Origin: Bacilli bacterium
GTDB taxonomy: Bacteria; Bacillota_I; Bacilli_A; RF39; UBA660
Reading direction: 5' to 3'
DNA length: 64,000 nucleotides
Assembly: GCA_900753325.1 (NCBI GenBank)
Contig: CAADYO010000001.1
Location: 410-64,409, forward strand
The notes below the pieces were generated by a model, which made no database searches, was not told where the DNA came from, and saw nothing but the letters and a program-made list of their open reading frames with translations. Positions 1 to 64,000 of the stretch are shown here, one piece after another (positions within the stretch are counted from its first letter, which is position 1; the number at the start of each line of letters is the position of its first letter). The position numbers and the translations under genes are program-made.

Positions 1-537
1 ACTAAACATAATACTTTCAAAAATAAATTGTTTGTCAGTATTAAAGGCAAATTCCATTGGAGGTGTAAAACCAAGTGACTTTGAAACATATCCTAATATA
101 TACTTTAATTCACTGTTTGTTTCCATTGATTGTAAAAAATGATATAAGTATAGATAAGTATTATAGGTATCTTTTGTTTTATCAGAAGATAATTTTTCTT
201 TCAATAAATTGATGATATCTGATAATAGTTCTTGTTCTTTTTTATTAAAACCTTTTAAATCAGCAATGATATCTTTATTAGAAGAATCTTTAACACCTTC
301 ATTTAATCTGTTCTCTACTTCGATTATATATTCTCCAGTAATTTTTAAACTACTCAAATCTTCTATTTTTTCTATATTTAATAAACTCAATAGTTTAGCA
401 GCTTTTTCTTTTGGCCAATTATTAATGTCTTCGATTGCTAAATAGTTATATAACATTTGTCTAGATACTCCTAGATATTTGGCTAAACGTACTTTGCTAA
501 TTCCTAATTCAGTTAATACAACATTTAATTCTTTCAT
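1..537 (-). CDS. XRE-family helix-turn-helix protein; the C-terminus runs off the window start
   Basis: Absent from the ORF track because it is open at the window edge. The reverse complement of 535..537 is ATG, preceded by GGAGAGGATAAT. The translation MKELNVVLTELGISKVRLAKYLGVSRQMLYNYLAIEDINNWPKEK is a typical Cro/XRE HTH, and I checked that the frame stays open to position 1. Confidence 0.7.
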   Translation of the reverse strand, partial: MKELNVVLTELGISKVRLAKYLGVSRQMLYNYLAIEDINNWPKEKAAKLLSLLNIEKIEDLSSLKITGEYIIEVENRLNEGVKDSSNKDIIADLKGFNKKEQELLSDIINLLKEKLSSDKTKDTYNTYLYLYHFLQSMETNSELKYILGYVSKSLGFTPPMEFAFNTDKQFIFESIMFS

Positions 538-602
538 ATTATCCTCTCCTAATATAATTATAGGCAATTATGTGTAAATAATCAAGTGTAAATTGACACT
601 TT

Positions 603-1220
603 TTAATAATATATATTAACTTGGTAGCTAGGAATACTTTCTTTTAGGAGATATGGATTGTTTTCAGATGATGGAATTATTCTACCATAGTGGGTTGGTA
701 CTACAATCTTTGGCTTTATTATTTCCACTAATTTTTTTGCGGTCGTATAGTCCATTGTATATACTCCACCGACTGGGACAAATAAAACATCACATTTGAT
801 TGTGTTCATTTCATTTATTAAATCGCTATCACCAACTATATAATAACTTATATTATTTCTTTTTATTATATAACCTAACCAGTTATCATCCCTTTTATGA
901 TACGGTTTATTAATATTATAAGCTCTTGTTGTTTGAATACTTAAATCATCTATTTTATAGTTTTTTTCTGGTTCTACAACGTAAATATTATTCTTTGGAA
1001 TGTTTGCAGCTAAAATATCATTTAAGCATATGCTTGGTATAATTAATTTAGTTTCTTTTGTTAGGACTTTCTTTATATCATTTAGAGAAAAATGATCATA
1101 ATGTGGGTGTGTTATAAATATATATTTTGCTTTATTTAAATTATTTTCTAATTCATATGGATCTATATATATTTCATTATCTATTTGAATTGAGTTTTGA
1201 AAATTAACATTTATATTCAT
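603..1220 (-). CDS. MBL-fold metallo-hydrolase
   Basis: HPHYDH metal-binding motif (FITHPHYDHF) and a later VPTHYG; ends 1 nt from mnmA. Confidence 0.8.
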   Translation of the reverse strand: MNINVNFQNSIQIDNEIYIDPYELENNLNKAKYIFITHPHYDHFSLNDIKKVLTKETKLIIPSICLNDILAANIPKNNIYVVEPEKNYKIDDLSIQTTRAYNINKPYHKRDDNWLGYIIKRNNISYYIVGDSDLINEMNTIKCDVLFVPVGGVYTMDYTTAKKLVEIIKPKIVVPTHYGRIIPSSENNPYLLKESIPSYQVNIYY

Positions 1221-1221
1221 T

Positions 1222-2262
1222 TTATATTTCCTCCTCTATTATTCCTCCACCCAAACAGGTATTTTCTTCATCATAAAAAACTACTGATTGGCCTTTAGTT
1301 ATTGCTCGTACTGGTTCTTCAAAATTTACTATTATTTTATCATTATTTCTTTCTAAATTAGCTTTTACTTTTTGACCGCGAGAACGTATTTTGGCGTATA
1401 CAGTATTTGGTAAGTTATCTACTAAAATATTTATATCTTTGGCAATTAGACTCTTTTTATATAATTTATCATTTGTACCGACAATTAAAGCATTGTTTTT
1501 AGTATCTATTTCTAGTACATATAGTGGTTCTTTGTAACTAATATTTAATCCTTTTCTTTGACCAATTGTATAGTATATTAGGCCATGATGTTTTCCTATT
1601 AGTGTGCCATCATCTAAATATATATTACCTTGTTCTATCCTTTTATGTAGATTTTGTTTTAAATAAGTTGGATAATCATCATTTGGTATAAAACAAATTT
1701 CTTGACTATCTTTTTTATTACTAGTACTTAGATTGGCATTTGCGGCGATAGCACGTACTTCATCTTTATTATTATAGTTTTCTAATGGAAAAAGAATCTT
1801 ATTTAAAAGATTTTTATTTATGCCGTATAAAAAGTATGATTGATCTTTATTTTTAGTATTTGATTCCTTTAATTTGCCATTTTCTATTTTAGCATAATGA
1901 CCTGTTGCGATATAGTCTGCTTGGAATATTTCATTTGCTTTTTGATAGAAAAGGCCAAACTTAAATTTTTTATTGCATAATACACAAGGGTTTGGTGTTA
2001 ATCCTTTTTGATATGACTCAATGAAATTAGCTATTATTGTATCTTTAAATTCTTTCTCTAAGTCAAATACATAATGCTTGATACCTAAACTATTACAAAC
2101 ATTTTTAGCGTCTGTAATGGCTTTTTCTGTCTTTTTATCATTTAATAATTTCATTGTAGCTCCGATTACTTCATAACCTTCTTTTTTTAATAAATAGGCA
2201 GCTGTTGAGGAATCTACTCCTCCTGACATTGCCACTACTACTTTCTTTCCCATAAACTTCAC
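1222..2262 (-). CDS. mnmA: tRNA 2-thiouridine(34) synthase MnmA
   Basis: PP-loop SGGVDSS near the N-terminus, the CVLCNK and ATGHYA motifs, and about 346 aa are all typical of MnmA. Confidence 0.95.
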   Translation of the reverse strand: MKFMGKKVVVAMSGGVDSSTAAYLLKKEGYEVIGATMKLLNDKKTEKAITDAKNVCNSLGIKHYVFDLEKEFKDTIIANFIESYQKGLTPNPCVLCNKKFKFGLFYQKANEIFQADYIATGHYAKIENGKLKESNTKNKDQSYFLYGINKNLLNKILFPLENYNNKDEVRAIAANANLSTSNKKDSQEICFIPNDDYPTYLKQNLHKRIEQGNIYLDDGTLIGKHHGLIYYTIGQRKGLNISYKEPLYVLEIDTKNNALIVGTNDKLYKKSLIAKDINILVDNLPNTVYAKIRSRGQKVKANLERNNDKIIVNFEEPVRAITKGQSVVFYDEENTCLGGGIIEEEI

Positions 2263-2304
2263 CTATTTATAAATTATACAGTATTTTCAGTCATTTTTAA
2301 AGAT

Positions 2305-2901
2305 TTATGTAAGATTAAATAACTTAGGCATAACAAATGATTCTAATACGGCCGTTAATATTAATAGAAAAAGTGATATTAATAATAATTTTAAATATCT
2401 GTTTACAATTATTCTTTTATTATATTCTTTTTTACGAAATAAATAATTAAAGAGCATTAATGAAAAACTTATTGAATAATAAGATAAAACAAAAATAATA
2501 AATAAATTTATTAGATTTGGAATTATATATATTATGGACTTAATAATACCATTAAATTTATAGGTGTAGATTAAACTTGATATGGTAAAACCAAAGGTTA
2601 AACTTTTAAATGACAATATACTAATAACTATGGGAATACCAATTATTGATATACCTAATATCCATATTATTAAATTTATGATTATATTGTTAGTTAATGT
2701 TTTATATAGTAAGACACTTTGATTTAGCTTATTTTCTTTAATTGATATAAAAAAGTTATTTAGACTTTTTACAATTAAACTTTTATTATTACCTGATAAA
2801 ATACTTATTAAAAGTATTCCTATGATAAAGCTAATTACTGTTACTATGAATATTATTATGAATAGTTTTTTTTCTTTTAGTTTCTTTACTAGTTCTTTCA
2901 T
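2305..2901 (-). CDS. spoIIM: Stage II sporulation protein M-like membrane protein
   Basis: 198-aa polytopic membrane protein. The central WILGISIIGIPIV block and the overall layout match my memory of SpoIIM (WILGISIIGLP). Confidence 0.75.
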   Translation of the reverse strand: MKELVKKLKEKKLFIIIFIVTVISFIIGILLISILSGNNKSLIVKSLNNFFISIKENKLNQSVLLYKTLTNNIIINLIIWILGISIIGIPIVISILSFKSLTFGFTISSLIYTYKFNGIIKSIIYIIPNLINLFIIFVLSYYSISFSLMLFNYLFRKKEYNKRIIVNRYLKLLLISLFLLILTAVLESFVMPKLFNLT

Positions 2902-2994
2902 TTTATCATCCTCAGTTTAAGTATATTAACATTTTTCTTAAATATGTTTTACTTTTTGTGACAATTATTTTATAATTATTGTGAGGTGGATAAT

Positions 2995-3081
2995 ATGAAT
3001 AAAAATGTAACTCGTATTATATCAATTGTTTTAGTATTAGCTATGATTGTTGGTTTTATTAGTGTTTTGTTTTATCTATAA
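2995..3081 (+). CDS. Candidate 28-aa single-pass membrane peptide (below the ORF-track cutoff)
   Basis: ATG at 2995 lies 5 nt after GAGGTGGA. The product is MNKNVTRIISIVLVLAMIVGFISVLFYL, stop at 3079..3081, followed immediately by a hairpin. Confidence 0.4.
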   Translation: MNKNVTRIISIVLVLAMIVGFISVLFYL

Positions 3082-3082
3082 A

Positions 3083-3113
3083 AAGACGGGTCATCAAACT
3101 GGTGACTCGTCTT
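3083..3113. terminator. Bidirectional intrinsic terminator hairpin
   Basis: AAGACGGGTCATC / GGTGACTCGTCTT stem flanked by A-run and T-run, between convergent genes. Confidence 0.6.
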
Positions 3114-3114
3114 T

Positions 3115-3417
3115 TTATTTACTTATATATCCTTCTATTTCCGGAACTATTGTATTTATTGTTTCATTGTTAAAGTTATATTTATTTGCTATATCATTTA
3201 TTCTTTTATAATCTTTTGCTAAATATAACATTAATATTCCTGAGATACGATTAGCTGTATATTGACTCATTTTTTGATAATCTGCTTGGGATATATTATA
3301 TTTATTTTTTACTTCTTCAGCAGGTCCGTATGAATATAAATAATTTGTTAATGAGCGACTTACTAATTCTACTTTTTTATTTTTATCTTTTAGATGCACT
3401 TTTGTCCAAATTTTCAT
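3115..3417 (-). CDS. Hypothetical protein (100 aa)
   Basis: AGGAGGCATCACA precedes the ATG. No motif recognised. Confidence 0.55.
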   Translation of the reverse strand: MKIWTKVHLKDKNKKVELVSRSLTNYLYSYGPAEEVKNKYNISQADYQKMSQYTANRISGILMLYLAKDYKRINDIANKYNFNNETINTIVPEIEGYISK

Positions 3418-3570
3418 TGTGATGCCTCCTTTTTTCTTGTCTTAATATACTATCACAAAATGAGAACAAAATACAAATTAAAATTTGTCTTTTTGATTGT
3501 TGCCAACCAAAATTACTATAAATAATTCAATATATCTTCATTTGAAATAAAAAAGAAAGAATATCTTTCT

Positions 3571-4095
3571 TTATTTTAAATATGGATTGTGTTCTTTTTC
3601 ATATTTTAGTGTTGTCTCATCATCGTGTCCAGGATATAATTTTATATTTTCGTCATATGTTAAAATCTTTTTGATACTATTTTCCATTTCTAGGGTATCC
3701 CCACCTGGCAAATCTGTTCTACCAATAGATTCTTTGAAAATGAAGTCTCCAACAAACATAACATTATCTTCTTTGAAATAGAATGTTACAGAGTCTTTAG
3801 AATGACCTGGTGTGTATATGCAATCAAAACTAAAGTCTCCGATTGTATATTCTTTTTCCTCTAAATTGCTTTTTTTAAATATTTTTATTGATCGCTTTGT
3901 TAAGAAGTTTCTTAAGGCACCAATATGATCAAAATGTGAGTGAGTTATTAAAACTGCTAAAACTTTATTGTCACCAATTGCTTCTTTAATATTTTGATAA
4001 TCATCTCCTGGATCAATAATTAATGCTGTTTTATTTTTTATTAGAACATAACAGTTTTCATCTAATGCCCCTGTAATAATTCTTTTAATTTCCAT
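3571..4095 (-). CDS. MBL-fold metallo-hydrolase (glyoxalase II-like)
   Basis: THSHFDH motif, later PGHS and GDFIF...GRTD, and a C-terminal PGHD. Confidence 0.85.
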   Translation of the reverse strand: MEIKRIITGALDENCYVLIKNKTALIIDPGDDYQNIKEAIGDNKVLAVLITHSHFDHIGALRNFLTKRSIKIFKKSNLEEKEYTIGDFSFDCIYTPGHSKDSVTFYFKEDNVMFVGDFIFKESIGRTDLPGGDTLEMENSIKKILTYDENIKLYPGHDDETTLKYEKEHNPYLK

Positions 4096-4109
4096 AAATT
4101 TATCACCTT

Positions 4110-4874
4110 TTACTTTCCTAGTTCTTTGCTTATATACGTGTAATTATAATTACTATCTAATTTAAATGTATATTTATATGTACCGGATATTAAATTATCT
4201 GGTAATTTTTGGCCTTCTGAGCCAAGATACTTCACCTTTTCATATAAAATAATAGTCGATTCCTGTGATGTTGCTTTAAAAAGATTTTTTGTTACTTGAT
4301 AGGTAACTGTTGGTACTTGACCGCAATAACCTTGAACATACTCTCCCCTACTTGGAATGTATTGATAACCACCTATACATTTTTTATTTAACTGGATGTT
4401 ATTATTTTCAAAGTTTGAATTCTCACCAAATAAGTTTTTATATGCTATTTTTAATGTTTCTTCTTTAAAAGCTGTTGGCGTAAATTCATTATTTTCTTGA
4501 CAAATGTATGAAGGCATTGCAGCGTCATTAAATTGATTACAATTTGATTCATATATTTTGTCATTAGGAATTTGTCTATATGCTAAATACATTTTTAATG
4601 ATTCGTTTAATTCTGTTTCAGCAACATCTTCTTTAATGTTGGTGGCTACTTTACTGTATAAATCTTGAACTATTGTTGAATCTAATGGCAGTTCTTTAAT
4701 ATCACCTGTTGTTGATACCGGACTACATTCGGCTTTAAGTTTTGTAATTTGCTTTTGATGAAGATCATATGTATAATATGTAAAAAAGCAAAAACCAGCG
4801 ACGGTTAATAAATATAGTATTAAGCCAGTATGCTTTTTCTTTACTGGAACATTACTATTTTTTTCTTCTTTCAT
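4110..4874 (-). CDS. Membrane-anchored extracytoplasmic protein, unknown function
   Basis: One N-terminal TM (GLILYLLTVAGFCFFTYY) followed by a Cys-containing soluble domain. I prefer the ATG at 4874 (GGTGA RBS) over the track start at 4886, which is a TTG. Confidence 0.6.
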   Translation of the reverse strand: MKEEKNSNVPVKKKHTGLILYLLTVAGFCFFTYYTYDLHQKQITKLKAECSPVSTTGDIKELPLDSTIVQDLYSKVATNIKEDVAETELNESLKMYLAYRQIPNDKIYESNCNQFNDAAMPSYICQENNEFTPTAFKEETLKIAYKNLFGENSNFENNNIQLNKKCIGGYQYIPSRGEYVQGYCGQVPTVTYQVTKNLFKATSQESTIILYEKVKYLGSEGQKLPDNLISGTYKYTFKLDSNYNYTYISKELGK

Positions 4875-4989
4875 AGTTTTCACCAACCCTACTCTATAAT
4901 TTTAATATATTTTTATTTATTTGACAAGAATAAGCTATTTTAAAATATAATAAAAATAAAAAACGACAAATCTAATTTGTCGTTTATTC

Positions 4990-7359
4990 TTATTCAAGGT
5001 TAGTATCAAATTGTGAATTATATAAGTTAGCATAAAAACCATTTTTCTTTAATAATTCTTGATGATTTCCTTGCTCGATTATGTCACCTTCATTCATAAC
5101 AAGAATTAGATCAGCATTTTTAATTGTAGATAGTCTATGAGCAATAATAAAACTTGTTCTTCCTTCTGTTAATTTATCCATGGCTTTTTGAACTAATTCT
5201 TCAGTTCTGGTATCAACGTTTGATGTTGCTTCATCTAGAATCAAAAATGGTGCATCTTCAATCATACCACGAGCTATGGTTAGTAATTGTTTTTGGCCTG
5301 CGGAAATACTATCATTATCTTCTAAAATGGTATTATAGCCATTTGGCAATGTTTTAATGAAATGATCAAGGCCGATTGTTTCACAAACTTCTTTAACTTT
5401 AGCTTCTTTAATATTTTGATGATTATAAATAATATTTTCTTTGATTGTACCATTGAATAGCCAGGTGTCTTGAAGAACCATTGTAAATAAACTATGAATA
5501 TTTTCTCTTGATAATTCTTTAATTGAAGTTCCATCTATTATTATGTCTCCGGAATTTATTTCGTAAAACTTCATAAGTAAATTTACCATTGTGGTTTTTC
5601 CAGCACCGGTTGGCCCGACAATAGCTATTTTTTGACCGGCTTTGGCTTTGGCACTGAAGTTTTTTATTGTTGGTTTATCATTACTATCATATTTAAATAT
5701 AACATTTTTAAATTCAATATTACCTTTGACTTTAGATTTTTCTAAGTATTTTGCAATCTCTGTTTGAGATGGCATTTCTTCTTCATCAATAAATTCATAT
5801 ACTCTTTCACTGGCAGCTGTAGTTGTTTGTACTTGAGTCATTGCTTGGGCTATTTGAGATAATGGCGATGAGAATAGTCTAACGTAAGTTATAAAGGCTA
5901 TAATTACACCAAAACTAATAGTATCATTCATGGTGAGAATCGCTCCAACAATACATACTGCAACATAACCAAAATTACCAATAAATTGCATCATAGGAGG
6001 CATTAGGCCAGATAAAAATTGACTTTTTAAGTTGGCTTCATACATTTTTTCATTTAATTTATCAAACTTTTCATTAGCATCATCTACTCCATTATAAACT
6101 TTGACAACATTTAATCCTGAATATATTTCTTCAATGTGTCCATTTAAATTACCTAATTCCTTTTGACGAGCAGCAAAATATTTTTGAGATTTTGATAATA
6201 CTAAGAACATGAATAAAAATCCTACTAAGCTAGATAAAATTGCAGTTGTTGCTAGAATCCAGTTTGTTACATACATCATAATTACTGTTCCAACTAGTAA
6301 GGTTGTTGCACTAACTAAGGTTGCTAGAGAATTGTTCATTGATTGAGCAATTGTATCAACATCATTTGTTACTCTTGATAAAATATCACCAGTTGAATGT
6401 TTATCAAAGTATTTTAAAGGTAATTTATTAATTTTTTCAGAGATACTTGTACGTAGTTTTTTGGCAAATCTATTTGATGCTTGGGTCATTGTAATAGATT
6501 CAAAATAATTAAATATTGCACTTATAATATATAAAATTACTAGTAAGGTAGTTATACTTTTGATTTTTTCTAAGTCCATTTTTGGTTTTACTAGACTTTG
6601 AATATTTTTTGGCATTTTATCTATTTTTTTATATAAAACATTTACATCTATATCTTTTTTATTACTGAAATCAGACATAAGACTTAAAAAATCTATTTGT
6701 TCAGAACTAGTAATATTTTTATTTAGAATTTTTATATCTGGTAATAAGATTTCTTTTAAGGTAGGACTGGCATCAATCTTTTTACTGTTTAATGATTTTA
6801 GGAGAGCAATTTTTTCTCTACTAGTTATATTTTTATTTTGGTATGTACTATCTGGAATAATTTCTTTTAAGATTGAATCTGGTAGACTTGAGATTTTAGA
6901 AATTATAGTATCTTGATTATTATTTTGAATTTCTTCTAGGGTTTTAGAAAAAATTTGCTTATCATCATTCGATATGTCTTCAGCTGCCAAAATGCTACTT
7001 ATTTTTTCTTTTGAAAAATCTATTTTTAATATCTGACTTATTCTTTCATTAGTTTTTGGATTTGATAAGTTATTTGTAATATCTTTTGTAACTGTTTCCA
7101 AATTTTTACTGTTAACGATTAAGCCTTTTGATATTTCATCAGTTAAATCCGATAAAATATTTGGAGTAAAAATAGCAATTATAGATCCTGTGGCTGCTAA
7201 AAATAGAGAAATTATGATTAATACTTTGAAATTTTCTAAACCTTTTAGAAGCCTTTTAATTGCTAGTTTAAAGTTCTTTGGTTTTTCTGCTGCTCTTCCC
7301 ATTCCTGGAGGGCCTGGCCTTCTAGGCTCTTTATTACGTTTTTCTTCTGCACTAGTCAT
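4990..7359 (-). CDS. ABC exporter, fused permease/ATPase half-transporter with a large insert in the first external loop
   Basis: Walker A GPTGAGKTT, signature SAGQKQ, Walker B FLILDEATS. About 190 extra residues lie between TM1 and TM2. Overlaps the partner gene by 8 nt. Confidence 0.9.
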   Translation of the reverse strand: MTSAEEKRNKEPRRPGPPGMGRAAEKPKNFKLAIKRLLKGLENFKVLIIISLFLAATGSIIAIFTPNILSDLTDEISKGLIVNSKNLETVTKDITNNLSNPKTNERISQILKIDFSKEKISSILAAEDISNDDKQIFSKTLEEIQNNNQDTIISKISSLPDSILKEIIPDSTYQNKNITSREKIALLKSLNSKKIDASPTLKEILLPDIKILNKNITSSEQIDFLSLMSDFSNKKDIDVNVLYKKIDKMPKNIQSLVKPKMDLEKIKSITTLLVILYIISAIFNYFESITMTQASNRFAKKLRTSISEKINKLPLKYFDKHSTGDILSRVTNDVDTIAQSMNNSLATLVSATTLLVGTVIMMYVTNWILATTAILSSLVGFLFMFLVLSKSQKYFAARQKELGNLNGHIEEIYSGLNVVKVYNGVDDANEKFDKLNEKMYEANLKSQFLSGLMPPMMQFIGNFGYVAVCIVGAILTMNDTISFGVIIAFITYVRLFSSPLSQIAQAMTQVQTTTAASERVYEFIDEEEMPSQTEIAKYLEKSKVKGNIEFKNVIFKYDSNDKPTIKNFSAKAKAGQKIAIVGPTGAGKTTMVNLLMKFYEINSGDIIIDGTSIKELSRENIHSLFTMVLQDTWLFNGTIKENIIYNHQNIKEAKVKEVCETIGLDHFIKTLPNGYNTILEDNDSISAGQKQLLTIARGMIEDAPFLILDEATSNVDTRTEELVQKAMDKLTEGRTSFIIAHRLSTIKNADLILVMNEGDIIEQGNHQELLKKNGFYANLYNSQFDTNLE

Positions 7360-9109
7360 TTTCTAATTCCTCCTTTGATAGTTGTGATAAAGCAATTTGT
7401 TTGTATACTTCACAGCTTTTTAATAATTCTTTATGTGTTCCAATTCCTACACATTCACCATTATCTAGAACTATTATTTTATCTGCATTCATGATAGTTC
7501 CGATACGTTGGGCAACTATCAGACTTGTTGCGTCTTTTGTATGTTTTTTTAATTCTTTACGAAGATATGAATCTGTCTTATAATCTAGTGCTGAAAATGA
7601 GTCATCAAATATATATATTTCTGGATTTCTGGCAATAGCTCGGGCTATGGCTAGACGCTGTTTTTGTCCTCCTGAGACATTTGTTCCGCCTTGGGCTAAG
7701 TGTGTTTCGTATTTATCATCCATTTTTTCGACAAACTCTTTGGCTTGAGCTACACGAATGGCATCTTTTATATCTTTATCGGTTTTTTCTTTACTTGAAG
7801 ATCCATATGCGACGTTATAATTTACACTTCCATTAAAAATTACGGCTTTTTGAGGAATATAACCTAGTTTATTGTTTAGCACTTCATTTTTGTAATCTTT
7901 AACGTTAATACCATCTACTAATACTTCGCCATCGGTAACATCATAAAATCTTGGTACTAGATTAATAAGCGTTGATTTACCAGAACCAGTTGAACCAATG
8001 AAGGCTACAGTTTGGCCTTTTTCGACTTTAAAAGAAATGTTTTTTAATATATATTCTTCGGCATCTGGATATTTAAAGGAAACGTTTTTAAATTCAACTG
8101 TTCCTTTTTCTTTAGGCTCTTCTGTTACTGTGCCATCTTTGATGGAACTTTTTGTTTCTAATACTTTATTTATACGTTCTGCTGATACTTGCGCTCTTGG
8201 CATCATCATAAAAATCATTGCTAACATTAAGAACGCCATAATTACTTGCATAGCATATGATGAGAAGACTACCATATCACCAAATAAAGCTATTTTATTG
8301 GCCATCATTGCATTATTTATTAGGGTTGAACCTATATAGTATATTGATAAAGCTAAACCATTCATTACTAAATACATTACTGGTGATAAGGTTGCAAACA
8401 TAGTTTGATTGAATAATTGTTGATTGGTTAATTTATTATTAACTTCATCAAATTTATTTTCTTGATATTTTTCGGCATTAAAAGCTCTTACTACTCTAAT
8501 ACCAGTTAAATTTTCCCTAGTTACACTATTAATTTTATCAATTAACTTTTGAACAATTTTAAACTTAGGCATAACAATAATTGTTATTATACCAATTACT
8601 GATAATAGTATAACTACAGCGATGGATGTGGCAACGGACCATTGCCAGCTTTTATTTAATATCTTTAAAATTGCCCAACCGGCTGTAATAGGAGCTTTTA
8701 AAAGCAATTGAAGACCAAAACTAATTAACATTTCAATTTGTGTAATATCATTTGTTGTTCTAGTTATTAAACTACTAATTTTAAATTGTTTTATTTCACT
8801 CATTGAAAGACTTTCTACTTTAGTGAATAAATCTTTGCGTAGTTTTCTTGAAAATGATGATGATATATGAGCAATTATGTAACCTACTATAATTGCGGCT
8901 AATAGGCTACCAAAGGCACAGGCTATCATCCAAGCACCGTTAGAAATAATATCAGACATTTTGCTGCCTTCTGTTTGAACTAGTTTTGTTATTTCAGACA
9001 TATAGTCTGGCATTTTTAATTCCAACCAAACTTGAACTATAACTAATAGTAAAGTAATAAAAGAAAATAGCCATTCTTTCTTATCAAATTTTTTTAGCAA
9101 TTTTATCAT
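7352..9109 (-). CDS. ABC exporter, fused permease/ATPase half-transporter (partner subunit)
   Basis: Walker A GSTGSGKST, signature SGGQKQRLAIARA, Walker B IYIFDDSFS; six-TM N-terminal half. Confidence 0.9.
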   Translation of the reverse strand: MIKLLKKFDKKEWLFSFITLLLVIVQVWLELKMPDYMSEITKLVQTEGSKMSDIISNGAWMIACAFGSLLAAIIVGYIIAHISSSFSRKLRKDLFTKVESLSMSEIKQFKISSLITRTTNDITQIEMLISFGLQLLLKAPITAGWAILKILNKSWQWSVATSIAVVILLSVIGIITIIVMPKFKIVQKLIDKINSVTRENLTGIRVVRAFNAEKYQENKFDEVNNKLTNQQLFNQTMFATLSPVMYLVMNGLALSIYYIGSTLINNAMMANKIALFGDMVVFSSYAMQVIMAFLMLAMIFMMMPRAQVSAERINKVLETKSSIKDGTVTEEPKEKGTVEFKNVSFKYPDAEEYILKNISFKVEKGQTVAFIGSTGSGKSTLINLVPRFYDVTDGEVLVDGINVKDYKNEVLNNKLGYIPQKAVIFNGSVNYNVAYGSSSKEKTDKDIKDAIRVAQAKEFVEKMDDKYETHLAQGGTNVSGGQKQRLAIARAIARNPEIYIFDDSFSALDYKTDSYLRKELKKHTKDATSLIVAQRIGTIMNADKIIVLDNGECVGIGTHKELLKSCEVYKQIALSQLSKEELEND

Positions 9110-9113
9110 ATAT

Positions 9114-9563
9114 TTATATTTCCTCCTCCTTGATGTTCTCTTTCATTATATTTAATACTTTTATAAATGTTTCCAAATCTTCTTGTCGTATGCCTTTTGT
9201 TATTTGCTGTTCTAGTTTTTTCATTTTTCTTTTCTTTTTTTCAAATATTTCAATAGTTCTTTCGTTTAAAACTATTTTTTTAGTTCTAGTATCTTGTTCG
9301 TTTGTTATGCGTTTTATTAAATTGTTTTTTTCCATGGCTTGTAAAACACCAGAGACAGTGGCACGACGGAGATTTAAAATATCTTCTAAATCCTTTTGAT
9401 TTATTTCTTGATTTTTACTGTCTAAAATTTTTTCTATTATTTGAAATTGTGTTGGTGACGGAAATATATTTTCTGGTATATCGACACTTTTATTATTTAT
9501 AAGTGAACGTACAATTTCTTTTTCTAGTGATTTTATTTCATATAATATATTTGTATTATTCAT
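9114..9563 (-). CDS. MarR-family transcriptional regulator
   Basis: Winged-helix segment LNLRRATVSGVLQAMEKNNLIKR...D.R.K; first gene of the ABC exporter operon. Confidence 0.85.
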   Translation of the reverse strand: MNNTNILYEIKSLEKEIVRSLINNKSVDIPENIFPSPTQFQIIEKILDSKNQEINQKDLEDILNLRRATVSGVLQAMEKNNLIKRITNEQDTRTKKIVLNERTIEIFEKKKRKMKKLEQQITKGIRQEDLETFIKVLNIMKENIKEEEI

Positions 9564-9604
9564 ATTAACCTCCTTTATGATTGTTAGTCACCATACATTT
9601 ATTC

Positions 9605-9634
9605 ATTTTAGTACTTTCGATATATTTTGTCAAG
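9605..9634 (-). promoter_or_regulatory. Candidate sigma-A promoter of the MarR-ABC operon
   Basis: On the minus strand, TTGACA (9629..9634), an 18-nt spacer, then TAAAAT (9605..9610). The heptamer CCATACA occurs on both sides (9591..9597 and 9637..9643). Confidence 0.45.
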
Positions 9635-9690
9635 TGCCATACAAAAATAGTAAAAATAAAAAAGTAGCTTTACACTACTTTGTTTTCTTA

Positions 9691-9767
9691 TGGTAGCCTG
9701 TACGGAATTCGAATCCGTGAATGTTGCCTTGAGAGGGCAATGTGTTAAGCCACTTCACCAACAGGCC
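9691..9767 (-). tRNA. tRNA-Glu (anticodon CTC)
   Basis: The reverse complement GGCCTGTTGGTGAAGTGGCTTAACACATTGCCCTCTCAAGGCAACATTCACGGATTCGAATTCCGTACAGGCTACCA folds as a cloverleaf. The anticodon stem is TTGCC/GGCAA with loop CTCTCAA. T-loop is TTCGAAT and the CCA end is encoded. Confidence 0.85.
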
Positions 9768-9798
9768 AATTAATAGTTCTCATTTGTAGAACATATTA

Positions 9799-9827
9799 AT
9801 TTTATCATAGTTAATTTGTTTTGACAA
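9799..9827 (-). promoter_or_regulatory. Candidate promoter of the solitary tRNA-Glu
   Basis: On the minus strand, TTGTCA (9822..9827), a 17-nt spacer, then TGATAAAAT extended -10 (TAAAAT at 9799..9804). Confidence 0.5.
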
Positions 9828-9854
9828 TATATCAATTGGCTTTTCTCACGATTT

Positions 9855-10133
9855 TTATTTTCTTAATCTTAAGTCTTTTACTAGTATTTGTTTTTTTCCA
9901 CATAAAACGCAAGATTGCTCTATGTCTTGCATTTCAAGACTGAAGCTAAATACTTGCTGCATACCAATTGGTTTCATTGTATATGTTTTTATATTTCTAT
10001 TTGAACTGCTAGTAACAAACAAATGGTCCTCTTCACTTTTACATATTTTAATACCTAAACTTTCTTCAACAGTTTTTCCTCCACTCTTATGAGCTACTAT
10101 TAAATCTAATATTTCTTTATTTATATCTTTCAT
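9855..10133 (-). CDS. Hypothetical protein (92 aa)
   Basis: AAAGGACGTGA RBS and its own TATAAT box upstream. Contains a C-terminal CVLCGKK. No family recognised. Confidence 0.5.
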   Translation of the reverse strand: MKDINKEILDLIVAHKSGGKTVEESLGIKICKSEEDHLFVTSSSNRNIKTYTMKPIGMQQVFSFSLEMQDIEQSCVLCGKKQILVKDLRLRK

Positions 10134-10170
10134 ATAGAAATCACGTCCTTTAATTTGAATTTATTATAGT

Positions 10171-10198
10171 AGAAAAAAGAAAAACTGTCTAGTTTTTC
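10171..10198 (-). terminator. Intrinsic terminator after murC
   Basis: GAAAAACT-AGAC-AGTTTTTC hairpin on the minus strand, overlapping the murC stop codon and followed by TTTTTTCT. Confidence 0.6.
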
Positions 10199-11499
10199 TT
10201 TATAATTTTCTTATATGCGTTAATTAGTCCATCTACATAGGCACAGCCCATAAAGCAGACAACTGAATCTTTTTCATTCTCTAATTTATCTATAGTTTCT
10301 TCGCTGATTATCTCACTGCCTTTTAAGTTATCTACAATAATACTTGAGGTAACTCCTGGATAATCCTCTTGCTTTTCTCTATTACACTCTATTTCAGTTA
10401 AGTAGACTTTGTCAGCTATTTTTAGAGCATTTATAAAATCATCTTTGAAGTCTTTTGTTCTTGAATAAGTATTTGGCTTAAATACTACTACTAACCGTTT
10501 ATTTGGATATTTTTGTCTAACAGCTTCTAGAGTAACTTTAATTTCAGTAGGATGATGAGCATAGTCATCAATGATTATACTATTATCTACTTTTTCGATG
10601 GCAAAACGACGTTTGGCATTGTGAAATGTTTTTAATAACTTCTCTATTGTGTCTTTTTCTAATCCTATTTCTTTAACCATAACAATAGCAGCTGTTGCAT
10701 CCATTACCATATGCTTACCATATAATGGAATTGTAAAATGACCATATAGTTTGTCATTTATATATAAATCAAATGATGAACCAGTTTCTTCTAATAAAAC
10801 ATTTTTTATTACTATATCATTATTCTCATTAAAACCATAGAATAAAACTTTAGTTTTATAATTAATTTTTCTTACTTCTTCATTATCCCCGTTAGCAATT
10901 ACCATTTTTTTAGTTTGATTGGCAAATATTTCAAATGTATTTCTAATGTCATCAATATCCTTGTAACATTCTAAATGTTCCGCTTCGATATTAGTAATTA
11001 TGGAGTATGTTGGATGATAAGCTGTAAAATGACGATTAAATTCATCACTTTCTACAACATAATACTTATTATCTTTTATAGCGTAGCCGTCTCCTGCTCC
11101 AATAAAGTAATTGCAACCGACTGTTTCTTCTAATAAGTGTCTTATTAGAGAAGATGTTGTTGTTTTGCCATGTGTTCCTGAAACACCAATTGTTTCAAAC
11201 ATGTCAATTACATCACCCATAATTTCATTGTATTTTTTAATGGTTAATCCTAAGCTTTTAACTCTTTGAATTTCTTTATGATCTTCTTTAAAAGCAGCAC
11301 TATAAGTAACAACTGTATCTTTACTTAATTCATGATTTTCATCATAGTAAATGGGAATATTTCTTTCCTCTAATCCATCTTGCGTGAATTTATGCCCTTT
11401 GGCATCATCATATCCAGACACTTCATTACCTAAATCACTTAATATTTGAGCCAAAGTTGACATCCCGGTACCTTTAATACCAATACAATAATATTTCAT
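10189..11499 (-). CDS. murC: UDP-N-acetylmuramate--L-alanine ligase
   Basis: N-terminal IGIKGTGMSTLAQIL, GTHGKTTT P-loop and DDYAHHP motif, as in Mur ligases of MurC type. Confidence 0.95.
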   Translation of the reverse strand: MKYYCIGIKGTGMSTLAQILSDLGNEVSGYDDAKGHKFTQDGLEERNIPIYYDENHELSKDTVVTYSAAFKEDHKEIQRVKSLGLTIKKYNEIMGDVIDMFETIGVSGTHGKTTTSSLIRHLLEETVGCNYFIGAGDGYAIKDNKYYVVESDEFNRHFTAYHPTYSIITNIEAEHLECYKDIDDIRNTFEIFANQTKKMVIANGDNEEVRKINYKTKVLFYGFNENNDIVIKNVLLEETGSSFDLYINDKLYGHFTIPLYGKHMVMDATAAIVMVKEIGLEKDTIEKLLKTFHNAKRRFAIEKVDNSIIIDDYAHHPTEIKVTLEAVRQKYPNKRLVVVFKPNTYSRTKDFKDDFINALKIADKVYLTEIECNREKQEDYPGVTSSIIVDNLKGSEIISEETIDKLENEKDSVVCFMGCAYVDGLINAYKKIIKKN

Positions 11500-11581
11500 T
11501 TTTATACTCCTTACTAGTTATTAGTATACAATATTTTTAATATTTAGTAAATATTTCAATTAATTTCATTTTTATCAAAAA

Positions 11582-11601
11582 AAGATTGAAATTTCAATCT
11601 T
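11582..11601. terminator. Palindromic hairpin terminator
   Basis: AAGATTGAAATTTCAATCTT is a perfect palindrome flanked by A and T runs, immediately after the stop of the zinc-ribbon gene. Confidence 0.6.
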
Positions 11602-11602
11602 T

Positions 11603-11782
11603 TTAGTTTTCTTTAGCAACTTCTTTGCTATTTCTAGCTGCTTTTCTTTTATCACGGCATTCTTTACATCTTTTAGGTTCATTATCTAAACCTTTTTCTT
11701 TGTAGAAAGCCTGTTCTCCAGCAGTAAAAACAAATTCTTTGCCACAATCTTGGCAAACTAGTGTTTTGTCAGTAAATTCCAT
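11603..11782 (-). CDS. Small zinc-ribbon protein (59 aa, below the ORF-track cutoff)
   Basis: GGAGGAAAAAGC precedes the ATG. The product MEFTDKTLVCQDCGKEFVFTAGEQAFYKEKGLDNEPKRCKECRDKRKAARNSKEVAKEN has CxxC...CxxC motifs, a pattern I recognise from small clostridial zinc-ribbon proteins. Confidence 0.75.
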   Translation of the reverse strand: MEFTDKTLVCQDCGKEFVFTAGEQAFYKEKGLDNEPKRCKECRDKRKAARNSKEVAKEN

Positions 11783-11952
11783 GCTTTTTCCTCCTTATCA
11801 TAGATTGGACTTAGTATAAAGGTCTCTAGTTTCCAAATTTAATAACGAGGAAAATTAACAGCCAATTTTATATAAAATCCAGTGATTTCTCACAATTAAT
11901 AATATATCATTTTTAATAAATTTATGCAATGTGTAGATGCCAATTTTACATT

Positions 11953-12678
11953 TTATAAAGCAATTTTTACTTTTTGATAAGCTTCTCTACTGTCTTTTAC
12001 AGTTTTTATTTTTTGGTGAGACATATGCTCTATTTCATAAATTGCTAAAGCAAAATATGCGGCAAAGTCGTCACTTGTACCAGTTTTTAAGGCTTTATGA
12101 AGACGATACATGGCTAGTGATGGTATTTTTCCTGTTATGTTTTCTCCAAAACTAGTAATTAAAGCTGCAGTTAGTATAGAAGTCATTGTTCTTATGTATA
12201 ATTGTTCTTCTGGTATTGTTGTATCAATAAGACTTAATTCTAAATCTATTAAACTTAATTTATCTGAAAATAAGATGTTATCTCCACCGATATCTTCTGT
12301 TTTTATATGATGCTTAGATAGCGTTCTTATTTCTGGTTTTATTCCAGCTATGGAGTCTTTTAATACTTCTATATCAGTTCCTTCATCTATGTCTTCTAAA
12401 CTTTTACCTGGCATTATAAATGAGGTATATCCATATAACTCATTTGCGGAAGCAAAAATTTCTTGTGGAACAGCAATTGATGGTGTATTTTTAACTTTTT
12501 GTAGTGCTTGTAATGTTTCTAATACCTCCATGTTCTCTTTCTCATTTAAATCACGATAGTCACTATTCAATAATTTTAAATATTTATTTTCTGAATAACG
12601 ATAAATTGTGCTACAACTACCAGAGGCAACTTTATCGGTTAATGGTAATTCTTTTATAGATTTAATAATTTTTTCCAT
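11953..12678 (-). CDS. Small protein-kinase-like fold protein (241 aa)
   Basis: Gly-rich loop ASGSCSTIYRY, then YLKLL, a catalytic-loop-like EDIGGDNILF (D..x4..N), and LIDLE in the DFG position. Confidence 0.5.
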   Translation of the reverse strand: MEKIIKSIKELPLTDKVASGSCSTIYRYSENKYLKLLNSDYRDLNEKENMEVLETLQALQKVKNTPSIAVPQEIFASANELYGYTSFIMPGKSLEDIDEGTDIEVLKDSIAGIKPEIRTLSKHHIKTEDIGGDNILFSDKLSLIDLELSLIDTTIPEEQLYIRTMTSILTAALITSFGENITGKIPSLAMYRLHKALKTGTSDDFAAYFALAIYEIEHMSHQKIKTVKDSREAYQKVKIAL

Positions 12679-12747
12679 ACTATCCCTCTTTTTATTAGGG
12701 ACATATTATAACACAAAACTATCAAAAAATAAAGCTTTTAAAGAGTT

Positions 12748-13362
12748 TTATTGTTGTTTAGTATTAAGCCTTTCAACTTTTGAGTAGATACAACCACAGT
12801 AATCTTGACGATATAAATTATATTTTTTTGATAATTCTATACTTCTTTGATAGCCATTTTTCTTTTTAAAATCTGAATATAAGTAATTAGTTTGATATTT
12901 GCTTGATAAATTATTACCTATTTCATTAATCCAGTCTGTCTTTTTGTAAGGACTTAACGTTAGGGTTGTTGCAAAGAAGTCGTAATTCTTTTCCTTAGCT
13001 ACTTTTGCAGTTTCTTCTAGGCGCAGTTTATAACATTCGTAGCAACGCTTACCTCTTTCTTTTTCTTTTTCTAATCCTTTGGCAATGGTATAGAACTCTT
13101 GTGGATCATATCTGGTATCTATAATATTTATAGGATATTTTGTTTTTATTTTTTTGATAAAGTTTTTTAATTCTTCTAAACGTTTTAAATATTCTTTTTC
13201 TTCAGTTATGTTTGGGTTGTAGTAAATAATTGTTATTTTAAAAAAACTACTTAGTCTTTCTAAAACGGCTGATGAACATGGTGCACAACAAGCGTGCAGT
13301 AAAAGAGTTGAACCAGTTTTAATATTTTTTAATTGCTCTTCCATTAATTTATTATAATTCAT
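12748..13362 (-). CDS. queH: Epoxyqueuosine reductase QueH (DUF208)
   Basis: LLLHACCAPCSS N-terminal Cys cluster, C-terminal DYCGC, about 200 aa. Confidence 0.85.
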   Translation of the reverse strand: MNYNKLMEEQLKNIKTGSTLLLHACCAPCSSAVLERLSSFFKITIIYYNPNITEEKEYLKRLEELKNFIKKIKTKYPINIIDTRYDPQEFYTIAKGLEKEKERGKRCYECYKLRLEETAKVAKEKNYDFFATTLTLSPYKKTDWINEIGNNLSSKYQTNYLYSDFKKKNGYQRSIELSKKYNLYRQDYCGCIYSKVERLNTKQQ

Positions 13363-13498
13363 ATTATCAATCCTTTTCTTGATTTAAGTTTTCTTGGCGT
13401 GTTCATGTTAACATATTTCTAATCTTTTGTCAAAATATGATTTGATATTAATTTTATATTGTTAGGCATATTTTTTTGTTTTTGGTATATAAATTAGT

Positions 13499-14245
13499 AT
13501 GAATAAAATTATGTTTAGCTTTTTAATTACTACTTTAGCTGGTTTTGCAACGCTACTTGGCGTTATACCGTGTTATTTGAATAAGTCTAGGGAAAATATT
13601 ATTAGTAAATCTTTAGCTTTTTCGGCTGGGGTGATGATTACGATTTCTCTTACTTCTTTAATACCTGAATCAGTTTTTTTACTCTACTCTAAATATACAA
13701 ATATATTTATATTTTTAATAGTGTTTATTTTTGTGGTACTGGGAATTATTTTTTCTAGTTCTGTTGATAAAAAGCTTGAAGAAAACTTTTCAACCAATAA
13801 ACTTTATAAGTTGGGTTTGATTTCGGTAATTGCTTTAGCACTACATAATATTCCGGAGGGTATTACTACGTTTATTTCAACTAATAGTAATATTATACTT
13901 GGTATTACTTTATCTCTTGCCATTGCTCTACATAATATTCCAGAAGGAATCTCTATTGCAGTTCCAATATATTATGCTACTTATAGTCGCAAGAAAGCTT
14001 TTTGGTATACTTTTTTATCTGGCTTTTCAGAATTACTAGGAGCAGTTCTAGCATATTTATTTATAGCTAGATATATAAATGATTTTATTTTAGCTTTAAT
14101 TCTTGGGATTACGGCTGGTATAATGATACATATTAGTATTTATGAATTGCTTCCAAATTCTTGGCAATATAAAAAGAAAAAAGCAACAATGGTTTCTTTT
14201 TTCTTGGGAGTATTAGTTATGCTAATATGTGATTACTTGATTTAG
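13499..14245 (+). CDS. zupT: ZIP-family zinc/metal transporter
   Basis: Two HNIPEG motifs (ALALHNIPEGITTF, AIALHNIPEGISIA) in a polytopic membrane protein. Confidence 0.9.
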   Translation: MNKIMFSFLITTLAGFATLLGVIPCYLNKSRENIISKSLAFSAGVMITISLTSLIPESVFLLYSKYTNIFIFLIVFIFVVLGIIFSSSVDKKLEENFSTNKLYKLGLISVIALALHNIPEGITTFISTNSNIILGITLSLAIALHNIPEGISIAVPIYYATYSRKKAFWYTFLSGFSELLGAVLAYLFIARYINDFILALILGITAGIMIHISIYELLPNSWQYKKKKATMVSFFLGVLVMLICDYLI

Positions 14246-15852
14246 TCATCAATACTATCACAATGATATTTTATGATTGAGCCACGTGCTGTTTCTACCT
14301 TGGTTTTTTCGGATTCACACCAGCTTGGACATAAAATAGTATCAGTAGATGCATTATAATGAGCAGAACAATCGCCATCATCTTCTTCAATACGCCTTTC
14401 AATATTAGAAATTCTATATCCAGTTTCGGTTGTTTCTTGATCATATAAATATATTTTAGAAAAATTTGTCATTAATTTTCTTATAGTTTCATCACTAGCA
14501 CAAATTTTCATACTATTGTTAAATTCTTCTGTTGAATAGTTTTTAATAGTATTTTTCTTTAAATCATTAAATAACTCCTTCATTTGTTCCAAATGATTAT
14601 TTGAATTATCTAAATATACATAATACTCTCGCATATCAAAATCATAATTTACATCATATGTAATGTTAAAATATTTTGGAGATTTATATTTTATTTTTAT
14701 ATCATTTAGATTCATAGTATTATCTACTACAATTTCAAAGTTATGTGGATAATAATTAGTTATTAACATGTTATCTTTATATGTTAACTTGATTTCATTT
14801 TGTTTAATGTCTTTATCGGTATAATTTACTACATTTATGTTTTTAAAGCCAAGTATAAATATTCCAAAACCGATGCCTGTTACTATTATTGATCCAAGAA
14901 TTATTAAAGCTGGTATTTCTGGCTTTATCTTTTTGTTTATGATGTAATAAATCATTATAATAAGTAAAACTACAATGGCAACTGTAATACCAAATATACT
15001 GATTGTTGCTCCAGCAAATATTGTAGAATAACAGGCTAAAGATATACTAACAACTAAACCTATTAGAGCTAATATTAAAGTAAATATTAAAAATAGACCA
15101 ACAAGAGCTATAAATAATTTAAAAATAAATATTACTATTTTTGATAAGATTGTAAGAAAAGCATATGGTTCTTTAGTTGGATCTCTCAAGATTATTTTTG
15201 TGTCCTTTTCTGATACTATTTTTGGCTCCTTTTTTTCTTTAAAATCTTTACCTTTTTCTTCTTTTTTGTTCTCTGTTTTACGATTTTCTTCTATTAGTAC
15301 TTCATCATAGTAATTTAAGTAACGTATTTTAAAGATATGAATAATTATTATTAGAGATAAAATAAACCAAATTATCTGACATATTCCTTTTAAAATATTA
15401 TAGACTGTATAATAACTTCCATTTAAAATAAAATCTACTATTTTACAAATCATCGATGGAATCATACTAGAGAGTATAAAACCGACTATTGCTAAAACAG
15501 CAATTAGAAAAAGCTGTTCAAAAAAACATTTTATAATGTTTGATGCCTTCATACGAAAAAACATATTAATTGTTTTAGTAAGAAAATCTAGTAATGAATC
15601 TAGAGCAATATTTAAATTATTCTTTTCTTTACGTTCTACTTCTTCTATTTCAGTAACATTATCATTTATTAAGTCATCCATACTACAATTAAAAATATTA
15701 CATATTTGAACAATTTTATCTGTTTCTGGATAAGTGTTGTTACTTTCCCATTTTGATACAGATTGTCTGGATACATTTAATTTGTTAGCTAGGTCTTCTT
15801 GTGATAAGCCATGTTTTTTTCTTAGTTTGATGAGTTTATCACCAAATTTCAT
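14242..15852 (-). CDS. Membrane-bound XRE-family one-component regulator (BcrR-like architecture) with a large extracytoplasmic C-terminal domain
   Basis: N-terminal HTH KLIKLRKKHGLSQEDLANKLNVSRQSVSKWESNNTYPETDKIVQICNIFNCSMDDL, about six TM helices, then a roughly 200-aa Cys-containing C-terminal domain. Confidence 0.8.
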   Translation of the reverse strand: MKFGDKLIKLRKKHGLSQEDLANKLNVSRQSVSKWESNNTYPETDKIVQICNIFNCSMDDLINDNVTEIEEVERKEKNNLNIALDSLLDFLTKTINMFFRMKASNIIKCFFEQLFLIAVLAIVGFILSSMIPSMICKIVDFILNGSYYTVYNILKGICQIIWFILSLIIIIHIFKIRYLNYYDEVLIEENRKTENKKEEKGKDFKEKKEPKIVSEKDTKIILRDPTKEPYAFLTILSKIVIFIFKLFIALVGLFLIFTLILALIGLVVSISLACYSTIFAGATISIFGITVAIVVLLIIMIYYIINKKIKPEIPALIILGSIIVTGIGFGIFILGFKNINVVNYTDKDIKQNEIKLTYKDNMLITNYYPHNFEIVVDNTMNLNDIKIKYKSPKYFNITYDVNYDFDMREYYVYLDNSNNHLEQMKELFNDLKKNTIKNYSTEEFNNSMKICASDETIRKLMTNFSKIYLYDQETTETGYRISNIERRIEEDDGDCSAHYNASTDTILCPSWCESEKTKVETARGSIIKYHCDSIDD

Positions 15853-15891
15853 ATTTTTTCACCTCTTTCGCTATTAATAATACGATAATTA

Positions 15892-15926
15892 TTGGTTGCA
15901 TTCTACCAACTTCGCTTGGAAATTTG
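15892..15926 (-). promoter_or_regulatory. Conserved promoter/operator element, copy A (upstream of the XRE membrane regulator)
   Basis: Plus-strand TTGGTTGCATTCTACCAACTTCGCTTGGAAATTTG matches 25796..25830 at 32 of 35 positions. On the minus strand it contains TAGAAT (15900..15905) with TTTACA 19 nt upstream. Confidence 0.55.
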
Positions 15927-15965
15927 TAAACTTCAAGTTGCTTTTTATATATAATAACAGATTTA

Positions 15966-15998
15966 CAAAATAAAAAGCAAACATTTGAATATGTTTAC
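15966..15998 (-). terminator. Intrinsic terminator after the heptad-repeat protein gene
   Basis: Minus-strand GTAAACAT-ATTCAA-ATGTTTGC hairpin followed by TTTTTATTTTG. Confidence 0.55.
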
Positions 15999-16011
15999 TT
16001 TAATTATTTTT

Positions 16012-17634
16012 TTACTTAGTAGCTGATTTTATTTTATAAATGAATGTTGAATTAGTTGCATTGTTAGAACCATATCCATTATAATTTTTTGATAATCTTA
16101 CTAAAGTTTTTAATTTATTAGAATAATTACTTGCTGTTTGTCCATATGCTGTTAATTTATTTATTCCTTCTTTATTTAATTGGTCAAGTCCAGAGGCTAA
16201 ACTTTCAGTACCATTAAATACTTCAACTGTACCGTCTGATAATTGTTTAGCTCCAGCAGTTAATTGAGCTACACCTGATTTTAATTCTGTTAAACCTCCA
16301 TTTATTTGTTCTGAACCTGTTTCTGCTTCATATAAAGCTTCTTCTAATTGATTTAACATAGAATCAACTGTTGCTACTGTACTATTAATTTTTTCTGTTA
16401 ATGTTGAAATTGCAGTGTTGTTATTTTCTAGTAAGATTAAATATGGTAAGTTTTTGGTTTGTTCTATTGTTACACCTTTACTTAACATACATAAACCTAA
16501 TTTGAATTCATTTTCTTCTGTTGTCATATTACATTCAACAGCTGCTTGTTTAGCATTATTTATTTTTTCTTCATCATTATTAAATTCTTTTTTTATTTTA
16601 GCTATCATTTTGTTATTGGCAGCTTGTAATTCTTGTAATTGTTTCATTTGTTCAACTGTTTCGGCATTACTTTGGGCAGCCATTAATTGTTGTTTAGCTG
16701 CAGTTAATTTAACAATAATTTCTTTAATACCTGAAGTTAAACTAACTGATCCTGCTTCTAGTTTATCAATACCAGCTTGAGCTTTTTCTAGATTAGCACT
16801 TAAAGTGTTAGCTCCGGAAGAAATTTGAGCAGTACCAGCTTTTAATTCATTAGCTCCGGCTACAGCTTTATCCATATTAACTTGTAAAGTATTTAGAGAA
16901 GTATTTAAAGTGTCCATTTTGTTGAATATATTCATATCACTTTCTGATAATAGTTTTGGAGAGGAAATTAAATATATATTATTTAATGTGAAGTTTGTAG
17001 TATCAAATGATATTTCTATATTATCTAGACCTTTTAATTCATTAACACCTAAGCTTTTATATAATCCAGGAGCAGCTATTGCTACTACCATACTTTTATT
17101 ACCAGTACTAGTTACTTTACCATTAGTAATAGTAATATTTGAATTAGTTTTATTACTTAAAGCTGTTCCAACTGTTACTACAAATGGTGTATATAAACCT
17201 GTTCTTGTATCATAAGCATTATTTTTTAAACTTAATTTAATAGTAACTTTTCCTTTTTTGCCTACTAATTTTTTTGCTGTCATTTCTTTACCATCTAGGT
17301 AGTATTTAGCATCTACTGTAATTGGTAATTCTTGATCAGTTGTACCTTGATAATAAATATCTTTTCCTTTGGCATTCCAAGTAATAATATTATTATCTTC
17401 AGTATAAGTCTCTTTACCATTGATATTTAGTAATTTTTTTAATTCAGTATCATCGTTTACTTTACCTTTATCTAAATCAGATATATGATTATTAACAATT
17501 GTCTTTTCTACTGTACCATTGTAATTAAGGTTTGCGTAAACTGTTTCTTCTTTAGTTAAAGCTAATGTTGATACTGGTGTAAATAATAGGCTTGATATTA
17601 ATACACCTGATATAACTTTATTTAAATTTTTCAT
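16012..17634 (-). CDS. Secreted protein with YhgE/Pip-type X-X-X-Leu-X-X-Gly heptad repeats
   Basis: Signal peptide MKNLNKVISGVLISSLLFTPVSTLA. Repeats include ANELKAGTAQISSGANTLSANLEKAQAGIDKLEAGSVSLTSGIKE and LTELKSGVAQLTAGAKQLSDGT. I prefer the ATG at 17634 (AGAGGGAG RBS) over the track start at 17658, which overlaps the MMPL gene. Confidence 0.7.
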   Translation of the reverse strand: MKNLNKVISGVLISSLLFTPVSTLALTKEETVYANLNYNGTVEKTIVNNHISDLDKGKVNDDTELKKLLNINGKETYTEDNNIITWNAKGKDIYYQGTTDQELPITVDAKYYLDGKEMTAKKLVGKKGKVTIKLSLKNNAYDTRTGLYTPFVVTVGTALSNKTNSNITITNGKVTSTGNKSMVVAIAAPGLYKSLGVNELKGLDNIEISFDTTNFTLNNIYLISSPKLLSESDMNIFNKMDTLNTSLNTLQVNMDKAVAGANELKAGTAQISSGANTLSANLEKAQAGIDKLEAGSVSLTSGIKEIIVKLTAAKQQLMAAQSNAETVEQMKQLQELQAANNKMIAKIKKEFNNDEEKINNAKQAAVECNMTTEENEFKLGLCMLSKGVTIEQTKNLPYLILLENNNTAISTLTEKINSTVATVDSMLNQLEEALYEAETGSEQINGGLTELKSGVAQLTAGAKQLSDGTVEVFNGTESLASGLDQLNKEGINKLTAYGQTASNYSNKLKTLVRLSKNYNGYGSNNATNSTFIYKIKSATK

Positions 17635-17635
17635 T

Positions 17636-19699
17636 CTAAACTCCCTCTTTCTTGACATTTTTATTTCTTAAAACTATCTTATCAAACATCATTAATAATG
17701 TTGGTAAGATAAATATTACTGATACCATACTTATTATTGAACCACGTGCTAATAAGTTGCAAATTGAACCAATCATATCGATTTTTGTATAAAAACCTAC
17801 ACTTGCTGTTGCAGCAAAGAAGCATAAAGCTGAAGTTATAATTGATGGAATTGTAAATTGTAATGTTTCTTCCATACATTTTTTCTTATTGGCACTCTTT
17901 TGTCTTTTTTCAATATATGTTGTTGACATAAGAATGGCATAATCAATTGTTGCTCCTAACTGAATTGTACCAACGACAATTGACGCTATAAATGGTAGAG
18001 ATGTGCCGGTATAGTATGCAATTGCCATATTTATAAAAATAGCAAACTCAATTACTAAACTTAAAATTATTGGCAAACTTAATGATTTTAATACTAATAC
18101 CATAATTACAAATATTACAGCTAATGATGTATAATTAACCATTTTGAAATCATGATCAGCTATGTTTATAAGGTCTTTCATTAGGGCACCTTCACCAGCT
18201 ACGATAGCTTTCTTATCATATTTATGAACTATTTTATTTATTGTAGTTATTTGATCATTTAATTTATCTGATGCTATTTCGTATGTTGAATTAGTTAAAA
18301 TCAATTGATATTTATCATTATTAAATAAATCTTGTAATTCATCTGGTAATATTGTTTCTAATCCATTATTGATTATTTCACTTGGTGCTAGTACTAAGTC
18401 TATTCCTTTTACATTCTTTAATTCATCGGTTAACTCGTCTACTTCACTACTTGAGACATCCTTATCTAGAATAATTATTTCTGGAGATGTAATATTAAAC
18501 TTTTTAGCTAAATTTGAATTAGCTACGTTAAATGCTAAATCTTTTGGTAGGGAGTCATCTAGTTTGTAATATACATCATAATGACTGTTTCCATAATATG
18601 CAGGTATCATTAAGATGATGAATATAATTAGAATTGCTTTAGACTTTGATGTAATAAATTTTGGTAATTTTTTAAATTCTGGTAATAATATTTTGTGTTT
18701 TGTTTTATCAATTTGCTTATCAAAAATAAGTAAGAATGCTGGGAATATTGTGACAACAGTTAATAGTCCAAATAGAACACCTTTTGCCATAACAAGTCCA
18801 ATATCTTTTCCTAATAATAAGTCCATTGTACATAAAGCTAAGAAACCTGCAAATGTAGTTAATGATGAACCTAATATTGATTTAAATGTTTGTACTATGG
18901 CATCTGACATAGCTTTTTTCTTATCTTTGATTTTCTTTTTAGAATCTTCATACTTGTGATATAAGAAGATTGAAAAGTCTGTTGTTACACCAAGTTGTAA
19001 TACTGCAGAAATTGATTTTGTAATATAACTTATATCTCCTAGGAAGTAGTTACTTCCCATGTTGTAGATTATAGCTATACCAATGTTACCTAAAAGTAAG
19101 AATGGTATGATGTATGAATCTGTTGTTAGTAATAGAATTATTAAACAGAATAATACGGCTATAGCTACATAAGCTACGATTTCTTGGTTTGATAAGTCCA
19201 TTGTATCAATTACCATTGCGGTCATACTACTAACTCTTGTTGCGTCACTTACTGTTTCACGTAATTCCCTTACGGCTGTTATGGTTGAATCTTCAGATGT
19301 TGAGCCATCAAAGGTAACAAAGATTATTGTTTCGTTATCAGAATATAGTTTATCTTTTACCTCATCTGGTAGCATCTCATATGGAATTGTTGTATCAATT
19401 ACGTCTGCTACACTGTATACTGCATTGACATTTTTTATGCCTTTTATTTTATCCTCTAAGTTAAGGATATATTTTGATGACTTATTATCGACCATAACAA
19501 AGGCATATGAACCTAGACCGAAGTCATCTGTTAGTATGTTTTCGCCTTTAATAGTCTCAATACTATCTGGTAAATATACTAAAATATCATAATTTACTCT
19601 GGTGTTTATATAACCGAATACGGAAACTATCAAAAGAATAAAACTTACTATAAGGATTAAAATACCATTATTTGTTATTTTATCCGCTATTCTTTTCAT
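17636..19699 (-). CDS. MMPL/RND-superfamily membrane transporter
   Basis: 687 aa built as two TM bundles, each preceded by a large soluble loop, which is the typical MMPL layout. It lies divergent from a TetR gene. Confidence 0.8.
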   Translation of the reverse strand: MKRIADKITNNGILILIVSFILLIVSVFGYINTRVNYDILVYLPDSIETIKGENILTDDFGLGSYAFVMVDNKSSKYILNLEDKIKGIKNVNAVYSVADVIDTTIPYEMLPDEVKDKLYSDNETIIFVTFDGSTSEDSTITAVRELRETVSDATRVSSMTAMVIDTMDLSNQEIVAYVAIAVLFCLIILLLTTDSYIIPFLLLGNIGIAIIYNMGSNYFLGDISYITKSISAVLQLGVTTDFSIFLYHKYEDSKKKIKDKKKAMSDAIVQTFKSILGSSLTTFAGFLALCTMDLLLGKDIGLVMAKGVLFGLLTVVTIFPAFLLIFDKQIDKTKHKILLPEFKKLPKFITSKSKAILIIFIILMIPAYYGNSHYDVYYKLDDSLPKDLAFNVANSNLAKKFNITSPEIIILDKDVSSSEVDELTDELKNVKGIDLVLAPSEIINNGLETILPDELQDLFNNDKYQLILTNSTYEIASDKLNDQITTINKIVHKYDKKAIVAGEGALMKDLINIADHDFKMVNYTSLAVIFVIMVLVLKSLSLPIILSLVIEFAIFINMAIAYYTGTSLPFIASIVVGTIQLGATIDYAILMSTTYIEKRQKSANKKKCMEETLQFTIPSIITSALCFFAATASVGFYTKIDMIGSICNLLARGSIISMVSVIFILPTLLMMFDKIVLRNKNVKKEGV

Positions 19700-19812
19700 T
19701 GTTATTCCTCCCTCTTTGCATAATTAATTTTATGCATTATTATAAAAAAGTCCATTAAAGTATTTAGTTTTTCGTATGATAACCAACATTTGTATACTAA
19801 AAGTAGTACATT

Positions 19813-19833
19813 TAAACAACTTTGCGTTGTTTA
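19813..19833. promoter_or_regulatory. Candidate TetR operator (perfect 8-bp inverted repeat)
   Basis: TAAACAAC-TTTGC-GTTGTTTA in the divergent intergenic region. It abuts TTTACA-N16-TATAAT of the tetR-side promoter and overlaps TTGTTT-N17-TATACA on the MMPL side. Confidence 0.5.
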
Positions 19834-19883
19834 TCTTTACAAAAGAAGTTTTAGGTATATAATGTTAATTAGGTGATGGAAAA

Positions 19884-20450
19884 ATGGATAAAAAGGAAGA
19901 TTTACGAGTAATTAAAACAAAAAAGAGTTTATATGATGGTTTATTATTAATGATGAAGGACAAGCCTTTTGAAGATATTAAAGTTGCTGATATATGTCGT
20001 GTAGCTTTAACTAATAGATCTACTTTTTATGATCATTTTAATGATAAGTATGAACTTTTATATGCGTTAATGAAAGATATGGAACAAAATTTAATTACTA
20101 AATTACAAGATAATACAAATATTTCCAGTTCTAAAGAGTATTACATTAAAATGATTGAATTATTATTTGAACATATTAGTGAAAACATTTCAGTATATTC
20201 TTCTGTTGTAAAAAATAATAATAATAGTGTTGCTAACGACATGATTCGTGATACTTTACTTAAGGATGTTAGAAACCATATTGAGCAAGAACAAAACTAT
20301 AAAAGCGAGATACCAATAGAAGTTATTACAATGTTTTATGTTAGTGCTGTTATAAGTGTTTGCTCCATGTATATTCGTGAACCAAATAAGTATACCAAAA
20401 ATGATATTATTAATTATTTGGATAAACTTTTACCTGATAATTTATATTAA
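19884..20450 (+). CDS. TetR/AcrR-family transcriptional regulator
   Basis: N-terminal HTH IKVADICRVALTNRSTFYDHFNDKYELL; 188 aa. Confidence 0.85.
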   Translation: MDKKEDLRVIKTKKSLYDGLLLMMKDKPFEDIKVADICRVALTNRSTFYDHFNDKYELLYALMKDMEQNLITKLQDNTNISSSKEYYIKMIELLFEHISENISVYSSVVKNNNNSVANDMIRDTLLKDVRNHIEQEQNYKSEIPIEVITMFYVSAVISVCSMYIREPNKYTKNDIINYLDKLLPDNLY

Positions 20451-20457
20451 CTAAAAA

Positions 20458-20491
20458 GAAGGACATGAATTATTCATGTCCTTCTTTTTTT
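20458..20491 (+). terminator. Intrinsic terminator after the tetR-family gene
   Basis: GAAGGACATGAAT / ATTCATGTCCTTC 13-bp stem followed by a T7 run. Confidence 0.75.
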
Positions 20492-20492
20492 A

Positions 20493-20710
20493 TTTTAAAA
20501 TAGACAGTTACAATTATCAATAATGATATTATTCCTAGTACTACAGCGATAGTTGATGAAGTTTCTGGGTTTTGCTATATCTGGTGATTTTATCATGTCT
20601 TCTGTTACTTTTAAGTGAAGTATATATTCTATACAATTAGCTTTTTTATATAATTTTATTAAACTTTCACTAGTTAAATTCTTTGTAAAATATACTTTTG
20701 CTTTTTCTAT
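20493..20710 (-). pseudogene. Gene remnants: a DUF362-like N-terminal fragment with a lost start codon, plus a hydrophobic C-terminal anchor fragment
   Basis: The minus strand reads GGGGGAGG-N7-ATA GAA AAA GCA AAA GTA TAT TTT ACA = (I)EKAKVYFTKNLTSESLIKLY, with ATA where an ATG is expected. A second frame ends ...TSSTIAVVLGIISLLIIVTVYFKIKKEGHE. There is no intact ORF. Confidence 0.3.
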
Positions 20711-20754
20711 GTTTAAGCCTCCCCCATTTTTATTATAACAAAGAGTAAATAATT

Positions 20755-21056
20755 TTACTTATTTTTTTCTAAATAATTACAAACTTTAATGAAACAAGAT
20801 ATTTGATCTTCATTTAATTCTTTTGTTTCTACCATGTGTTTTAATTCATCCATAGAGAACCATTTAACTTCTGTTAATTCTTCCTCTTGAATTTTTATAT
20901 CATTTAAATCAAGATCTTTATTTACAAAATACATTTTATAGCAATCTTTTCCATCACAACCATTGGATAATATCCTTCTGGGACTTTTTCTACTTTGTGA
21001 TATGTTTTATCTGTTTTATTACTATTAATGTCATATAAGTCTCTTAGTTCTGCCAT
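20755..21056 (-). pseudogene. NUDIX hydrolase pseudogene (frameshift, Nudix box deleted)
   Basis: The N-piece MAELRDLYDINSNKTDKTYHKVEKVPEGYYPMVV (21056 down to a stop at 20922) and the C-piece ...IQEEELTEVKWFSMDELKHMVETKELNEDQ (20934..20755) are in different frames. The total is about 100 aa and no GX5EX7REUXEE box is present. Confidence 0.55.
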
Positions 21057-21069
21057 ATTATCACTCTTC

Positions 21070-23514
21070 TTAATCTAAATCTGTTCTTGCAAGGATTGCA
21101 GCAGGTCTTTTTCTTAATACTGCATACACTGGTATTAATCCTACTAATAAGTTAAATCCATAGCAGATAATTACAGCTTCAAGATATGTTTTTAAATTAA
21201 TCATTATAATTGTCTGCATTCCTGGTATAGATATCAATACTTTCATAATGTAGGCGCATAGGGAAATACCAATTAAACTTGTTAGTGTTGTTATTGCGAT
21301 GATTTCTCCTGAAAACATTATGTAAATATCTTTTTTCTTTACGCCAATTGCTCTATAAATTCCTACTTCTTTTACTCTTGATAAGAATGATGATCTACTC
21401 ATTAAGAAAATTTCTATTAGTGAGATACATAATATTATACCTGCACTAGCATATAAAACTGTTTTCCCTTTTGATTTTCCGGCAAGATATTCTTTCTTAT
21501 CTTTTTGATAATTATCATAGATATTTATTTCAAAATTATTTCTAAATTCATTTAATACTTGTTCTTTGTTTTCTGGATATACAGTTATTTTTTTAGCGGT
21601 TGTGATGAGTTTTGTTTTAATCGTGTTATTATTTACAAAATATATATTAATGTCATCTGGAGAAGTATAGTAACCAACGACCATTAATTTTCTACCAGCT
21701 ATTTTTACGTCGGACTCTTTATTTAATTTTAAAGTTTCTTCGTTAGAAATATTTACTATTGTTTCATAGTCATTTTCTGGAAGACGTCCTTTAACTAAAG
21801 TAATTTTATCTAAATATATATTATAGTCTTGTATACCTTCAGTTCTTATAGCATTAACATTATATGTAAAATCATCTGATTTTTCTTTATTGTTATATAA
21901 AATATTAATCATATTGCTATTATAAGTATAAATAGATGGACTAGTTAAATCTGATATACCAACTATTGTATATGGTTTAAGGGACTGAATATATACGGTT
22001 CTATTTAAGACGTCTTTTGCTTTTTTAAGTCCTAACATTTGGCTTGATCCGGATGATGAATTATACATTTTTTCAATAGTAAATTTATCAACGACGATTT
22101 CATTTTCATTTTCTGGCATTCTACCATAAATTAAATCTTTTTTACTAATCATATCAATTGATGAAAGTGAGCCAGTTAATTCTAGAGTTTTATCTGATGT
22201 TTGATAAAAGTCATTTATTGGCATGATAAATGATACTTTTGAACTATCCGGTAAGATGTATTTTACTCCGGTAATATTTTCATACTTTTGATATTCTTCA
22301 ATGCTTGGTTTATTTGTTTCTATTGTTAAATAATTTTTATTGGTAGAAACAAATTCTTTTTCCTCTACTCTTTTTGCAACGCCTAATGTACTTGTTGATA
22401 TCATAATAAATATTCCGGATAAGAAGAAGCCAATTAATAATATCTTTTTTATTAAAGAATAATTAAATACCTTAATGAACCCATTGGTAATAAATGTTAT
22501 AGGATTAAATATTGATGAATAACGTAATCTTTTATTTTTATCGACTATGTTATCAAAATCAAATTCGTATTTTTCAAGATCTTTTTTATCCATTTTATGA
22601 TATTTATCATTAATGAACTCTATGCTTGAATCATCGTCTACTACTTCTATGGAATTGTTATTTTTACTTTTTATGTAGATATTATTATTTTTAATGACAA
22701 TTTCTACCTTTAATTTTTCATTGGCATCATGATATATTTCTATATCGTTATTTTCATCATTATATGTATCACATTTTTTAAAGTCTTTTAAATAAAAACG
22801 ATTATCAATGGCGTAGTCTAATTCATTGGTATGAGTATTTTGATAGTCTTTAACGACTTTACCATCAGATATTTCTATTATTCTATCAGCATAAAAGTTA
22901 GCTAAATTTGTTTCGTGAGTTACTAATATTACTAATCTATCTTTAGAAATAGCTTTAATAATATTCATAATTTCAACGGAATTTTTACTATCAAGGTTTC
23001 CGGTTGGTTCGTCTGCTATGATGATATTAGGATTTTTTACAATGGCTCTTGCAATACCTACTCTTTGTCTTTCACCACCGGATAACATATTAGCTGGTCT
23101 TTTACGATAACGATACATTCCTACTTTTTCTAAGACATAAGTTACTCTTTTATCTATTTCTTTTTTGTCTTTAATACCTATTATTTTTAAACTTAAAGCA
23201 ACGTTATCATAAACTGATAAGTTTTCGACTAATTTATAGTCTTGAAAAATATAACCAATATTTAGGTTTCTTATTTTATCTACTTTATAACTAAATTTAC
23301 TAGTTATTTTTTGATTATTTATGTAAATTTTTCCTTTACCTACTTTATCAAGTCCACCAATGACATTTAAAAGAGTAGTTTTTCCAGAGCCTGATGGGCC
23401 AAGTAAAGCTGTTAGGCCAGTATCTTCTAGAGTTAGAGATGTATTATCAATTACATGTATTTGATTTTTTCGATGGCGATTAAAGTATTTATTTACTTTT
23501 TCTATTTTAATCAT
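21070..23514 (-). CDS. MacB-like ABC transporter, N-terminal ATPase fused to an FtsX-type permease
   Basis: Walker A GPSGSGKTTLLN, signature LSGGERQRVGIARA, Walker [13 protein letters not shown]. These are followed by TM1, a roughly 300-aa external domain and a C-terminal FtsX-like 3-TM bundle. Confidence 0.85.
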   Translation of the reverse strand: MIKIEKVNKYFNRHRKNQIHVIDNTSLTLEDTGLTALLGPSGSGKTTLLNVIGGLDKVGKGKIYINNQKITSKFSYKVDKIRNLNIGYIFQDYKLVENLSVYDNVALSLKIIGIKDKKEIDKRVTYVLEKVGMYRYRKRPANMLSGGERQRVGIARAIVKNPNIIIADEPTGNLDSKNSVEIMNIIKAISKDRLVILVTHETNLANFYADRIIEISDGKVVKDYQNTHTNELDYAIDNRFYLKDFKKCDTYNDENNDIEIYHDANEKLKVEIVIKNNNIYIKSKNNNSIEVVDDDSSIEFINDKYHKMDKKDLEKYEFDFDNIVDKNKRLRYSSIFNPITFITNGFIKVFNYSLIKKILLIGFFLSGIFIMISTSTLGVAKRVEEKEFVSTNKNYLTIETNKPSIEEYQKYENITGVKYILPDSSKVSFIMPINDFYQTSDKTLELTGSLSSIDMISKKDLIYGRMPENENEIVVDKFTIEKMYNSSSGSSQMLGLKKAKDVLNRTVYIQSLKPYTIVGISDLTSPSIYTYNSNMINILYNNKEKSDDFTYNVNAIRTEGIQDYNIYLDKITLVKGRLPENDYETIVNISNEETLKLNKESDVKIAGRKLMVVGYYTSPDDINIYFVNNNTIKTKLITTAKKITVYPENKEQVLNEFRNNFEINIYDNYQKDKKEYLAGKSKGKTVLYASAGIILCISLIEIFLMSRSSFLSRVKEVGIYRAIGVKKKDIYIMFSGEIIAITTLTSLIGISLCAYIMKVLISIPGMQTIIMINLKTYLEAVIICYGFNLLVGLIPVYAVLRKRPAAILARTDLD

Positions 23515-23516
23515 TA

Positions 23517-25751
23517 TTACACCTCTTCCCTGTATGAATTCATAACACTATTTTTAAATATTTTAGCAGCATACTTTTCACTTGTTAAAAATGATAAAAC
23601 AATTAGTATTATGTATAGTAATAAGTAATCTTTAAATATTAGAAAGTCGTTTATTGTATTGAAAAGATTATATGAAATTATATTTATTTTATTTAGATAT
23701 AAGCATCCCATAAATGAGAAATATGCAAGATTTGATATTATAAATAATTCTATTACTAATAGTTGTCTAGCTACTTTTTTAGATGAACCTAACATTCTAA
23801 TTGTTGTATAGTAGATATTTCTAGATTTTAATATTAGTTTGATGACAAAGTATGTTATAAAGAATAATGTTACTACTAGGATTATTGTTACTATTATTTT
23901 TAATATTCTTACTATAACAACAGTTTCTTGCTGAACTAAAACGTCTTTGATTGCTAGAGTATTATAATCTTTATTTAGAGCGTCAAGTGTTTCATCTATT
24001 ATTCTGGCATCTTTTACATAAACACTAACTTGGTAAGTTGCTTTATTATATAAGTTATTGTAATCATCTTTACTAATGAAAATAATACCGTTATAATTTT
24101 CAAAATCTTCTTTTTTATAATTTGGCAGGCTTAAAATCCTACTAATATTTTTTATATTGTAATATTTTTCTACTGATAAATTTAATGATTCTTGATAATA
24201 TAAATTGCTTACATTTATAGTTAATGGTTGATTAATGCAATTTTCTTTAGGACACGAATATTTATTATCTTCTGATATATAGGCTTTTCCTCTTGAAACC
24301 CAGGCATTTGGAACTATTTTGTAACTTGTATTCCAGGAATTTGATTGATGATTTTTTTCTAGAAATTTTACTATGCTAGTACTGTAGCTTTGATTTGCTT
24401 GGAATTGTAGTTCATTAAGTAATTGATCACTGAAATATAAGTAATATTTATAGTCATCAGTTGTTTTTGCGTATTTGATACCAACTATTTTTAATTTTTC
24501 AGCTATGTTATTTTCACCTGATGAATATTCATTTTCAATACTATAGGTTTTATTCATTACGGCTTCTTTAACACGTGATAAATAGTAGTCATCTTTTGGA
24601 CCTTCTACAACAATTTCATTATCATTTTCTGGAAGCCTTCCATAATCAAGTTTCCCTTTTAGTTGTTTTATACCTTTTGGTGTACCGGATATAACATATG
24701 ATTGATCTTCAGAATTTAGGGTAAAATATCTATCTGTAACAGCATCATTTCTCATTATGTTTGAAATATTACTCATTTTTGAAATTTTATTTAGTTCCTC
24801 ATCAGTAAATGGGCTTTTATCTTTCTTATTTATAATGATTCTTTCTTCACTTAAATCTTGAAAGATATAGTTATAACCTGCTTTGGAGTTTTCATATTCA
24901 CTTTTCTTGAATGATGAGTATTCTGCCATTAGTGAAACGACAATAAATAGATAGACAATTAGTAATAAAATAAATTTTGGTAAAACGTTGAAGGTATTTC
25001 TGATACCTAATCTTATTTTGTTAAAGAAAGTGATATTTTGATAGTTATTTTCAATACTTGGACCTTCTTTTACTTCTTTTATTTTCTTGTCTTCTAAAAT
25101 CTTACCATCATGCATAGTTATTTTTCTAGTGGCGTACTCACTTATTTGTTCATAGTTATGAGTAACAATTATAACGAGTTTATCTTTAGATAGTTCTTTT
25201 AAAAGTCTGATGATTGACTCTGCTGATCTTTTGTCTAAGTTACCAGTTGGTTCATCAGCTATGATTACTGGAACATCTTTGGCTAGAGCTCTTGCTATCG
25301 CAACGCGTTGTTTTTGTCCACCTGATAATTTTGATACTTTTGTTTTAGTAAATTTTTCAAGATTTACTTTTTTAATTAGTTCTAATACCTTTGGCCTTGC
25401 TTCTTTTTTAGTTAATCCATTTAAAATTAAGACTAATTCAATATTTTGATATACAGTATAACTATTAATTAGATTAAAGTTTTGATAGATATTACCAATG
25501 TATTTACGACGATAATCTTCCCAGTCTTTTTCCATGTAATGACTTGTTTCTTTACCATCAACATACATTTCGCCTTCTTCATAAGTGTCAAGCCCTGATA
25601 TTACATTTAATAAAGTTGATTTACCTGAACCGGACTCTCCAGTAATCGCAACAAATTCTCCTATGTTAAACTCTACATTTACTTTAGAAAATCCAGAGGC
25701 AATAACTCCTTTACTATAATAAAATTTTGAAACATTTTTTAACTTTATCAT
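23517..25751 (-). CDS. MacB-like ABC transporter, N-terminal ATPase fused to an FtsX-type permease (paralogue, first in the operon)
   Basis: Walker [13 protein letters not shown], signature [14 protein letters not shown], Walker [13 protein letters not shown]. Same TM1, large loop and FtsX-like C-terminus. A 2-nt gap separates it from the next gene. Confidence 0.85.
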
Positions 25752-25795
25752 ATATTGTTTCCTTTCTTTTTATTAAGATAATTATATGTATTTAC

Positions 25796-25830
25796 TTGGT
25801 TGCATTCTACCAACTTTACTTGGAATTTTG
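25796..25830 (-). promoter_or_regulatory. Conserved promoter/operator element, copy B (upstream of the MacB-like ABC pair)
   Basis: Plus-strand TTGGTTGCATTCTACCAACTTTACTTGGAATTTTG matches 15892..15926 at 32 of 35 positions. On the minus strand TAGAAT lies at 25804..25809, with TTACCA 19 nt upstream. Confidence 0.55.
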
Positions 25831-25841
25831 GTAAGTTTACT

Positions 25842-26468
25842 TTACATTTTAAGATAATTTAGCATTATTTGTAGTATTTCATTTTCATCTTTATTACATA
25901 TATTAATAACAGTAGCGTCTTTTGGCTTAACAAAGTTACTTGTTTTAATATCATATTCATCGCGACTAAGTAGTTCTTTTTTTACTTCTTTTAAAGAGAT
26001 GTCTGGTCTTTTTTTAGATAGAATTTTAGCGCGTGTATTTATATCGGCATAGAAATAGAATTTGAAATCAGCATCTGGCATTATTCTTTCAGCAATGTCT
26101 CGGCCTTCCATAATAATATTTTCATTTTCTTTTATAAAAGCCTTTTGATATTTCCGAATAAATTCTTTTACTACTTCAATGGCGGAATACTTTGTTACTG
26201 TTAAAGCTACTAGGTCTTGTTCAAGGACTTCGGTTACATCAAGATTATTCACATAATATCTATTGTTTTTTATAGATAACTTAGTTGTTTTTAATACTCT
26301 TTCTATTGACTTAATATCTTTTGGATCAACATTATTATTTATTAATTGGAGACCTACCATACGATATAAATTACCGGTATTAAAAACTTTGTAATTTAGT
26401 TTTTTAGCTAGTAACTTTGAACAGGCTGTTTTTCCTGTTGCAGAAAGGCCATCTATTGCTATTTTCAT
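25842..26468 (-). CDS. cmk: (d)CMP kinase
   Basis: IAIDGLSATGKTACSKLLAKKL P-loop region, GNLYR, and about 208 aa. Confidence 0.85.
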   Translation of the reverse strand: MKIAIDGLSATGKTACSKLLAKKLNYKVFNTGNLYRMVGLQLINNNVDPKDIKSIERVLKTTKLSIKNNRYYVNNLDVTEVLEQDLVALTVTKYSAIEVVKEFIRKYQKAFIKENENIIMEGRDIAERIMPDADFKFYFYADINTRAKILSKKRPDISLKEVKKELLSRDEYDIKTSNFVKPKDATVINICNKDENEILQIMLNYLKM

Positions 26469-26476
26469 ATTTCCTC

Positions 26477-27145
26477 CTAGATGTTTACTTTTTCTTTTAC
26501 TTCATTTTCTATAATCCATTTTATATCTTCTATAGATTTACCAATATTGAAACGACCATTACCGATTGGATAATATACTGAATAAGTTTTGTAGATTTTA
26601 TCATTTATCTTTAACGGATACATTTCTTTTCTAGATGTTGATACTGATATTTTTTGATTTAGGACAATACTACTTACTTGGTTGCCAAACAATATTATTA
26701 CTTTTGGATTTATTATTTCTATTTCTTTTAGTAATAAATCTAGGTATTCTTTATAGACTTTATCTGGTAATGGTCTAGCATCTATTTGAGTACATTTACC
26801 AAGATTTGTAATAAAAACTTCGTGTTTTTTAACATTATTGTATACTTCTTCAGCAAATTCTTCCGTCCATGATGATGCTGGCATTTTCTTGATAGTTTTA
26901 TATAACTCTTCATCAATTAAATTAACGGCTTCAAATAAGTCCCAAATATTTTTAGTACCAATCCAGGGTGACTTTAGTCCATGCCATGATTTAGAAGAGG
27001 CAATGTTTTTACCTGTTGGATTCATAAAAACAAAGCAAATGTCTGGATTGTTTTCACAGCCACCATTATAAATAGAATCTAAATCTTTTGACCCATACTT
27101 TAGTTGTAATTTGTCATATTCTTTATTTAAGTCTTTAAGTTTCAT
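26477..27145 (-). CDS. Uracil-DNA glycosylase superfamily protein
   Basis: ICFVFMNPTG sits in the position of UDG motif A, and the spacing of ITNLGKC and a late YYPIGNG also fits. Family-level guess only. Confidence 0.5.
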   Translation of the reverse strand: MKLKDLNKEYDKLQLKYGSKDLDSIYNGGCENNPDICFVFMNPTGKNIASSKSWHGLKSPWIGTKNIWDLFEAVNLIDEELYKTIKKMPASSWTEEFAEEVYNNVKKHEVFITNLGKCTQIDARPLPDKVYKEYLDLLLKEIEIINPKVIILFGNQVSSIVLNQKISVSTSRKEMYPLKINDKIYKTYSVYYPIGNGRFNIGKSIEDIKWIIENEVKEKVNI

Positions 27146-27207
27146 AACTCCTCCTATATGTTTATTTAATTATAAATTGTCCTTTTTTGTTTGTTCTACA
27201 AAAAATT

Positions 27208-27443
27208 CTATTTTGATTTTACATTTTTGTATTCAACGTCTACACGTATATAATATAGTCCTTTTTCTTGAAGACATGGCGTTATATCATTTATGAATTT
27301 GCCATCATACTTAACCTTTTCTGGTCTTCCATTTCTTCTTATGTATATTTTTTGCAAGTAATATCGTTTATTTTGACTTCGTGAAAATTGTTGTCAGTTT
27401 GACAGCCAACTTGTCTTTCTTTGTTATAATAAAATTTTTTCAT
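27208..27443 (-). pseudogene. Small ORF interrupted by a frameshift at an A/T homopolymer
   Basis: MKKFYYNKERQVGCQTDNNFHEVKINDITCKK then stops. The reading continues in another frame as IYIRRNGRPEKVKYDGKFINDITPCLQEKGLYYIRVDVEYKNVKSK. The switch lies at the T6 run 27348..27353. Confidence 0.35.
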
Positions 27444-27758
27444 ATTATCACCAGCAATTATTAACTACATATCTTGTGTTAATTATATCATGTATTATAT
27501 TAAATAGAAAGCACTTAAAATAAAAAGGACTTGATGTCCTTTTTATTTTACAATTGTAGCCGAAGATGCAAATTTTGTTGTTAGTGATATTAAGTTATTA
27601 GTTACTTTTTCTAATTCCTCATCTGTTGTTTCTTTGCTACCAATGATTAGATATAAGACGCTTTTAGAGTCACATTTCCGTCTACCTTATCTATAGCGTG
27701 AGCTCCTAAGCATAATTTTGATTCAATTGATAAGATGTTATAAATATCAACGACTTTA

Positions 27759-28182
27759 TTAATGCTTATTAAATCTTCTGGTTAATAATCTTATTAAGTT
27801 TTCTGATGCTGGTAAGTTTTTTCTTCTTGGTACTAAGCTGTAGGTTAGACTTGATAAAGCACCAATGGAAACAAGGGTATCCATGTTAGGAGACTTATTT
27901 ATATTTAAAATATTTGGAACTGGAAATTTCAACATATGACCCATGGAAATATATAAAACAAAAATTACTAAAAAAGTAAAAGTGACTAATTCTTTTGCTT
28001 TCGGTTTTATTTTTCTTCTTTTCATCATAGATACCTAAACTTTTAAAGCCGGCTTTTTCAACAAATTTATTTAAATCATTTATAGTTAAGGTATCATCAT
28101 ACTCTATTAGGGCTTTCTTTTCTTCTAGTGTTCTATGTTTTGATCTGGTACAGTTTTCACATATTTTTTTCATATTCATCAC
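27759..28182 (-). pseudogene. Heavy-metal P-type ATPase (CopA/CadA-like) remnant
   Basis: Two overlapping frames. One is an HMA-domain tail ...ALIEYDDTLTINDLNKFVEKAGFKSLG. The other is the first TM pair ...ISMGHMLKFPVPNILNINKSPNMDTLVSIGALSSLTYSL. The rest of the roughly 700-800 aa enzyme is missing. Confidence 0.6.
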
Positions 28183-28254
28183 CTAAAAACATTATAGGGA
28201 GGGAGGTATTTGTGCCAATAGTTTTTTAAAGAAAAAAGTATACTTTTTTGTATA

Positions 28255-28908
28255 CTATTTTAAAATTTCTTCTATTTCATTTAGTAGTTCTTGAATTTTA
28301 TTAAAAGCTTGAGAAATATGAAGACCATCTACAAATATATGACTTACAGTAATATTTAGGGTTAATTCATATTTGCTATTATTATTTGTATATCTTCCCC
28401 AACATATTCTTGGAACTGTTTGAGAATGTAGTTCTTCTGTCATTGGTTGATTTACTCCTGAAAAGTTTAGCCAAGGAATACAAGTTATATAATATTCATT
28501 CCAAGCATTGGCAAGATTATAACTGCTTTCTGTTAATTTTGTTTCTTGCTTTGCTTCGTCTATATGTTTTTTTGCTAGAAGATAGAAGTCTTTGTAATTT
28601 TTCTTGTTTTCAAACCGAACATTCTCAAAAACGTCATTGGTCGTCATAACTGTAATAGCTGGATTAATATCATCAAAAATAACCGGCTTATTATTAACAA
28701 ACCTCATACGCATTTCTGGAACTGAATTTAGTCCATTAACAACAATATATAACATGTTAATAAAGAAAGATGTATTGGTTATTTTAGAATAATTAACTAG
28801 TTTAGTTACGTCCATAGTAACATTTATTCCATAGGTAGGATTTTTAAATGATTTAAACCAATCATAAGTCTTTTTACGAAGAGAATTTTCTATATCTAAT
28901 TCTTGCAT
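28255..28908 (-). CDS. Type-A chloramphenicol O-acetyltransferase family protein
   Basis: About 217 aa with the C-terminal VSHIFVDGLHISQAF block, corresponding to the catalytic HHAVCDGFH region of CAT. I prefer the ATG at 28908 (GAGGTAGATAAA RBS) over the track start at 28935. Confidence 0.8.
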   Translation of the reverse strand: MQELDIENSLRKKTYDWFKSFKNPTYGINVTMDVTKLVNYSKITNTSFFINMLYIVVNGLNSVPEMRMRFVNNKPVIFDDINPAITVMTTNDVFENVRFENKKNYKDFYLLAKKHIDEAKQETKLTESSYNLANAWNEYYITCIPWLNFSGVNQPMTEELHSQTVPRICWGRYTNNNSKYELTLNITVSHIFVDGLHISQAFNKIQELLNEIEEILK

Positions 28909-28966
28909 TTTATCTACCTCTTTTCTTGATATCAATTATAGCATAGAAAAAGACTAATTAATACTT

Positions 28967-29239
28967 TTAATTGGCCTTTTTAGAAATGATATTTTTGCTA
29001 CATAAATAAGTTATAATAAAGTAACCTCCATAGATAGTAACTAGGAATATAGCAGTCATAATATTTGATGTGAGTAGTCCTTTGGTACCCATTGATTCTG
29101 ATAAGTAGTTAGCAAATTTTATACCAAATATTGAATGAATAATTGCTAAAATAAGCGGTATTGCAAAGAAAATACCAATTTGTTTAAATAGTGTAATATT
29201 TAGCGTTATTGAAACACTGTAAATAAAAGAGCAAATCAA
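28967..29239 (-). pseudogene. C-terminal remnant of a BceB/FtsX-type ABC permease
   Basis: Only the last two or three TM helices remain (FKQIGIFFAIPLILAIIHSIFGIKFANYL...). The fragment begins at a TTG directly after the upstream stop codon, with no RBS. Confidence 0.4.
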
Positions 29240-29246
29240 AATTGAT

Positions 29247-29957
29247 TTACTCTTCGTTTGTTATTTTTGATAATAAATTGTTGTACTGATCAGTTAAAGA
29301 ATTTGTATAAAAAACTATTTCATTATTATCAATTTCCCAATTTCCTTTATTATTAATTAGAAAATTAATTATAGCTTCTTCATCAGTTATTAAAGAGACT
29401 AAATCGTTAATAGAATTTTCAATAGTTTTATCATCATTTATATTATCTACTTCTCCAATTACCTCTTTTTTATAATAGTCTTTATAATAATCATCAATAT
29501 TTTTATCTAGGTAGGACATGGCCTTTTCTTCTGTAAAATATTCTTGTAATTTATTTAAATCTTCAGATAAAACAGTTTTGGCTTTAGCGAGAAAGTTTTT
29601 GGTTTCAACAAAGTCTGGTCCATCTTTTTGATAATTCTCAGCACTTAAAACTTTAACTAGTCTTTCATCTTCCATAACTGCTTTCATTTCACAAATTATA
29701 TCAAAACAATCTGTCATATAGTTTTTATAAGCTGTTTCTACTTTCCTATATTCTCCTTTAGTAACTACTCTATTTAGTATTTTATTAATTTCTTTTTTAT
29801 CGTACTTTTCATTGCTTGTAATTTCATCAAGGTAGTCTATTTCTTTTTTTAATTTTTCTTCTTGATTTAGATCATTTACAACGCCATATGTAATTGCTGA
29901 TAGCGCAATTATAGCTAAAGCTGCTATTCCTAGTATAATTTTTTTCTTTTTTGTCAT
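29247..29957 (-). CDS. Membrane-anchored hypothetical protein (236 aa)
   Basis: N-terminal anchor KKKIILGIAALAIIALSAITYGV followed by an acidic helical domain; AAAGGAAAA RBS. Confidence 0.6.
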   Translation of the reverse strand: MTKKKKIILGIAALAIIALSAITYGVVNDLNQEEKLKKEIDYLDEITSNEKYDKKEINKILNRVVTKGEYRKVETAYKNYMTDCFDIICEMKAVMEDERLVKVLSAENYQKDGPDFVETKNFLAKAKTVLSEDLNKLQEYFTEEKAMSYLDKNIDDYYKDYYKKEVIGEVDNINDDKTIENSINDLVSLITDEEAIINFLINNKGNWEIDNNEIVFYTNSLTDQYNNLLSKITNEE

Positions 29958-29991
29958 ATAAATTTTCCTTTCTCTTTAACAATATTATCTT

Positions 29992-31032
29992 TTACTTATC
30001 ATTTTCTTTTTCATAAGTTGCTTTTATCATGGTATCAATAATTGTGTATAAATAGTTTTTAACGTCTGGATCGACATTACGCATATTTTCGTAAAAGCTT
30101 TTTAGGTCTGACAAACTAAACTTAAAGTTATCAGAATAATCTTTAGGAAGGCTTTTAAAAATACTTTCAAATGTCTCTTCTACTTTTTCTTGATTTAATT
30201 TAGAAAAGCCTATTGTTGTTGACTCATGTAATTGTTTGCTAATATTTGATAATTCTCCTTTAATGAAATGCTCTCCAAACATGCACCAAGAGGTTGGATA
30301 ATGCTCATTAAAAGCTTTCTCTGTACTTTTTACAACTAAATAATCTCTATTATTTAAAATTGTTCCTACAACTGAGCCAGTTGGTAAGATATTAATTAAT
30401 TTTTCTTTTAAGCGGTGATATTTATTACTTTGATATTCTTCTTTTCTAAAACCTGGGCCATCAAAATTATAAATTGTTTTTATTTTGTCATATACTTCAG
30501 TGCTAGCTGTCATTACGCTAGCCATTGCTAGATTACCACCTTTAGAATGACCTACTACATATACTTCTTTATCATTTGAGGCTACATTTTTAACTAAATA
30601 CTCTTGAGCTAAAATTTGTGTATAAGTTGGATATTGATAACCTAGACGAAAGTTCTCAATCCAACCTATTAATGAACCATCGGTTCCTTTGTAACTTATA
30701 ATTTTTATATCATTTATTTTAAATACAGCTGCTCCAAATTGAGTATCATCTTTTTTAATACTTTGAAAATTAGAAATTTTTAAAGTATTATATCTCTTTG
30801 ATGACTTTATAATATCTAATAATTCATAAGCAATTGGTGCCATTACTCCAGATAATTTAGCTTTAAATGGCTGTATGTATGTGAAAAATTCATTGAGAGT
30901 TAACTCTTTATTGTATGAATCTACTGTGATGTAGACTAAGATAGCACATAACAAATTGTCCATTTCATTCCAATGAACTTCTTCTAGAGAATTATCTTTA
31001 TAAAAACTTATATAATCTTTTATCGTATACAT
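29992..31032 (-). CDS. Alpha/beta-hydrolase, DUF2974 (Mbeg1-like lipase) family
   Basis: YKGTDGSLIGWIENF and the nucleophile elbow VVGHSKGGNLA. The start is more likely 31032 (GAGGTGG RBS) than the track start at 31074. Confidence 0.7.
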   Translation of the reverse strand: MYTIKDYISFYKDNSLEEVHWNEMDNLLCAILVYITVDSYNKELTLNEFFTYIQPFKAKLSGVMAPIAYELLDIIKSSKRYNTLKISNFQSIKKDDTQFGAAVFKINDIKIISYKGTDGSLIGWIENFRLGYQYPTYTQILAQEYLVKNVASNDKEVYVVGHSKGGNLAMASVMTASTEVYDKIKTIYNFDGPGFRKEEYQSNKYHRLKEKLINILPTGSVVGTILNNRDYLVVKSTEKAFNEHYPTSWCMFGEHFIKGELSNISKQLHESTTIGFSKLNQEKVEETFESIFKSLPKDYSDNFKFSLSDLKSFYENMRNVDPDVKNYLYTIIDTMIKATYEKENDK

Positions 31033-31126
31033 ATAACCACCTCTGCATTCTTTAAATTTTTCTTCTACACTCATATTATTTTTTCTTACTTCTATATTAT
31101 ATAAGTATTTAAAATTTTATTCAAGT

Positions 31127-32734
31127 TTAGGCATTTAACTTTTTATATTCTTTAGGACCAAAATTTATAAGAATTTGGTATAGTATTACAGTTGTTATTA
31201 ATAAAATTAGAACATTAATAGACATTAGTGACATCAGACTATATTTATCACTAAAATAGTTAATTCCAAGTAAGCTTATAATTGCAATTGTAATACCTAT
31301 AAAGACAGAAATCATACTACTGGCACTTTGCTTTACTACTTCTGTATCACTTGAAGCATTTAGCTTTGGATATTTTAAATTAACTAGTAAACCGATTATA
31401 GCGCTTAAAACGATAGTTATTATACTTAGTAATAGAAGAATAATTATATAAGTAATACTTGGAGTAAATTTAATTATAAATAGTAAGTCAGAAATCAATA
31501 TAAATGGTAATTCTATTATTAGAGCCATTAATATTTTAGACTTTAAAATCATTTTTTCAGATATGGGCAAACTTTTAGTAATATTAATTGTTTTTCCTTC
31601 TAAAGAGATGCTTGATGAGGTAATTGATGTTAATGTACCGACAAAAAGAACTATTCCATAGAATAATAAATTTATAGTAGTATTAATATCAAAGTCCATA
31701 CCTTTTAATAGGTCCTTAAAAGATGCTTCTCCTTTTATAAATAGAAATATTGACATGACTAGTATTAAAATTAATCCGAAACAGGTGTTAAACATATATA
31801 CTGGAGATGAGAAGTATCTTTTTAGTTCCTTTATAGTTAGAGCTTTTAAAGGAGTCCTTTTTTCTTGCAAATCATTTTTCTTTAACTTTTTGGAACTTGT
31901 TTTAATTTCTTTAGACCTAAAGATAATTTTGAAATAAAATTTTGAACCAATATAAACAAAAAGTATTAGTGAAATTGTATTTATTAAAATTAACTTAATT
32001 AGAGTTAAAATATTGAATTTATTTATTAATTCTATGTATGCTCCTATTGGATAATATATTTTAGTAAGTATATCATTAATACTAGTTGCTTTGGTTGCTA
32101 TGTCTTCTATAAAGGTGTTTAAATTTAGACTTAGATTGTAGATTATTAAGAATACTATTAATGAGAGGATCGTTTGAATTACTTTTTTTGCTTTAAATTT
32201 ACTTGATATCATTTTTACTAAGTAACCTACAATACTAGAAATGACAGTTGGTATTATGGGAAGAAGAAAGGTCATTAATAGAGAGATTAAATAAAATTTT
32301 AGACCAGGATGTTCAAATATTATGTAAACTATAAAGGCTGGTAATAAGAACATTAGGTTATAGATATATTGAAAAAGAACTAATTTAAAGAGTCGTAAGA
32401 AAAGAATACTTGATCTTTTTATAGGTAGGGAAAATAATAAGTCATTATCTTTAGCTTCAAATAAGATACCTTGGGATTTATAAATACCTGACATAAAGGT
32501 TAGAATTGTTACTAAAGCTAAAAACATTGATAACATTACAAATGTTAGGTTAACTTTATGTAAAGGTTCTGCTATCATATAAGCATAAAAACTTATAGAT
32601 AAGGAAACTATTAGGAAAAGAAAGATTGGAAAAAGTGTTTTCTTTACTTTACTAGCATTATTTCCTGTTTTATATTTGAACATACTCATGTCTTGACTTA
32701 AGACTGCTTTTAAAAGAGAAAATAGTTTTTTCAT
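31127..32734 (-). CDS. Polytopic ABC exporter permease (putative ABC-exporter family)
   Basis: 535 aa with at least 10 predicted TM segments. It overlaps the upstream ATPase gene by 4 nt. Confidence 0.65.
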   Translation of the reverse strand: MKKLFSLLKAVLSQDMSMFKYKTGNNASKVKKTLFPIFLFLIVSLSISFYAYMIAEPLHKVNLTFVMLSMFLALVTILTFMSGIYKSQGILFEAKDNDLLFSLPIKRSSILFLRLFKLVLFQYIYNLMFLLPAFIVYIIFEHPGLKFYLISLLMTFLLPIIPTVISSIVGYLVKMISSKFKAKKVIQTILSLIVFLIIYNLSLNLNTFIEDIATKATSINDILTKIYYPIGAYIELINKFNILTLIKLILINTISLILFVYIGSKFYFKIIFRSKEIKTSSKKLKKNDLQEKRTPLKALTIKELKRYFSSPVYMFNTCFGLILILVMSIFLFIKGEASFKDLLKGMDFDINTTINLLFYGIVLFVGTLTSITSSSISLEGKTINITKSLPISEKMILKSKILMALIIELPFILISDLLFIIKFTPSITYIIILLLLSIITIVLSAIIGLLVNLKYPKLNASSDTEVVKQSASSMISVFIGITIAIISLLGINYFSDKYSLMSLMSINVLILLITTVILYQILINFGPKEYKKLNA

Positions 32735-33441
32735 TTTTTATCACCTAGTTCTAAGAAGACTTGTTCTAATGATTCAACACCTTTAATATCTTTCATTTTA
32801 CCGGTTTTTACTATTTTACCAGATTTAATTATAGCGACATGGTCACATAGTTTCTCAGCAACATCTAAAATATGAGTTGAGAAAAATACTGTTTTTCCAT
32901 CTTTGGCCATTTGTTTCATCAACTCTTTCATATCATATACAGCTTGGGGATCTAGTCCAACAAATGGTTCATCCATAATTAAAATTTTAGGATTATGAGC
33001 TAAGGCTGCGATAAGGGCAACTTTTTGTTTCATACCATGAGAATAGCTGGAAATATCATTGGTTAATTTATTTTCTAAATCAAACATTTTAGCATATTTT
33101 TCGATGCTTTTTCTTCTCTCTTCTACTCCTACATCATACATATCACAAATAAAATTAATGAAATCGATAGCACGCATATTTTCATATAAATCGGGATTAT
33201 CAGGAACATAGGCCATGTCCATTTTACATTCAATTGGTTTTTCTTTTATTGATTTTCCATTAATTAGAATATCTCCTTCTTCAAAGTCCAAAATGCCGAC
33301 TATTGATTTAATCATAGTTGTTTTACCGGCACCATTATGACCTATAAAAGCAAATATTTCACCAGAATTTATTTTTAGATTTACATTATCTAGAGCTTTT
33401 TTAGTACCATTGTAAGTTTTACTTACGTTTTTTATTTCTAT
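32731..33441 (-). CDS. ABC transporter ATP-binding protein
   Basis: Walker A GHNGAGKTT, signature YSHGMKQK, Walker B ILIMDEPFVGLD. The start is placed at MIEIKNVSKTY (33441), because the track extension to 33519 runs into the upstream gene. Confidence 0.9.
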   Translation of the reverse strand: MEIKNVSKTYNGTKKALDNVNLKINSGEIFAFIGHNGAGKTTMIKSIVGILDFEEGDILINGKSIKEKPIECKMDMAYVPDNPDLYENMRAIDFINFICDMYDVGVEERRKSIEKYAKMFDLENKLTNDISSYSHGMKQKVALIAALAHNPKILIMDEPFVGLDPQAVYDMKELMKQMAKDGKTVFFSTHILDVAEKLCDHVAIIKSGKIVKTGKMKDIKGVESLEQVFLELGDKK

Positions 33442-33521
33442 CATACTTATATTTCCTTTCACGTTAATATTATACAATTTAATTGTATCACTTGATACAT
33501 TATATGTATAGAAAAACAATT

Positions 33522-34073
33522 CTATTTTTGTTTAGAATTGTCAAGACTGTTAATATAGACGTTAAACTCTTTAAAAGTCTGATTTGGAATTACGGTATAA
33601 TACTCAGTTACTGGTCTTGCTACTCCACCGGCCATTTCTTCATAAATAGCATTTATCTTTTCTATGGCTTCTTTTTCTGTTGCAAAATGATAAATACCTT
33701 TTCTTTCTCCATTAGGATGTTCTATTTGATGAACTTTTCCATCTTTTGTATCTTGATAATATAAAATAAAACAGTGCATATGCTCTTCAGCATCTAAATC
33801 ATTAAAGTTATCTTTTTCATAGACTCTAGTACAAAACATTTTATTAGGAATTCCTAAGTTATCTAGGAGAAGATGCATTAAGTTTACTTGCTCTATACAT
33901 GTTCCTAATTTATGTTCTAGTGTTTCTTCAATACTAGCGGTACAATATAGTCTACGAACATTTTCTAAGTTACCGATGTGTTCTTCCTTGTTTAGATCCA
34001 ACCAGCCATATCTTATGTTTTCTTCCATAAATTGTAAGATATCATCTGGTGTTTTTATATCTTTTATTGTCAT
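33522..34073 (-). CDS. Transglutaminase-like cysteine-protease-fold protein
   Basis: LGTCIEQVNLMHLLLDNLGIPNK followed by HMHCFILYY resembles the Cys...His core of transglutaminase-like domains. Weak call. Confidence 0.4.
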   Translation of the reverse strand: MTIKDIKTPDDILQFMEENIRYGWLDLNKEEHIGNLENVRRLYCTASIEETLEHKLGTCIEQVNLMHLLLDNLGIPNKMFCTRVYEKDNFNDLDAEEHMHCFILYYQDTKDGKVHQIEHPNGERKGIYHFATEKEAIEKINAIYEEMAGGVARPVTEYYTVIPNQTFKEFNVYINSLDNSKQK

Positions 34074-34074
34074 T

Positions 34075-34488
34075 TTAATTCTCCTTTTTTAGCCAGGTAT
34101 ACATACCTGATTCTACAAATTCCTTTTTATTTTTAAAACCAAATTTTTCGTAGAATGGTGTTTTGTTTGGAGCAGCTAATAGTTCAACAATTGACTCTTC
34201 ACCTGGTTGTAGAGAAGATTTTATTCTTTCCAATAAATTATTGATTAAGAGTTTTCCTATTCCTTGATGTTGATATTCTGGAACCACTATAACATCAGCA
34301 ATTAAAGTCATATAAGCAGAATCTGTTATTGCTCTAGCCATAGCAATTGTTTTTTTATCTTTAACAAATTTTACAGTTAGACAGTTTTTTAAGGCTATTT
34401 CTAATTGTCTTTTAGAAGGCTGCTTCCAACCAACTGTTTCAATAATACTTAAGAATTCATCTACGGTTAGATTATTTTCTTCTATCAT
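34075..34488 (-). CDS. GNAT-family N-acetyltransferase
   Basis: Acetyl-CoA motif A, YQHQGIGKLLINNLLER; 137 aa. Confidence 0.8.
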   Translation of the reverse strand: MIEENNLTVDEFLSIIETVGWKQPSKRQLEIALKNCLTVKFVKDKKTIAMARAITDSAYMTLIADVIVVPEYQHQGIGKLLINNLLERIKSSLQPGEESIVELLAAPNKTPFYEKFGFKNKKEFVESGMYTWLKKEN

Positions 34489-34805
34489 TATTAATCACTC
34501 CTTATTTTATTTTTACTATTATCTCTTTAAATATTAGGTTATGATACTTAGTTGTTTTATTATCTTCAGTTAGTTTTAGGATTTCATCTTCAGATAATAT
34601 GGCAACGTTTTCTATTTTTCTTGATGATGCTTTATTTTAATTAAATCAAAATCTTTTCTTAGTTAATATATTTCAATAAAGGAATATAGATAATCTCTCC
34701 TTTGAAATAGCAAGTTCTAATTTTTCGTAAGTTTCCCTTATAATAGTAGTTTTGAAAGTTTCTACAAATACGATGTGATTTTCAATAGTTGCATACACAT
34801 TTTTT

Positions 34806-35456
34806 CTATTTAAAATGGACATAATTAAAACCTAAGCGACTATAAACATCATAGGCTCTTGGTGTTTTTAAGATTCTTGCGAATATTAGGTTATAAAATT
34901 CATCAAATAAAATTATAAAACATAGAACTATACTTATGGTCACAAATTTCTTTTTAGGAATTTTTTTAGCTAAATAAAAACAAACTGGTATAATGACATA
35001 CATTAGTAATAATGATGATAACCCAAAGAATAAGACACTTCTTAGACAAACAAAACCATTGATGTTACCAAAGTTTAATATTTCTTGATTATAATCCCAA
35101 CATCTTTTACCATTACCAATAATATACATTCCAAGACCTGAAAAATATTCTAAGATACCCGTTAAAAAAAAGCTTATTAAAAATACTTTCCATGGTTTCT
35201 TACGATATTTATAGGTAAGTAGATAAATCATAATAGAACCAGTTGCATAAATATTAATCCAAGGGAGAAAGTTGCCTCCCCGCCAATAAAATTCTTTCAT
35301 ACCTCCATTAAAATAATAGAAGATAAATTCATATAACCAACCAAACATTCCAGTTATAACAATTACTAAACAAAAGATGGAAATTAAAGTTTCTTTATCA
35401 AATGAATGATTTTTGTTTAGATATTTTTTATACTCTTTTTTAATACTGTCTTTCAT
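34806..35456 (-). CDS. Polytopic membrane protein (PF06541-like, the family named putative ABC-transporter type IV)
   Basis: GMFGWLYEFIFYYF...WRGGNFLPWINIYATGS pattern with about six TM segments. Confidence 0.5.
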   Translation of the reverse strand: MKDSIKKEYKKYLNKNHSFDKETLISIFCLVIVITGMFGWLYEFIFYYFNGGMKEFYWRGGNFLPWINIYATGSIMIYLLTYKYRKKPWKVFLISFFLTGILEYFSGLGMYIIGNGKRCWDYNQEILNFGNINGFVCLRSVLFFGLSSLLLMYVIIPVCFYLAKKIPKKKFVTISIVLCFIILFDEFYNLIFARILKTPRAYDVYSRLGFNYVHFK

Positions 35457-35611
35457 GTAATACTCCCTTTTAAATATATTCTAGCATAGAAATTAATGTT
35501 TTAAAAGTTTTATATTTCAATTCTTATTGTAAATTATGCAATTATTTACTCATTGGTATTTACTTTAGACGAGGTATTTGTTAGAATTTAGATATAATAA
35601 AGGAGTTTAAT

Positions 35612-36226
35612 ATGGAGCAAGAAAATAATAATTTAAATGGACAAGTTAATCCTAATCAAAATGTACCTATACAACCTGTTGTACAGCCTGATGTTAATAC
35701 GATAAATGTTGTTAATCCTTCTGTAATAAATGAACAAATCAATGGTAATTTTGTACAACCAGTGTCGGTTAATAATGAGCCTAATAAGAAGAACAAGAAA
35801 AACGTTGGTGTTTTAATTATCATTTTACTTATTGTAGGCATCGTTATTGGTATTCTTTCTTATTTCTTACTTAACAAGAGTGAAACATTAGAATGTCATA
35901 AGTCAACAAATGGTACTGATATAAAAATTGATAGTGATTTTAAAGTTGTCTTTAAAAATAAAAAAGCAGTTTCTCTTACTGCTACTTCAACAACTGAACT
36001 AAAAGGTGATAACGTTAAATATAAGGAAAAATTTTTAAAAACTTATAAAGAACAATTAGATAGTGAGATTGCAAATGGTTTGGATGGACGTGTGTATTCT
36101 GATGGAAATAAAATTATTTTAGAATATAATGTTAATGGTGATGGTATGACTTCATCATATTTAGCGAGTGATGATTATGACGAGGTTGTTAAATTCTTTA
36201 AAGATGAAGAATATACTTGTAAATAA
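35612..36226 (+). CDS. Membrane-anchored protein with an N/Q/P/V-rich N-terminus and a Cys-bracketed C-terminal domain
   Basis: AAAGGAG RBS, TM VGVLIIILLIVGIVIGILSYFLL, and a domain running from ECHKS to EEYTCK. It resembles 39975..40487. Confidence 0.6.
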   Translation: MEQENNNLNGQVNPNQNVPIQPVVQPDVNTINVVNPSVINEQINGNFVQPVSVNNEPNKKNKKNVGVLIIILLIVGIVIGILSYFLLNKSETLECHKSTNGTDIKIDSDFKVVFKNKKAVSLTATSTTELKGDNVKYKEKFLKTYKEQLDSEIANGLDGRVYSDGNKIILEYNVNGDGMTSSYLASDDYDEVVKFFKDEEYTCK

Positions 36227-36258
36227 ACAATAAAGTCAAGGAAAAAATCCTTGGCTTT

Positions 36259-36425
36259 TTATATTATCTCTTTTAATATTTTTCTAGCCCAAATTCTAAA
36301 TTTTGTTGCTTTCTTAAAATTAACTCTGTAACCTACTGCAATTATGGCATCTAAATTATAAAATCTTAATTTCCTATTTACATTTCTATTGCCCTCTTTT
36401 TGAACTATTCCCATTTTGGAAATAG
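36259..36425 (-). pseudogene. RhuM-family protein fragment
   Basis: Minus-strand translation ...GIVQKEGNRNVNRKLRFYNLDAIIAVGYRVNFKKATKFRIWARKILKEII-stop matches the conserved FYNLDAIISVGYRVNS..FRIWAT core of RhuM. Only about 55 codons remain. Confidence 0.6.
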
Positions 36426-36436
36426 TTTAATCTTTT

Positions 36437-36910
36437 TTAAATGTATTTTTCTAGTATATAGGCATATCCTTTATTTACTTTACCTTCTTTAATTTTATTA
36501 AAAATTTCTTCCTTAGTATACCAATCAATATTAACCACCTCACTAAAGTCATATACTATATTATTTATATCTATTTCATCTTCAATTAGATAAATATTAA
36601 AAATATAGTTATTATATGGATATATTATTGTATCTAAATGTTTTATATTTAAATGTTCTAAATTCAATTCTTCTTTTAATTCTCTTTTTAATCCGGTTAT
36701 TCCATCTTCTCCAGCCAGTATGTGACCTCCTGGAATTGCTAATGTATTATTACTTCTAGCAGTTGCTCTTTCTAATAAATACTTATCGTTATTTTTTATT
36801 AATGCATAAGACATCATTACATAACAATTTTCTGGTATTTCATCTACTCTTCTTCTAATTGTTTTATCTAATTTGTTAAACTTACTATCATACAAATCCT
36901 CTAATTCCAT
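36437..36910 (-). CDS. NUDIX hydrolase
   Basis: Nudix box GGHILAGEDGITGLKRELKEELNL. Confidence 0.85.
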   Translation of the reverse strand: MELEDLYDSKFNKLDKTIRRRVDEIPENCYVMMSYALIKNNDKYLLERATARSNNTLAIPGGHILAGEDGITGLKRELKEELNLEHLNIKHLDTIIYPYNNYIFNIYLIEDEIDINNIVYDFSEVVNIDWYTKEEIFNKIKEGKVNKGYAYILEKYI

Positions 36911-36913
36911 GCT

Positions 36914-38110
36914 TTACCTTCTTTCTAAAATACAAACCGTTTCTATATGATACGTTCTTGGAAACATATTAAATGGAGTGATTTCTACTACTTCATATTC
37001 TTTTAATAAATTGATATCTCTTGCTAGTGTTGCTGGGTCACATGATATATATATAATGTTGTTTGGAGAAAGTCTTTTGATATTTTCTATTGTCTTTTGA
37101 TCTAATCCTGATCTTGGTGGGTCTACTATTATCATATCGATATTTTTAAAGTCCTTTATAACATTTTCTACTTTATTTTCTATAAATTCTATGTTAGTAA
37201 TATTGTTTAATTTTTTATTTAAGTTTGCATCTTCTATATTTGATTTAGAATAGTCAACTCCAGTTATAAGACCATCAACAAATTCTGAAACATAAATACC
37301 AAAACTACCAGTACCAGAGTATAAATCTAATAATCTCTTTGGCTTTACTTTTTCTACTTCAGCTTTTACTTTATCATATAACTTTTCAGTTAATTTTTCA
37401 TTTACCTGGAAAAATGAATCAATAGATAAATAATAATTTTTATTACCAATACTAGTAATAATTCTTTTCTTTTTAGTTAAATATTTATCATTATATACTA
37501 AAATGTCAACTTTTTCTTTTAATTCATTGATATTTGATACTTCACCGGATATTTTTAACATTATTTCTTCTTGATTATTACTCGTACGAATGATTACTTC
37601 TACAATATTGTTATTTTCTCTTGAATTTAACTCTTTTAAAATACTATTAATTTTTGGATTTAATAAATAACATTTATCAATTTTGATGAGATTCTTTGAA
37701 CCTTTTTGATAATAGCCAATTTTTTTATCTTTACCATGAAATGTTACTTTATTTCGATAATAGTATTCATCAGATGATACCGTTTCTTTTACTTTAGTTG
37801 GATTTATTTTTGCAAACTTAACTAGTAGTTCTTGAACTTTACGTCTTTTAAATTCATTTTCTTTTTTAAAAGATAAGTGTTCTAAATCACATCCGCCACA
37901 AATACTATAGTATGGACATTTTTCAATAATTCTATTTGGTGACTTTTCAATAAAATCTACTACTTCGGCTAAAAAATACTTTTTAGTTTCTTTAACTACT
38001 TTAATATTAACTATTTCACCTGGAAGAGCATTTTCAACAAAACAAATTTTGCCAAAAATTTCAGTTATACCACGACCAAAATGATCTAATTTTTCTATTT
38101 TAACATTCAT
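36914..38110 (-). CDS. 23S rRNA (uracil-C5)-methyltransferase, RlmD/RlmCD-like
   Basis: N-terminal TRAM-like domain, Cys cluster CPYYSICGGCDLEH, SAM motif LDLYSGTGSFG, and DPPRSG. Confidence 0.85.
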   Translation of the reverse strand: MNVKIEKLDHFGRGITEIFGKICFVENALPGEIVNIKVVKETKKYFLAEVVDFIEKSPNRIIEKCPYYSICGGCDLEHLSFKKENEFKRRKVQELLVKFAKINPTKVKETVSSDEYYYRNKVTFHGKDKKIGYYQKGSKNLIKIDKCYLLNPKINSILKELNSRENNNIVEVIIRTSNNQEEIMLKISGEVSNINELKEKVDILVYNDKYLTKKKRIITSIGNKNYYLSIDSFFQVNEKLTEKLYDKVKAEVEKVKPKRLLDLYSGTGSFGIYVSEFVDGLITGVDYSKSNIEDANLNKKLNNITNIEFIENKVENVIKDFKNIDMIIVDPPRSGLDQKTIENIKRLSPNNIIYISCDPATLARDINLLKEYEVVEITPFNMFPRTYHIETVCILERR

Positions 38111-38174
38111 AACATACCTCTTTTTTTATTATAGCAAAAGATACATAGTTTTTAAATATAATTACATAATAATA

Positions 38175-39584
38175 ATGGTGATTTTTGTGATGATTGTTAA
38201 TTATATTAAGAGAAAAGTTGGACCATCAAACGATTTTAAAATTAAAGAAATTTCTATAAATAACTTGAAAGTTACACTTTTTTTTAATGAAGTACTTACT
38301 GATACTAGTGCTATAGATAATTTTATATTGAAAAAACTATTAGTACTAAAGAAAAGTAATTTTAAAAATTTAAATAACTACTTACCTACTACTAATATTA
38401 TTAAGATTAATCTTACAGATATATTTAATTATGTTAATAAAGGATTTTTAATAATAATTAGTAAAAGGATATATGCTGTTGAAGTTAAAGCAAAGCTTGA
38501 TAGAGGTATCAATACAATAGAAAGTGAACTTTCTACTTCTGGGCCTAAAGATAGTTTTTCAGAAAATTATAATATTAACTTGGGATTAATTAGAAAAAGA
38601 ATTAAAAGCTGTGACTTAAAAGCAATTGATATGGAAATTGGTAGACTTACTAAGACTAAGGTGGGAATTTTGTATGTTGAAGGTATTGCTTCTAAAAAAA
38701 TAGTTCTAAGAATTGAAGAGATATTAAATAGAATTGATATAGATGGTATAATTGACTCTAGTTATTTAAAGACGACGTTAGAGGGCCAAAAAAGCTTTTT
38801 TCCAACTATTATGATGAGTGAGAGACCTGATAAAAGTACTATGGCTTTACTTGAAGGAAAAGTTGTCATTATTATTGATACTAGTTCTTATGCATTGATT
38901 TTACCTAGCTTTTTTGTTGATTTTTTTCATACAACAGATGATTATTATCAAAAGTCATTTAATACTACTTTTATTAGAATAATTCGTCTTGTCGCTTTTT
39001 TAATAGCAGTTTTTACTCCAGCAATATATATTGCTGTCACTACTAGAAACTACAATATTGTACCAATAGATTTATTGCTGATGCTTAAGGCTGGTAGAAC
39101 CTATGTACCTTTTCCAGCTTATATAGAAGCACTATTTATGATTATTTGCTTTGAAATACTGAAAGAATCAGATTTAAGAATGTCTAATACATCTGGATCT
39201 TCTATTTCTATTTTAGGCGGATTAATACTAGGAGATGCTGCAGTTAGTGCTGGAATAGTTTCTCCTATTATGATTATTATTGTAGCAATCTCTTCAATTG
39301 CTGGATTGGTTTTTTCATCTATTGAATTAGTCAATGCTCTAAGGCTTTATAAAATTATCTTATTGTTATTAGGGACACTTTTAGGTATTTATGGAGTTAT
39401 TATTGGTACTATTTATGTTATATATAAATTACTAACATTAAAGATATTTGGCATTCCATACTTGGTTCCTTTTATACCATTTGAAAAAAATGAAATTAAG
39501 GATTCTTTTATAAAACATGATGAAAGTATTAAGAAGAGAAATTCTTATCTAACTAAAAATATTGTGAGAGGAAAATATAAATGA
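38175..39584 (+). CDS. Spore germination protein, GerA-family A subunit
   Basis: SGPKDSFSENYNINLGLIRKRIKS motif and a C-terminal membrane bundle. The start codon is uncertain (no clear RBS). Confidence 0.8.
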   Translation: MVIFVMIVNYIKRKVGPSNDFKIKEISINNLKVTLFFNEVLTDTSAIDNFILKKLLVLKKSNFKNLNNYLPTTNIIKINLTDIFNYVNKGFLIIISKRIYAVEVKAKLDRGINTIESELSTSGPKDSFSENYNINLGLIRKRIKSCDLKAIDMEIGRLTKTKVGILYVEGIASKKIVLRIEEILNRIDIDGIIDSSYLKTTLEGQKSFFPTIMMSERPDKSTMALLEGKVVIIIDTSSYALILPSFFVDFFHTTDDYYQKSFNTTFIRIIRLVAFLIAVFTPAIYIAVTTRNYNIVPIDLLLMLKAGRTYVPFPAYIEALFMIICFEILKESDLRMSNTSGSSISILGGLILGDAAVSAGIVSPIMIIIVAISSIAGLVFSSIELVNALRLYKIILLLLGTLLGIYGVIIGTIYVIYKLLTLKIFGIPYLVPFIPFEKNEIKDSFIKHDESIKKRNSYLTKNIVRGKYK

Positions 39585-39985
39585 AAAAAATTTTTATTGC
39601 TGTTGTTTTAATAATTACTTTTGGTTTTATTATAAAAATTCCTGAATATCATGAATTAAATGACTTAGCAATTATTCAAGGCGTTGGTGTTGAACATAAA
39701 AACAGTTCCTATGTTGTTTATATGAAAGAAATTATACCTATTAGGGATGATCAGGGAATTAGTTATAAATATAAGTATTATGAAGCTAATGCTGATCTTT
39801 TGGAAAAAGCTTTGAAAAAAGTCCAAGATAAAACAAAAAAGAAACTATACTATGAAAAATGTAAGTTTCTTGTTACTAATATTGAGAATAGTGACTATAT
39901 AAAGAAAGTAATGAATATTCATCCTAAAAATGTTTATCACCCTGCTTCTTCAATAAAGTCTTACCTAAAAAAAACTAGTTCTTAG
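39581..39985 (+). CDS. Short Ger(x)C-like protein (N-terminal domain only, no lipobox Cys)
   Basis: ELNDLAIIQGVGVE after a hydrophobic N-terminus resembles the start of GerAC-type lipoproteins. It has 134 aa, versus the several-hundred-residue length I recall for that family. It overlaps the gerA-like stop by 4 nt. Confidence 0.45.
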   Translation: MKKIFIAVVLIITFGFIIKIPEYHELNDLAIIQGVGVEHKNSSYVVYMKEIIPIRDDQGISYKYKYYEANADLLEKALKKVQDKTKKKLYYEKCKFLVTNIENSDYIKKVMNIHPKNVYHPASSIKSYLKKTSS

Positions 39986-40487
39986 TTTCATTACAAGTGA
40001 ATCCCTGCTCTTCGTAATACTTTCTTTGTTCTGGCTTTTCTTTGAACTGATTTGTTAAATAGGTATTGGCATTATTATTATCAACTATATATTTAGATAT
40101 AGAAATAATTGTTTTGTTAGTATTTTTATTTATACTTATACCATCTATTTCAGATAATAAGGTTATTTCTTTTGTGGCCTCCTCTGGTAAAGGTTGAACT
40201 GCTGAGTCATTGTCTTTTATACCAACTTGTTCATATATGATAATATTTTGTTCAATTGTATCATTTACATACTTACTTCTACTTGTTATGGTAAGTGATG
40301 TGGTTGGATCCGTTTTAGAACAGGATAAAATTGTTATATCATCTTTTTCTTCGGTACTTTTTTTATCTTCTTGCAACTTTACATCTGGTATAGTAAGGCG
40401 AAGTATTGGAGGGACAATTATAAAGATTGATAAGAAAAAAACTGCTAAAAGTAATAAAATGTTAACTGGGTCTTTTATCTTTTTCAT
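39975..40487 (-). CDS. Membrane-anchored protein with a Cys-bracketed domain (paralogue of 35612..36226)
   Basis: AAAAGGAGG RBS, TM ILLLLAVFFLSIFIIVPPIL, and a domain running from LSCSKT to EEQGFTCNE. Confidence 0.55.
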   Translation of the reverse strand: MKKIKDPVNILLLLAVFFLSIFIIVPPILRLTIPDVKLQEDKKSTEEKDDITILSCSKTDPTTSLTITSRSKYVNDTIEQNIIIYEQVGIKDNDSAVQPLPEEATKEITLLSEIDGISINKNTNKTIISISKYIVDNNNANTYLTNQFKEKPEQRKYYEEQGFTCNETKN

Positions 40488-40522
40488 AAGTCCTCCTTTT
40501 ATTCTAAGTATAGCTTATCATA

Positions 40523-40753
40523 TTATAGGTCTTTTTTCAAACCTTTTAAATAATTAAGTTTTTCTTGAAGAAGTTGTCTTCTTTTTTCTTCTTCTTGGCT
40601 ATCTACCATAAAGGCGCTTCCTATTTTTTTTATAATTGCTCCTTCATGAATATTTCCTTTGATGTCACTTTTTGTTAATGTTATTTTTTCTTTTGTTTCA
40701 ATATTTTCACAAGTAACTATTTTATCTTCTATGTAGTCTATGGCATATTTCAT
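40523..40753 (-). CDS. DUF3006 domain protein
   Basis: 76 aa, MKYAIDYIEDKIVTCENIETKEKITL...IHEGAIIKK, immediately downstream of a ComEC-type MBL gene. This is the usual pairing. Confidence 0.65.
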   Translation of the reverse strand: MKYAIDYIEDKIVTCENIETKEKITLTKSDIKGNIHEGAIIKKIGSAFMVDSQEEEKRRQLLQEKLNYLKGLKKDL

Positions 40754-40761
40754 TTTTTCAC

Positions 40762-41670
40762 CTACCCGTTTGTATCTGTTTTTATAGTTTTAAATTGTAT
40801 TATGTTGCCATTTGATTCAGCAACAATTGTTCCTTCTTGATCTGTTCTATATATAATTATTTTCTTATCATTTAGTTTTTTTAAAGTTTCATCATGTGGA
40901 TGTTTATAGGTATTATTTATACCTACAGAAATAATAGCGTATTGGGGATTTACTTTATTTAGGAATTCTTTTGATGTTGAGTATCTTGAGCCATGATGTC
41001 CTACTTTTAAGACATCGCTAGCAATATTTTTATTAAGAAGTTGTTTTTCTACTTTCGTTGAAGCGTCTCCTGTAAATAAAAATGTGTTAGTTCCATGCTT
41101 TAACCTCAAAACAATTGATGAATCATTTAAGTTCTTAGCTTCATTATTTACATATAGTGTTGTAATTTTAGTATCAGAAAAGGAAAATTCTTGATCTATT
41201 GTTGGGGTTTCAAAAGCAATTTGTTTTTCACTTAAAGCGTCTAAAACATCTTCAAATGTTTTTGTTGTAGTTATCAAATCTGGCATGTAGAATGTACCAA
41301 TATCAAAATTTTTAATTATATCATCCATTCCACCAATATGATCTTCATGGGCATGTGTTGCTATTACATAATCAAATTTAGTTATACCTAAACTTTTAAA
41401 ATAATTAACTAATTTTGGGCCGTCTTCATTGTTACCAGCATCAATTAGCATATAATGTCCATTATTAGAAAGTAATATTGAGTCGGCTTGGCCTACATCC
41501 AAAAAGTAAACGTCTAGATTGTTTGATGATTCTTTTAGTGTGCTTTCTGTTTTTCTTTGTTTTATAGTATTATCATTTACAGTTTTGTCGGTATTTTGAT
41601 AGGTACTATACACATATGCTATAGCTATAAATAGTAAAATCAAAATTCTTTTTACAGTTTTCTTTTTCAT
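40762..41670 (-). CDS. ComEC/Rec2-related MBL-fold hydrolase (stand-alone lactamase_B domain, membrane or secreted)
   Basis: YFLDVGQADSILL, ATHAHEDHIGG, GDAS and VGHHGS motifs behind an N-terminal anchor. Confidence 0.8.
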   Translation of the reverse strand: MKKKTVKRILILLFIAIAYVYSTYQNTDKTVNDNTIKQRKTESTLKESSNNLDVYFLDVGQADSILLSNNGHYMLIDAGNNEDGPKLVNYFKSLGITKFDYVIATHAHEDHIGGMDDIIKNFDIGTFYMPDLITTTKTFEDVLDALSEKQIAFETPTIDQEFSFSDTKITTLYVNNEAKNLNDSSIVLRLKHGTNTFLFTGDASTKVEKQLLNKNIASDVLKVGHHGSRYSTSKEFLNKVNPQYAIISVGINNTYKHPHDETLKKLNDKKIIIYRTDQEGTIVAESNGNIIQFKTIKTDTNG

Positions 41671-41733
41671 TTATATTCTCCTACTTTTTCATTATAACAC
41701 TTTTTCAAAGAAAAAAGAATTAACTATGTAATT

Positions 41734-43266
41734 CTATTTTTCACCAGATGATTTTTGTTCCTTATATTTTTGATAATCATATGTTTTAAATAATTCATTT
41801 TTTGTTATATGATATTTACTTTCAAAGCGTTTTGCTGATGTAAACACTTGGGAAACATTATCTGAGGTAACTTTAATATTTCTTGCTTCAAAAAATTTAC
41901 AGCGTGCATAAATTAATTCTGTGCTTTGCATTAGAATGATTGGACTTTTTATTACTAAACCTGAAATATTTAAATCTTCTATAAGTTGCATTTTTTCTTT
42001 TAATGTTTGAATATTGTAACCGAAGATTGTTGGTAATCCTTTTACCATACTAATTATTTCACTCTGCGAATAGCCAAGTCCTTTGATATCGGACATTCTC
42101 GTTTTCATATTTTGAGTGCTAAGTCCTAATAGAACTGGAAATAATTTTACCATTCTTAAAACTTCGTCTTCTTTTAGTCCAAAACTTTCTAGTGTATCAA
42201 TTTTATCTTTGATTGTATCCATTCTAAGACTAAAGATAGGTGGATTGTTGATGGTCATTTTAATAACTTCGCTTTTACTATAACCTAATTGCATCATACT
42301 TTCTATTTTTTGATTAATTGAATCATAACTATATGTATATATCATCGGTAGTTTTTTACATATTTTATGTATCTCAGCTTCTGTATATCCGTGACTTAAA
42401 AATAAATTATGCATTCCATTTATCTTTTCTGGGCTTAATGTAATTACAGTTGGACAGCGTTTTATCATAGCAATTGTTTCTTCCTTGGTATTTCCAGCAG
42501 CGTAAAAGTTATTGAAGCGTTCTTTTAACTTGTCGTTACTTAAACTAAATAATGTTTGAGCGTTTGAAATTATGGCAATTGCTTCTGATCTTTTGAAACC
42601 ATAACTTATTATGCTATTAATCTTATCTGTGATATTTTCTTCTTTATAACCGAATATAGTTGGTAGTAAGACGGACATTTGGTGAAACTTTTCTGGCTTA
42701 AAGCCTAATTTTTCCATAAATTTAACGCGACCAACAATTCTATCTACACTTAAAGTATAAATTGTAGGAAATGTTTTAACAATTTTTATTACTTCCTCAT
42801 CTGTATAACCTAGTTTTTTAAATAGTTTGTCCTTTTCTTCAATATTTTCTTTTTTAACACTTAATAAGCTCGGCGTATCAATAATCATTTTAATAACTTC
42901 ATTCACGGTATAACCTTTTTTTATTATATAATTGAACATGTCATTGATATTATCAATTCCTAAAGTATAAACTTTGGAATTTTTCTTTAAGATTGCTAAA
43001 GCCTCAGTTTCTTTAAAACCAAGTAATATAAAATTATTAATTTTTTCAGCTAATTTGGTAGGAGTGAAAGTTAGAAGATTTGGTGCATCTGCTGTTATTG
43101 ATATAATTTCATCTTTGGATAGACCTAGAATATCAAAGTAGGACCAAACACTTTCAATTCTTGATATGGCTGATTCTTCATTTATATCTTGATATATATA
43201 ACTGGACTTTATTTTATTTATTTGCGCATCATTATATCCAATTTTTTTTAAGTATTCTACTAACAT
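41734..43266 (-). CDS. mTERF-like tandem-repeat protein (510 aa)
   Basis: About 11 consecutive 35-aa units of the form G(Y/F)(S/T)xxE(I/V)xx(I/M)xxxxPx(I/L)(F/L)x(L/Y)Sxxx(I/L)xxK(I/M)xxLxxL. AAGAGGTAAAAAT RBS. Confidence 0.6.
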   Translation of the reverse strand: MLVEYLKKIGYNDAQINKIKSSYIYQDINEESAISRIESVWSYFDILGLSKDEIISITADAPNLLTFTPTKLAEKINNFILLGFKETEALAILKKNSKVYTLGIDNINDMFNYIIKKGYTVNEVIKMIIDTPSLLSVKKENIEEKDKLFKKLGYTDEEVIKIVKTFPTIYTLSVDRIVGRVKFMEKLGFKPEKFHQMSVLLPTIFGYKEENITDKINSIISYGFKRSEAIAIISNAQTLFSLSNDKLKERFNNFYAAGNTKEETIAMIKRCPTVITLSPEKINGMHNLFLSHGYTEAEIHKICKKLPMIYTYSYDSINQKIESMMQLGYSKSEVIKMTINNPPIFSLRMDTIKDKIDTLESFGLKEDEVLRMVKLFPVLLGLSTQNMKTRMSDIKGLGYSQSEIISMVKGLPTIFGYNIQTLKEKMQLIEDLNISGLVIKSPIILMQSTELIYARCKFFEARNIKVTSDNVSQVFTSAKRFESKYHITKNELFKTYDYQKYKEQKSSGEK

Positions 43267-43340
43267 ATTTTTACCTCTTTTTTCACTAGTAATAGTATAT
43301 AATATTTTATGTTATTTTTAAATGAATAAGGTTTTCTTTT

Positions 43341-43370
43341 ATTAAAAAAATCAATCTAATTGATTGATTT
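43341..43370 (-). terminator. Intrinsic terminator after the tRNA pair
   Basis: Minus-strand AAATCAATC-AATTA-GATTGATTT hairpin followed by a T-run. Confidence 0.55.
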
Positions 43371-43380
43371 AATTCCATAT

Positions 43381-43465
43381 TGGTGCGGGTAACAGGAGTT
43401 GAACCTGCAAGCCTTGCGGCACTAGATCCTAAGTCTAGCGCGTCTGCCAATTCCGCCATACCCGC
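43381..43465 (-). tRNA. tRNA-Leu (anticodon TAG)
   Basis: The reverse complement GCGGGTATGGCGGAATTGGCAGACGCGCTAGACTTAGGATCTAGTGCCGCAAGGCTTGCAGGTTCAACTCCTGTTACCCGCACCA has anticodon loop CTTAGGA, a long variable arm and an encoded CCA. Confidence 0.9.
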
Positions 43466-43477
43466 ATATAAATAAAA

Positions 43478-43554
43478 TGGTGGACCCTACAGGACTCGAA
43501 CCTGTGACCGCCCGGTTATGAGCCGGATGCTCTAACCAACTGAGCTAAGGGTCC
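43478..43554 (-). tRNA. tRNA with CAT anticodon (Met by anticodon; the body resembles lysidine-dependent tRNA-Ile2)
   Basis: The reverse complement GGACCCTTAGCTCAGTTGGTTAGAGCATCCGGCTCATAACCGGGCGGTCACAGGTTCGAGTCCTGTAGGGTCCACCA has the GGACC..TTAGCTCAGTTGGTTAGAGCA 5-prime half, which I associate with Bacillus-type tRNA-Ile(CAU). Confidence 0.85.
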
Positions 43555-43565
43555 GTTGCTATTTA

Positions 43566-43594
43566 ATAATAACATATATTTTTACTTGTTGCAA
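43566..43594 (-). promoter_or_regulatory. Candidate promoter of the tRNA pair
   Basis: On the minus strand, TTGCAA (43589..43594), a 17-nt spacer, then TATTAT (43566..43571), about 11 nt before the tRNA 5-prime end. Confidence 0.5.
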
Positions 43595-43628
43595 GAGAAA
43601 TAATAAAAAAAATAGAATAAGTTTTACT

Positions 43629-44048
43629 CTATTTTCCTAACATATTAATCAAATTAATTTTGAACATATCTTTCTCTGGATTTGTTTTAGAAATCATAAC
43701 ACCTTTATACGTTGATAATTCAGCTCTATGTCCTTCATCAAGGATTCCTTCTGGTGTAATATTTGTTAAAAGTATGATGTTTTTTTCTGTATATACTGTA
43801 TAGTGTAATGTTATTTCACCATGTACTTTTACAAACAATTCATCAGTTGGTAACTTTAATTCATAACTTGTAGTTTTGTTTTTTTCGTTTTTAGCTACCT
43901 CTTTACCTAAAAAATTACCTTTACGTAATTCTGGATAATAATTAAATGTTAACTTTTTATATGCTAACATATTGTATTTTCTGACTGATCTTTCTTTCTT
44001 TCTAAAATCATTTTCATCCAAATACTCGAAAATATACGCATTATTCAT
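43629..44048 (-). CDS. Hypothetical protein (139 aa from the ATG at 44048)
   Basis: GGGTGGGG RBS about 9 nt before the ATG (MNNAYIFEYLDEN...). The track start at 44063 is a GTG lying inside the RBS. No family recognised. Confidence 0.5.
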   Translation of the reverse strand: MNNAYIFEYLDENDFRKKERSVRKYNMLAYKKLTFNYYPELRKGNFLGKEVAKNEKNKTTSYELKLPTDELFVKVHGEITLHYTVYTEKNIILLTNITPEGILDEGHRAELSTYKGVMISKTNPEKDMFKINLINMLGK

Positions 44049-44120
44049 TATATTCAACCCCACCCTATATAAATTTTAATTTTGTATACTTTAGGCACAG
44101 CTCACCTTCAAAGTACACAT

Positions 44121-44149
44121 ATTATAGCACAAAAGTCTTTATTTGTCAA
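44121..44149 (-). promoter_or_regulatory. Consensus sigma-A promoter
   Basis: On the minus strand, TTGACA (44144..44149), a 17-nt spacer ending in TGTGC, then TATAAT (44121..44126). Confidence 0.65.
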
Positions 44150-44156
44150 CAATCAT

Positions 44157-44182
44157 AAGAAAAAGCCAGCTTGGCACTGACT
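44157..44182 (-). terminator. Intrinsic terminator after the 753-aa gene
   Basis: Minus-strand AGUCAG-UGCCAAG-CUGGCU hairpin followed by TTTTCTT, starting right after the stop at 44188. Confidence 0.5.
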
Positions 44183-44187
44183 TTTTT

Positions 44188-46449
44188 TTACTTATGATAT
44201 GTATATACTTTAGCTGTTTGGCTCTCATTTTGACTATTAGCCATAGCTTCTACCATTGCTTCTACAGCAGCAACTTTTTCTTCTTGAGTTAAATCTTGTT
44301 CATCGTATTCATATATTGTTTGACCAGATTTATTAGTGGAAGGAGCCATTTTTTCCGAAGCATTTGGATCTGGTAATGGTTCATTTGTTTTATCATTAGA
44401 ATCATCGGTTGTTATATCTTTGACTGAATCGTCTAGGTTACCATCTTTATCAGAATGATTGCTATCAAAGTCGGTGTTATGTCCTAAATCATTTTCGTTA
44501 ACCTTTCCACCAGCATTTTGATTTTTATTGGCATCATCAATCTTATCTTGTAAATCTTTTTCATCTTTTGCTACTTCTTCATTATGTTCATCTCTAGTAC
44601 GATCAGCTTCTTCTTGCTGACGTTTTGCTTCTTCATCAGCAGTTCTTTCAGCATCAGTTCTTGCTTGGTCGTTTGCTCTTTTAATACCTGCACTGGCTGC
44701 ATTTTCGGCTTGTTCTACTCTTTCTAATCCTGCTACTCTGATAGCTTGTGATCTATCAGAAGTTTTTTCAGTAATTGTTTCTGAATGCTGATATGCTGAA
44801 TTATCTGAATATACAATTGTACCATTGAAACTACCATTTTCATATTTGAAAGCAACATTTACATTTTCTTTAAATCTATCTAGTTGACTTATATCTCTAT
44901 GAGCATCATCTATTACAGCAGCATCTTTAGACTCTAATTCTGCTGTTTTCTTAGCTTTTGCTTCATCATAATCTGCATAGTCACTGTTAGGTGTTGTACT
45001 TAAATTTACTAGGTATGCTTTTTCAATAATATCATTGGCACGATTACAAATACCTAAATCATCTAAGTAAGCAACTTGTGCATCTGACAACGTTTGATCT
45101 ATTTCAAGATTTTGGAATAGTAATTCAGCGGCACTAACCATTGGAATTATTGAAAATTTATATGGTTCAATATTATCTCTTGGATCACTATGAGCAATTC
45201 CTACTTCTCTTTTTTCTGATTCTATTGGGAAGTCTTTACTTAATTCTAGATAAAAAGCATTTACTTTTCCTACTTGTTCCATTCCAGTTGCTTCTTTACA
45301 TTGTAAGAACATTTCATGATATTTATTGTAAAAATCTTTTGCTTCCTTACTATCAAATATAGTTGATAATTGAACTGGATTTGATCTTGTTTCTAAGATA
45401 TGAGCACCCATTAATTGAAGATTAGCTGTTTTGTAAGAGTCTGATAGCTTAGTGGTATCTAATTCAGCTCCATTAAATATCTCAGCCATTTGACTCTTTG
45501 TATAATTATTGTATACCATGGCCATAGCAACTACTTCATCCCAAGTTAGAGCTGCTTTTATGTCTTTTCCAGGTTCATAATATGCATTAGCAAATGTTAT
45601 ATTAAATTTATCTAAAGTATTACTAACATTTGACATAAATGCTTTTTGTGTTTCACTTTTTGATGCTTGTACTATTCCATCAAATGTATCTAAATTTACA
45701 TCTGTTACAGTTGGAGTTGGCGTTTCTACATTTTCTTGTGTCTTACTATTATTGCATCCTGGTAAAATGAACATAGTTAAAGCAACAAGTGTAGCAGTTA
45801 TTCTTTTTACAGTTTTACCAACAAGTGTATTACTAAAATGCTTAGTAAAAAAGTTCTCCTTTTTAGGATTTTCTTCTTTGGCTTTTTTTACTTCTTTAGT
45901 TTTGACTTTTAATTCTTGATATTTGCTTTTTAATCGATTGGCTGCTTTTACACCAGTTATTGTTTTTAGGAAATCATTAAATTTTTCTTTCTTTGAAACA
46001 TTATTTTTTACTGAAGACTTCTCTTTATTGGCGATTTTTCTAGCTGAAGCATTTTCTTTTAATGATCTAAATTTATTTTTTAACCAGTTAAAAGCTGTTA
46101 TTCCAGTCATTGCTTTTAAAATCTTGTGTGATTTAGGGAAAACATTTTCTACTTCTTCTGAATTTAATTGATATGGATCATCACTAGTTCTAAATTCTTG
46201 GAACATTTCAGTGAATTCCTCACCTGTTGCTCTGTATATATATTTTTGATCTATTATATCACGTAGGTCTTCTATTCCGTTATCATCCATAAATTTACAA
46301 GCTATTTCTTTTCCACCTTCATAATCGGTATTATATACGCTTCCGTCTTTATAAAATATACAAGCTTGCCATTTTAGTTCTGGCTCTTCTGTTTCTGAAT
46401 TCGTAGTATAAAACTTATAAAATACTATGTTTCTAATTTCTTTTTCCAT
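44188..46449 (-). CDS. Large bitopic envelope protein, unknown function (753 aa)
   Basis: GGGGGAAATAAAA RBS; a roughly 215-aa N-terminal domain containing a duplicated (M/I)TG(I/V)xAxNxLKxK(F/Y)xxLK segment; a single TM ITATLVALTMFILPGC; a roughly 330-aa external domain; and an acidic, low-complexity C-terminus. Confidence 0.6.
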   Translation of the reverse strand: MEKEIRNIVFYKFYTTNSETEEPELKWQACIFYKDGSVYNTDYEGGKEIACKFMDDNGIEDLRDIIDQKYIYRATGEEFTEMFQEFRTSDDPYQLNSEEVENVFPKSHKILKAMTGITAFNWLKNKFRSLKENASARKIANKEKSSVKNNVSKKEKFNDFLKTITGVKAANRLKSKYQELKVKTKEVKKAKEENPKKENFFTKHFSNTLVGKTVKRITATLVALTMFILPGCNNSKTQENVETPTPTVTDVNLDTFDGIVQASKSETQKAFMSNVSNTLDKFNITFANAYYEPGKDIKAALTWDEVVAMAMVYNNYTKSQMAEIFNGAELDTTKLSDSYKTANLQLMGAHILETRSNPVQLSTIFDSKEAKDFYNKYHEMFLQCKEATGMEQVGKVNAFYLELSKDFPIESEKREVGIAHSDPRDNIEPYKFSIIPMVSAAELLFQNLEIDQTLSDAQVAYLDDLGICNRANDIIEKAYLVNLSTTPNSDYADYDEAKAKKTAELESKDAAVIDDAHRDISQLDRFKENVNVAFKYENGSFNGTIVYSDNSAYQHSETITEKTSDRSQAIRVAGLERVEQAENAASAGIKRANDQARTDAERTADEEAKRQQEEADRTRDEHNEEVAKDEKDLQDKIDDANKNQNAGGKVNENDLGHNTDFDSNHSDKDGNLDDSVKDITTDDSNDKTNEPLPDPNASEKMAPSTNKSGQTIYEYDEQDLTQEEKVAAVEAMVEAMANSQNESQTAKVYTYHK

Positions 46450-46462
46450 TTTTATTTCCCCC

Positions 46463-48316
46463 TTATTGTTTCAATCTCTTATCACCTGTATAGTACCAGT
46501 TGTTATTTAGTAAGTTAGTGTCATTATAGTGACTCCATTTTTCTTCCGTTTTTCCTTCACTCTTTAATTTCCTAGTTCTTGTACTAGCATAACATACTGT
46601 TCCATAAATTGGTTCTGTTCTAGTAGCTATTTCTGATGTTGTTATGGTTCTATAAATGTTAACTGTCTTTGTTGTATATCCTCCACAGCTTGCCATAATA
46701 CCATTTGAACTAGATATTGGTGTTGTTGTACTTGATACAGCCTGAATACTTCCATTGTATGTATATTCATCATAATAGAAATTTGGTAGTGTTGTACATG
46801 TATCTGAACAATAGCTATAGTCTGCACCTACAAAGATGTAATGCTTAGTTTCAGTATCTCTTGGTGGATTCTTGTATAGTTTTCTACCATTATATGTCCA
46901 GCCATCTACTGAATGTTGTGTTGATGAAGTAACACTGTTGATGCTTGAATATCTTGTAGTTGTTGCATATGTCACATTGCTTATTATTACGTAATTATAA
47001 TTAGTACATGTTTTTTCTTGATATGAACCGGCCGTAATTTGAGTCGTTCTATCTTTTTGATATTTTTTCTCATACGTTCCAATTTTTTCTTTACGTTCGT
47101 ATAATTTTCTTTCTTCTAAACATTTTATATCAGTACTAGCACAAGTTATAGCTTCTGTTTTACAACTTGTTTTGTTCCAACTCGTCCATTTTGTCCATGA
47201 TGTGAATTCAGCATGTGTAGTTCTAGCATATTTATACTCATATTCTTTCTCGTCGGGTATGTCTTTACAAGCTTTTTCATATGCTTCTTTACTAACTACA
47301 TTTCCTGAGGCGTCATAATATTTACCATTTACTATTTCACAATAGTGTTTCTCGTCAGGCTTGGCTGTACATTCTTCTTCATATGTATTTTTATCGACAA
47401 CATTTCCAGCTTTTCCATAATATTTACCATTAACTTTCTCACAATAGTGTTTCTCATCTGGTTTATTCTTACAAGATTTCTCATATGCTTTTTTACTAAC
47501 TACATTTCCTGAGGCATCATAATACTTGCCGTCAACTTTAATACATATATATTTATCAGCTGGCTTTTTAACACATTCTTTGTCATATGTTGATCTATTA
47601 ACTATATTTCCGTTTTTACCATAGTATTTGCCATTTGCCTTAACACAATAATATTTAGTTTCGAAATTTGTAATTTTACCACATTCATTTTCATAGGTTT
47701 TTTTATTTACAACATTTCCTGACTTACTGTAATATTTGCCATTTACTATTTGACAATAATACTTTTTAGTGATTGGTGTGTTTGGATTTATAACTGTTCC
47801 TTTTACTACTATGTCAGTTGACTTTTTCTCACATATATTTGACTCACAGTATGTATAGCAACCAAGGTGAACTAAAATGTAATCCTCTTTTTCACTATCT
47901 TTCAAATTAACTTTTAAAATATATTCGTCAGATGCTTTTGTTATTTTTACATAACTTTTTTCAACATCTACTGCTTTATTATTTTTATCAATTAGAGGTG
48001 TAATAATCTTTAAGCCTATCATTTCGCTTAAGGTCATTTCCTTATAGTCACCCTCATTTTGTGGTAATCTCTCATCTGTATAATAAGAAATAGCAGCTTC
48101 TTTCATTCTTTTTAAGTTATCTGCAAATATTTGCGATGTTAAAGCACTTACATCACTATTGTTATTCCCATTATTTTTTATATTTTTGTTAATAGTTGGT
48201 GTTATGAATTTTGGCAATAACCAAACTAATAAAAATACAAAAATTATTATTAATATTAGCTTTAATAGAAAATTTCTAAAAGGGAATCCTCTATTTTCAT
48301 ATTCTTCCGTATACAT
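46463..48316 (-). CDS. Membrane-anchored Cys-rich repeat protein, unknown function (617 aa)
   Basis: GGGGGAG RBS, N-terminal TM LLKLILIIIFVFLLVWLL, five Cys-bracketed repeats, and a T/S/Y/C-rich C-terminal half. Confidence 0.6.
   Translation of the reverse strand: MYTEEYENRGFPFRNFLLKLILIIIFVFLLVWLLPKFITPTINKNIKNNGNNNSDVSALTSQIFADNLKRMKEAAISYYTDERLPQNEGDYKEMTLSEMIGLKIITPLIDKNNKAVDVEKSYVKITKASDEYILKVNLKDSEKEDYILVHLGCYTYCESNICEKKSTDIVVKGTVINPNTPITKKYYCQIVNGKYYSKSGNVVNKKTYENECGKITNFETKYYCVKANGKYYGKNGNIVNRSTYDKECVKKPADKYICIKVDGKYYDASGNVVSKKAYEKSCKNKPDEKHYCEKVNGKYYGKAGNVVDKNTYEEECTAKPDEKHYCEIVNGKYYDASGNVVSKEAYEKACKDIPDEKEYEYKYARTTHAEFTSWTKWTSWNKTSCKTEAITCASTDIKCLEERKLYERKEKIGTYEKKYQKDRTTQITAGSYQEKTCTNYNYVIISNVTYATTTRYSSINSVTSSTQHSVDGWTYNGRKLYKNPPRDTETKHYIFVGADYSYCSDTCTTLPNFYYDEYTYNGSIQAVSSTTTPISSSNGIMASCGGYTTKTVNIYRTITTSEIATRTEPIYGTVCYASTRTRKLKSEGKTEEKWSHYNDTNLLNNNWYYTGDKRLKQ
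47267..47764 (-). repeat. Five tandem coding repeats (about 28-aa core, 34-36 aa period)
   Basis: KYYCQIVNGKYYSKSGNVVNKKTYENEC / KYYCVKANGKYYGKNGNIVNRSTYDKEC / KYICIKVDGKYYDASGNVVSKKAYEKSC / KHYCEKVNGKYYGKAGNVVDKNTYEEEC / KHYCEIVNGKYYDASGNVVSKEAYEKAC (residues about 185-350). Confidence 0.8.
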
Positions 48317-48372
48317 GCATACACTCCCCCGATCCGTTTGCTTTTATATACTACCATATGTGACAATTTTTG

Positions 48373-48633
48373 TCAATTTTTTTGCTTTATTTGTACGATG
48401 GTCTCTCCTGCGTTAAAATTATCTATTTTATATGATATTACTAGGCGATTTTTTCCTAATGTTTCCTGAGTTATTTTACGTAAAATGCCAGCACCATTTC
48501 CGTGAATTATTAAGACTAATGAATTACCCATTTTATAGTTGTCATTAATAAATTCATTTATTATTATACGGGCGTAGTCACGATCAAAACCATGCAAGTC
48601 TAGTTGTGGTGCATTTTTATATAATGTCATCAT
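48373..48633 (-). CDS. Smr-domain protein (stand-alone)
   Basis: LDLHGF...A...I and LVLIIHGNGAGILR motifs of the Smr/MutS2 C-terminal domain; 86 aa. Confidence 0.75.
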   Translation of the reverse strand: MMTLYKNAPQLDLHGFDRDYARIIINEFINDNYKMGNSLVLIIHGNGAGILRKITQETLGKNRLVISYKIDNFNAGETIVQIKQKN

Positions 48634-49513
48634 AATTTAAAACCTCTTCTAATTCTGGAATTGAATAACGTGAACCAACTTTCGTAACTGAAATAGCACC
48701 AGCAATTGATGCGTAACGAATTGCATCTTTTAGTTTATATCCAGCACTTATAAAATATGCAAAAGCCCCATGGAAAATGTCTCCGGCACCTGTTGAGTCA
48801 AGTGATTTTTCTTTTACGCTTGGAAACTGACAATACTTTTCATCTATTTTGGTAAAACTACCTTTTTCTTCTAGTGTGATAATTATGTTGGTATTATAAT
48901 AATCTTTTAGATGTTCATAACAAGATATAATTGTTTCTTCATTTGAATAGTCGATTTTTATTTTAGTAAATTCTTCAGCAAAATCTTTAGAACAAATTAC
49001 ATATGTTACTAGTTTTCCTAATGCTTTAGTATCTTCATTTACTCTTCCAGCATCAAGTATACTAATGGCTTTTTTATTGTCTTTTAGGACTTTCATTGCT
49101 GTTTCAGGATGTTCACCATCAACTAATACAATGTCTGCTTTTAGATTTTCATTATATGATAACTTTCTTATTGGTTTATCTTTAACGGTAAGAATTGTTC
49201 TGGTTCCTTTTTTTAGATTGGCAATTATATAACTACTTGATGTTTTATGATTTTTAACTTTATCTATATATTCTGTATGAGCCTTAACTTGCCTAAATTC
49301 ATCAATTATCAGCTTGCCATAATAGTCATCACCTATAGCAGATAGTATTGTTGTATCTACATTCCAAAGGGCCAATAAGTAACTAGCATTAGCGGCTGGC
49401 CCTCCCCCATTTTCAATACTTTCTTCAAGTCTTATTTTTTTATTTTCTACTGGAAAGGTTTCTACTGGTAAAGTTATATCATATGTTGCGTGTCCTACAC
49501 ATATTGCTTTCAT
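48617..49513 (-). CDS. PfkB-family carbohydrate kinase
   Basis: GGGPAANA near the N-terminus and a C-terminal DSTGAGDIFHGAF motif. Confidence 0.85.
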   Translation of the reverse strand: MKAICVGHATYDITLPVETFPVENKKIRLEESIENGGGPAANASYLLALWNVDTTILSAIGDDYYGKLIIDEFRQVKAHTEYIDKVKNHKTSSSYIIANLKKGTRTILTVKDKPIRKLSYNENLKADIVLVDGEHPETAMKVLKDNKKAISILDAGRVNEDTKALGKLVTYVICSKDFAEEFTKIKIDYSNEETIISCYEHLKDYYNTNIIITLEEKGSFTKIDEKYCQFPSVKEKSLDSTGAGDIFHGAFAYFISAGYKLKDAIRYASIAGAISVTKVGSRYSIPELEEVLNYDDII

Positions 49514-49547
49514 AATGTTTTCTCCTTATTATTCATATTTTGGTATA

Positions 49548-50264
49548 TTAAAAATTAACTGGTAAAATCGAAAATACTATAGCTAATACTATTGATGGTA
49601 ATAAATTGGCTACAGATATTTTTTTATCAAATAGTAAGTTTATACCAACACAGAATATTAGAATTGAACCTATTAATGATATGTTTGAAATAGCTACTGT
49701 TGTCATTATACCAGATAAGAGCTTTGCTAACAAAGTCATTGAGCCTTCAAGGATAAATACTGGTATAGCACTGAATATGCAACCTTTTCCCAGTGAACAT
49801 GATAGAATCATTACAATGACTAAATCTAGTACAGACTTGGTGGCTAAAATGGAATAGTCACCTACTAGGCCTTCTTTTATGGAACCAAGAATGGCCATAG
49901 CGCCAATACAAACTGTAAATGAGGCTGTAGTAAAACCTTTAATAAATTTCTTATCTTTTGAATTGCCTGTTTTTGTTTTTATAAAAGAAGCAAAGGTTTC
50001 AAATATTCCTTCTATATCTATTATTTCACCAAATATTGTTCCAAGTGTTAAACAAAGTACTATAAACATACCTTTACCTGCCACTAATGTGGAATCAGTT
50101 ATACTAATCATTCCTTCAATAGCACCTGCTATTCCGATAAAAATAACCGCTATAGCACAACTTCTAATAATAGCTGTTTGACTTTCTTCTTTTAGTCTCT
50201 TACCAAATAAAATTCCTAATATTCCACCAATGATAATGGAAATTGTATTAATTATAGTTCCCAT
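49548..50264 (-). CDS. DUF554-family membrane protein
   Basis: MGTIINTISIIIGGILGILFGKRLKEE N-terminus and a polytopic profile, as in YdfK/YqgA-like proteins. Confidence 0.65.
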   Translation of the reverse strand: MGTIINTISIIIGGILGILFGKRLKEESQTAIIRSCAIAVIFIGIAGAIEGMISITDSTLVAGKGMFIVLCLTLGTIFGEIIDIEGIFETFASFIKTKTGNSKDKKFIKGFTTASFTVCIGAMAILGSIKEGLVGDYSILATKSVLDLVIVMILSCSLGKGCIFSAIPVFILEGSMTLLAKLLSGIMTTVAISNISLIGSILIFCVGINLLFDKKISVANLLPSIVLAIVFSILPVNF

Positions 50265-50287
50265 AAATTCTTGTTCTCCTAATTAAA

Positions 50288-50770
50288 TTATATTTTCTTT
50301 ATTTCTGTATACATTCTTGGATGATACCCTTGTTTATTATAAAACTTTATACCTGTTTTGTTATAGGCAAAGACATCGACTAAGATATATTCACAGTTAT
50401 TTTCTTTAAAATACTTTTCTAAGGTTTCTATTAGGGCTTTTCCAATACCGTTATTTCTTGTTTTAGATGTAACTATTAACTCTGTAATTTCTCCTCTTTT
50501 AGGACATTTATAATCTAAGTAATCATACTCTTCATATCCAGGTATAGTTCCCATTATCATACCTAATACTTTATCATTTTCAATAGCTAGGTAACACTTA
50601 CCAGAATTTTTTTGTACTTCTTCTAAATCAAGTAAAGCCATTTTTTCATGATATTCTGGGTGGACATGATCTAATTCATCTTCATCTATTGATACAATAT
50701 ACTCTTCTAATTCAGTTAACAAATCTCTTACATCTTCTAAATATTTATCTTCATATTCAATTATTTCCAT
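50288..50770 (-). CDS. GNAT-family N-acetyltransferase
   Basis: Motif A, TRNNGIGKALIETLEKY; 160 aa. Confidence 0.8.
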   Translation of the reverse strand: MEIIEYEDKYLEDVRDLLTELEEYIVSIDEDELDHVHPEYHEKMALLDLEEVQKNSGKCYLAIENDKVLGMIMGTIPGYEEYDYLDYKCPKRGEITELIVTSKTRNNGIGKALIETLEKYFKENNCEYILVDVFAYNKTGIKFYNKQGYHPRMYTEIKKI

Positions 50771-50774
50771 TTAA

Positions 50775-51213
50775 CACCTCTTCTACTGTTTTTTCTATCG
50801 TTAAAGAAGAACTATCAATTATATATTTATTAAATTCATTTAAAAGACTAATACTTCTTTCATGCATTTGACAATCTTCAGACCTTAATAAATCTCTTTT
50901 TATAATTGGTTTTTCATCTACTAATAGACATTTAAATATTATTTCATAATCTTTAAATAAATGTTTCTTTTAATGTATCTAAGTTTTTATTACTAATAAT
51001 ATAAGTTAAACACTACATCATAGCCAGTTTCTAAATATAATTTAATTAGCATAATACAATATTCTAAAATAAATCTAATGGAGCATCTTTATACCAAGGC
51101 TTTATTCTACCTCCTACAAAGAAATTGTAAATTGTATCACCTTCTATTACAACTGATTTTTTTAATTTTTTTCCGACTCCGGCAGGACCAGTTATTATGT
51201 ATAATTTATTCAT
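50775..51213 (-). pseudogene. P-loop kinase/AAA-type ATPase pseudogene
   Basis: Starts MNKLYIITGPAGVGK, but the residues after the P-loop Lys are deleted (GVGKKLKKSVVIEGDTIY). A TAG follows within PLDLF-stop-NIV, where I would expect Trp, and further stops and frameshifts lie downstream. Confidence 0.55.
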
Positions 51214-51357
51214 ATCTGTCTTTCCTTTCATATATTTTTCTTTTAATTATCATTTATTTCTCTTACACATATTTTATCATAAAAAGAAATGTTTTTAGTA
51301 ATGAAATTATAATTAAAAAAAATTCTTAGAACACTCTAAGAATTTTCTTTGCATAAA

Positions 51358-53985
51358 TCATTCGGATTTATTATTAATAGCGGCAATAGCAGCTGCTAGA
51401 CGTGCTACTGGGACACGATATGGAGAACATGATACATAATCTAATCCTACTTTATGACAGAATTCGATACTTTTTGGATCTCCACCATGCTCACCACAGA
51501 TTCCAAGTTGAATATCTGGTCTTGTCTTTCTTCCTAAATCAGCGGCAATGGCTACTAGTTTTCCGACTCCTTCTTGATCAATTGTTGCGAATGGATCTTG
51601 TTCAAGTATTTTTTTCTTATAGTAATCATTTAAGAATTTAGAAGCGTCATCTCTTGAGAATCCAAATGTCATTTGTGTTAAATCATTGGTTCCAAAACTG
51701 AAGAATTCGGCCTCTTTAGCAATTTCATCAGCGGTTAAGGCTGCTCTTGGTATTTCAATCATTGTTCCTACTTCATATTTTAGCTCCATACCGGCATCAG
51801 CAATTAATTTATCTGCTGTTTTGACAACTATATCTTTTACATATTTTAATTCTTTTACTGTTCCAACTAGTGGAATCATTATTTCTGGAATAACTGTTTT
51901 TCCTTCTTTTTTAATATTAATGGCAGCCTCAATAACAGCTCTTGTTTGCATTCTAGCTATTTCTGGATAAGTTATAGCTAAACGGCAGCCACGGTGGCCC
52001 ATCATTGGATTAAACTCTTTTAGGGATTCTACTCTATTTTTTAAAGCTTCAAAAGTCATGCCTAGACTTTCAGCTAATGGTTTAATTTCTTCATCTGTAT
52101 GTGGCAAAAATTCATGTAATGGTGGATCTAGGAAACGAATTGTTACAGTGTAGCCATCCATAGCTCTAAATAGGCCTTCAAAGTCTTCTTTTTGATATGG
52201 AAGAATTTTTTCTAAGGCTTCTTCTCTTGCTTCAGTTGTTGTTGCTGTTATCATACGACGGAAGTTAAAGATTCGCTCTTCTTCAAAGAACATGTGTTCT
52301 GTACGACATAGGCCAATTCCTTCAGCACCAAATTTTCGAGCTTGTAGAGCATCTTTTGGGGTGTCAGCATTTGTTCTGATTTTTAACTTACGAGTTGCAT
52401 CAGCCCATTCCATTATCGTTTCAAAATTACCTGATATTTCTGGTTCAACTGTTTTGATTTTTTCACCATAAACATTTCCTGTTGAACCATCTAGACTGAT
52501 ATAGTCTCCTTCTTTAAATACAGTACCATCTTTTAATGTTAATGTTTTGGTGTCTTCATCTACAACAATGTCTCCACAACCGGATACACAACAAGTTCCC
52601 ATTCCACGAGCAACAACGGCAGCATGTGACGTCATACCTCCACGTACAGTTAAAATTCCATGTGCTAGGTTCATTCCTTCAATATCTTCTGGTGATGTTT
52701 CAAGTCTTGCTAAAATAAGATCTTTTTCTCCTGCATTATGCATTTTAATGACATCTTCGGCAGTAAAGCACAATTTACCTGTTGCGGCACCAGGGGATGC
52801 AGCAAGACCTGTTGCAATAACTTTAGCAGCTTTTAGACTTTCATCATCAAAATTTGGATGTAGTAATTGATCTAGTTGTTTTGGTTCTATTTTTAATAAT
52901 GCTTCTTCTTTAGTAATCATGCCTTCATTTACTAAATCAACAGCAATTTGTAAAGCGGCTTTTGCTGTTCTTTTGCCATTTCTTGTTTGAAGCATAAATA
53001 GTTTGCCATCTTCAATTGTAAATTCCATATCTTGCATATCACGATAATGATTTTCTAGTAATTTACAAATCCTTTTGAATTCTTCATAACACTCTGGCAT
53101 TACTTCTTTTAGGGTATTGATACTTTGTGGTGTACGAATACCTGCTACAACATCTTCGCCTTGAGCGTTCATTAAATATTCACCATATAGTTTGTTTTCT
53201 CCTGTTGCTGGATTTCTTGTAAAGGCAACACCGGTTCCTGAAGTTTCTCCTTTATTACCATAAACCATTTCTTGAACGTTTACGGCTGTACCCCAGGCAC
53301 TTGGTATATCATTAAGGCGACGATATGTAATGGCTCTATCATTATTCCAACTTCTAAATACGGCTTTTACGGCCTCTATTAATTGTTCTGTTGGATCTTG
53401 TGGGAATGAAGTATGAGCAAGCTTTTCATACTCTCCTTTATATATTCTAATTACTTCTTTTAAATCTTCGGCACTTAGATCAGTATCATATTCAACATTC
53501 TTTTCTTCTTTTATTTTATCAAATAATCTTTCAAAAGATGATTTTGGGAAACCCATAACAACATCTGCAAACATTTGGATAAAGCGGCGATATGAGTCAT
53601 AGACAAAACGTGGGTTATTAGTAACTTTACTAAATCCTTCAGCCACTTCATCATTCATTCCTAAGTTTAGGACTGTATCCATCATTCCTGGCATACTAGC
53701 TCTTGCTCCTGATCTTACAGATACTAATAATGGATTTTCTTTATCACCGAATTTTTTACCTGTTACTTCTTCTAATTCAGTAATTTTACTTTTAATTTCT
53801 TCTATAATTGAGGAATCTAATTTTTCACCATCATCATAGTATTTACAACAAGCTTCTGTTGAAACTGTAAAGCCTCTTGGTACTGGTAGTCCAATATTAG
53901 TCATTTCAGCTAAATTGGCACCTTTTCCACCTAAGAGTTCGCGCATATCTTTACTTCCTTCAGTAAACATGTATACATATTTCAT
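51358..53985 (-). CDS. ppdK: Pyruvate, phosphate dikinase
   Basis: 875 aa with LLGGKGANLAEM, the phospho-His region GGMTSHAAVVARG, and a C-terminal PEP-utilising domain (CGEHGGDP). Confidence 0.95.
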   Translation of the reverse strand: MKYVYMFTEGSKDMRELLGGKGANLAEMTNIGLPVPRGFTVSTEACCKYYDDGEKLDSSIIEEIKSKITELEEVTGKKFGDKENPLLVSVRSGARASMPGMMDTVLNLGMNDEVAEGFSKVTNNPRFVYDSYRRFIQMFADVVMGFPKSSFERLFDKIKEEKNVEYDTDLSAEDLKEVIRIYKGEYEKLAHTSFPQDPTEQLIEAVKAVFRSWNNDRAITYRRLNDIPSAWGTAVNVQEMVYGNKGETSGTGVAFTRNPATGENKLYGEYLMNAQGEDVVAGIRTPQSINTLKEVMPECYEEFKRICKLLENHYRDMQDMEFTIEDGKLFMLQTRNGKRTAKAALQIAVDLVNEGMITKEEALLKIEPKQLDQLLHPNFDDESLKAAKVIATGLAASPGAATGKLCFTAEDVIKMHNAGEKDLILARLETSPEDIEGMNLAHGILTVRGGMTSHAAVVARGMGTCCVSGCGDIVVDEDTKTLTLKDGTVFKEGDYISLDGSTGNVYGEKIKTVEPEISGNFETIMEWADATRKLKIRTNADTPKDALQARKFGAEGIGLCRTEHMFFEEERIFNFRRMITATTTEAREEALEKILPYQKEDFEGLFRAMDGYTVTIRFLDPPLHEFLPHTDEEIKPLAESLGMTFEALKNRVESLKEFNPMMGHRGCRLAITYPEIARMQTRAVIEAAINIKKEGKTVIPEIMIPLVGTVKELKYVKDIVVKTADKLIADAGMELKYEVGTMIEIPRAALTADEIAKEAEFFSFGTNDLTQMTFGFSRDDASKFLNDYYKKKILEQDPFATIDQEGVGKLVAIAADLGRKTRPDIQLGICGEHGGDPKSIEFCHKVGLDYVSCSPYRVPVARLAAAIAAINNKSE

Positions 53986-54079
53986 ATATTATTCCCTCCT
54001 ATTTTCTATACTCTTTAAGTATAGCAAGTTATTGGAACTTGAACAAGTTTTTTTACATTTTTTTACTAAAGAAAAAGAC

Positions 54080-54379
54080 TTATTTTATTAAGTCTTCTAT
54101 TTGTTTTTTTTCTAAATATCCTATATGTTTATTAGCAAGTTTTCCATCTTTAAATACTAGTAAGGTTGGAATAGACATTATGGTATATTCTCTACTAATA
54201 TTTGGAAATTTATCAACATCTACTTTTACTACATGCACATCTTCATGCTCTTTAGCAAATGTTTCGATTACTGGTTCTAATAATCTACAAGGTCCACACC
54301 AGGTAGCATAAAAATCTACTAAGACTTTTTCTTTTTTAATTTCTTCATTAAAATCTTTTTCATTTTCCAAATAAGTCAT
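54080..54379 (-). CDS. trxA: Thioredoxin
   Basis: WCGPC active site; 99 aa. Confidence 0.9.
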   Translation of the reverse strand: MTYLENEKDFNEEIKKEKVLVDFYATWCGPCRLLEPVIETFAKEHEDVHVVKVDVDKFPNISREYTIMSIPTLLVFKDGKLANKHIGYLEKKQIEDLIK

Positions 54380-54392
54380 TATGATTCCTCCT

Positions 54393-55109
54393 CTATTTAT
54401 ACTTATTTATAACTTTATCTAAACCAGATATACTATCTAGTTTATCTAAAACCATTAGTTGCTCAACAGTATGAGCACTTGTTATGTCATATTTTATCAT
54501 GGTATCTATTATTTCTAAGTTGGCCTCATTGGTACTTACTTTCTTATTTACAACTTTATCGGCTACAACATAAATATCTTCTATAGAGTTGGTTATATTA
54601 CTACTAGAATTTGAAATAATCGGTGTTTTATAAATAATAGTATTTACTAAGGAACTATTACTAAATAAATCAAAATTTTTAAATGGTAGAACTAATAGTA
54701 GTAAAATTATAAAGGCAAATAAGTAACCTTCTATTAAACCAATTACGAATCCTCCTATAGCTGATGGTAATTTTAAAATAATGGTGGCATTGACTATTTT
54801 CTGAATAAATTTTGATATACCTGTTAATAAACCATAAATGGATAATAATACAGCTATTATAATTATAAAAGCTAGTAATTGGTATATTAATATATTTATA
54901 GATACTAATCCTTCTAAATTACCTGAAAATTTAAAGAATGGTAAGTATTTACATAATAAATTACCAAATGGTTCTTTAAAATAGAAAGCTATTATAAATA
55001 CTAATATTATACCTATTAATGAAACGGCACTTTTTATTAGACCTTGTTTAGCACCAACGACTGCAAACATAATAATAAATAATATAATACCTATATCAAA
55101 TATGTTCAT
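54393..55109 (-). CDS. cvpA: CvpA-family membrane protein
   Basis: MNIFDIGIILFIIMFAVVGAKQGLIKS N-terminus typical of CvpA. It lies divergent from rnhC, a common Bacillota arrangement. Confidence 0.7.
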   Translation of the reverse strand: MNIFDIGIILFIIMFAVVGAKQGLIKSAVSLIGIILVFIIAFYFKEPFGNLLCKYLPFFKFSGNLEGLVSINILIYQLLAFIIIIAVLLSIYGLLTGISKFIQKIVNATIILKLPSAIGGFVIGLIEGYLFAFIILLLLVLPFKNFDLFSNSSLVNTIIYKTPIISNSSSNITNSIEDIYVVADKVVNKKVSTNEANLEIIDTMIKYDITSAHTVEQLMVLDKLDSISGLDKVINKYK

Positions 55110-55183
55110 TTTATCACACTCCTATTTTTAATTATAAACTATTTTTAATAATTATGCTATAATATTTGAAAGAGGTGGAATAA

Positions 55184-56095
55184 ATGAATGTAGTTATTAA
55201 AGTTAATGATGAGATTAAGCAAAAGATGATTGAATATTATAAAGATAAAATGAGAGATAAAGTTATTCCATATGTGGTTTTTCAGGCTGAAGAAGAAGAT
55301 ACAGTTATTACGATGTATGAATCAGGTAAAGTAATGTTTCAGGGAAAAAGTGCTGATGTTGATGCAGCTATGTGGGGTGTAGCTTTAGAAAATACTAAGG
55401 AAAAACAAGAAGAGGCAAAAAAGGCAGATGTGAAATATTATAATACTAATGCTGTTGGATCGGATGAGGTTGGAACAGGAGACTATTTCGGGCCTATTGT
55501 TGTTACCGCTACTTATGTAAAGAAAGAAGATATACCATTTTTAGAAAAATTAGGTGTTGGTGATTCTAAAAAGATTGATGATTCTAAAATTTTAAAAATA
55601 GCTCCAGAAATTGCTAAAAGAGTTAAGTATCGTAGTATTATTCTTAGTAATAAAGAATATAATGAAAAGTATACTAAAAATATTAATATGAATAAAATTA
55701 AAGCTATTATGCATAATAAAGTTTTGTATCAATTAATGACAGAAGAAAAACCTAATGTTGATTATATTATTGTAGATGAATTTGCGAGAGAAGCTAGATA
55801 TTATGATTATTTAGATGACGTTAAAGACGTTCAAAGAGGTATTACTTTTATTACTAAGGCTGAGGATAAAAATCTAGCTGTTGCATCTGGTTCAATAATT
55901 AGTCGTTATATTTTCTTAAAAGAATTTGATAAACTTTGTGATAGTATTCATATTCCATTACCAAAAGGAGCTGGCAAAGATGTTGACTCTATTGGCGAAG
56001 AAGTAGTTGAAAGGTATGGTAAAGATAAGTTAAAAGAAATTGCTAAATTGAATTTTAAAAATACAGATAGAATACTCCATACTATGATTATGTAA
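55184..56095 (+). CDS. rnhC: Ribonuclease HIII
   Basis: N-terminal TBP-like domain, then the GSDEVGTGDYFGP catalytic motif; about 303 aa. Confidence 0.9.
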   Translation: MNVVIKVNDEIKQKMIEYYKDKMRDKVIPYVVFQAEEEDTVITMYESGKVMFQGKSADVDAAMWGVALENTKEKQEEAKKADVKYYNTNAVGSDEVGTGDYFGPIVVTATYVKKEDIPFLEKLGVGDSKKIDDSKILKIAPEIAKRVKYRSIILSNKEYNEKYTKNINMNKIKAIMHNKVLYQLMTEEKPNVDYIIVDEFAREARYYDYLDDVKDVQRGITFITKAEDKNLAVASGSIISRYIFLKEFDKLCDSIHIPLPKGAGKDVDSIGEEVVERYGKDKLKEIAKLNFKNTDRILHTMIM

Positions 56096-56120
56096 TTATA
56101 ATTTTATAAAGCGAGAATAA

Positions 56121-56147
56121 AAGACCATTGATAATATCAACGGTCTT
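56121..56147. terminator. Bidirectional terminator hairpin between rnhC and the kinase operon
   Basis: AAGACCATTGAT-AAT-ATCAACGGTCTT stem flanked by A/T runs. Confidence 0.6.
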
Positions 56148-56156
56148 TAACTTTTT

Positions 56157-58010
56157 CTAGATATCTTTTTTATCTGAAAAGTATTTTTTTATGAGGCTAC
56201 TTAATTCATATGGTTTAATAGGTTTTGAAAGATACTCATCAAATCCTTCATTTAAGTACATTTCACGCATACCAGAAATGGCATTAGCTGTTAGAACAAC
56301 TACTGGTGGTATAACATATCCATCTAGTTTTTTTAATTTATGAAGAGTCTCTATTCCATCCATTTCACGCATCATATGATCCATAAAAATCATATCATAT
56401 TTGTTTTCGGCTTTAATACTATGGATACAATCTCTTCCTGATGTTAGTGTTTTAATATTAAACTTGTATGGTTCTAGTATTCGTTTAGTAACTTTTACAC
56501 TCAATTCATCATCATCTACTATTAAAATAGTATATTGAGAGCAATCTATATAATCAATATCTTTTTTTGATTTAATCGCATCTGTAATATTACCTATTGG
56601 CATACTATTAATAATTTTTTGTTTCACTACTATTTGAAAAATACTACCTGCTCCATATTCACTTTCCATTGATACTTTTCCGGACATCATATCAGCGTAT
56701 TTTTTAACAATAGTTAAACCAAAGTTAGAGCTATCAACATTTTTAGAACTAGTATTATTTTTACTAAATATGCTATTTATTTTGGCTTGCTCTTCTTCTT
56801 TAATACCGCAACCAGTATCTGATACTTTCATTGTGAGTAGGCAGTCTTCATTAGTTATTTCTGAGGTTATAGTTAACTTTATTTTACCAACTTCAGTATA
56901 CTCTATCGCGTTTGTTAAAAAGTTTAATAATATTTGATATAGTTTATTATGGTCTCCATAAAGTCTTGTAGGGATTTTTTCATCAACATTTAAAATAAAT
57001 TCTACCGGTTTTTCACCTATTTTGGTATTAACTATATTGACTAAGTCTTTTATTATATTCACTAGAGAATATTCTTTTTCTTCTAATATTTCATTGTTTG
57101 ACTCTAAGGCTGAAATATCTAGAATATTATCAATTATATTTAAAAGATTGCCTCCATCTATAGATATTTCTTTTATGTAATCTCTAGTCTCTATCTCACT
57201 GTATGATTTTTCTTTTAATATTAATTTACTACACTTTATAATTGTATTCATAGGGTGAACTATTTCGTTTGACATATTTGATAGAAAATCCGTTTTTGTT
57301 TTATTTGATTTATCAATTTCTTCTTTTATACCTTCTAATTCTTGAACATTTCTTATATCTGGATTTTCAATATTGAAATACAAAAAGAACATTTGAAGAG
57401 ATGTACCAACTGCTTCAAAGGCTATTTCTTTGAATAATAATTGCAAAAGAACAATAACTATTATTAGAATTGCTTGAGTATATATAGCTTGTTTTTTTCT
57501 GGAACTAACTCCTTTTCCATGAATAATAGTATAGCCTATGATAAGTATAACCATAATTGAGGCATAGCCAATTATGTAGTAAGCTGCTGGTCCTGGTATG
57601 TAGGAAACAATATCTAGGCTGTCAAATGGTACAAAGAAATAAATTATTGTTGCAACTACAGTAAATGCTGTTACTAATTTTGTTCTAGTATTATAAAATA
57701 TATATTCTTTTAAGCTATTTACAGATATATCACTTACAAATGTAATATTATATAAATATAAGAAGTAGTAGCAAAAAATACCAGTTAACCAATGAATTCT
57801 AATTGCTAATTCTTTTAGAGAATAATCTTTTAAATAATATATTACTGTAGATGATACTACTTCTGTAAGCAATAAAAACATCATAGTAATTAACATATAT
57901 TTATATAATTTTGTTTCCATAGTTTTATTATTATTTTGAGAAAAATATACAATTAGAAGTAAAAGCATGAAGAATATACTACCGATGGTTAAAGTTAATC
58001 CTGATATCAT
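56157..58010 (-). CDS. Hybrid sensor kinase/response regulator with intact ATP-binding and receiver domains but Asn at the canonical phospho-His position
   Basis: H-box reads FLSNMSNEIVHPMN (AAC codon at 57267..57269). N-box is NFLTNAIEYT, G1 is DTGCGI, and G2 is partly kept as FGLTIV. The REC domain is canonical: LIVDDDE, MIFMDHMM, LTANA, LSKPI. Confidence 0.85.
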   Translation of the reverse strand: MISGLTLTIGSIFFMLLLLIVYFSQNNNKTMETKLYKYMLITMMFLLLTEVVSSTVIYYLKDYSLKELAIRIHWLTGIFCYYFLYLYNITFVSDISVNSLKEYIFYNTRTKLVTAFTVVATIIYFFVPFDSLDIVSYIPGPAAYYIIGYASIMVILIIGYTIIHGKGVSSRKKQAIYTQAILIIVIVLLQLLFKEIAFEAVGTSLQMFFLYFNIENPDIRNVQELEGIKEEIDKSNKTKTDFLSNMSNEIVHPMNTIIKCSKLILKEKSYSEIETRDYIKEISIDGGNLLNIIDNILDISALESNNEILEEKEYSLVNIIKDLVNIVNTKIGEKPVEFILNVDEKIPTRLYGDHNKLYQILLNFLTNAIEYTEVGKIKLTITSEITNEDCLLTMKVSDTGCGIKEEEQAKINSIFSKNNTSSKNVDSSNFGLTIVKKYADMMSGKVSMESEYGAGSIFQIVVKQKIINSMPIGNITDAIKSKKDIDYIDCSQYTILIVDDDELSVKVTKRILEPYKFNIKTLTSGRDCIHSIKAENKYDMIFMDHMMREMDGIETLHKLKKLDGYVIPPVVVLTANAISGMREMYLNEGFDEYLSKPIKPYELSSLIKKYFSDKKDI

Positions 58011-59833
58011 ATTCTCACATCCTTTTCTTCATTTATATATTTAGATATTATTCTGTTTATTTCATCCTTGCTTACAGGTTTATATATAATATCATTTATG
58101 TATGGCTTGCTTTTTTCTACTCTATTTTCATTCATCTCTACAATGACAGAATTCATATTAATACCTTTGAGACTTGTTTCTAGTGTCTCATCTATATAAC
58201 TACTATCAATTAAGATTAAATCATATTTTTCAAATGATACTTTACTCATATATTCTTCTTTGGTAGAGGCACTTGAAATATTATAATGATATTCTTCTAG
58301 TAGTTTACTAATAATTATATAATTAACTTTGTTACTATCAACTATTAATACTTTTTTAGTAACAGCAGGCTTTTCTGATGGTATAGCAGTGGTCTCAGTT
58401 GAACTATTACTAATACTTTGAATAAAGTAAATACTACACTCACAGTGATTGTTATTCATTTTAAAGCCTATTCTACCATTTAATAGATTAATGTATCGTT
58501 TGGCAATTATTAGTTTTAGATCATCATTATTAATAGAGCTATCTTTCTTTTCACCAAATTTTACGAAATCATTAAATTCAATATCAAGTTTTTCAGCTGG
58601 TATATAGCAATTGTTACTACTTATGTTAAATAATAATTGATAATTCTTTTTTTCCATTTTTTTATAATCTACTGCTGTTGTTATCTTACCGTCCGGAGTA
58701 GACTTTAGAAGATAGTTTATTATATTGCTGAAAATCTTATGCATTTTTTTATCGTCACCAATAAATTCTGGAGGGATATTTTCGTTAATGGATGTTTTAT
58801 ATTCAATATTTTCATTTCCTTTGGCAATAGTTTCTTCCTCTAGATTTGACATTAATGTATTGATATTATACTTTTCATTTTCTATTTTTTCTTTATTTGT
58901 TTCTAAGGCTGAAATATCAAGGATGGAATCAATTAATTCTGCTAGAATGCTACTAGCTTCATAGATATTTTCGGTATCTCTTTTAGCAACTTCTTCTGTT
59001 AATGGATTTTCGTTTAATAATACTTCACTAAATCCTAGAATGGTACTCATTGGAGTTCTAATTTCGTGAGACATGTTTATTAAGAATTCGGTTTTAGCTT
59101 TGTCAGCTATAGTTACTTTTTCTTTTGAGACTTGTAATTCTTGAATAAGTTTGCTATCCTGACTTTCTATTGTAAAGTAAAGCGTGGCAATAATGAAAGC
59201 AAACATAAAGGTAATTGTATTATAGTCATAACCTAGTACTATTTGAGGAAAAATAATTAAAATGAATAAAGCAATGGTAAAATAAATAGGTTTTTTTTGG
59301 TTGCTAGGTATAGTTTTTCCTTTAAAAGCCATTACTATACAGATAATTATTAGAAGAATCGCACCATCAATATAAGCAATATTAGCACCTGGTCCAGCAA
59401 AGTTATAAAATCCTGATTTAGAGCTTGAATAATCAAATGGTAGGGTTGTAGAAATGGAAATTATAATAACAGCTAACACTAGAAGTATTATAAATGTGAT
59501 TAAGTTATGTCTTCTTTCTTTCTCTTTATCATCATATTTTTCAAGAAGAGTTATTAAATAATATATAAGTAAATTAATCCAAATTAGGTCACCAATTGTA
59601 TAAATACGACAAGTTAGTTCTGTTAATTTTGGGTTTGTATCTATGACGGAAAGTCCATAGATATAGCCCATTTCACAAAATGTTAATGTAATTCCTAAGC
59701 CGAGTAAGGCTGCAAATACTTTGGTCTGAATATCTCCTGTCTTTTTTTTATTTAGATACATGAGTAATATAAGAATTAAATATCCTAAGGCACATATAGC
59801 AAACCCCATACTTCCGAACATTTTAAATTTCAC
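58007..59833 (-). CDS. Hybrid sensor-kinase paralogue with an intact H-box but degenerate ATP-lid boxes and a divergent receiver
   Basis: H-box FLINMSHEIRTPMSTILGFSE (CAC codon at 59066..59068). ISSNNCYIP stands where DxGxG is expected and NDDLKLIIAK where GxGLGL is expected. The REC-like tail has VLIVDSN, LILIDSS and YKPV. Its stop overlaps the next start in ATGA. Confidence 0.8.
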   Translation of the reverse strand: MKFKMFGSMGFAICALGYLILILLMYLNKKKTGDIQTKVFAALLGLGITLTFCEMGYIYGLSVIDTNPKLTELTCRIYTIGDLIWINLLIYYLITLLEKYDDKEKERRHNLITFIILLVLAVIIISISTTLPFDYSSSKSGFYNFAGPGANIAYIDGAILLIIICIVMAFKGKTIPSNQKKPIYFTIALFILIIFPQIVLGYDYNTITFMFAFIIATLYFTIESQDSKLIQELQVSKEKVTIADKAKTEFLINMSHEIRTPMSTILGFSEVLLNENPLTEEVAKRDTENIYEASSILAELIDSILDISALETNKEKIENEKYNINTLMSNLEEETIAKGNENIEYKTSINENIPPEFIGDDKKMHKIFSNIINYLLKSTPDGKITTAVDYKKMEKKNYQLLFNISSNNCYIPAEKLDIEFNDFVKFGEKKDSSINNDDLKLIIAKRYINLLNGRIGFKMNNNHCECSIYFIQSISNSSTETTAIPSEKPAVTKKVLIVDSNKVNYIIISKLLEEYHYNISSASTKEEYMSKVSFEKYDLILIDSSYIDETLETSLKGINMNSVIVEMNENRVEKSKPYINDIIYKPVSKDEINRIISKYINEEKDVRI

Positions 59834-59984
59834 ATTAACACTTCCTTTTGTATTCTACTATTCTTTTATAATTTTACTATACATTATGAAAAAACTCAAA
59901 TACTTTTATGTAAAACAACTTAAGTTTCATTTTTACAGAAAAAGATTGCTCATGATTTTAGCAACCTTTTATTTTCTTATTTTT

Positions 59985-60470
59985 CTACTTTTTTCTTGTA
60001 TATATTGTATGTTTATAATCTATATTATTATAGCTATGGGTACAAAGTACTTCCTTTTGCCAGTCCTCTTTATTAATTTTTGGAAAATAAGCATCGGCAG
60101 GTGCTTCTTCTTCTATTTCTGTTATAATGAGTTTGGTGGCATATGGTAAAAATTCTTGATATATTTTAGCACCACCAATTACCATTACTTCTTCATCAAT
60201 ACCTTTCAAGTATTCGATTAAATCGTCAGTATTATTAAAAACTTGTAACCATTCAGATTCTTCTAGATTATTATGAGTTAGAACTAAATGCTTTCTTCCT
60301 GGTAATAGTTTTTTTAGTGACTCTAGAGTTTTTCGCCCAAGAATTACTTTTTTACCAATTGTTTGTTCTTTAAAGAACTTTAAATCTTCTGGTAGATGCC
60401 ATAATAATTTATTATCATTTCCTAATTCGTTATTTTTGCCAACTGCGGCAATCATAGTTATCTTTGCCAT
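59985..60470 (-). CDS. folA: Dihydrofolate reductase
   Basis: MIAAVGKNNELG..LLWHLPEDLKFFKEQT and VIGGAKIY motifs; immediately downstream of thyA. Confidence 0.9.
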   Translation of the reverse strand: MAKITMIAAVGKNNELGNDNKLLWHLPEDLKFFKEQTIGKKVILGRKTLESLKKLLPGRKHLVLTHNNLEESEWLQVFNNTDDLIEYLKGIDEEVMVIGGAKIYQEFLPYATKLIITEIEEEAPADAYFPKINKEDWQKEVLCTHSYNNIDYKHTIYTRKK

Positions 60471-60471
60471 T

Positions 60472-61323
60472 TTAAATACCTATATCAAACTTCATTTGAG
60501 GATTTTTTTCTTTTATTTCACTTCTTGGATATCCTACTATTTTTATATCATCAACTGTGAAGTCGTAGAAGTTTGTTTTTTCAGGATTTAACCAGATTTT
60601 TGGCTCGCAATCGACTGGTTCTCTTTTTATTAACTCTTTGGCTTGATCAATATGGCGATCATAAATTTGAATGTTGTTATAAAACCAAGTAAATCTTCCT
60701 GGCGTTAAGCCAAGATGTCTTGCTACTAGATGTAGAAAAACTAAGTATTGTACTTGATTAATGCAACCAGCTGTTGCAAAGTCACTTGAGCGTTGTGTTA
60801 GGCACATATCTAAATAATCTATGCCATCTTTTCCGTGGCGAACATTCCATTCAGTCATAAAGGCACATGGTTTTAAGCCATGCGGTTCTTTAAAATCATC
60901 TTCTTGCCATAAATTTATTATATGACGTCTACCATCTGGATTTTCTTTTAATCCTTTTAGTAGATTTTTCATTAATTGATGCCTTCTTACAGTTTCTCCA
61001 TAGACTGCTCCGATAGTACGATTACCAATGTCCCATTCATCCCACCAGGTGACACCATATTTATCTCTTAAAACGTTTAAATCATTAGATTCATCTTGAT
61101 AAATCCATAATAATTCACCAATGCTAGATTTTACAGCAATTGGACGCAAAGTTATTAGTGGACTCTCTCCTTTAGTTAAATCATAAGTACACATGCCATG
61201 GTTAACACTTAGTGTATGTGCTGGCGTTCCATCAGCGTAGTGTGGTCTTGGGTCTTTATCTAAACAGCCTTCATCTAAGATTCTTTGTAATATTTCTTTT
61301 GTATATTTATCTCCTTTTGTCAT
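60472..61323 (-). CDS. thyA: Thymidylate synthase (ThyA)
   Basis: LKPCAF active-site Cys region and QRSSD motif. The start is placed at 61323 (AAGGAGGATAAT RBS, MTKGDKYTKEIL). The track extension to 61446 overlaps dnaJ and its terminator. Confidence 0.93.
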   Translation of the reverse strand: MTKGDKYTKEILQRILDEGCLDKDPRPHYADGTPAHTLSVNHGMCTYDLTKGESPLITLRPIAVKSSIGELLWIYQDESNDLNVLRDKYGVTWWDEWDIGNRTIGAVYGETVRRHQLMKNLLKGLKENPDGRRHIINLWQEDDFKEPHGLKPCAFMTEWNVRHGKDGIDYLDMCLTQRSSDFATAGCINQVQYLVFLHLVARHLGLTPGRFTWFYNNIQIYDRHIDQAKELIKREPVDCEPKIWLNPEKTNFYDFTVDDIKIVGYPRSEIKEKNPQMKFDIGI

Positions 61324-61423
61324 ATTATCCTCCTTTAGACTAAATAATTGTAACATATTATCTTTAAAATACTGTGTTGCTTTTGCAACTAATAAAAAAT
61401 ATAAATAAAAAAGTGATTTAAAA

Positions 61424-62578
61424 TCACTCTTCATTGTTTGAAACAAACTTATTAAAATTAGCTATTTCTCTTGTTGTTAGTTCAGTATCAGATAATCTGG
61501 TTATCAAGTCTTTTTGTTCTCTTGTTAACTTTTTAGGTGTATATACTTTAAATATTACATACATGTCTCCTTTATGGCGACGATATTCATTATTTACACC
61601 TTTACCTCTAATTTTTTGTTTTTCTCCAGAATCCGTTCCAGCTGGTACTGTTAGCTTGACATTTCCATATAATGTTGGAATTTCTTTTTTGCAGCCAAGA
61701 ATTGCTTCTGTTATAGTTAATGGAACCTCTAGATAAATATCATCATTATCTCTAACGTAATAGTCATGTTCAGCAACAATATATTCTATATATAAATCGC
61801 CATTTTCTCCACCGTTTGAGCCTGGATTACCTTTTCCAGATAAGCGTTGACGATCTCCTGTTGCAACACCGGCTGGAATATTAATGGTAATTCTCTTATT
61901 CTTTTTAATTTTTCCTTTTCCGTTACATTCACTACACTTTCTTTTGTAGATTTTTCCTAGGCCGTGACAGTCTGGGCAAGGGGTTTTTGATAGAAAAGAA
62001 CCTAATATTGTTTGTCTTTGACTAGTAATAGTTCCAGTTCCGTGACAAGTTTCACAGTCTTTTGGATCAAAGCCACCTTTACCGTGACATTCTTCACATT
62101 CTTCTACAACATCTAGATTAAATTTCTTTTCAGTGCCAAAGACAGCCTCATCAAAATCTAGATTCATACGCATTAAAACGTCGCTTCCACGGACAGCCCT
62201 GGAACGTGATGATGTTTGTCCACCAAAGTTTGAAAATCCACTAAAACCAGATGTATTAGTTCCACCAAAAAATGAATCAAAAATATCACCAAAGTCAAAG
62301 CTAGATGCATCAAATCCGCCAAAACCAGATCCACCGCCTGCATAAGAATTATTTACTCCTGCATGTCCATACTGGTCATACATCTTACGTTTTGAATCAT
62401 CTGATAATACTTCGTATGCCTCTTGAGCTTCCTTAAATTTATCGGCTGCTGTTGGATCATCTTTATTTAAATCTGGATGATATTGCTTTGCTTTTTTACG
62501 AAAGGCACTTTTTATTTCATCGGTGCTTGCATTTTTATCTACGCCTAACACCTCATAATAATCTCTTTTATCAGCCAT
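61424..62578 (-). CDS. dnaJ: Molecular chaperone DnaJ
   Basis: J domain with the HPD motif (KQYHPDLN), a G/F-rich linker and four CxxCxGxG zinc-finger repeats. Stop codon is TGA, followed by an AGTGATTTTAAATCACT hairpin and a T-run. Confidence 0.95.
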
Positions 62579-62593
62579 TGTTTTACACCTCTT

Positions 62594-64000
62594 TTACTTA
62601 CTTAATTCTATAAACTCATCTAATGTCTTTCTAAACATATTCATTGCTTCATCAAATACTTTAGTATCCTTTAGATCAACATCAATTATTTTTAGGACTT
62701 CTAATGGATAATCTCTACCAGAGGCCTTTAAAAACTTAATGTATTTTTCTTTGAATCCTTTAGTTTCATTAATAATATTTTCAGCAATGTAGGAAGCAAT
62801 AGATAAACCTGTTGCATATTTATATACATAAAATGGAGAATAGAAATGTGGTATTCTCAAACATTCATATTTTATTTCTTCATCTATAACTACTTTATTA
62901 CCAAAATATAATCTATTTAAATCATAGTAGTAATTACAAATATTATCGGTAGTTAAAATTTCACCTTTATCAGTTAACTCATGAATATACTTTTCAAATT
63001 CAGCAAACATTGTTTGTCTAAAAATAGTGCTTTTAAATGTATTTAGACGATCTTCTAATACGCTTAGTTTTTCTTCTTTGCTTTTCGCTTTTTGTTCCAT
63101 ATAGTAAGATAGTAACATCTCGTTTACAGTTGATGCAATCTCAGCTAAGAAGATTGGATATTCATGATTACCATAAGTATTGTACTTATTTGAAAAATAT
63201 GTATGCATAGAATGACCTAATTCATGTGCTAAAGTAGAAACATCATTATAAGTATTTGTATAATTTAATAAGACAAATGGTTTAGTATCATAGCCACCAC
63301 ATGAATAAGCACCTGATTTTTTGTTTTTATTAGGATACTTATCAATCCAACCATCTGTGAAGGCTGTTTTTAAAACTTCTTTGTACTCATCGCCTAGGAT
63401 ACTAAGCGCGTCTAAGACGATATTTTGCCCTTCCTCAAAACTATATTCTTTATTATCTTGCTCTGTTACAGAAACGTAACTGTCATAGATATGAAAGCTT
63501 TTTAAATTTAAAATTTTTTGTTTTACTTGATAGTATTCATATAGTGATGGTAAGTTTTTATGAATTGTTTCAATCAAATTATTATATAGTTCTACGGGAA
63601 CATTATCTGAAAATAGACTTTCTTCAAGACTAGATGAATAATTTCTTAATTTGCTTGATGTACTTAGAGCTTCACTAGTTGCTGCTAGAGTTGAAGTTAG
63701 AGTATTTTTTACACTTCCATAGCCATGATGATAGTTAAGAAAAGCGGCTTTACGTACTCTTCTTACTTTATCTTTTAAATAAATACTATAATTACTGGAA
63801 TTTAATTCTACTATTTTATTATTACTATCTTTAATTTTTGAAAATTTTAGATCAGCATCCATAAGATAAGAAGCGGTATCACTACTACTATCTATTACTT
63901 TGGCGTATGCTGAGACTATTTTTTCTTCTTCTTTTGATAAAGTATGTTCTTTATATCTAAGAATATCTTCAATATTATGGTGGTATTTTTCTAAGCCTTT
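62594..64000 (-). CDS. pepF: Oligoendopeptidase F (M3B), N-terminus beyond the window end
   Basis: HELGHSMH zinc motif. The frame stays open upstream of the track Met through ...KGLEKYHHNIEDILRYKEHTLSKEEEKIVSAYAKV to position 64000. Confidence 0.85.
   Translation of the reverse strand, partial: KGLEKYHHNIEDILRYKEHTLSKEEEKIVSAYAKVIDSSSDTASYLMDADLKFSKIKDSNNKIVELNSSNYSIYLKDKVRRVRKAAFLNYHHGYGSVKNTLTSTLAATSEALSTSSKLRNYSSSLEESLFSDNVPVELYNNLIETIHKNLPSLYEYYQVKQKILNLKSFHIYDSYVSVTEQDNKEYSFEEGQNIVLDALSILGDEYKEVLKTAFTDGWIDKYPNKNKKSGAYSCGGYDTKPFVLLNYTNTYNDVSTLAHELGHSMHTYFSNKYNTYGNHEYPIFLAEIASTVNEMLLSYYMEQKAKSKEEKLSVLEDRLNTFKSTIFRQTMFAEFEKYIHELTDKGEILTTDNICNYYYDLNRLYFGNKVVIDEEIKYECLRIPHFYSPFYVYKYATGLSIASYIAENIINETKGFKEKYIKFLKASGRDYPLEVLKIIDVDLKDTKVFDEAMNMFRKTLDEFIELSK

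Follow-up and report, generated by a model that had tools for sequence, protein, structure and literature searches.

Proteins of the mTERF family are textbook organellar factors, and a plant survey from 2026 still called mTERF absent from prokaryotes. Human MTERF1 (PDB 3MVA, 3N6S), a mitochondrial termination factor, is bound at a tRNA-Leu(UUR) site. In 2024, tandem period-35 mTERF-like proteins, termed pTERFs, were reported from metagenome-assembled genomes (MAGs) of gut Bacillota (Nucleic Acids Res 2024; PMC11417379). Two of them bind specific double-stranded DNA at nanomolar Kd: pTERF1 recognizes ACTNNNAGTC with a Kd of 1.87 nM, while pTERF2 binds a different motif (PMC11417379). pTERF1 (MBQ3414883.1; identifier TR_35_C32_2, period 35) comes from a MAG assigned to Clostridia in the ruminant RGIG catalogue, lacks the canonical Pro/Leu heptad pattern and is 9-18% identical to eukaryotic mTERFs (PMC11417379).

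The gene described here is located in a window of 64,000 nucleotides, this being the whole stretch of DNA that was analysed. Its features are listed in Table 1. A preliminary description, made from the sequence alone, had taken the product for a bacterial mTERF-family protein and had proposed a Pfam search, a structure prediction and a fold search; all three bore this out. The protein matched Pfam mTERF (PF02536) at E=7e-74 and 249 bits (cutoff 23.1) over five stretches, and no family model in NCBIfam matched it. In a phmmer search against PDB, MTERF1 was retrieved at 2.5e-10, together with MTERF3, MTERF4 and mS93. The AlphaFold2 model was of high confidence (pLDDT 93.1, pTM 0.79), and in it each stretch of 35 residues forms a helix-short helix-helix unit. 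Each of the top eight Foldseek matches was an MTERF1-DNA complex (E 6e-10 to 1.6e-8; target-normalised TM 0.63-0.72 over approximately 300-328 columns), and MTERF3 was matched with a TM of 0.72. As a counterpoint to DNA binding, the structural matches also include MTERF3, MTERF4 and plant mTERF4 and mTERF9, which bind RNA or serve ribosome assembly.

The mTERF motif, which recurs every 30-35 residues or so and has a conserved proline with hydrophobic residues at P+3, P+10 and P+17, is present in the window protein and its family (Y/F/L at repeat position 19, I/L/M at 26, L/M/I/Y at 33). The predicted fold, as judged from AlphaFold2 and Foldseek, is a superhelical solenoid of three-helix units like those of solved MTERFs. 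The classical trait of being nuclear-encoded in a eukaryote and targeted to an organelle is not shared, as the gene resides on a bacterial chromosome; an N-terminal presequence is also missing. This trait concerns distribution, not fold, and assignment of the protein to the mTERF family is supported.

Table 1. Features of the mTERF-family locus; positions are those of the window.
Feature	Position	Strand	Basis and remarks
mTERF-family (pTERF-like) solenoid gene	41734..43266	(-)	Complete ORF, ATG start, 510 aa
N-terminal cap, residues 1-46	43129..43266	(-)	Longer, degenerate first repeat; pattern M..EYL..(I/L)GY....I.KI..
11 strict 35-residue mTERF repeats, residues 47-431	41974..43128	(-)	Register, z-scores, conservation, secondary structure
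C-terminal cap repeat and tail, residues 432-510, with stop codon	41734..41973	(-)	Family signature; MTERF1 alignment
Shine-Dalgarno-like AAGAGG	43274..43279	(-)	7 nt upstream of ATG; read from sequence
Sigma-70-like promoter candidate TTTAAA-17-TATACT	43294..43322	(-)	Between tRNA-Leu and ORF; consensus match only
AT-rich hairpin (9-bp stem) with U7 run	43341..43370	(-)	Directly after tRNA-Leu; folding
tRNA-Leu(UAG)	43381..43465	(-)	Upstream of mTERF gene; context only, outside feature
tRNA-Met(CAU)	43478..43554	(-)	Upstream of mTERF gene; context only, outside feature
Segment of ~1.7-1.8 kb (gene and its promoter) absent from lineage L062	41570..43339	n/a	blastn

The repeat structure was analysed by scoring the protein against itself (mean BLOSUM62 per offset, z against 300 shuffles). 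Peaks were obtained at offsets 35, 70 and 105 only (z = 14.8, 15.3 and 15.0, respectively), with the next best offset at z = 3.2. Residues 47-431 could be arranged in 11 rows of 35 with a perfect register and zero indels, which confirms the about 11 strict repeats announced earlier; the example peptides cited for them all agree with the translation. Each repeat is modelled as helix(10)-short helix(5)-helix(13). Conserved residues are G2 (11/11 repeats), E7 (10/11) and P16 (9/11). Since the mean pairwise identity among the repeats is low (27% at the amino acid level and 48% at the DNA level), they are old and not the result of recent duplications. The N-terminal cap, whose pattern is common to most members in the family alignment, is modelled with helices at residues 2-8, 13-20, 23-26 and 30-46. 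The C-terminal cap and tail carry the family signature LMQS..L.YAR...F...F..KY.ItK.EL...YdY, with near-invariant columns L445, A454, R455, L474, F475 and F481. The mTERF-like character suspected for this tail was verified: it aligns with the C-terminal region of MTERF1, and no other part of the bacterial family is as strongly conserved.

The gene is a true chromosomal constituent of an uncultured, spore-forming member of the gut Bacilli. The same protein occurs in identical form on 21 metagenome contigs of up to 0.2-1 Mb. The GC content of the gene (27.4%) is close to that of the window (27.6%), and its GC3 of 19% matches the host. The host-like GC, the 21 contigs, the promoter-like site and the gene's own ribosome-binding site, correctly recognized in the preliminary description, indicate that the gene is genuinely bacterial. 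Its neighbours in the window encode SpoIIM, GerA, MurC, PPDK and DnaJ; the closest named relatives of the PPDK are assigned to 'MAG: Bacilli bacterium' (91-92%). In line with the earlier statement, none of the ORFs annotated in the window was found to be a mobile-element gene.

Comparison with sister lineages revealed variable presence of the gene. In lineage L062, the window protein had no tblastn match, and blastn of L062 against the window gave homology at 43800..43340 (88%) and 41565..40703 (75-90%) with nothing between. The right edge of the missing segment is exact, L062 homology ending at 43340, while the left edge could be placed only approximately owing to divergence in the 5' region of the MBL gene. 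An orthologue is present at the same locus in L063/L064; it is collinear and gap-free, with 44% identity. The 17 other genes shared with L063/L064 are 52-95% identical (91% for PPDK), making the mTERF gene the fastest-diverging among 18 neighbouring genes. We conclude that it is an accessory, rapidly diversifying gene, not a core one. The MBL-fold/DUF3006 pair downstream was rejected as a functional partner, since the same pair and its neighbours are found in a lineage that lacks the mTERF gene.

An exhaustive homologue search revealed more than 100 representative clusters at E<=1e-30, and the family is thus much larger than reported before: the pTERF paper gives some 46 homologues and mentions neither gene arrays nor a small partner nor a signature of the C-terminal cap (PMC11417379). 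A contig profile search seeded by the C-terminal cap alignment (A2) yielded 56 family loci, nearly all from gut MAGs labelled Bacilli, Clostridia or Tenericutes, RGIG MAGs included; a genome-contig scan seeded by the single window protein gave no match. The taxonomic survey proposed in the preliminary description therefore did reveal a bacterial family in gut MAGs, with homologues that are not rare in those of Bacilli. The nearest named non-bacterial matches were land plants and one dinoflagellate; the plant matches have a period of 36 and only 24-29% identity. Across the family, the spacing of successive repeats is exactly 35 in 857 of about 940 pairs. In a logo of 1172 family repeats, G2 is conserved in 91%, P16 in 91% and K/R29 in 93%, and the highest entropy is displayed by positions 14, 15, 17 and 31-35.

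Tandem arrays of paralogues are usual in the family. These contain up to seven genes, 32-66% mutually identical, and most related loci also encode a conserved acidic mini-mTERF partner of ~131 aa. The window gene, unlike these arrays, is a solo copy, and its genome region lacks the ~131-aa partner. Some relatives' arrays are located directly 5' of genes for a SpoU/MRM3-like rRNA methylase, RimM-TrmD, PheS/PheT, Era or AlaRS. The SpoU-PheST, Era and AlaRS neighbours were considered as a functional signal and rejected as mostly inherited synteny within sub-lineages.

The tRNA pair noticed at the outset is indeed directly upstream and on the same strand, but this adjacency is not conserved in the family: a tRNA occurs within about 8 kb in 8 of the 56 loci and is adjacent in only one (L033). 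A tRNA link as a family feature, comparable to MTERF1 at tRNA-Leu(UUR), was rejected on these grounds, and further because the pair persists in the lineage without the gene, as it does in those possessing it, and because a hairpin and a promoter-like site intervene. The hairpin (-8.9 kcal/mol, z=-1.9) and its U7 run are the probable terminator of the tRNA unit, separating the tRNAs from the mTERF gene. A consensus terminator scan found none, its G+C rule being ill-suited to a 27% GC genome; by manual folding, one hairpin was judged plausible and a second was not significant. The promoter candidate is weakly indicated, since 20 promoter-like sites were found in this AT-rich region against 13.5 expected in shuffles. 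Rfam detected nothing near the gene beyond the two tRNAs. The adjacency to tRNA-Leu is probably coincidental.

By analogy with human MTERF1 and the two tested pTERFs, the window protein presumably binds nucleic acid. We regard it as fairly probable that this cytoplasmic, all-alpha mTERF solenoid has a specific double-stranded DNA sequence as its likeliest target and, once bound there, would regulate transcription or serve as a roadblock to it. In this mechanism, the scaffold residues G2, E7 and P16 and the hydrophobics at P+3, P+10 and P+17 would set the geometry of the superhelix, and the near-invariant basic residue at position 29 of each repeat (K/R in 93%) could contact phosphate. Candidates for setting target specificity are the variable positions, namely 14, 15 and 17, which surround the proline, and 31-35. 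We infer that the basic and variable residues line the concave face.

The most serious alternative, though an unlikely one, is an RNA-binding or ribosome-biogenesis factor, which would bind rRNA, tRNA or mRNA or recruit an RNA-modifying enzyme instead of binding DNA. Its analogues would be MTERF4-NSUN4, MTERF3, mS93 and plant mTERF4/mTERF9, and MTERF4-NSUN4, mitoribosome assembly intermediates and mS93 are among the structural matches. The proximity of some relatives' arrays to the methylase and translation genes named above, the tRNA genes beside the window gene and the RNA-metabolism GO terms among predicted pTERF targets (PMC11417379) point in the same direction. However, both bacterial pTERFs examined so far bind double-stranded DNA at nanomolar Kd (PMC11417379), and the best fold match is DNA-bound MTERF1. 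The translation-gene neighbours are found mainly in loci that share flanks (rubrerythrin upstream, PheS downstream), so they look like inherited synteny and not independent association; the tRNA adjacency, for its part, is not conserved. A core ribosome-biogenesis factor would also hardly be lost in a sister lineage or be the fastest-diverging gene of its neighbourhood.

A regulator or roadblock that binds double-stranded DNA remains our preferred reading, and it can be extended to the whole family. In this extension, which is speculative and rather unlikely as a whole, the strictly periodic bacterial mTERFs would together constitute a modular system for nucleic-acid recognition that diversifies rapidly in gut Bacilli with reduced genomes. 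Different paralogues would read different sequences via positions 14, 15, 17 and 31-35, by a code resembling that of TALE or PPR proteins but built on an mTERF scaffold. The long proteins would act together with the ~131-aa acidic mini-mTERF, sometimes with u150, as polar transcription roadblocks, as insulators or in genetic conflict.

A role in conflict or defence alone, in which diversifying sequence-specific binders, possibly with the small acidic partner, would be directed against phage or plasmid DNA or serve in another genetic conflict, appears improbable. It would suit the tandem arrays of up to seven paralogues with 32-66% identity, the presence or absence of the gene between sister lineages, its fastest divergence among 18 neighbouring genes and the confinement of the family to phage-rich gut communities. 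Yet the long protein, the small partner and u150 all lacked matches in PADLOC (E<=0.01) and PHROGs, and the arrays have no enzymatic effector domain. The neighbours are housekeeping genes, not defence islands; no member was found on viral contigs, and there were no viral structural relatives. With PADLOC, PHROGs, viral contigs and viral folds all negative, a defence or phage origin was rejected.

We give still less credence to a protein-protein scaffold, that is, a helical-repeat platform of the TPR or HEAT kind with an mTERF fold and no nucleic-acid role. While alpha-solenoids frequently bind proteins, and the conserved small partner in most related loci suggests protein contacts within the family, all characterised mTERF-family proteins bind DNA or RNA, as is established from solved complexes and the pTERF work (PMC11417379). 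The near-invariant basic residue per repeat, the pI of 9.0 and the lack of a partner in the window genome region also argue against it. Finally, mis-assembled eukaryotic DNA, for example of dietary plants, or a eukaryotic gene acquired very recently might be suspected from the land plant and dinoflagellate matches and the plant-rich guts of the hosts, but this has a negligible chance of being true and is effectively refuted by the identical gene with bacterial neighbours on 21 independently assembled contigs, the orthologue that a sister lineage carries at this locus and the host-like GC and GC3, alongside the bacterial ribosome-binding site, the zero introns and the period and low identity of the plant matches.

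The novelty of these data lies in the larger family, the tandem arrays with their ~131-aa mini-mTERF partner, the solo copy in the window and the variable presence; the gain from the window gene alone is modest, namely one more member in a solo copy. A bacterial protein with a Pfam E-value of 7e-74 contradicts the statement that mTERFs are absent from prokaryotes. Given a bacterial family in gut Bacilli and the 2024 report of pTERFs, the distribution and origin of the mTERF family need re-examination. In the extended reading given above, these proteins would, since they carry the canonical mTERF motif, bear directly on whether eukaryotes invented the organellar mTERFs or exchanged them with bacteria, a matter that the present mTERF literature regards as settled, prokaryotes being said to have none. 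The exact 35-residue period makes these proteins an idealised natural mTERF scaffold which, with the specific nanomolar DNA binding of pTERFs, is of interest for the engineering of programmable binders. The arrays, small partner and fast turnover represent unstudied biology in abundant uncultured gut bacteria.

Among known systems, TALE/STAR, PPR and PUF proteins share with the window family a strict tandem period of ~33-35, a conserved scaffold and few variable positions, and the diversification of paralogues suggests a similarly modular recognition. The TALE fold, however, is different (Foldseek TM 0.27-0.28, rmsd about 25 A), its repeats are far less diverged than those of the window protein (27% identity), and its one-repeat-one-base code has no demonstrated counterpart in mTERF repeats. 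MTERF4-NSUN4, MTERF3, mS93 and plant mTERF4/mTERF9 have their fold and family in common with the window protein (Foldseek E 7e-7 to 1e-5), with structural and sequence matches weaker than those of MTERF1; the window gene has no adjoining methyltransferase partner, while some relatives adjoin the SpoU/MRM3-like rRNA methylase. Human MTERF1, of the same Pfam family, is the best structural match at ~21% identity. It likewise forms a superhelical stack of helix-helix-short helix motifs with a homologous C-terminal tail, but has fewer, irregularly spaced motifs in ~340 mature residues, as opposed to 11 units of exact 35-residue spacing plus caps in 510 aa, and it is nuclear-encoded with a mitochondrial presequence, whereas the window protein is bacterial and has none.

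The closest agreement is with the pTERFs, as compared through their published description. The preliminary description took the family to be one of eukaryotes, a view now outdated: prokaryotic pTERFs have been reported, and DNA binding has been shown for two of them (PMC11417379). Its proviso that homologues might turn out to be already characterised has come partly true, because that paper had described pTERFs. Exact look-up of nine proteins from RGIG-MAG loci and one from Clostridium sp. CAG:433 gave a single match, the family relative MBQ3475117.1, which belongs to the RGIG catalogue and shares an accession block with pTERF1. pTERF1 lacks the Pro/Leu pattern while the window protein has it and scores 249 bits on Pfam mTERF, so the two may represent different subfamilies. 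In other respects the window protein fits the pTERF description: period-35 repeats arranged head to tail; 11 canonical units flanked by degenerate caps, the highest number in the published range of 3-11; three-helix units similar to the mTERF motif and annotated as such; and occurrence in prokaryotes, mostly uncultured gut Bacillota, RGIG MAGs included. Most likely, it is a new member of this barely studied bacterial family and not a new kind of protein.

Self-comparison of the predicted 510-aa protein (BLOSUM62, 300 shuffles) gave peaks only at offsets of 35, 70, and 105 residues (z = 14.8, 15.3, and 15.0, respectively), with the next best offset reaching z = 3.2. Residues 47–431 form eleven rows of 35 with no indels, in which G2 (11/11), E7 (10/11), and P16 (9/11) are conserved. 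With a mean pairwise identity of only 27% at the protein and 48% at the DNA level, these repeats are old and do not stem from recent duplication. The preliminary description, which had reported about 11 exact 35-residue repeats, an own RBS, and a tRNA-CAU/tRNA-Leu(UAG) pair on the same strand, held in every particular, and its main interpretation was also correct. A hairpin follows tRNA-Leu (9-bp stem plus U7; folding z = -1.9), and a consensus match to a promoter, TTTAAA-17-TATACT, lies between tRNA-Leu and the gene. Both are weak evidence in such AT-rich sequence; they suggest that the gene may be a separate transcription unit.

Membership of the protein in the mTERF family or superfamily is firmly established, because Pfam profile, repeat motif, and modelled fold all match. 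Pfam mTERF (PF02536) was matched with E = 7e-74 and 249 bits (curated cutoff, 23.1); no NCBIfam model matched. A PDB sequence search retrieved human MTERF1 (2.5e-10), the ciliate mitoribosomal protein mS93, MTERF3, and MTERF4. The tail of the window protein, earlier noted as mTERF-like, indeed aligned with the C-terminal end of MTERF1. In the AlphaFold2 model (32-sequence family alignment as input; mean pLDDT 93.1, pTM 0.79), every 35 residues form a helix(10)-short helix(5)-helix(13) unit. The top eight Foldseek matches in PDB were all human MTERF1-DNA complexes (E 6e-10 to 1.6e-8; target-normalised TM 0.63–0.72), followed by MTERF3, MTERF4-NSUN4, and mS93, while TALEs and designed toroids gave merely trivial matches. 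Profile and fold searches thus both bear out the initial mTERF reading. The family repeat logo (1172 repeats) displays P16 in 91% and hydrophobic residues at P+3, P+10, and P+17, which is the classical mTERF pattern, as well as G2 (91%) and K/R at position 29 (93%). Variability is highest at positions 14, 15, 17, and 31–35. The sole classical mTERF attribute that the protein lacks is that of being a eukaryotic organellar protein. The computed-design 35-residue-repeat alpha toroid dTor_6x35L (PDB 4yxx) gave a weak sequence match (residues 80–192, E = 0.0045) and weak fold matches; natural bacterial repeats are therefore close to the idealised designed repeat.

The gene is genuinely bacterial. 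Twenty-one metagenome contigs, assembled independently of one another and reaching the 0.2–1 Mb class, encode an identical protein; its neighbours are the same in all four places shown. The GC content of the gene (27.4%; GC3, 19%) matches that of the window (27.6%). The window represents an ordinary spore-former chromosome with genes for SpoIIM, GerA, MnmA, MurC, QueH, Cmk, PPDK, RNase HIII, ThyA, and DnaJ; the nearest named relatives of its PPDK are annotated as 'MAG: Bacilli bacterium' (91–92% identity). As the preliminary description had stated, mobile-element genes were absent among the annotated genes of the window. The ORF after GerA (39581-39985, +; 134 aa) matches the GerAC N-terminal domain alone, and its end is overlapped by a convergent 170-aa ORF without known family (39975-40487, -); no GerAB-type gene was seen between the two.

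When 1.84 billion cluster representatives were searched exhaustively with the window protein (phmmer), 1803 matched at E<=1e-3, of which 561 reached E<=1e-10 and 108 reached E<=1e-30. Identity to the query was only 32–41% for the best matches of full length. Among the 153 retrieved matches long enough to score, the best period was exactly 35 in 140 and 36 in 12, the latter including plant proteins. The nearest named eukaryotic matches were from the land plants Turnera, Rhamnella, and Diphasiastrum and from Symbiodinium ('MTERF4'). The C-terminal cap, LMQS..L.YARY.F...NY..LF...F...Y.ItK.ELL..Y.Y, is the most conserved region of the bacterial family. One strict pattern of this cap recovered 56 loci from species-representative genomes, nearly all of them MAGs from guts of human, mouse, rabbit, goat, and others, and nearly all labelled Bacilli, Clostridia, Erysipelotrichaceae, Tenericutes, or Mycoplasmatota (median locus GC, 26%). 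Clostridium sp. CAG:433 and five MAGs of the RGIG ruminant catalogue are among them. Family members also occur on MAG contigs labelled Candidatus Nanosyncoccus (L033, L061) and Paratractidigestivibacter (L051, L057), i.e. Patescibacteria and Actinomycetota assignments far from Bacillota, which could reflect binning contamination or lateral transfer. No family member was found on the viral contigs searched, and no meaningful viral fold relatives were found.

An HMM search over ORFs called in the window, locus L005, and the 56 genome loci revealed 140 family ORFs in 56 sources: the window gene, 100 long paralogues (median 335 aa, with 5 reaching 500 aa), and 39 small ones. Same-strand tandem arrays with at least two long paralogues were present in 28 of 55 loci, with a maximum of seven in L041, these counts being lower bounds since many contigs are truncated. 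Paralogues of one array share 32–66% identity; the low values in the large arrays (see table) therefore indicate old duplication followed by strong diversification. The small partner, a three-repeat mini-mTERF of ~131 aa with an acidic C-terminus (...LNILFDSNPYILNL...LEDIVDDLDSNPYLF.EI), was seen in 39 loci, either terminating the array or lying within it. Its sequence is much better conserved than that of the long proteins, for which it may serve as a partner or regulator. A further conserved ORF of ~150 aa, u150, with the motif AY.EVLEILK.I..EDY.KIP...ILFRDYWAT, lies within the arrays or immediately behind them in 13 loci and has no match in Pfam, PADLOC, or PHROGs. The other recurrent neighbours are housekeeping genes (an SpoU/MRM3-like methylase followed by PheS-PheT; Era, AlaRS, Spo0A, and rubrerythrin), which look like inherited synteny because they recur mostly in locus sets with shared flanks. 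The window gene is atypical, being a solo copy and among the longest in the family; neither a small partner nor a second paralogue was found within the 64 kb.

Features of the window and of related loci (L-numbers, loci in other genomes)
Feature	Position	Strand	Remark
Window gene, complete ORF	41734..43266	-	ATG start, 510 aa
RBS-like AAGAGG	7 nt upstream of ATG	-	read from sequence
tRNA-Leu(UAG)	43381..43465	-	upstream of window gene
tRNA-Met(CAU)	43478..43554	-	upstream of window gene
N-terminal cap	residues 1-46		AlphaFold2 model
C-terminal cap plus tail	residues 432-510		AlphaFold2 model
Large same-strand arrays	L041:119-8249; L047:4297-9533; L009:4403-8415		up to seven long paralogues, 32-45% identical
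Small partner, examples	L022:8231-8626; L029:8201-8596; L039:8201-8596; L005:2190-2582		about 35 more
u150, examples	L021:8365-8862; L014:8374-8862; L053:6869-7321; L008:8395-8835		others

Sister-lineage loci were fetched via PPDK, which lies 8–10 kb from the window gene. In L062 (PPDK 92%), a 139-aa ORF is followed by tRNA-Met, tRNA-Leu, and the MBL-fold gene, with neither an mTERF gene nor a remnant at the locus. Nucleotide homology to the window ends at 43340 and is regained within the MBL gene, near 41565. This is a presence/absence polymorphism (L062:20117-20477 versus window 41570-43339), the tRNA pair of L062 directly preceding the MBL-fold gene. The gene is accessory, being dispensable in a close relative since L062 lacks it. 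In L063/L064 (PPDK 91%), the same tRNA pair is followed by an inserted YbaK-like gene and then, at the equivalent position, by an ORF of 510 or 508 aa. This ORF is collinear and gap-free with the window protein over the 281 residues available, yet only 44% identical, the lowest value among 18 shared genes (the other 17: 52–95%, median about 84%). The protein thus diverges rapidly, its length and register being kept constant while the sequence changes. NUDIX and YbaK-like genes are inserted around the tRNA pair in L063/L064; the pair marks a small hotspot at which gene content changes, and no integrase lies close to it. Two adjacent ORFs of the window (44188-46449 and 46463-48316, both -; 753 and 617 aa), without Pfam, PADLOC, or PHROGs match, keep their position in the sister lineages and diverge fast (about 51–52% and 66–69% identity). 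A 144-aa ORF without family assignment just upstream of the tRNA pair (43629-44063, -) is 94% identical in both sister lineages and thus conserved far above its neighbours.

MTERF1 binds inside the mitochondrial tRNA-Leu(UUR) gene. A tRNA gene occurs within about 8 kb in 8 of 56 loci and is directly adjacent only in L033, where tRNA-Leu(UAG) adjoins the mTERF gene. Such proximity is at chance level; tRNA adjacency is rejected as a family feature, and the resemblance of the window locus to the MTERF1 site is best treated as coincidence.

The window protein very probably binds nucleic acid, which would be held along the superhelix. Its likeliest ligand, with moderate confidence, would be a specific dsDNA site, given that MTERF1-DNA complexes are the closest structural relatives, that two tested pTERFs (prokaryotic mTERF-like proteins) bind DNA, and that each repeat has one near-invariant basic residue and a few variable positions. 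The bound protein could then act as a transcription regulator or roadblock, and we regard this explanation overall as reasonably likely; any specific physiological role is more tentative than the dsDNA ligand. An RNA or ribosome-biogenesis role, as for MTERF3 or MTERF4, would suit some of the neighbours but is unlikely in view of the dispensability of the gene and the DNA-binding precedent. Arrays and fast turnover would fit a role in conflict or defence, which is nevertheless quite improbable, no defence or phage signal having been found; a pure protein scaffold is very improbable. An artefact or recent eukaryotic contamination is effectively excluded.

A 2026 survey of plant mTERFs stated that bacteria have no mTERF genes (PMC12977773), and the field still treats prokaryotes as lacking them. 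This statement conflicts with the pTERFs (PMC11417379, Nucleic Acids Res 2024) and with the 249 bits of the window protein on Pfam mTERF. Since bacterial mTERF-like proteins with a period of 35 and demonstrated DNA binding were already published as a family in 2024, the finding does not represent a new category. The preliminary assignment to mTERF stands; its description of the family as one of eukaryotes is outdated by that publication. The interest of the protein is moderate, the bacterial family being almost unstudied. The anatomy added here comprises the cap signature, arrays, small partner, u150, and rapid turnover; the array/partner organisation is new relative to the published description (PMC11417379).

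Proteins of the pTERF family contain 3–11 tandem units; about 46 homologues were listed, all MAG-derived and mostly from Bacillota (PMC11417379). pTERF1 (MBQ3414883.1, TR_35_C32_2; period 35, at least 6 units), from a 'Clostridia bacterium' MAG of the RGIG catalogue, binds ACTNNNAGTC with a Kd of 1.87 nM, and the motif of pTERF2 is different (PMC11417379). An RGIG relative of the window protein, MBQ3475117.1 ('hypothetical protein [Bacilli bacterium]'), shares the accession block of pTERF1. Compared by description, the window protein agrees with pTERFs in every descriptive feature and likely belongs to pTERF sensu stricto. The canonical Pro/Leu pattern is plain in the window family but was reported missing from pTERF1, the homology of which was termed distant (PMC11417379); either pTERF1 lies on a branch that has diverged further, or the repeat register was assigned differently. 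The two are quite probably one family, and it is best to class the window protein as a new member of this kind, unusual in its length and its solo copy.

Follow-up and report, generated by a model that had tools for sequence, protein, structure and literature searches.

A possible natural split histidine kinase: tandem hybrid kinase paralogues with complementary defects in an uncultured gut Bacilli bacterium

Kinases that depend on a partner

Histidine kinases are usually regarded as self-sufficient homodimers, and mixed dimers in which each subunit makes good the defect of the other are a well-known laboratory device. With mutants of the EnvZ/NtrB type, a mixed dimer can be formed in vitro in which a subunit that lacks the acceptor histidine but has a good ATP-binding catalytic (CA) domain phosphorylates the histidine of its CA-dead partner. 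Exactly this reaction is proposed here for HK-A and HK-B, two proteins encoded in tandem in a 64-kb window (the whole stretch of DNA that was analyzed) from an uncultured gut Bacilli bacterium (GCA_900753325.1, contig CAADYO010000001.1). However, the EnvZ/NtrB subunits are engineered mutants of one protein, whereas HK-A and HK-B are natural paralogues, with differing sensor domains, in each of which one of the two states has become fixed. Of the two hybrid kinases EspA and EspC of Myxococcus xanthus, one phosphorylates the receiver of the other, but EspA is competent by itself and, unlike HK-A/HK-B, the two proteins display neither reciprocal residue loss nor translational coupling. The NCBIfam families cited with EspA/EspC (NF052573 and NF052574) are weak matches.

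To our knowledge, most of what is known of split kinases comes from a single chemotaxis system, in which whole domains are missing. Neither CheA3 nor CheA4 of Rhodobacter sphaeroides autophosphorylates by itself, but CheA4 phosphorylates CheA3, and splitting of EnvZ in vitro is also possible (PMC3591291). CheA3/CheA4 is the closest match to our pair in logic, with the acceptor and the ATP-using module residing on two co-operating proteins. These are, however, soluble class II kinases from which whole domains are absent (P1, or P3 and P4), whereas the putative split kinase HK-A/HK-B consists of two paralogous HisKA-type hybrid kinases of the membrane, both full length, that keep all folds and differ in catalytic residues alone. 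Receiver function is also partitioned between HK-A and HK-B, unlike in CheA3/CheA4.

The hybrid kinases GacS, RetS, and LadS of Pseudomonas aeruginosa interact by DHp heterodimerization and cross-phosphotransfer (PMC5992135, PMC12189002; structures 7z8n, 6dk7, 7n0e), and both GacS and RetS rank among the best matches by sequence and by structure. However, GacS works by itself, RetS acts as an inhibitor, the genes of this network are neither linked nor recent tandem paralogues, and reciprocal loss of catalytic residues is not seen. HK-A resembles ChpT, Spo0B, and PhyT in combining a DHp histidine with a CA-like domain unable to bind ATP, and PhyT is membrane-bound too (PMC3433190, PMC5898713). 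These proteins obtain phosphate from a receiver domain rather than from a partner's CA domain and have no seven-helix sensor or pseudo-receiver, whereas HK-A has a partner without an acceptor histidine and no evident upstream autokinase. HK-B in turn resembles DivL of Caulobacter (4q20) and CCNA_03265, which are HisKA-type proteins with a non-His acceptor residue. For CCNA_03265, use of a nearby downstream histidine or heterodimerization with another hybrid kinase has been proposed (PMC10760086). DivL, however, is a pseudokinase regulator of CckA without an adjacent complementary partner, and CCNA_03265 has no adjacent CA-dead paralogue.

The two proteins of the tandem pair

Both open reading frames lie on the minus strand, at the positions given by an earlier sequence-only reading of this DNA. 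The HK-A gene (58007..59833, 608 aa) begins with GTG, 7 nt after a Shine-Dalgarno-like AAAGGAAG (59841..59849, minus strand), and its TGA stop overlaps the ATG start of the HK-B gene (56157..58010, 617 aa) in the ATGA at 58007..58010, an arrangement indicative of translational coupling. By sequence comparison HK-A and HK-B are paralogous (28% identity over 488 aa, E 7e-43) and have a common domain order, in which seven predicted membrane helices, a refinement of the polytopic sensor region claimed earlier, are followed by DHp, CA, and receiver domains. The domains were assigned from the open reading frames, Pfam profiles, motifs, and single-chain AF2 models (mean pLDDT 78.4 for HK-A and 80.7 for HK-B), along with fold matches for HK-A and an alignment to GacS for HK-B. 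Automatic annotation labels both proteins as kinases, a function that neither is likely to perform by itself.

The DHp domain of HK-A is intact (HisKA 54.9 bits) and has the H-box NMSHEIRTPMSTILGFSE, in which the phospho-histidine is His256 (CAC, 59066..59068, minus strand), with the acidic Glu257 adjoining and Thr260 following; His256 is the proposed phospho-acceptor of the pair. The subsequent pseudo-CA (residues ~320-470; 58424..58876, minus strand) keeps its fold while its ATP-binding residues are gone. It is modeled as an alpha/beta sandwich with a TM-score of ~0.73 to the DHp-CA of HK853 (normalized to the target), and the fold matches of the HK-A model include the DHp-CA regions of HK853, GacS, DivL, and RetS. 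At the G1 and G2 sites stand ISSNNCYIP (404) and NDDLKLIIAK (436), and the residue-by-residue alignment to GacS (7z8n) places SNNCY on DTGIG and NDDLKL on GTGLGL. The loss of G1, G2, and one receiver acid had been listed in the sequence-only reading, and this list was correct but incomplete, as Tyr376 occupies the site of the Mg-binding N-box Asn, and HK-A has lost its receiver Thr and G3 box too. The HATPase_c profile scores 27.1 bits, just above its 26.4 cut-off. Judging from these residues HK-A cannot bind ATP, and its DHp histidine together with a CA-like fold devoid of ATP-binding residues is the make-up of a phosphotransferase. The pseudo-receiver (residues ~493-604; 58022..58357, minus strand) reads VLIVDSN at 495, so that Asp-Ser replaces Asp-Asp, and it retains Asp543 and Lys585. 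Response_reg matches it at profile positions 1-51 only and scores 29.4 bits, under the cut-off of 30.2.

HK-B has the opposite set of defects. Its H-box is NMSNEIVHPMN, in which the alignment to GacS (7z8n) puts Asn248 (AAC, 57267..57269, minus strand) at the phospho-His position, and HisKA scores merely 29.1 bits. The CA domain (residues ~312-466; 56613..57077, minus strand; HATPase_c 74.2 bits) contains the N-box NFLTNAIEYT at 363 with Asn367, the G1 box DTGCGI at 398, and the G3 box GAGS. The earlier description of the N-box and G1 as canonical is accurate, but the domain as a whole is not fully so, as its G2 box is SSNFGL vs. GTGLGL in the family and has one of three glycines left. The box is variable in the HK-B clade and invariant as GTGLGL in His-bearing relatives. 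Since G2 is degenerate in the source species, the kinase activity of HK-B may be weak. The receiver (residues ~493-612; 56175..56534, minus strand) matches Response_reg (81.5 bits) across positions 1-110 of the 111-position profile and possesses VDDDE, FMDHMM with the phospho-acceptor Asp544 (56379..56381, minus strand), LTANA, and SKPI. The residues of a hybrid-kinase receiver (Asp-Asp, phospho-Asp, Thr/Ser, and Lys) are complete in HK-B and incomplete in HK-A.

All motifs quoted in the sequence-only reading, including the Asn codon, were found at their expected places, and its claim of reciprocal defects is borne out by the profiles, with HATPase_c and Response_reg weak in HK-A and HisKA weak in HK-B, in agreement with the GacS alignments. 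Neither protein combines an acceptor histidine with a full ATP site; HK-A is an acceptor without a working kinase module and HK-B a kinase module without an acceptor, which is a feature of a split kinase.

Conservation of the pair and recurrent histidine loss

Orthologues were counted as clusters at 90% identity (37 for HK-B and 116 for HK-A). The acceptor histidine is found in 116/116 HK-A clusters, with the His256-Glu257...Thr260 center invariant, while the N-box Asn (replaced by Tyr or Phe) and the G2 Gly are found in 0/116. Conversely, none of the 37 HK-B clusters has the acceptor histidine (Asn in 31/37, Ser in 6/37), and all 37 have the N-box Asn and the D/G/G of G1 as well as the receiver residues Asp499, Asp500, Asp544, Thr574, and Lys596. 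Chance or sequencing error was considered as the source of this pattern and ruled out, as the defects are fixed in 37 HK-B and 116 HK-A clusters. HK-A and HK-B occur together at every orthologous locus with sufficient flanking sequence, and every pair found keeps the reciprocal pattern, as the sequence-only reading would have it; such joint encoding and conservation of both partners is a further feature of a split kinase. These fixed complementary defects across related species suggest that HK-A and HK-B act solely as a pair, and the conserved ATP site and receiver of HK-B need a histidine substrate and a phosphate donor.

Throughout the domains dN/dS is 0.04-0.17 (0.04-0.17 in the HK-A pseudo-CA and 0.05-0.11 in the pseudo-receiver), compared with 0.5-0.96 in the interdomain linkers. 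Every domain of HK-A and HK-B is under purifying selection, and even the degenerate ones are not decaying. Mean identity between orthologues is 83% for the HK-B receiver and 77-78% for both DHp domains. It could be argued that the genes are decaying duplicates, the remnants of a former two-kinase relay whose complementarity is coincidental, considering that catalytic residues are missing from both proteins, that Hpt and regulator genes do not adjoin them, and that the pair evolves faster (62-72% identity between species) than neighboring housekeeping genes (~90%). However, both reading frames are unbroken in every orthologue, the low dN/dS extends to every domain, the surviving catalytic residues are invariant, and the same one-sided loss has occurred five times, and so this explanation is strongly disfavored and highly improbable.

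This recurrence is seen in the wider family of tandem pairs, in which the downstream kinase has lost its acceptor histidine five independent times, with replacement by Asn/Ser in HK-B, Tyr in L039 and L047, Gln in L032, Lys in L046, and Asn in L084. Each His-less downstream kinase adjoins an upstream partner with an intact histidine and a dead G1 box, and its closest relatives are His-bearing kinases. Within this family we found no upstream partner without the histidine and no HK-B-type member without the N-box or G1, and the histidine is kept in all six pairs with an intact upstream CA domain and in all ~35 single hybrid kinases. The genes overlap by 4 nt or 1 nt in all ten pairs of the HK-A/HK-B type, while a 9-19 nt spacer separates them in most relatives. 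One-sided histidine loss, complementary defects, selection, and gene overlaps are what would be expected if the downstream CA domain serves the upstream histidine. The case for a split kinase is weakened by the fact that the types of related pairs are in part families of paralogues rather than a single orthologue series.

The H-box of HK-B also contains His252 (CAC, 57255..57257, minus strand), four residues after the lost histidine. It occurs in 37/37 clusters, in contrast to residue 248, which may be Asn or Ser, and this suggests that His252 has a function, possibly as a relocated acceptor. HK-B might then be an autonomous hybrid kinase with its acceptor moved by one helical turn, and HK-A a membrane-bound histidine phosphotransferase of the ChpT/Spo0B/PhyT kind that takes phosphate from the HK-B receiver, passes it on, and replaces the missing Hpt. 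Residues i and i+4 would share a helix face, and a like idea has been proposed for the His-less hybrid kinase CCNA_03265 of Caulobacter, with His151 as the acceptor (PMC10760086). Proteins with a histidine and a dead CA domain are known to act in the manner envisaged for HK-A, namely ChpT (PMC3433190) and the membrane-bound PhyT (PMC5898713), and the Hpt gene that adjoins related pairs is not at the HK-A/HK-B locus. Nonetheless, we consider this reading unlikely. In HisKA proteins kinase activity requires an acidic residue adjoining the phospho-histidine, and phosphatase activity requires Thr/Asn at +4 (PMC3510030); HK-A retains both the acidic neighbor and the Thr at +4, whereas His252 precedes Pro253. 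The alpha-1 receiver-docking stretch has also diverged in HK-B (0.40 identity to the related canonical consensus), unlike that of HK-A, which is conserved (0.81). In the four histidine losses other than HK-B helix alpha-1 is without any histidine and yet G1 and the receiver are kept, which argues that a relocated acceptor is not needed. Moreover, the receiver of HK-A itself is degenerate, so that a separate regulator would be required as acceptor for a phosphotransferase.

Proposed phosphate flow and probable downstream partners

The sequence-only reading noted that no Hpt or regulator gene is adjacent, which is true of the window but misses the operons of related pairs. His-bearing related pairs are encoded in an operon with an Hpt (~122 aa) and a receiver-HD_5 regulator (~530 aa), whereas no match to Hpt, receiver, or HD_5 was found elsewhere in the 64-kb window, and neither Hpt nor a response regulator was found within 8-10 kb of the orthologous loci. 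The HK-A/HK-B locus is thus not a phosphorelay operon with Hpt and response regulator encoded alongside the kinase, and the link to these two partners is lost in every His-less pair. Further partners of the relay are probably encoded at other sites in the genome.

The severance of all His-less pairs from the Hpt and receiver-HD regulator of their His-bearing relatives would also be compatible with a regulatory pseudokinase module of the RetS/DivL kind, without a kinase flux of its own, which binds or drains other kinases or Hpt proteins, the HK-B receiver serving as a sink for phosphate or as a docking site and the HK-B CA domain only binding nucleotide. The relaxed G2 box of HK-B and the Tyr at the histidine site in one lineage, as in DivL, are in line with such a role, and GacS, RetS, and DivL are among the best sequence matches with solved structures as well as close structural matches. 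RetS itself works on GacS through heterodimerization and phosphate siphoning (PMC12189002). We regard a pseudokinase module as quite unlikely, however, considering that the strict conservation of the HK-B N-box, G1, and receiver argues for retained chemistry, and that the CA domain of L084 is fully canonical although its histidine is gone. The invariance of the phosphotransfer center of HK-A speaks against it as well, and a sink would leave the strict complementarity and the tightened gene overlap unexplained.

The chances are about even, in our estimation from sequence, that HK-A and HK-B constitute one split hybrid histidine kinase with two paralogous seven-helix membrane sensors that are made together. 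In such a split kinase, HK-A would contribute the sole complete phosphotransfer center of the pair (His256, Glu257, and Thr260), and HK-B, with no histidine at the acceptor position, the sole ATP-binding catalytic domain and the sole working receiver. Within a heteromeric complex, most simply an A:B dimer formed through the DHp helices, the CA domain of HK-B would phosphorylate His256 of HK-A, from which the phosphate would pass to Asp544 of HK-B and then probably to an Hpt and a receiver-HD-type regulator encoded elsewhere, as in the related operons. The pseudo-CA and pseudo-receiver of HK-A may be retained as structural or docking modules, and the two differing sensor domains would provide two inputs that gate one phosphoryl flux. 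Some kinases of the broad group, such as ArcB, autophosphorylate in cis. With a cis geometry the CA domain of HK-B could not reach the histidine of HK-A within the dimer, which counts against a split kinase. Overall, the obligate heteromeric phosphorelay proposed in the sequence-only reading appears partly supported.

The fuller proposal, to which we give slightly less than an even chance, is that of a natural obligate heterodimeric HisKA kinase in which acceptor histidine, ATP site, and working receiver are divided between tandem paralogous hybrid kinases with seven-helix sensors, so that phosphorylation always takes place between subunits and depends on both sensors permitting it, this one-sided division having arisen several times within a single family of uncultured gut Bacilli. 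If true, the pair would be a natural split kinase in the main (HisKA) class, composed of full-length paralogues that have become mutually dependent through point losses, and a clean example of duplicated genes sharing out one function. The two membrane sensors would together form a logical AND gate that controls a single phosphoryl flux, and the loss of the downstream histidine, recurring only beside a CA-dead partner, would offer a testable rule by which to spot such pairs in genomes.

Architecture and genetic setting of the kinase pair

The upstream kinase HK-A (59833..58007, minus strand; a 608 aa ORF with a GTG start) and the downstream HK-B (58010..56157, minus strand; a 617 aa ORF with an ATG start) share an ATGA overlap at 58007..58010 on the same strand. 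A Shine-Dalgarno-like GGAAG lies 7 nt ahead of the GTG of HK-A, and AAGGA can be read in the sequence 9 nt ahead of the ATG of HK-B, within the 3' end of HK-A. Scanning of 55000..61600 revealed no terminator between the two genes and a sole, weak promoter candidate at 59899..59871; the promoter scan (52 promoter-like sites vs 46.5 expected) is uninformative in such AT-rich DNA, the G+C content of the window being ~27%. The neighbours are housekeeping genes, namely dnaJ, thyA, and folA upstream and rnhC, cvpA, trx, and ppdK downstream. The thyA ORF (60472-61446, TTG start, 324 aa) would overlap dnaJ by 23 nt as listed; 283 aa are called in related contigs, and the true start is probably an internal ATG. 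Relatives of the window are genomes of uncultured gut bacteria that carry the label Bacilli, Mollicutes, or Tenericutes, such as Mycoplasma sp. CAG:877 and Clostridium sp. CAG:1000. When window positions 51358-56095 and 59985-62578 are compared with the related loci L001-L009, the kinase pair changes much faster than its flanking genes: identity to the related species is 89-95% for RnhC and PpdK but just 53-72% for HK-A and HK-B.

Judged by their sequences (28% identity over 488 aa, E 7e-43), the two proteins are paralogues. Pfam finds the same three domains in both with mirror-image strengths: HisKA scores 54.9 bits in HK-A and 29.1 in HK-B (cut-off 26.9), HATPase_c 27.1 and 74.2 (cut-off 26.4), and Response_reg 29.4, over profile positions 1-51 only, and 81.5 (cut-off 30.2). 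AlphaFold2 models (mean pLDDT 78.4 for HK-A and 80.7 for HK-B) each show seven membrane helices, a helical hairpin for the His-bearing DHp domain, an alpha/beta sandwich for the ATP-binding CA domain, and a receiver-like domain. The degenerate CA of HK-A has a normal fold in its model, which superposes on the DHp-CA regions of HK853, GacS, DivL, and RetS with a target-normalised TM-score of ~0.73. The fold search with HK-A matched ordinary DHp-CA kinases; it confirms retention of the fold without separating the mechanistic readings.

Both N-terminal sensor regions (HK-A, 59159-59833; HK-B, 57366-58010) have seven predicted membrane helices, the figure taken from the AlphaFold2 models, vs five strong segments by simple hydropathy count. 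Neither membrane region matches a Pfam or NCBIfam family above threshold, and a 7tm_3 match of HK-A (20 bits vs a 33.5 cut-off) was treated as compositional. A Glu (HK-B 50, HK-A 54) and a Gln (HK-B 190, HK-A 197), each in a predicted membrane helix, are invariant in both paralogues and all aligned homologues, as is the LYFxIENPD junction into the DHp helix.

Reciprocal loss of catalytic residues

Residues were assigned by alignment to GacS (7z8n) and ~240 homologues, which together with the Pfam scores confirms the reciprocal defects proposed in the sequence-only reading. HK-A retains His256-Glu257 and Thr260 in its DHp. The losses already listed for it, in G1 (SNNCY for DxGxG), G2 (NDDLKL for GxGLGL), and one receiver acid (the acidic pair is Asp-Ser), all stand; that list was too short, however, as Tyr376 occupies the Mg-binding N-box Asn position, G3 is absent, and the receiver, which retains Asp543 and Lys585, also lacks its Thr. 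HK-B aligns Asn248 (AAC, 57267..57269, minus strand) with the acceptor position, and its receiver has Asp499, Asp500, Asp544, Thr574, and Lys596. In its CA the N-box (Asn367) and G1 (DTGCG) had been called canonical, and this holds, with G3 (GAGS) also retained; G2, where SSNFGL keeps one of three Gly, is weak.

Counted over clusters at 90% identity, the reciprocal pattern is kept in orthologues. His is present in all 116 HK-A clusters, the N-box Asn and the G2 Gly in none (0/116 each), and the G1 Asp in seven (7/116). Conversely, the acceptor His is found in 0/37 HK-B clusters (31 Asn, 6 Ser), while the N-box Asn, the Asp and both Gly of G1, and all five receiver residues are found in 37/37. 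The complementary pattern is more than chance. The G2 box of HK-B is variable in the window's clade (SSNFGL, GRSLGL, and GFNL, with canonical GTGLGL in L004, L005, and L008) and invariant in His-bearing relatives.

Mean identity among orthologues is similar in the DHp (0.78 for HK-A, 0.77 for HK-B), and is 0.55 for the pseudo-CA of HK-A and 0.63 for the CA of HK-B, 0.57 for the pseudo-receiver and 0.83 for the HK-B receiver, and 0.21 and 0.59 for the respective interdomain linkers. The dN/dS of HK-A is 0.04-0.17 in the pseudo-CA and 0.05-0.11 in the pseudo-receiver, with 0.5-0.96 in the linker. The degenerate domains of HK-A are maintained and not decaying; on these values decay of the gene pair was rejected, and we regard it as extremely improbable. 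At L086, from a metagenome assembly of the species to which the window belongs, HK-A (8163-10004) is called as 613 aa without a Pfam match, and hrcA and dnaK are split or shortened (286-1279, 1932-3536); these odd gene calls are probably assembly errors.

Related tandem pairs and their relay partners

Scanning one genome for each species yielded a family sample of 80 loci, and in ~50 of these an upstream (A-type) and a downstream (B-type) kinase stand in tandem. Three kinds of pair occur. Both members are fully canonical in the first (L036, L038, L041, L042, L043, and L049). The second and largest group has an A-type with altered G1 and G2 beside a fully canonical B-type; here the A-type His, N-box, and receiver are intact, G1 reads NTGHA, with Asn for Asp and without the second Gly, and G2 reads SxTLGL. 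The third is the window's kind (L001-L009, L013, and L081-L086), in which 10/10 pairs overlap by 4 nt or 1 nt, while most others have 9-19 nt spacers. In upstream kinases of the second kind (e.g., L010:6110-7996), NTGHAM replaces DxGxG and SxTLGL replaces GxGLGL with G3 intact, and conservation of the altered NTGHAM motif in many species hints at a nucleotide site that is changed rather than simply lost. Reading the three kinds as one orthologue series was rejected, as synteny differs and genome MAG291 holds both L004 and L037; they are partly paralogous and were treated as related families, not time points. The window's synteny is shared by only part of the third kind. At L051 (2523-9666), four kinase genes in a row form two successive degenerate-upstream, canonical-downstream pairs, the second upstream kinase being without a receiver; both genes seem to be duplicated together.

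Loss of the His is one-sided: no A-type has lost it, and no B-type has lost its N-box or G1. Among B-types it is lost in five lineages, being replaced by Asn or Ser in the window's clade, Tyr in L039 and L047, Gln in L032, Lys in L046, and Asn in L084, whose CA is fully canonical (DTGYG, GTGLGL). The nearest relatives of His-less B-types bear the His (L084-L011, 61%; L032-L030, 56%; L039-L011, 52%), and an NJ tree is concordant for the Tyr lineage. In 5/5 His-less lineages the upstream partner combines an intact His with a dead G1 box. The His is always kept in single hybrid kinases of these genomes and in pairs with an intact upstream CA.

The window's clade has a His at +4, His252 of HK-B, which is invariant (37/37 clusters) one turn past the lost His while residue 248 alternates between Asn and Ser. 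This signals a role, and His252 may be a relocated acceptor with HK-A as a phosphotransferase. However, it is followed by Pro rather than an acid, and the other four His-less lineages, which lack the +4 His, manage without any His in helix alpha-1. We consider relocation unlikely. The same dilemma has been raised for Caulobacter CCNA_03265 (PMC10760086), and a literature search on relocated acceptors found nothing decisive beyond that speculation.

Pairs whose B-type bears the His share an operon with a free-standing Hpt protein (~122 aa) and a receiver-HD_5 regulator (~530 aa, HD-GYP type), ordered Hpt-RR-A-B or A-B-Hpt-RR (L010:4091-6087, L038:3862-5817, and ~30 other related loci). In L036 (8001-10268) and L037 (7962-10322) the downstream kinase (755-786 aa) ends in an Hpt, giving a kinase-receiver-Hpt fusion; MAG291 thus carries an Hpt-fused pair and a window-type pair, and one genome can hold two pair types. 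Single hybrid kinases that are more distant (33-36% identity with HK-B) have a gene for an Hpt-receiver fusion protein of ~265 aa directly behind them (L057:9847-10632, L058:10263-11081, L061:10684-11535, and other single-kinase loci among L054-L080). These operons and fusions indicate that multistep relays are what the family is made for. An adjacent Hpt protein or regulator is absent from every His-less pair within 8-10 kb flanks, and no receiver, kinase, Hpt, or HD_5 protein besides the pair turned up in any of the window's six reading frames, in agreement with the earlier observation that no Hpt or DNA-binding response regulator is adjacent.

A proposed division of labour between the paralogues

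The perfectly conserved ATP site and receiver of HK-B imply a need for a His substrate and a phosphate donor, and His256 of HK-A is the only canonical candidate acceptor. A regulatory pseudokinase module seems slightly less likely than a relocated acceptor. HK-A retains the acid adjacent to His256, and also Thr260, residues needed for kinase and phosphatase chemistry, respectively (PMC3510030). Additionally, the receiver-docking stretch of alpha-1 is kept in HK-A and diverged in HK-B (identity to the related consensus 0.81 and 0.40), which fits docking of the HK-B receiver on the DHp of HK-A. In the simplest reading, a split kinase, the CA of HK-B would phosphorylate His256 of HK-A, the HK-B receiver would dock on the HK-A DHp, and His256 would then pass the phosphate to Asp544. 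The pair may feed partners encoded elsewhere, or end at its own receiver.

Similar logic is known from Rhodobacter sphaeroides, where CheA4 phosphorylates CheA3 and neither is active by itself, and splitting of EnvZ is possible in vitro (PMC3591291); hybrid kinases also affect one another in the GacS/RetS/LadS network (PMC12189002). The obligate heteromeric phosphorelay first proposed is partly supported; the invariant His252 weakens the split-kinase reading, as does the relaxed G2 box of HK-B. Overall, the comparative evidence favours mutual dependence with a split-kinase mechanism, to which we give an even chance. Split kinases, kinase heteromers, and kinase-like phosphotransferases are already known; what is new is that full-length, translationally coupled hybrid paralogues of the HisKA class have split catalytic residues between them reciprocally, and that this has evolved repeatedly.
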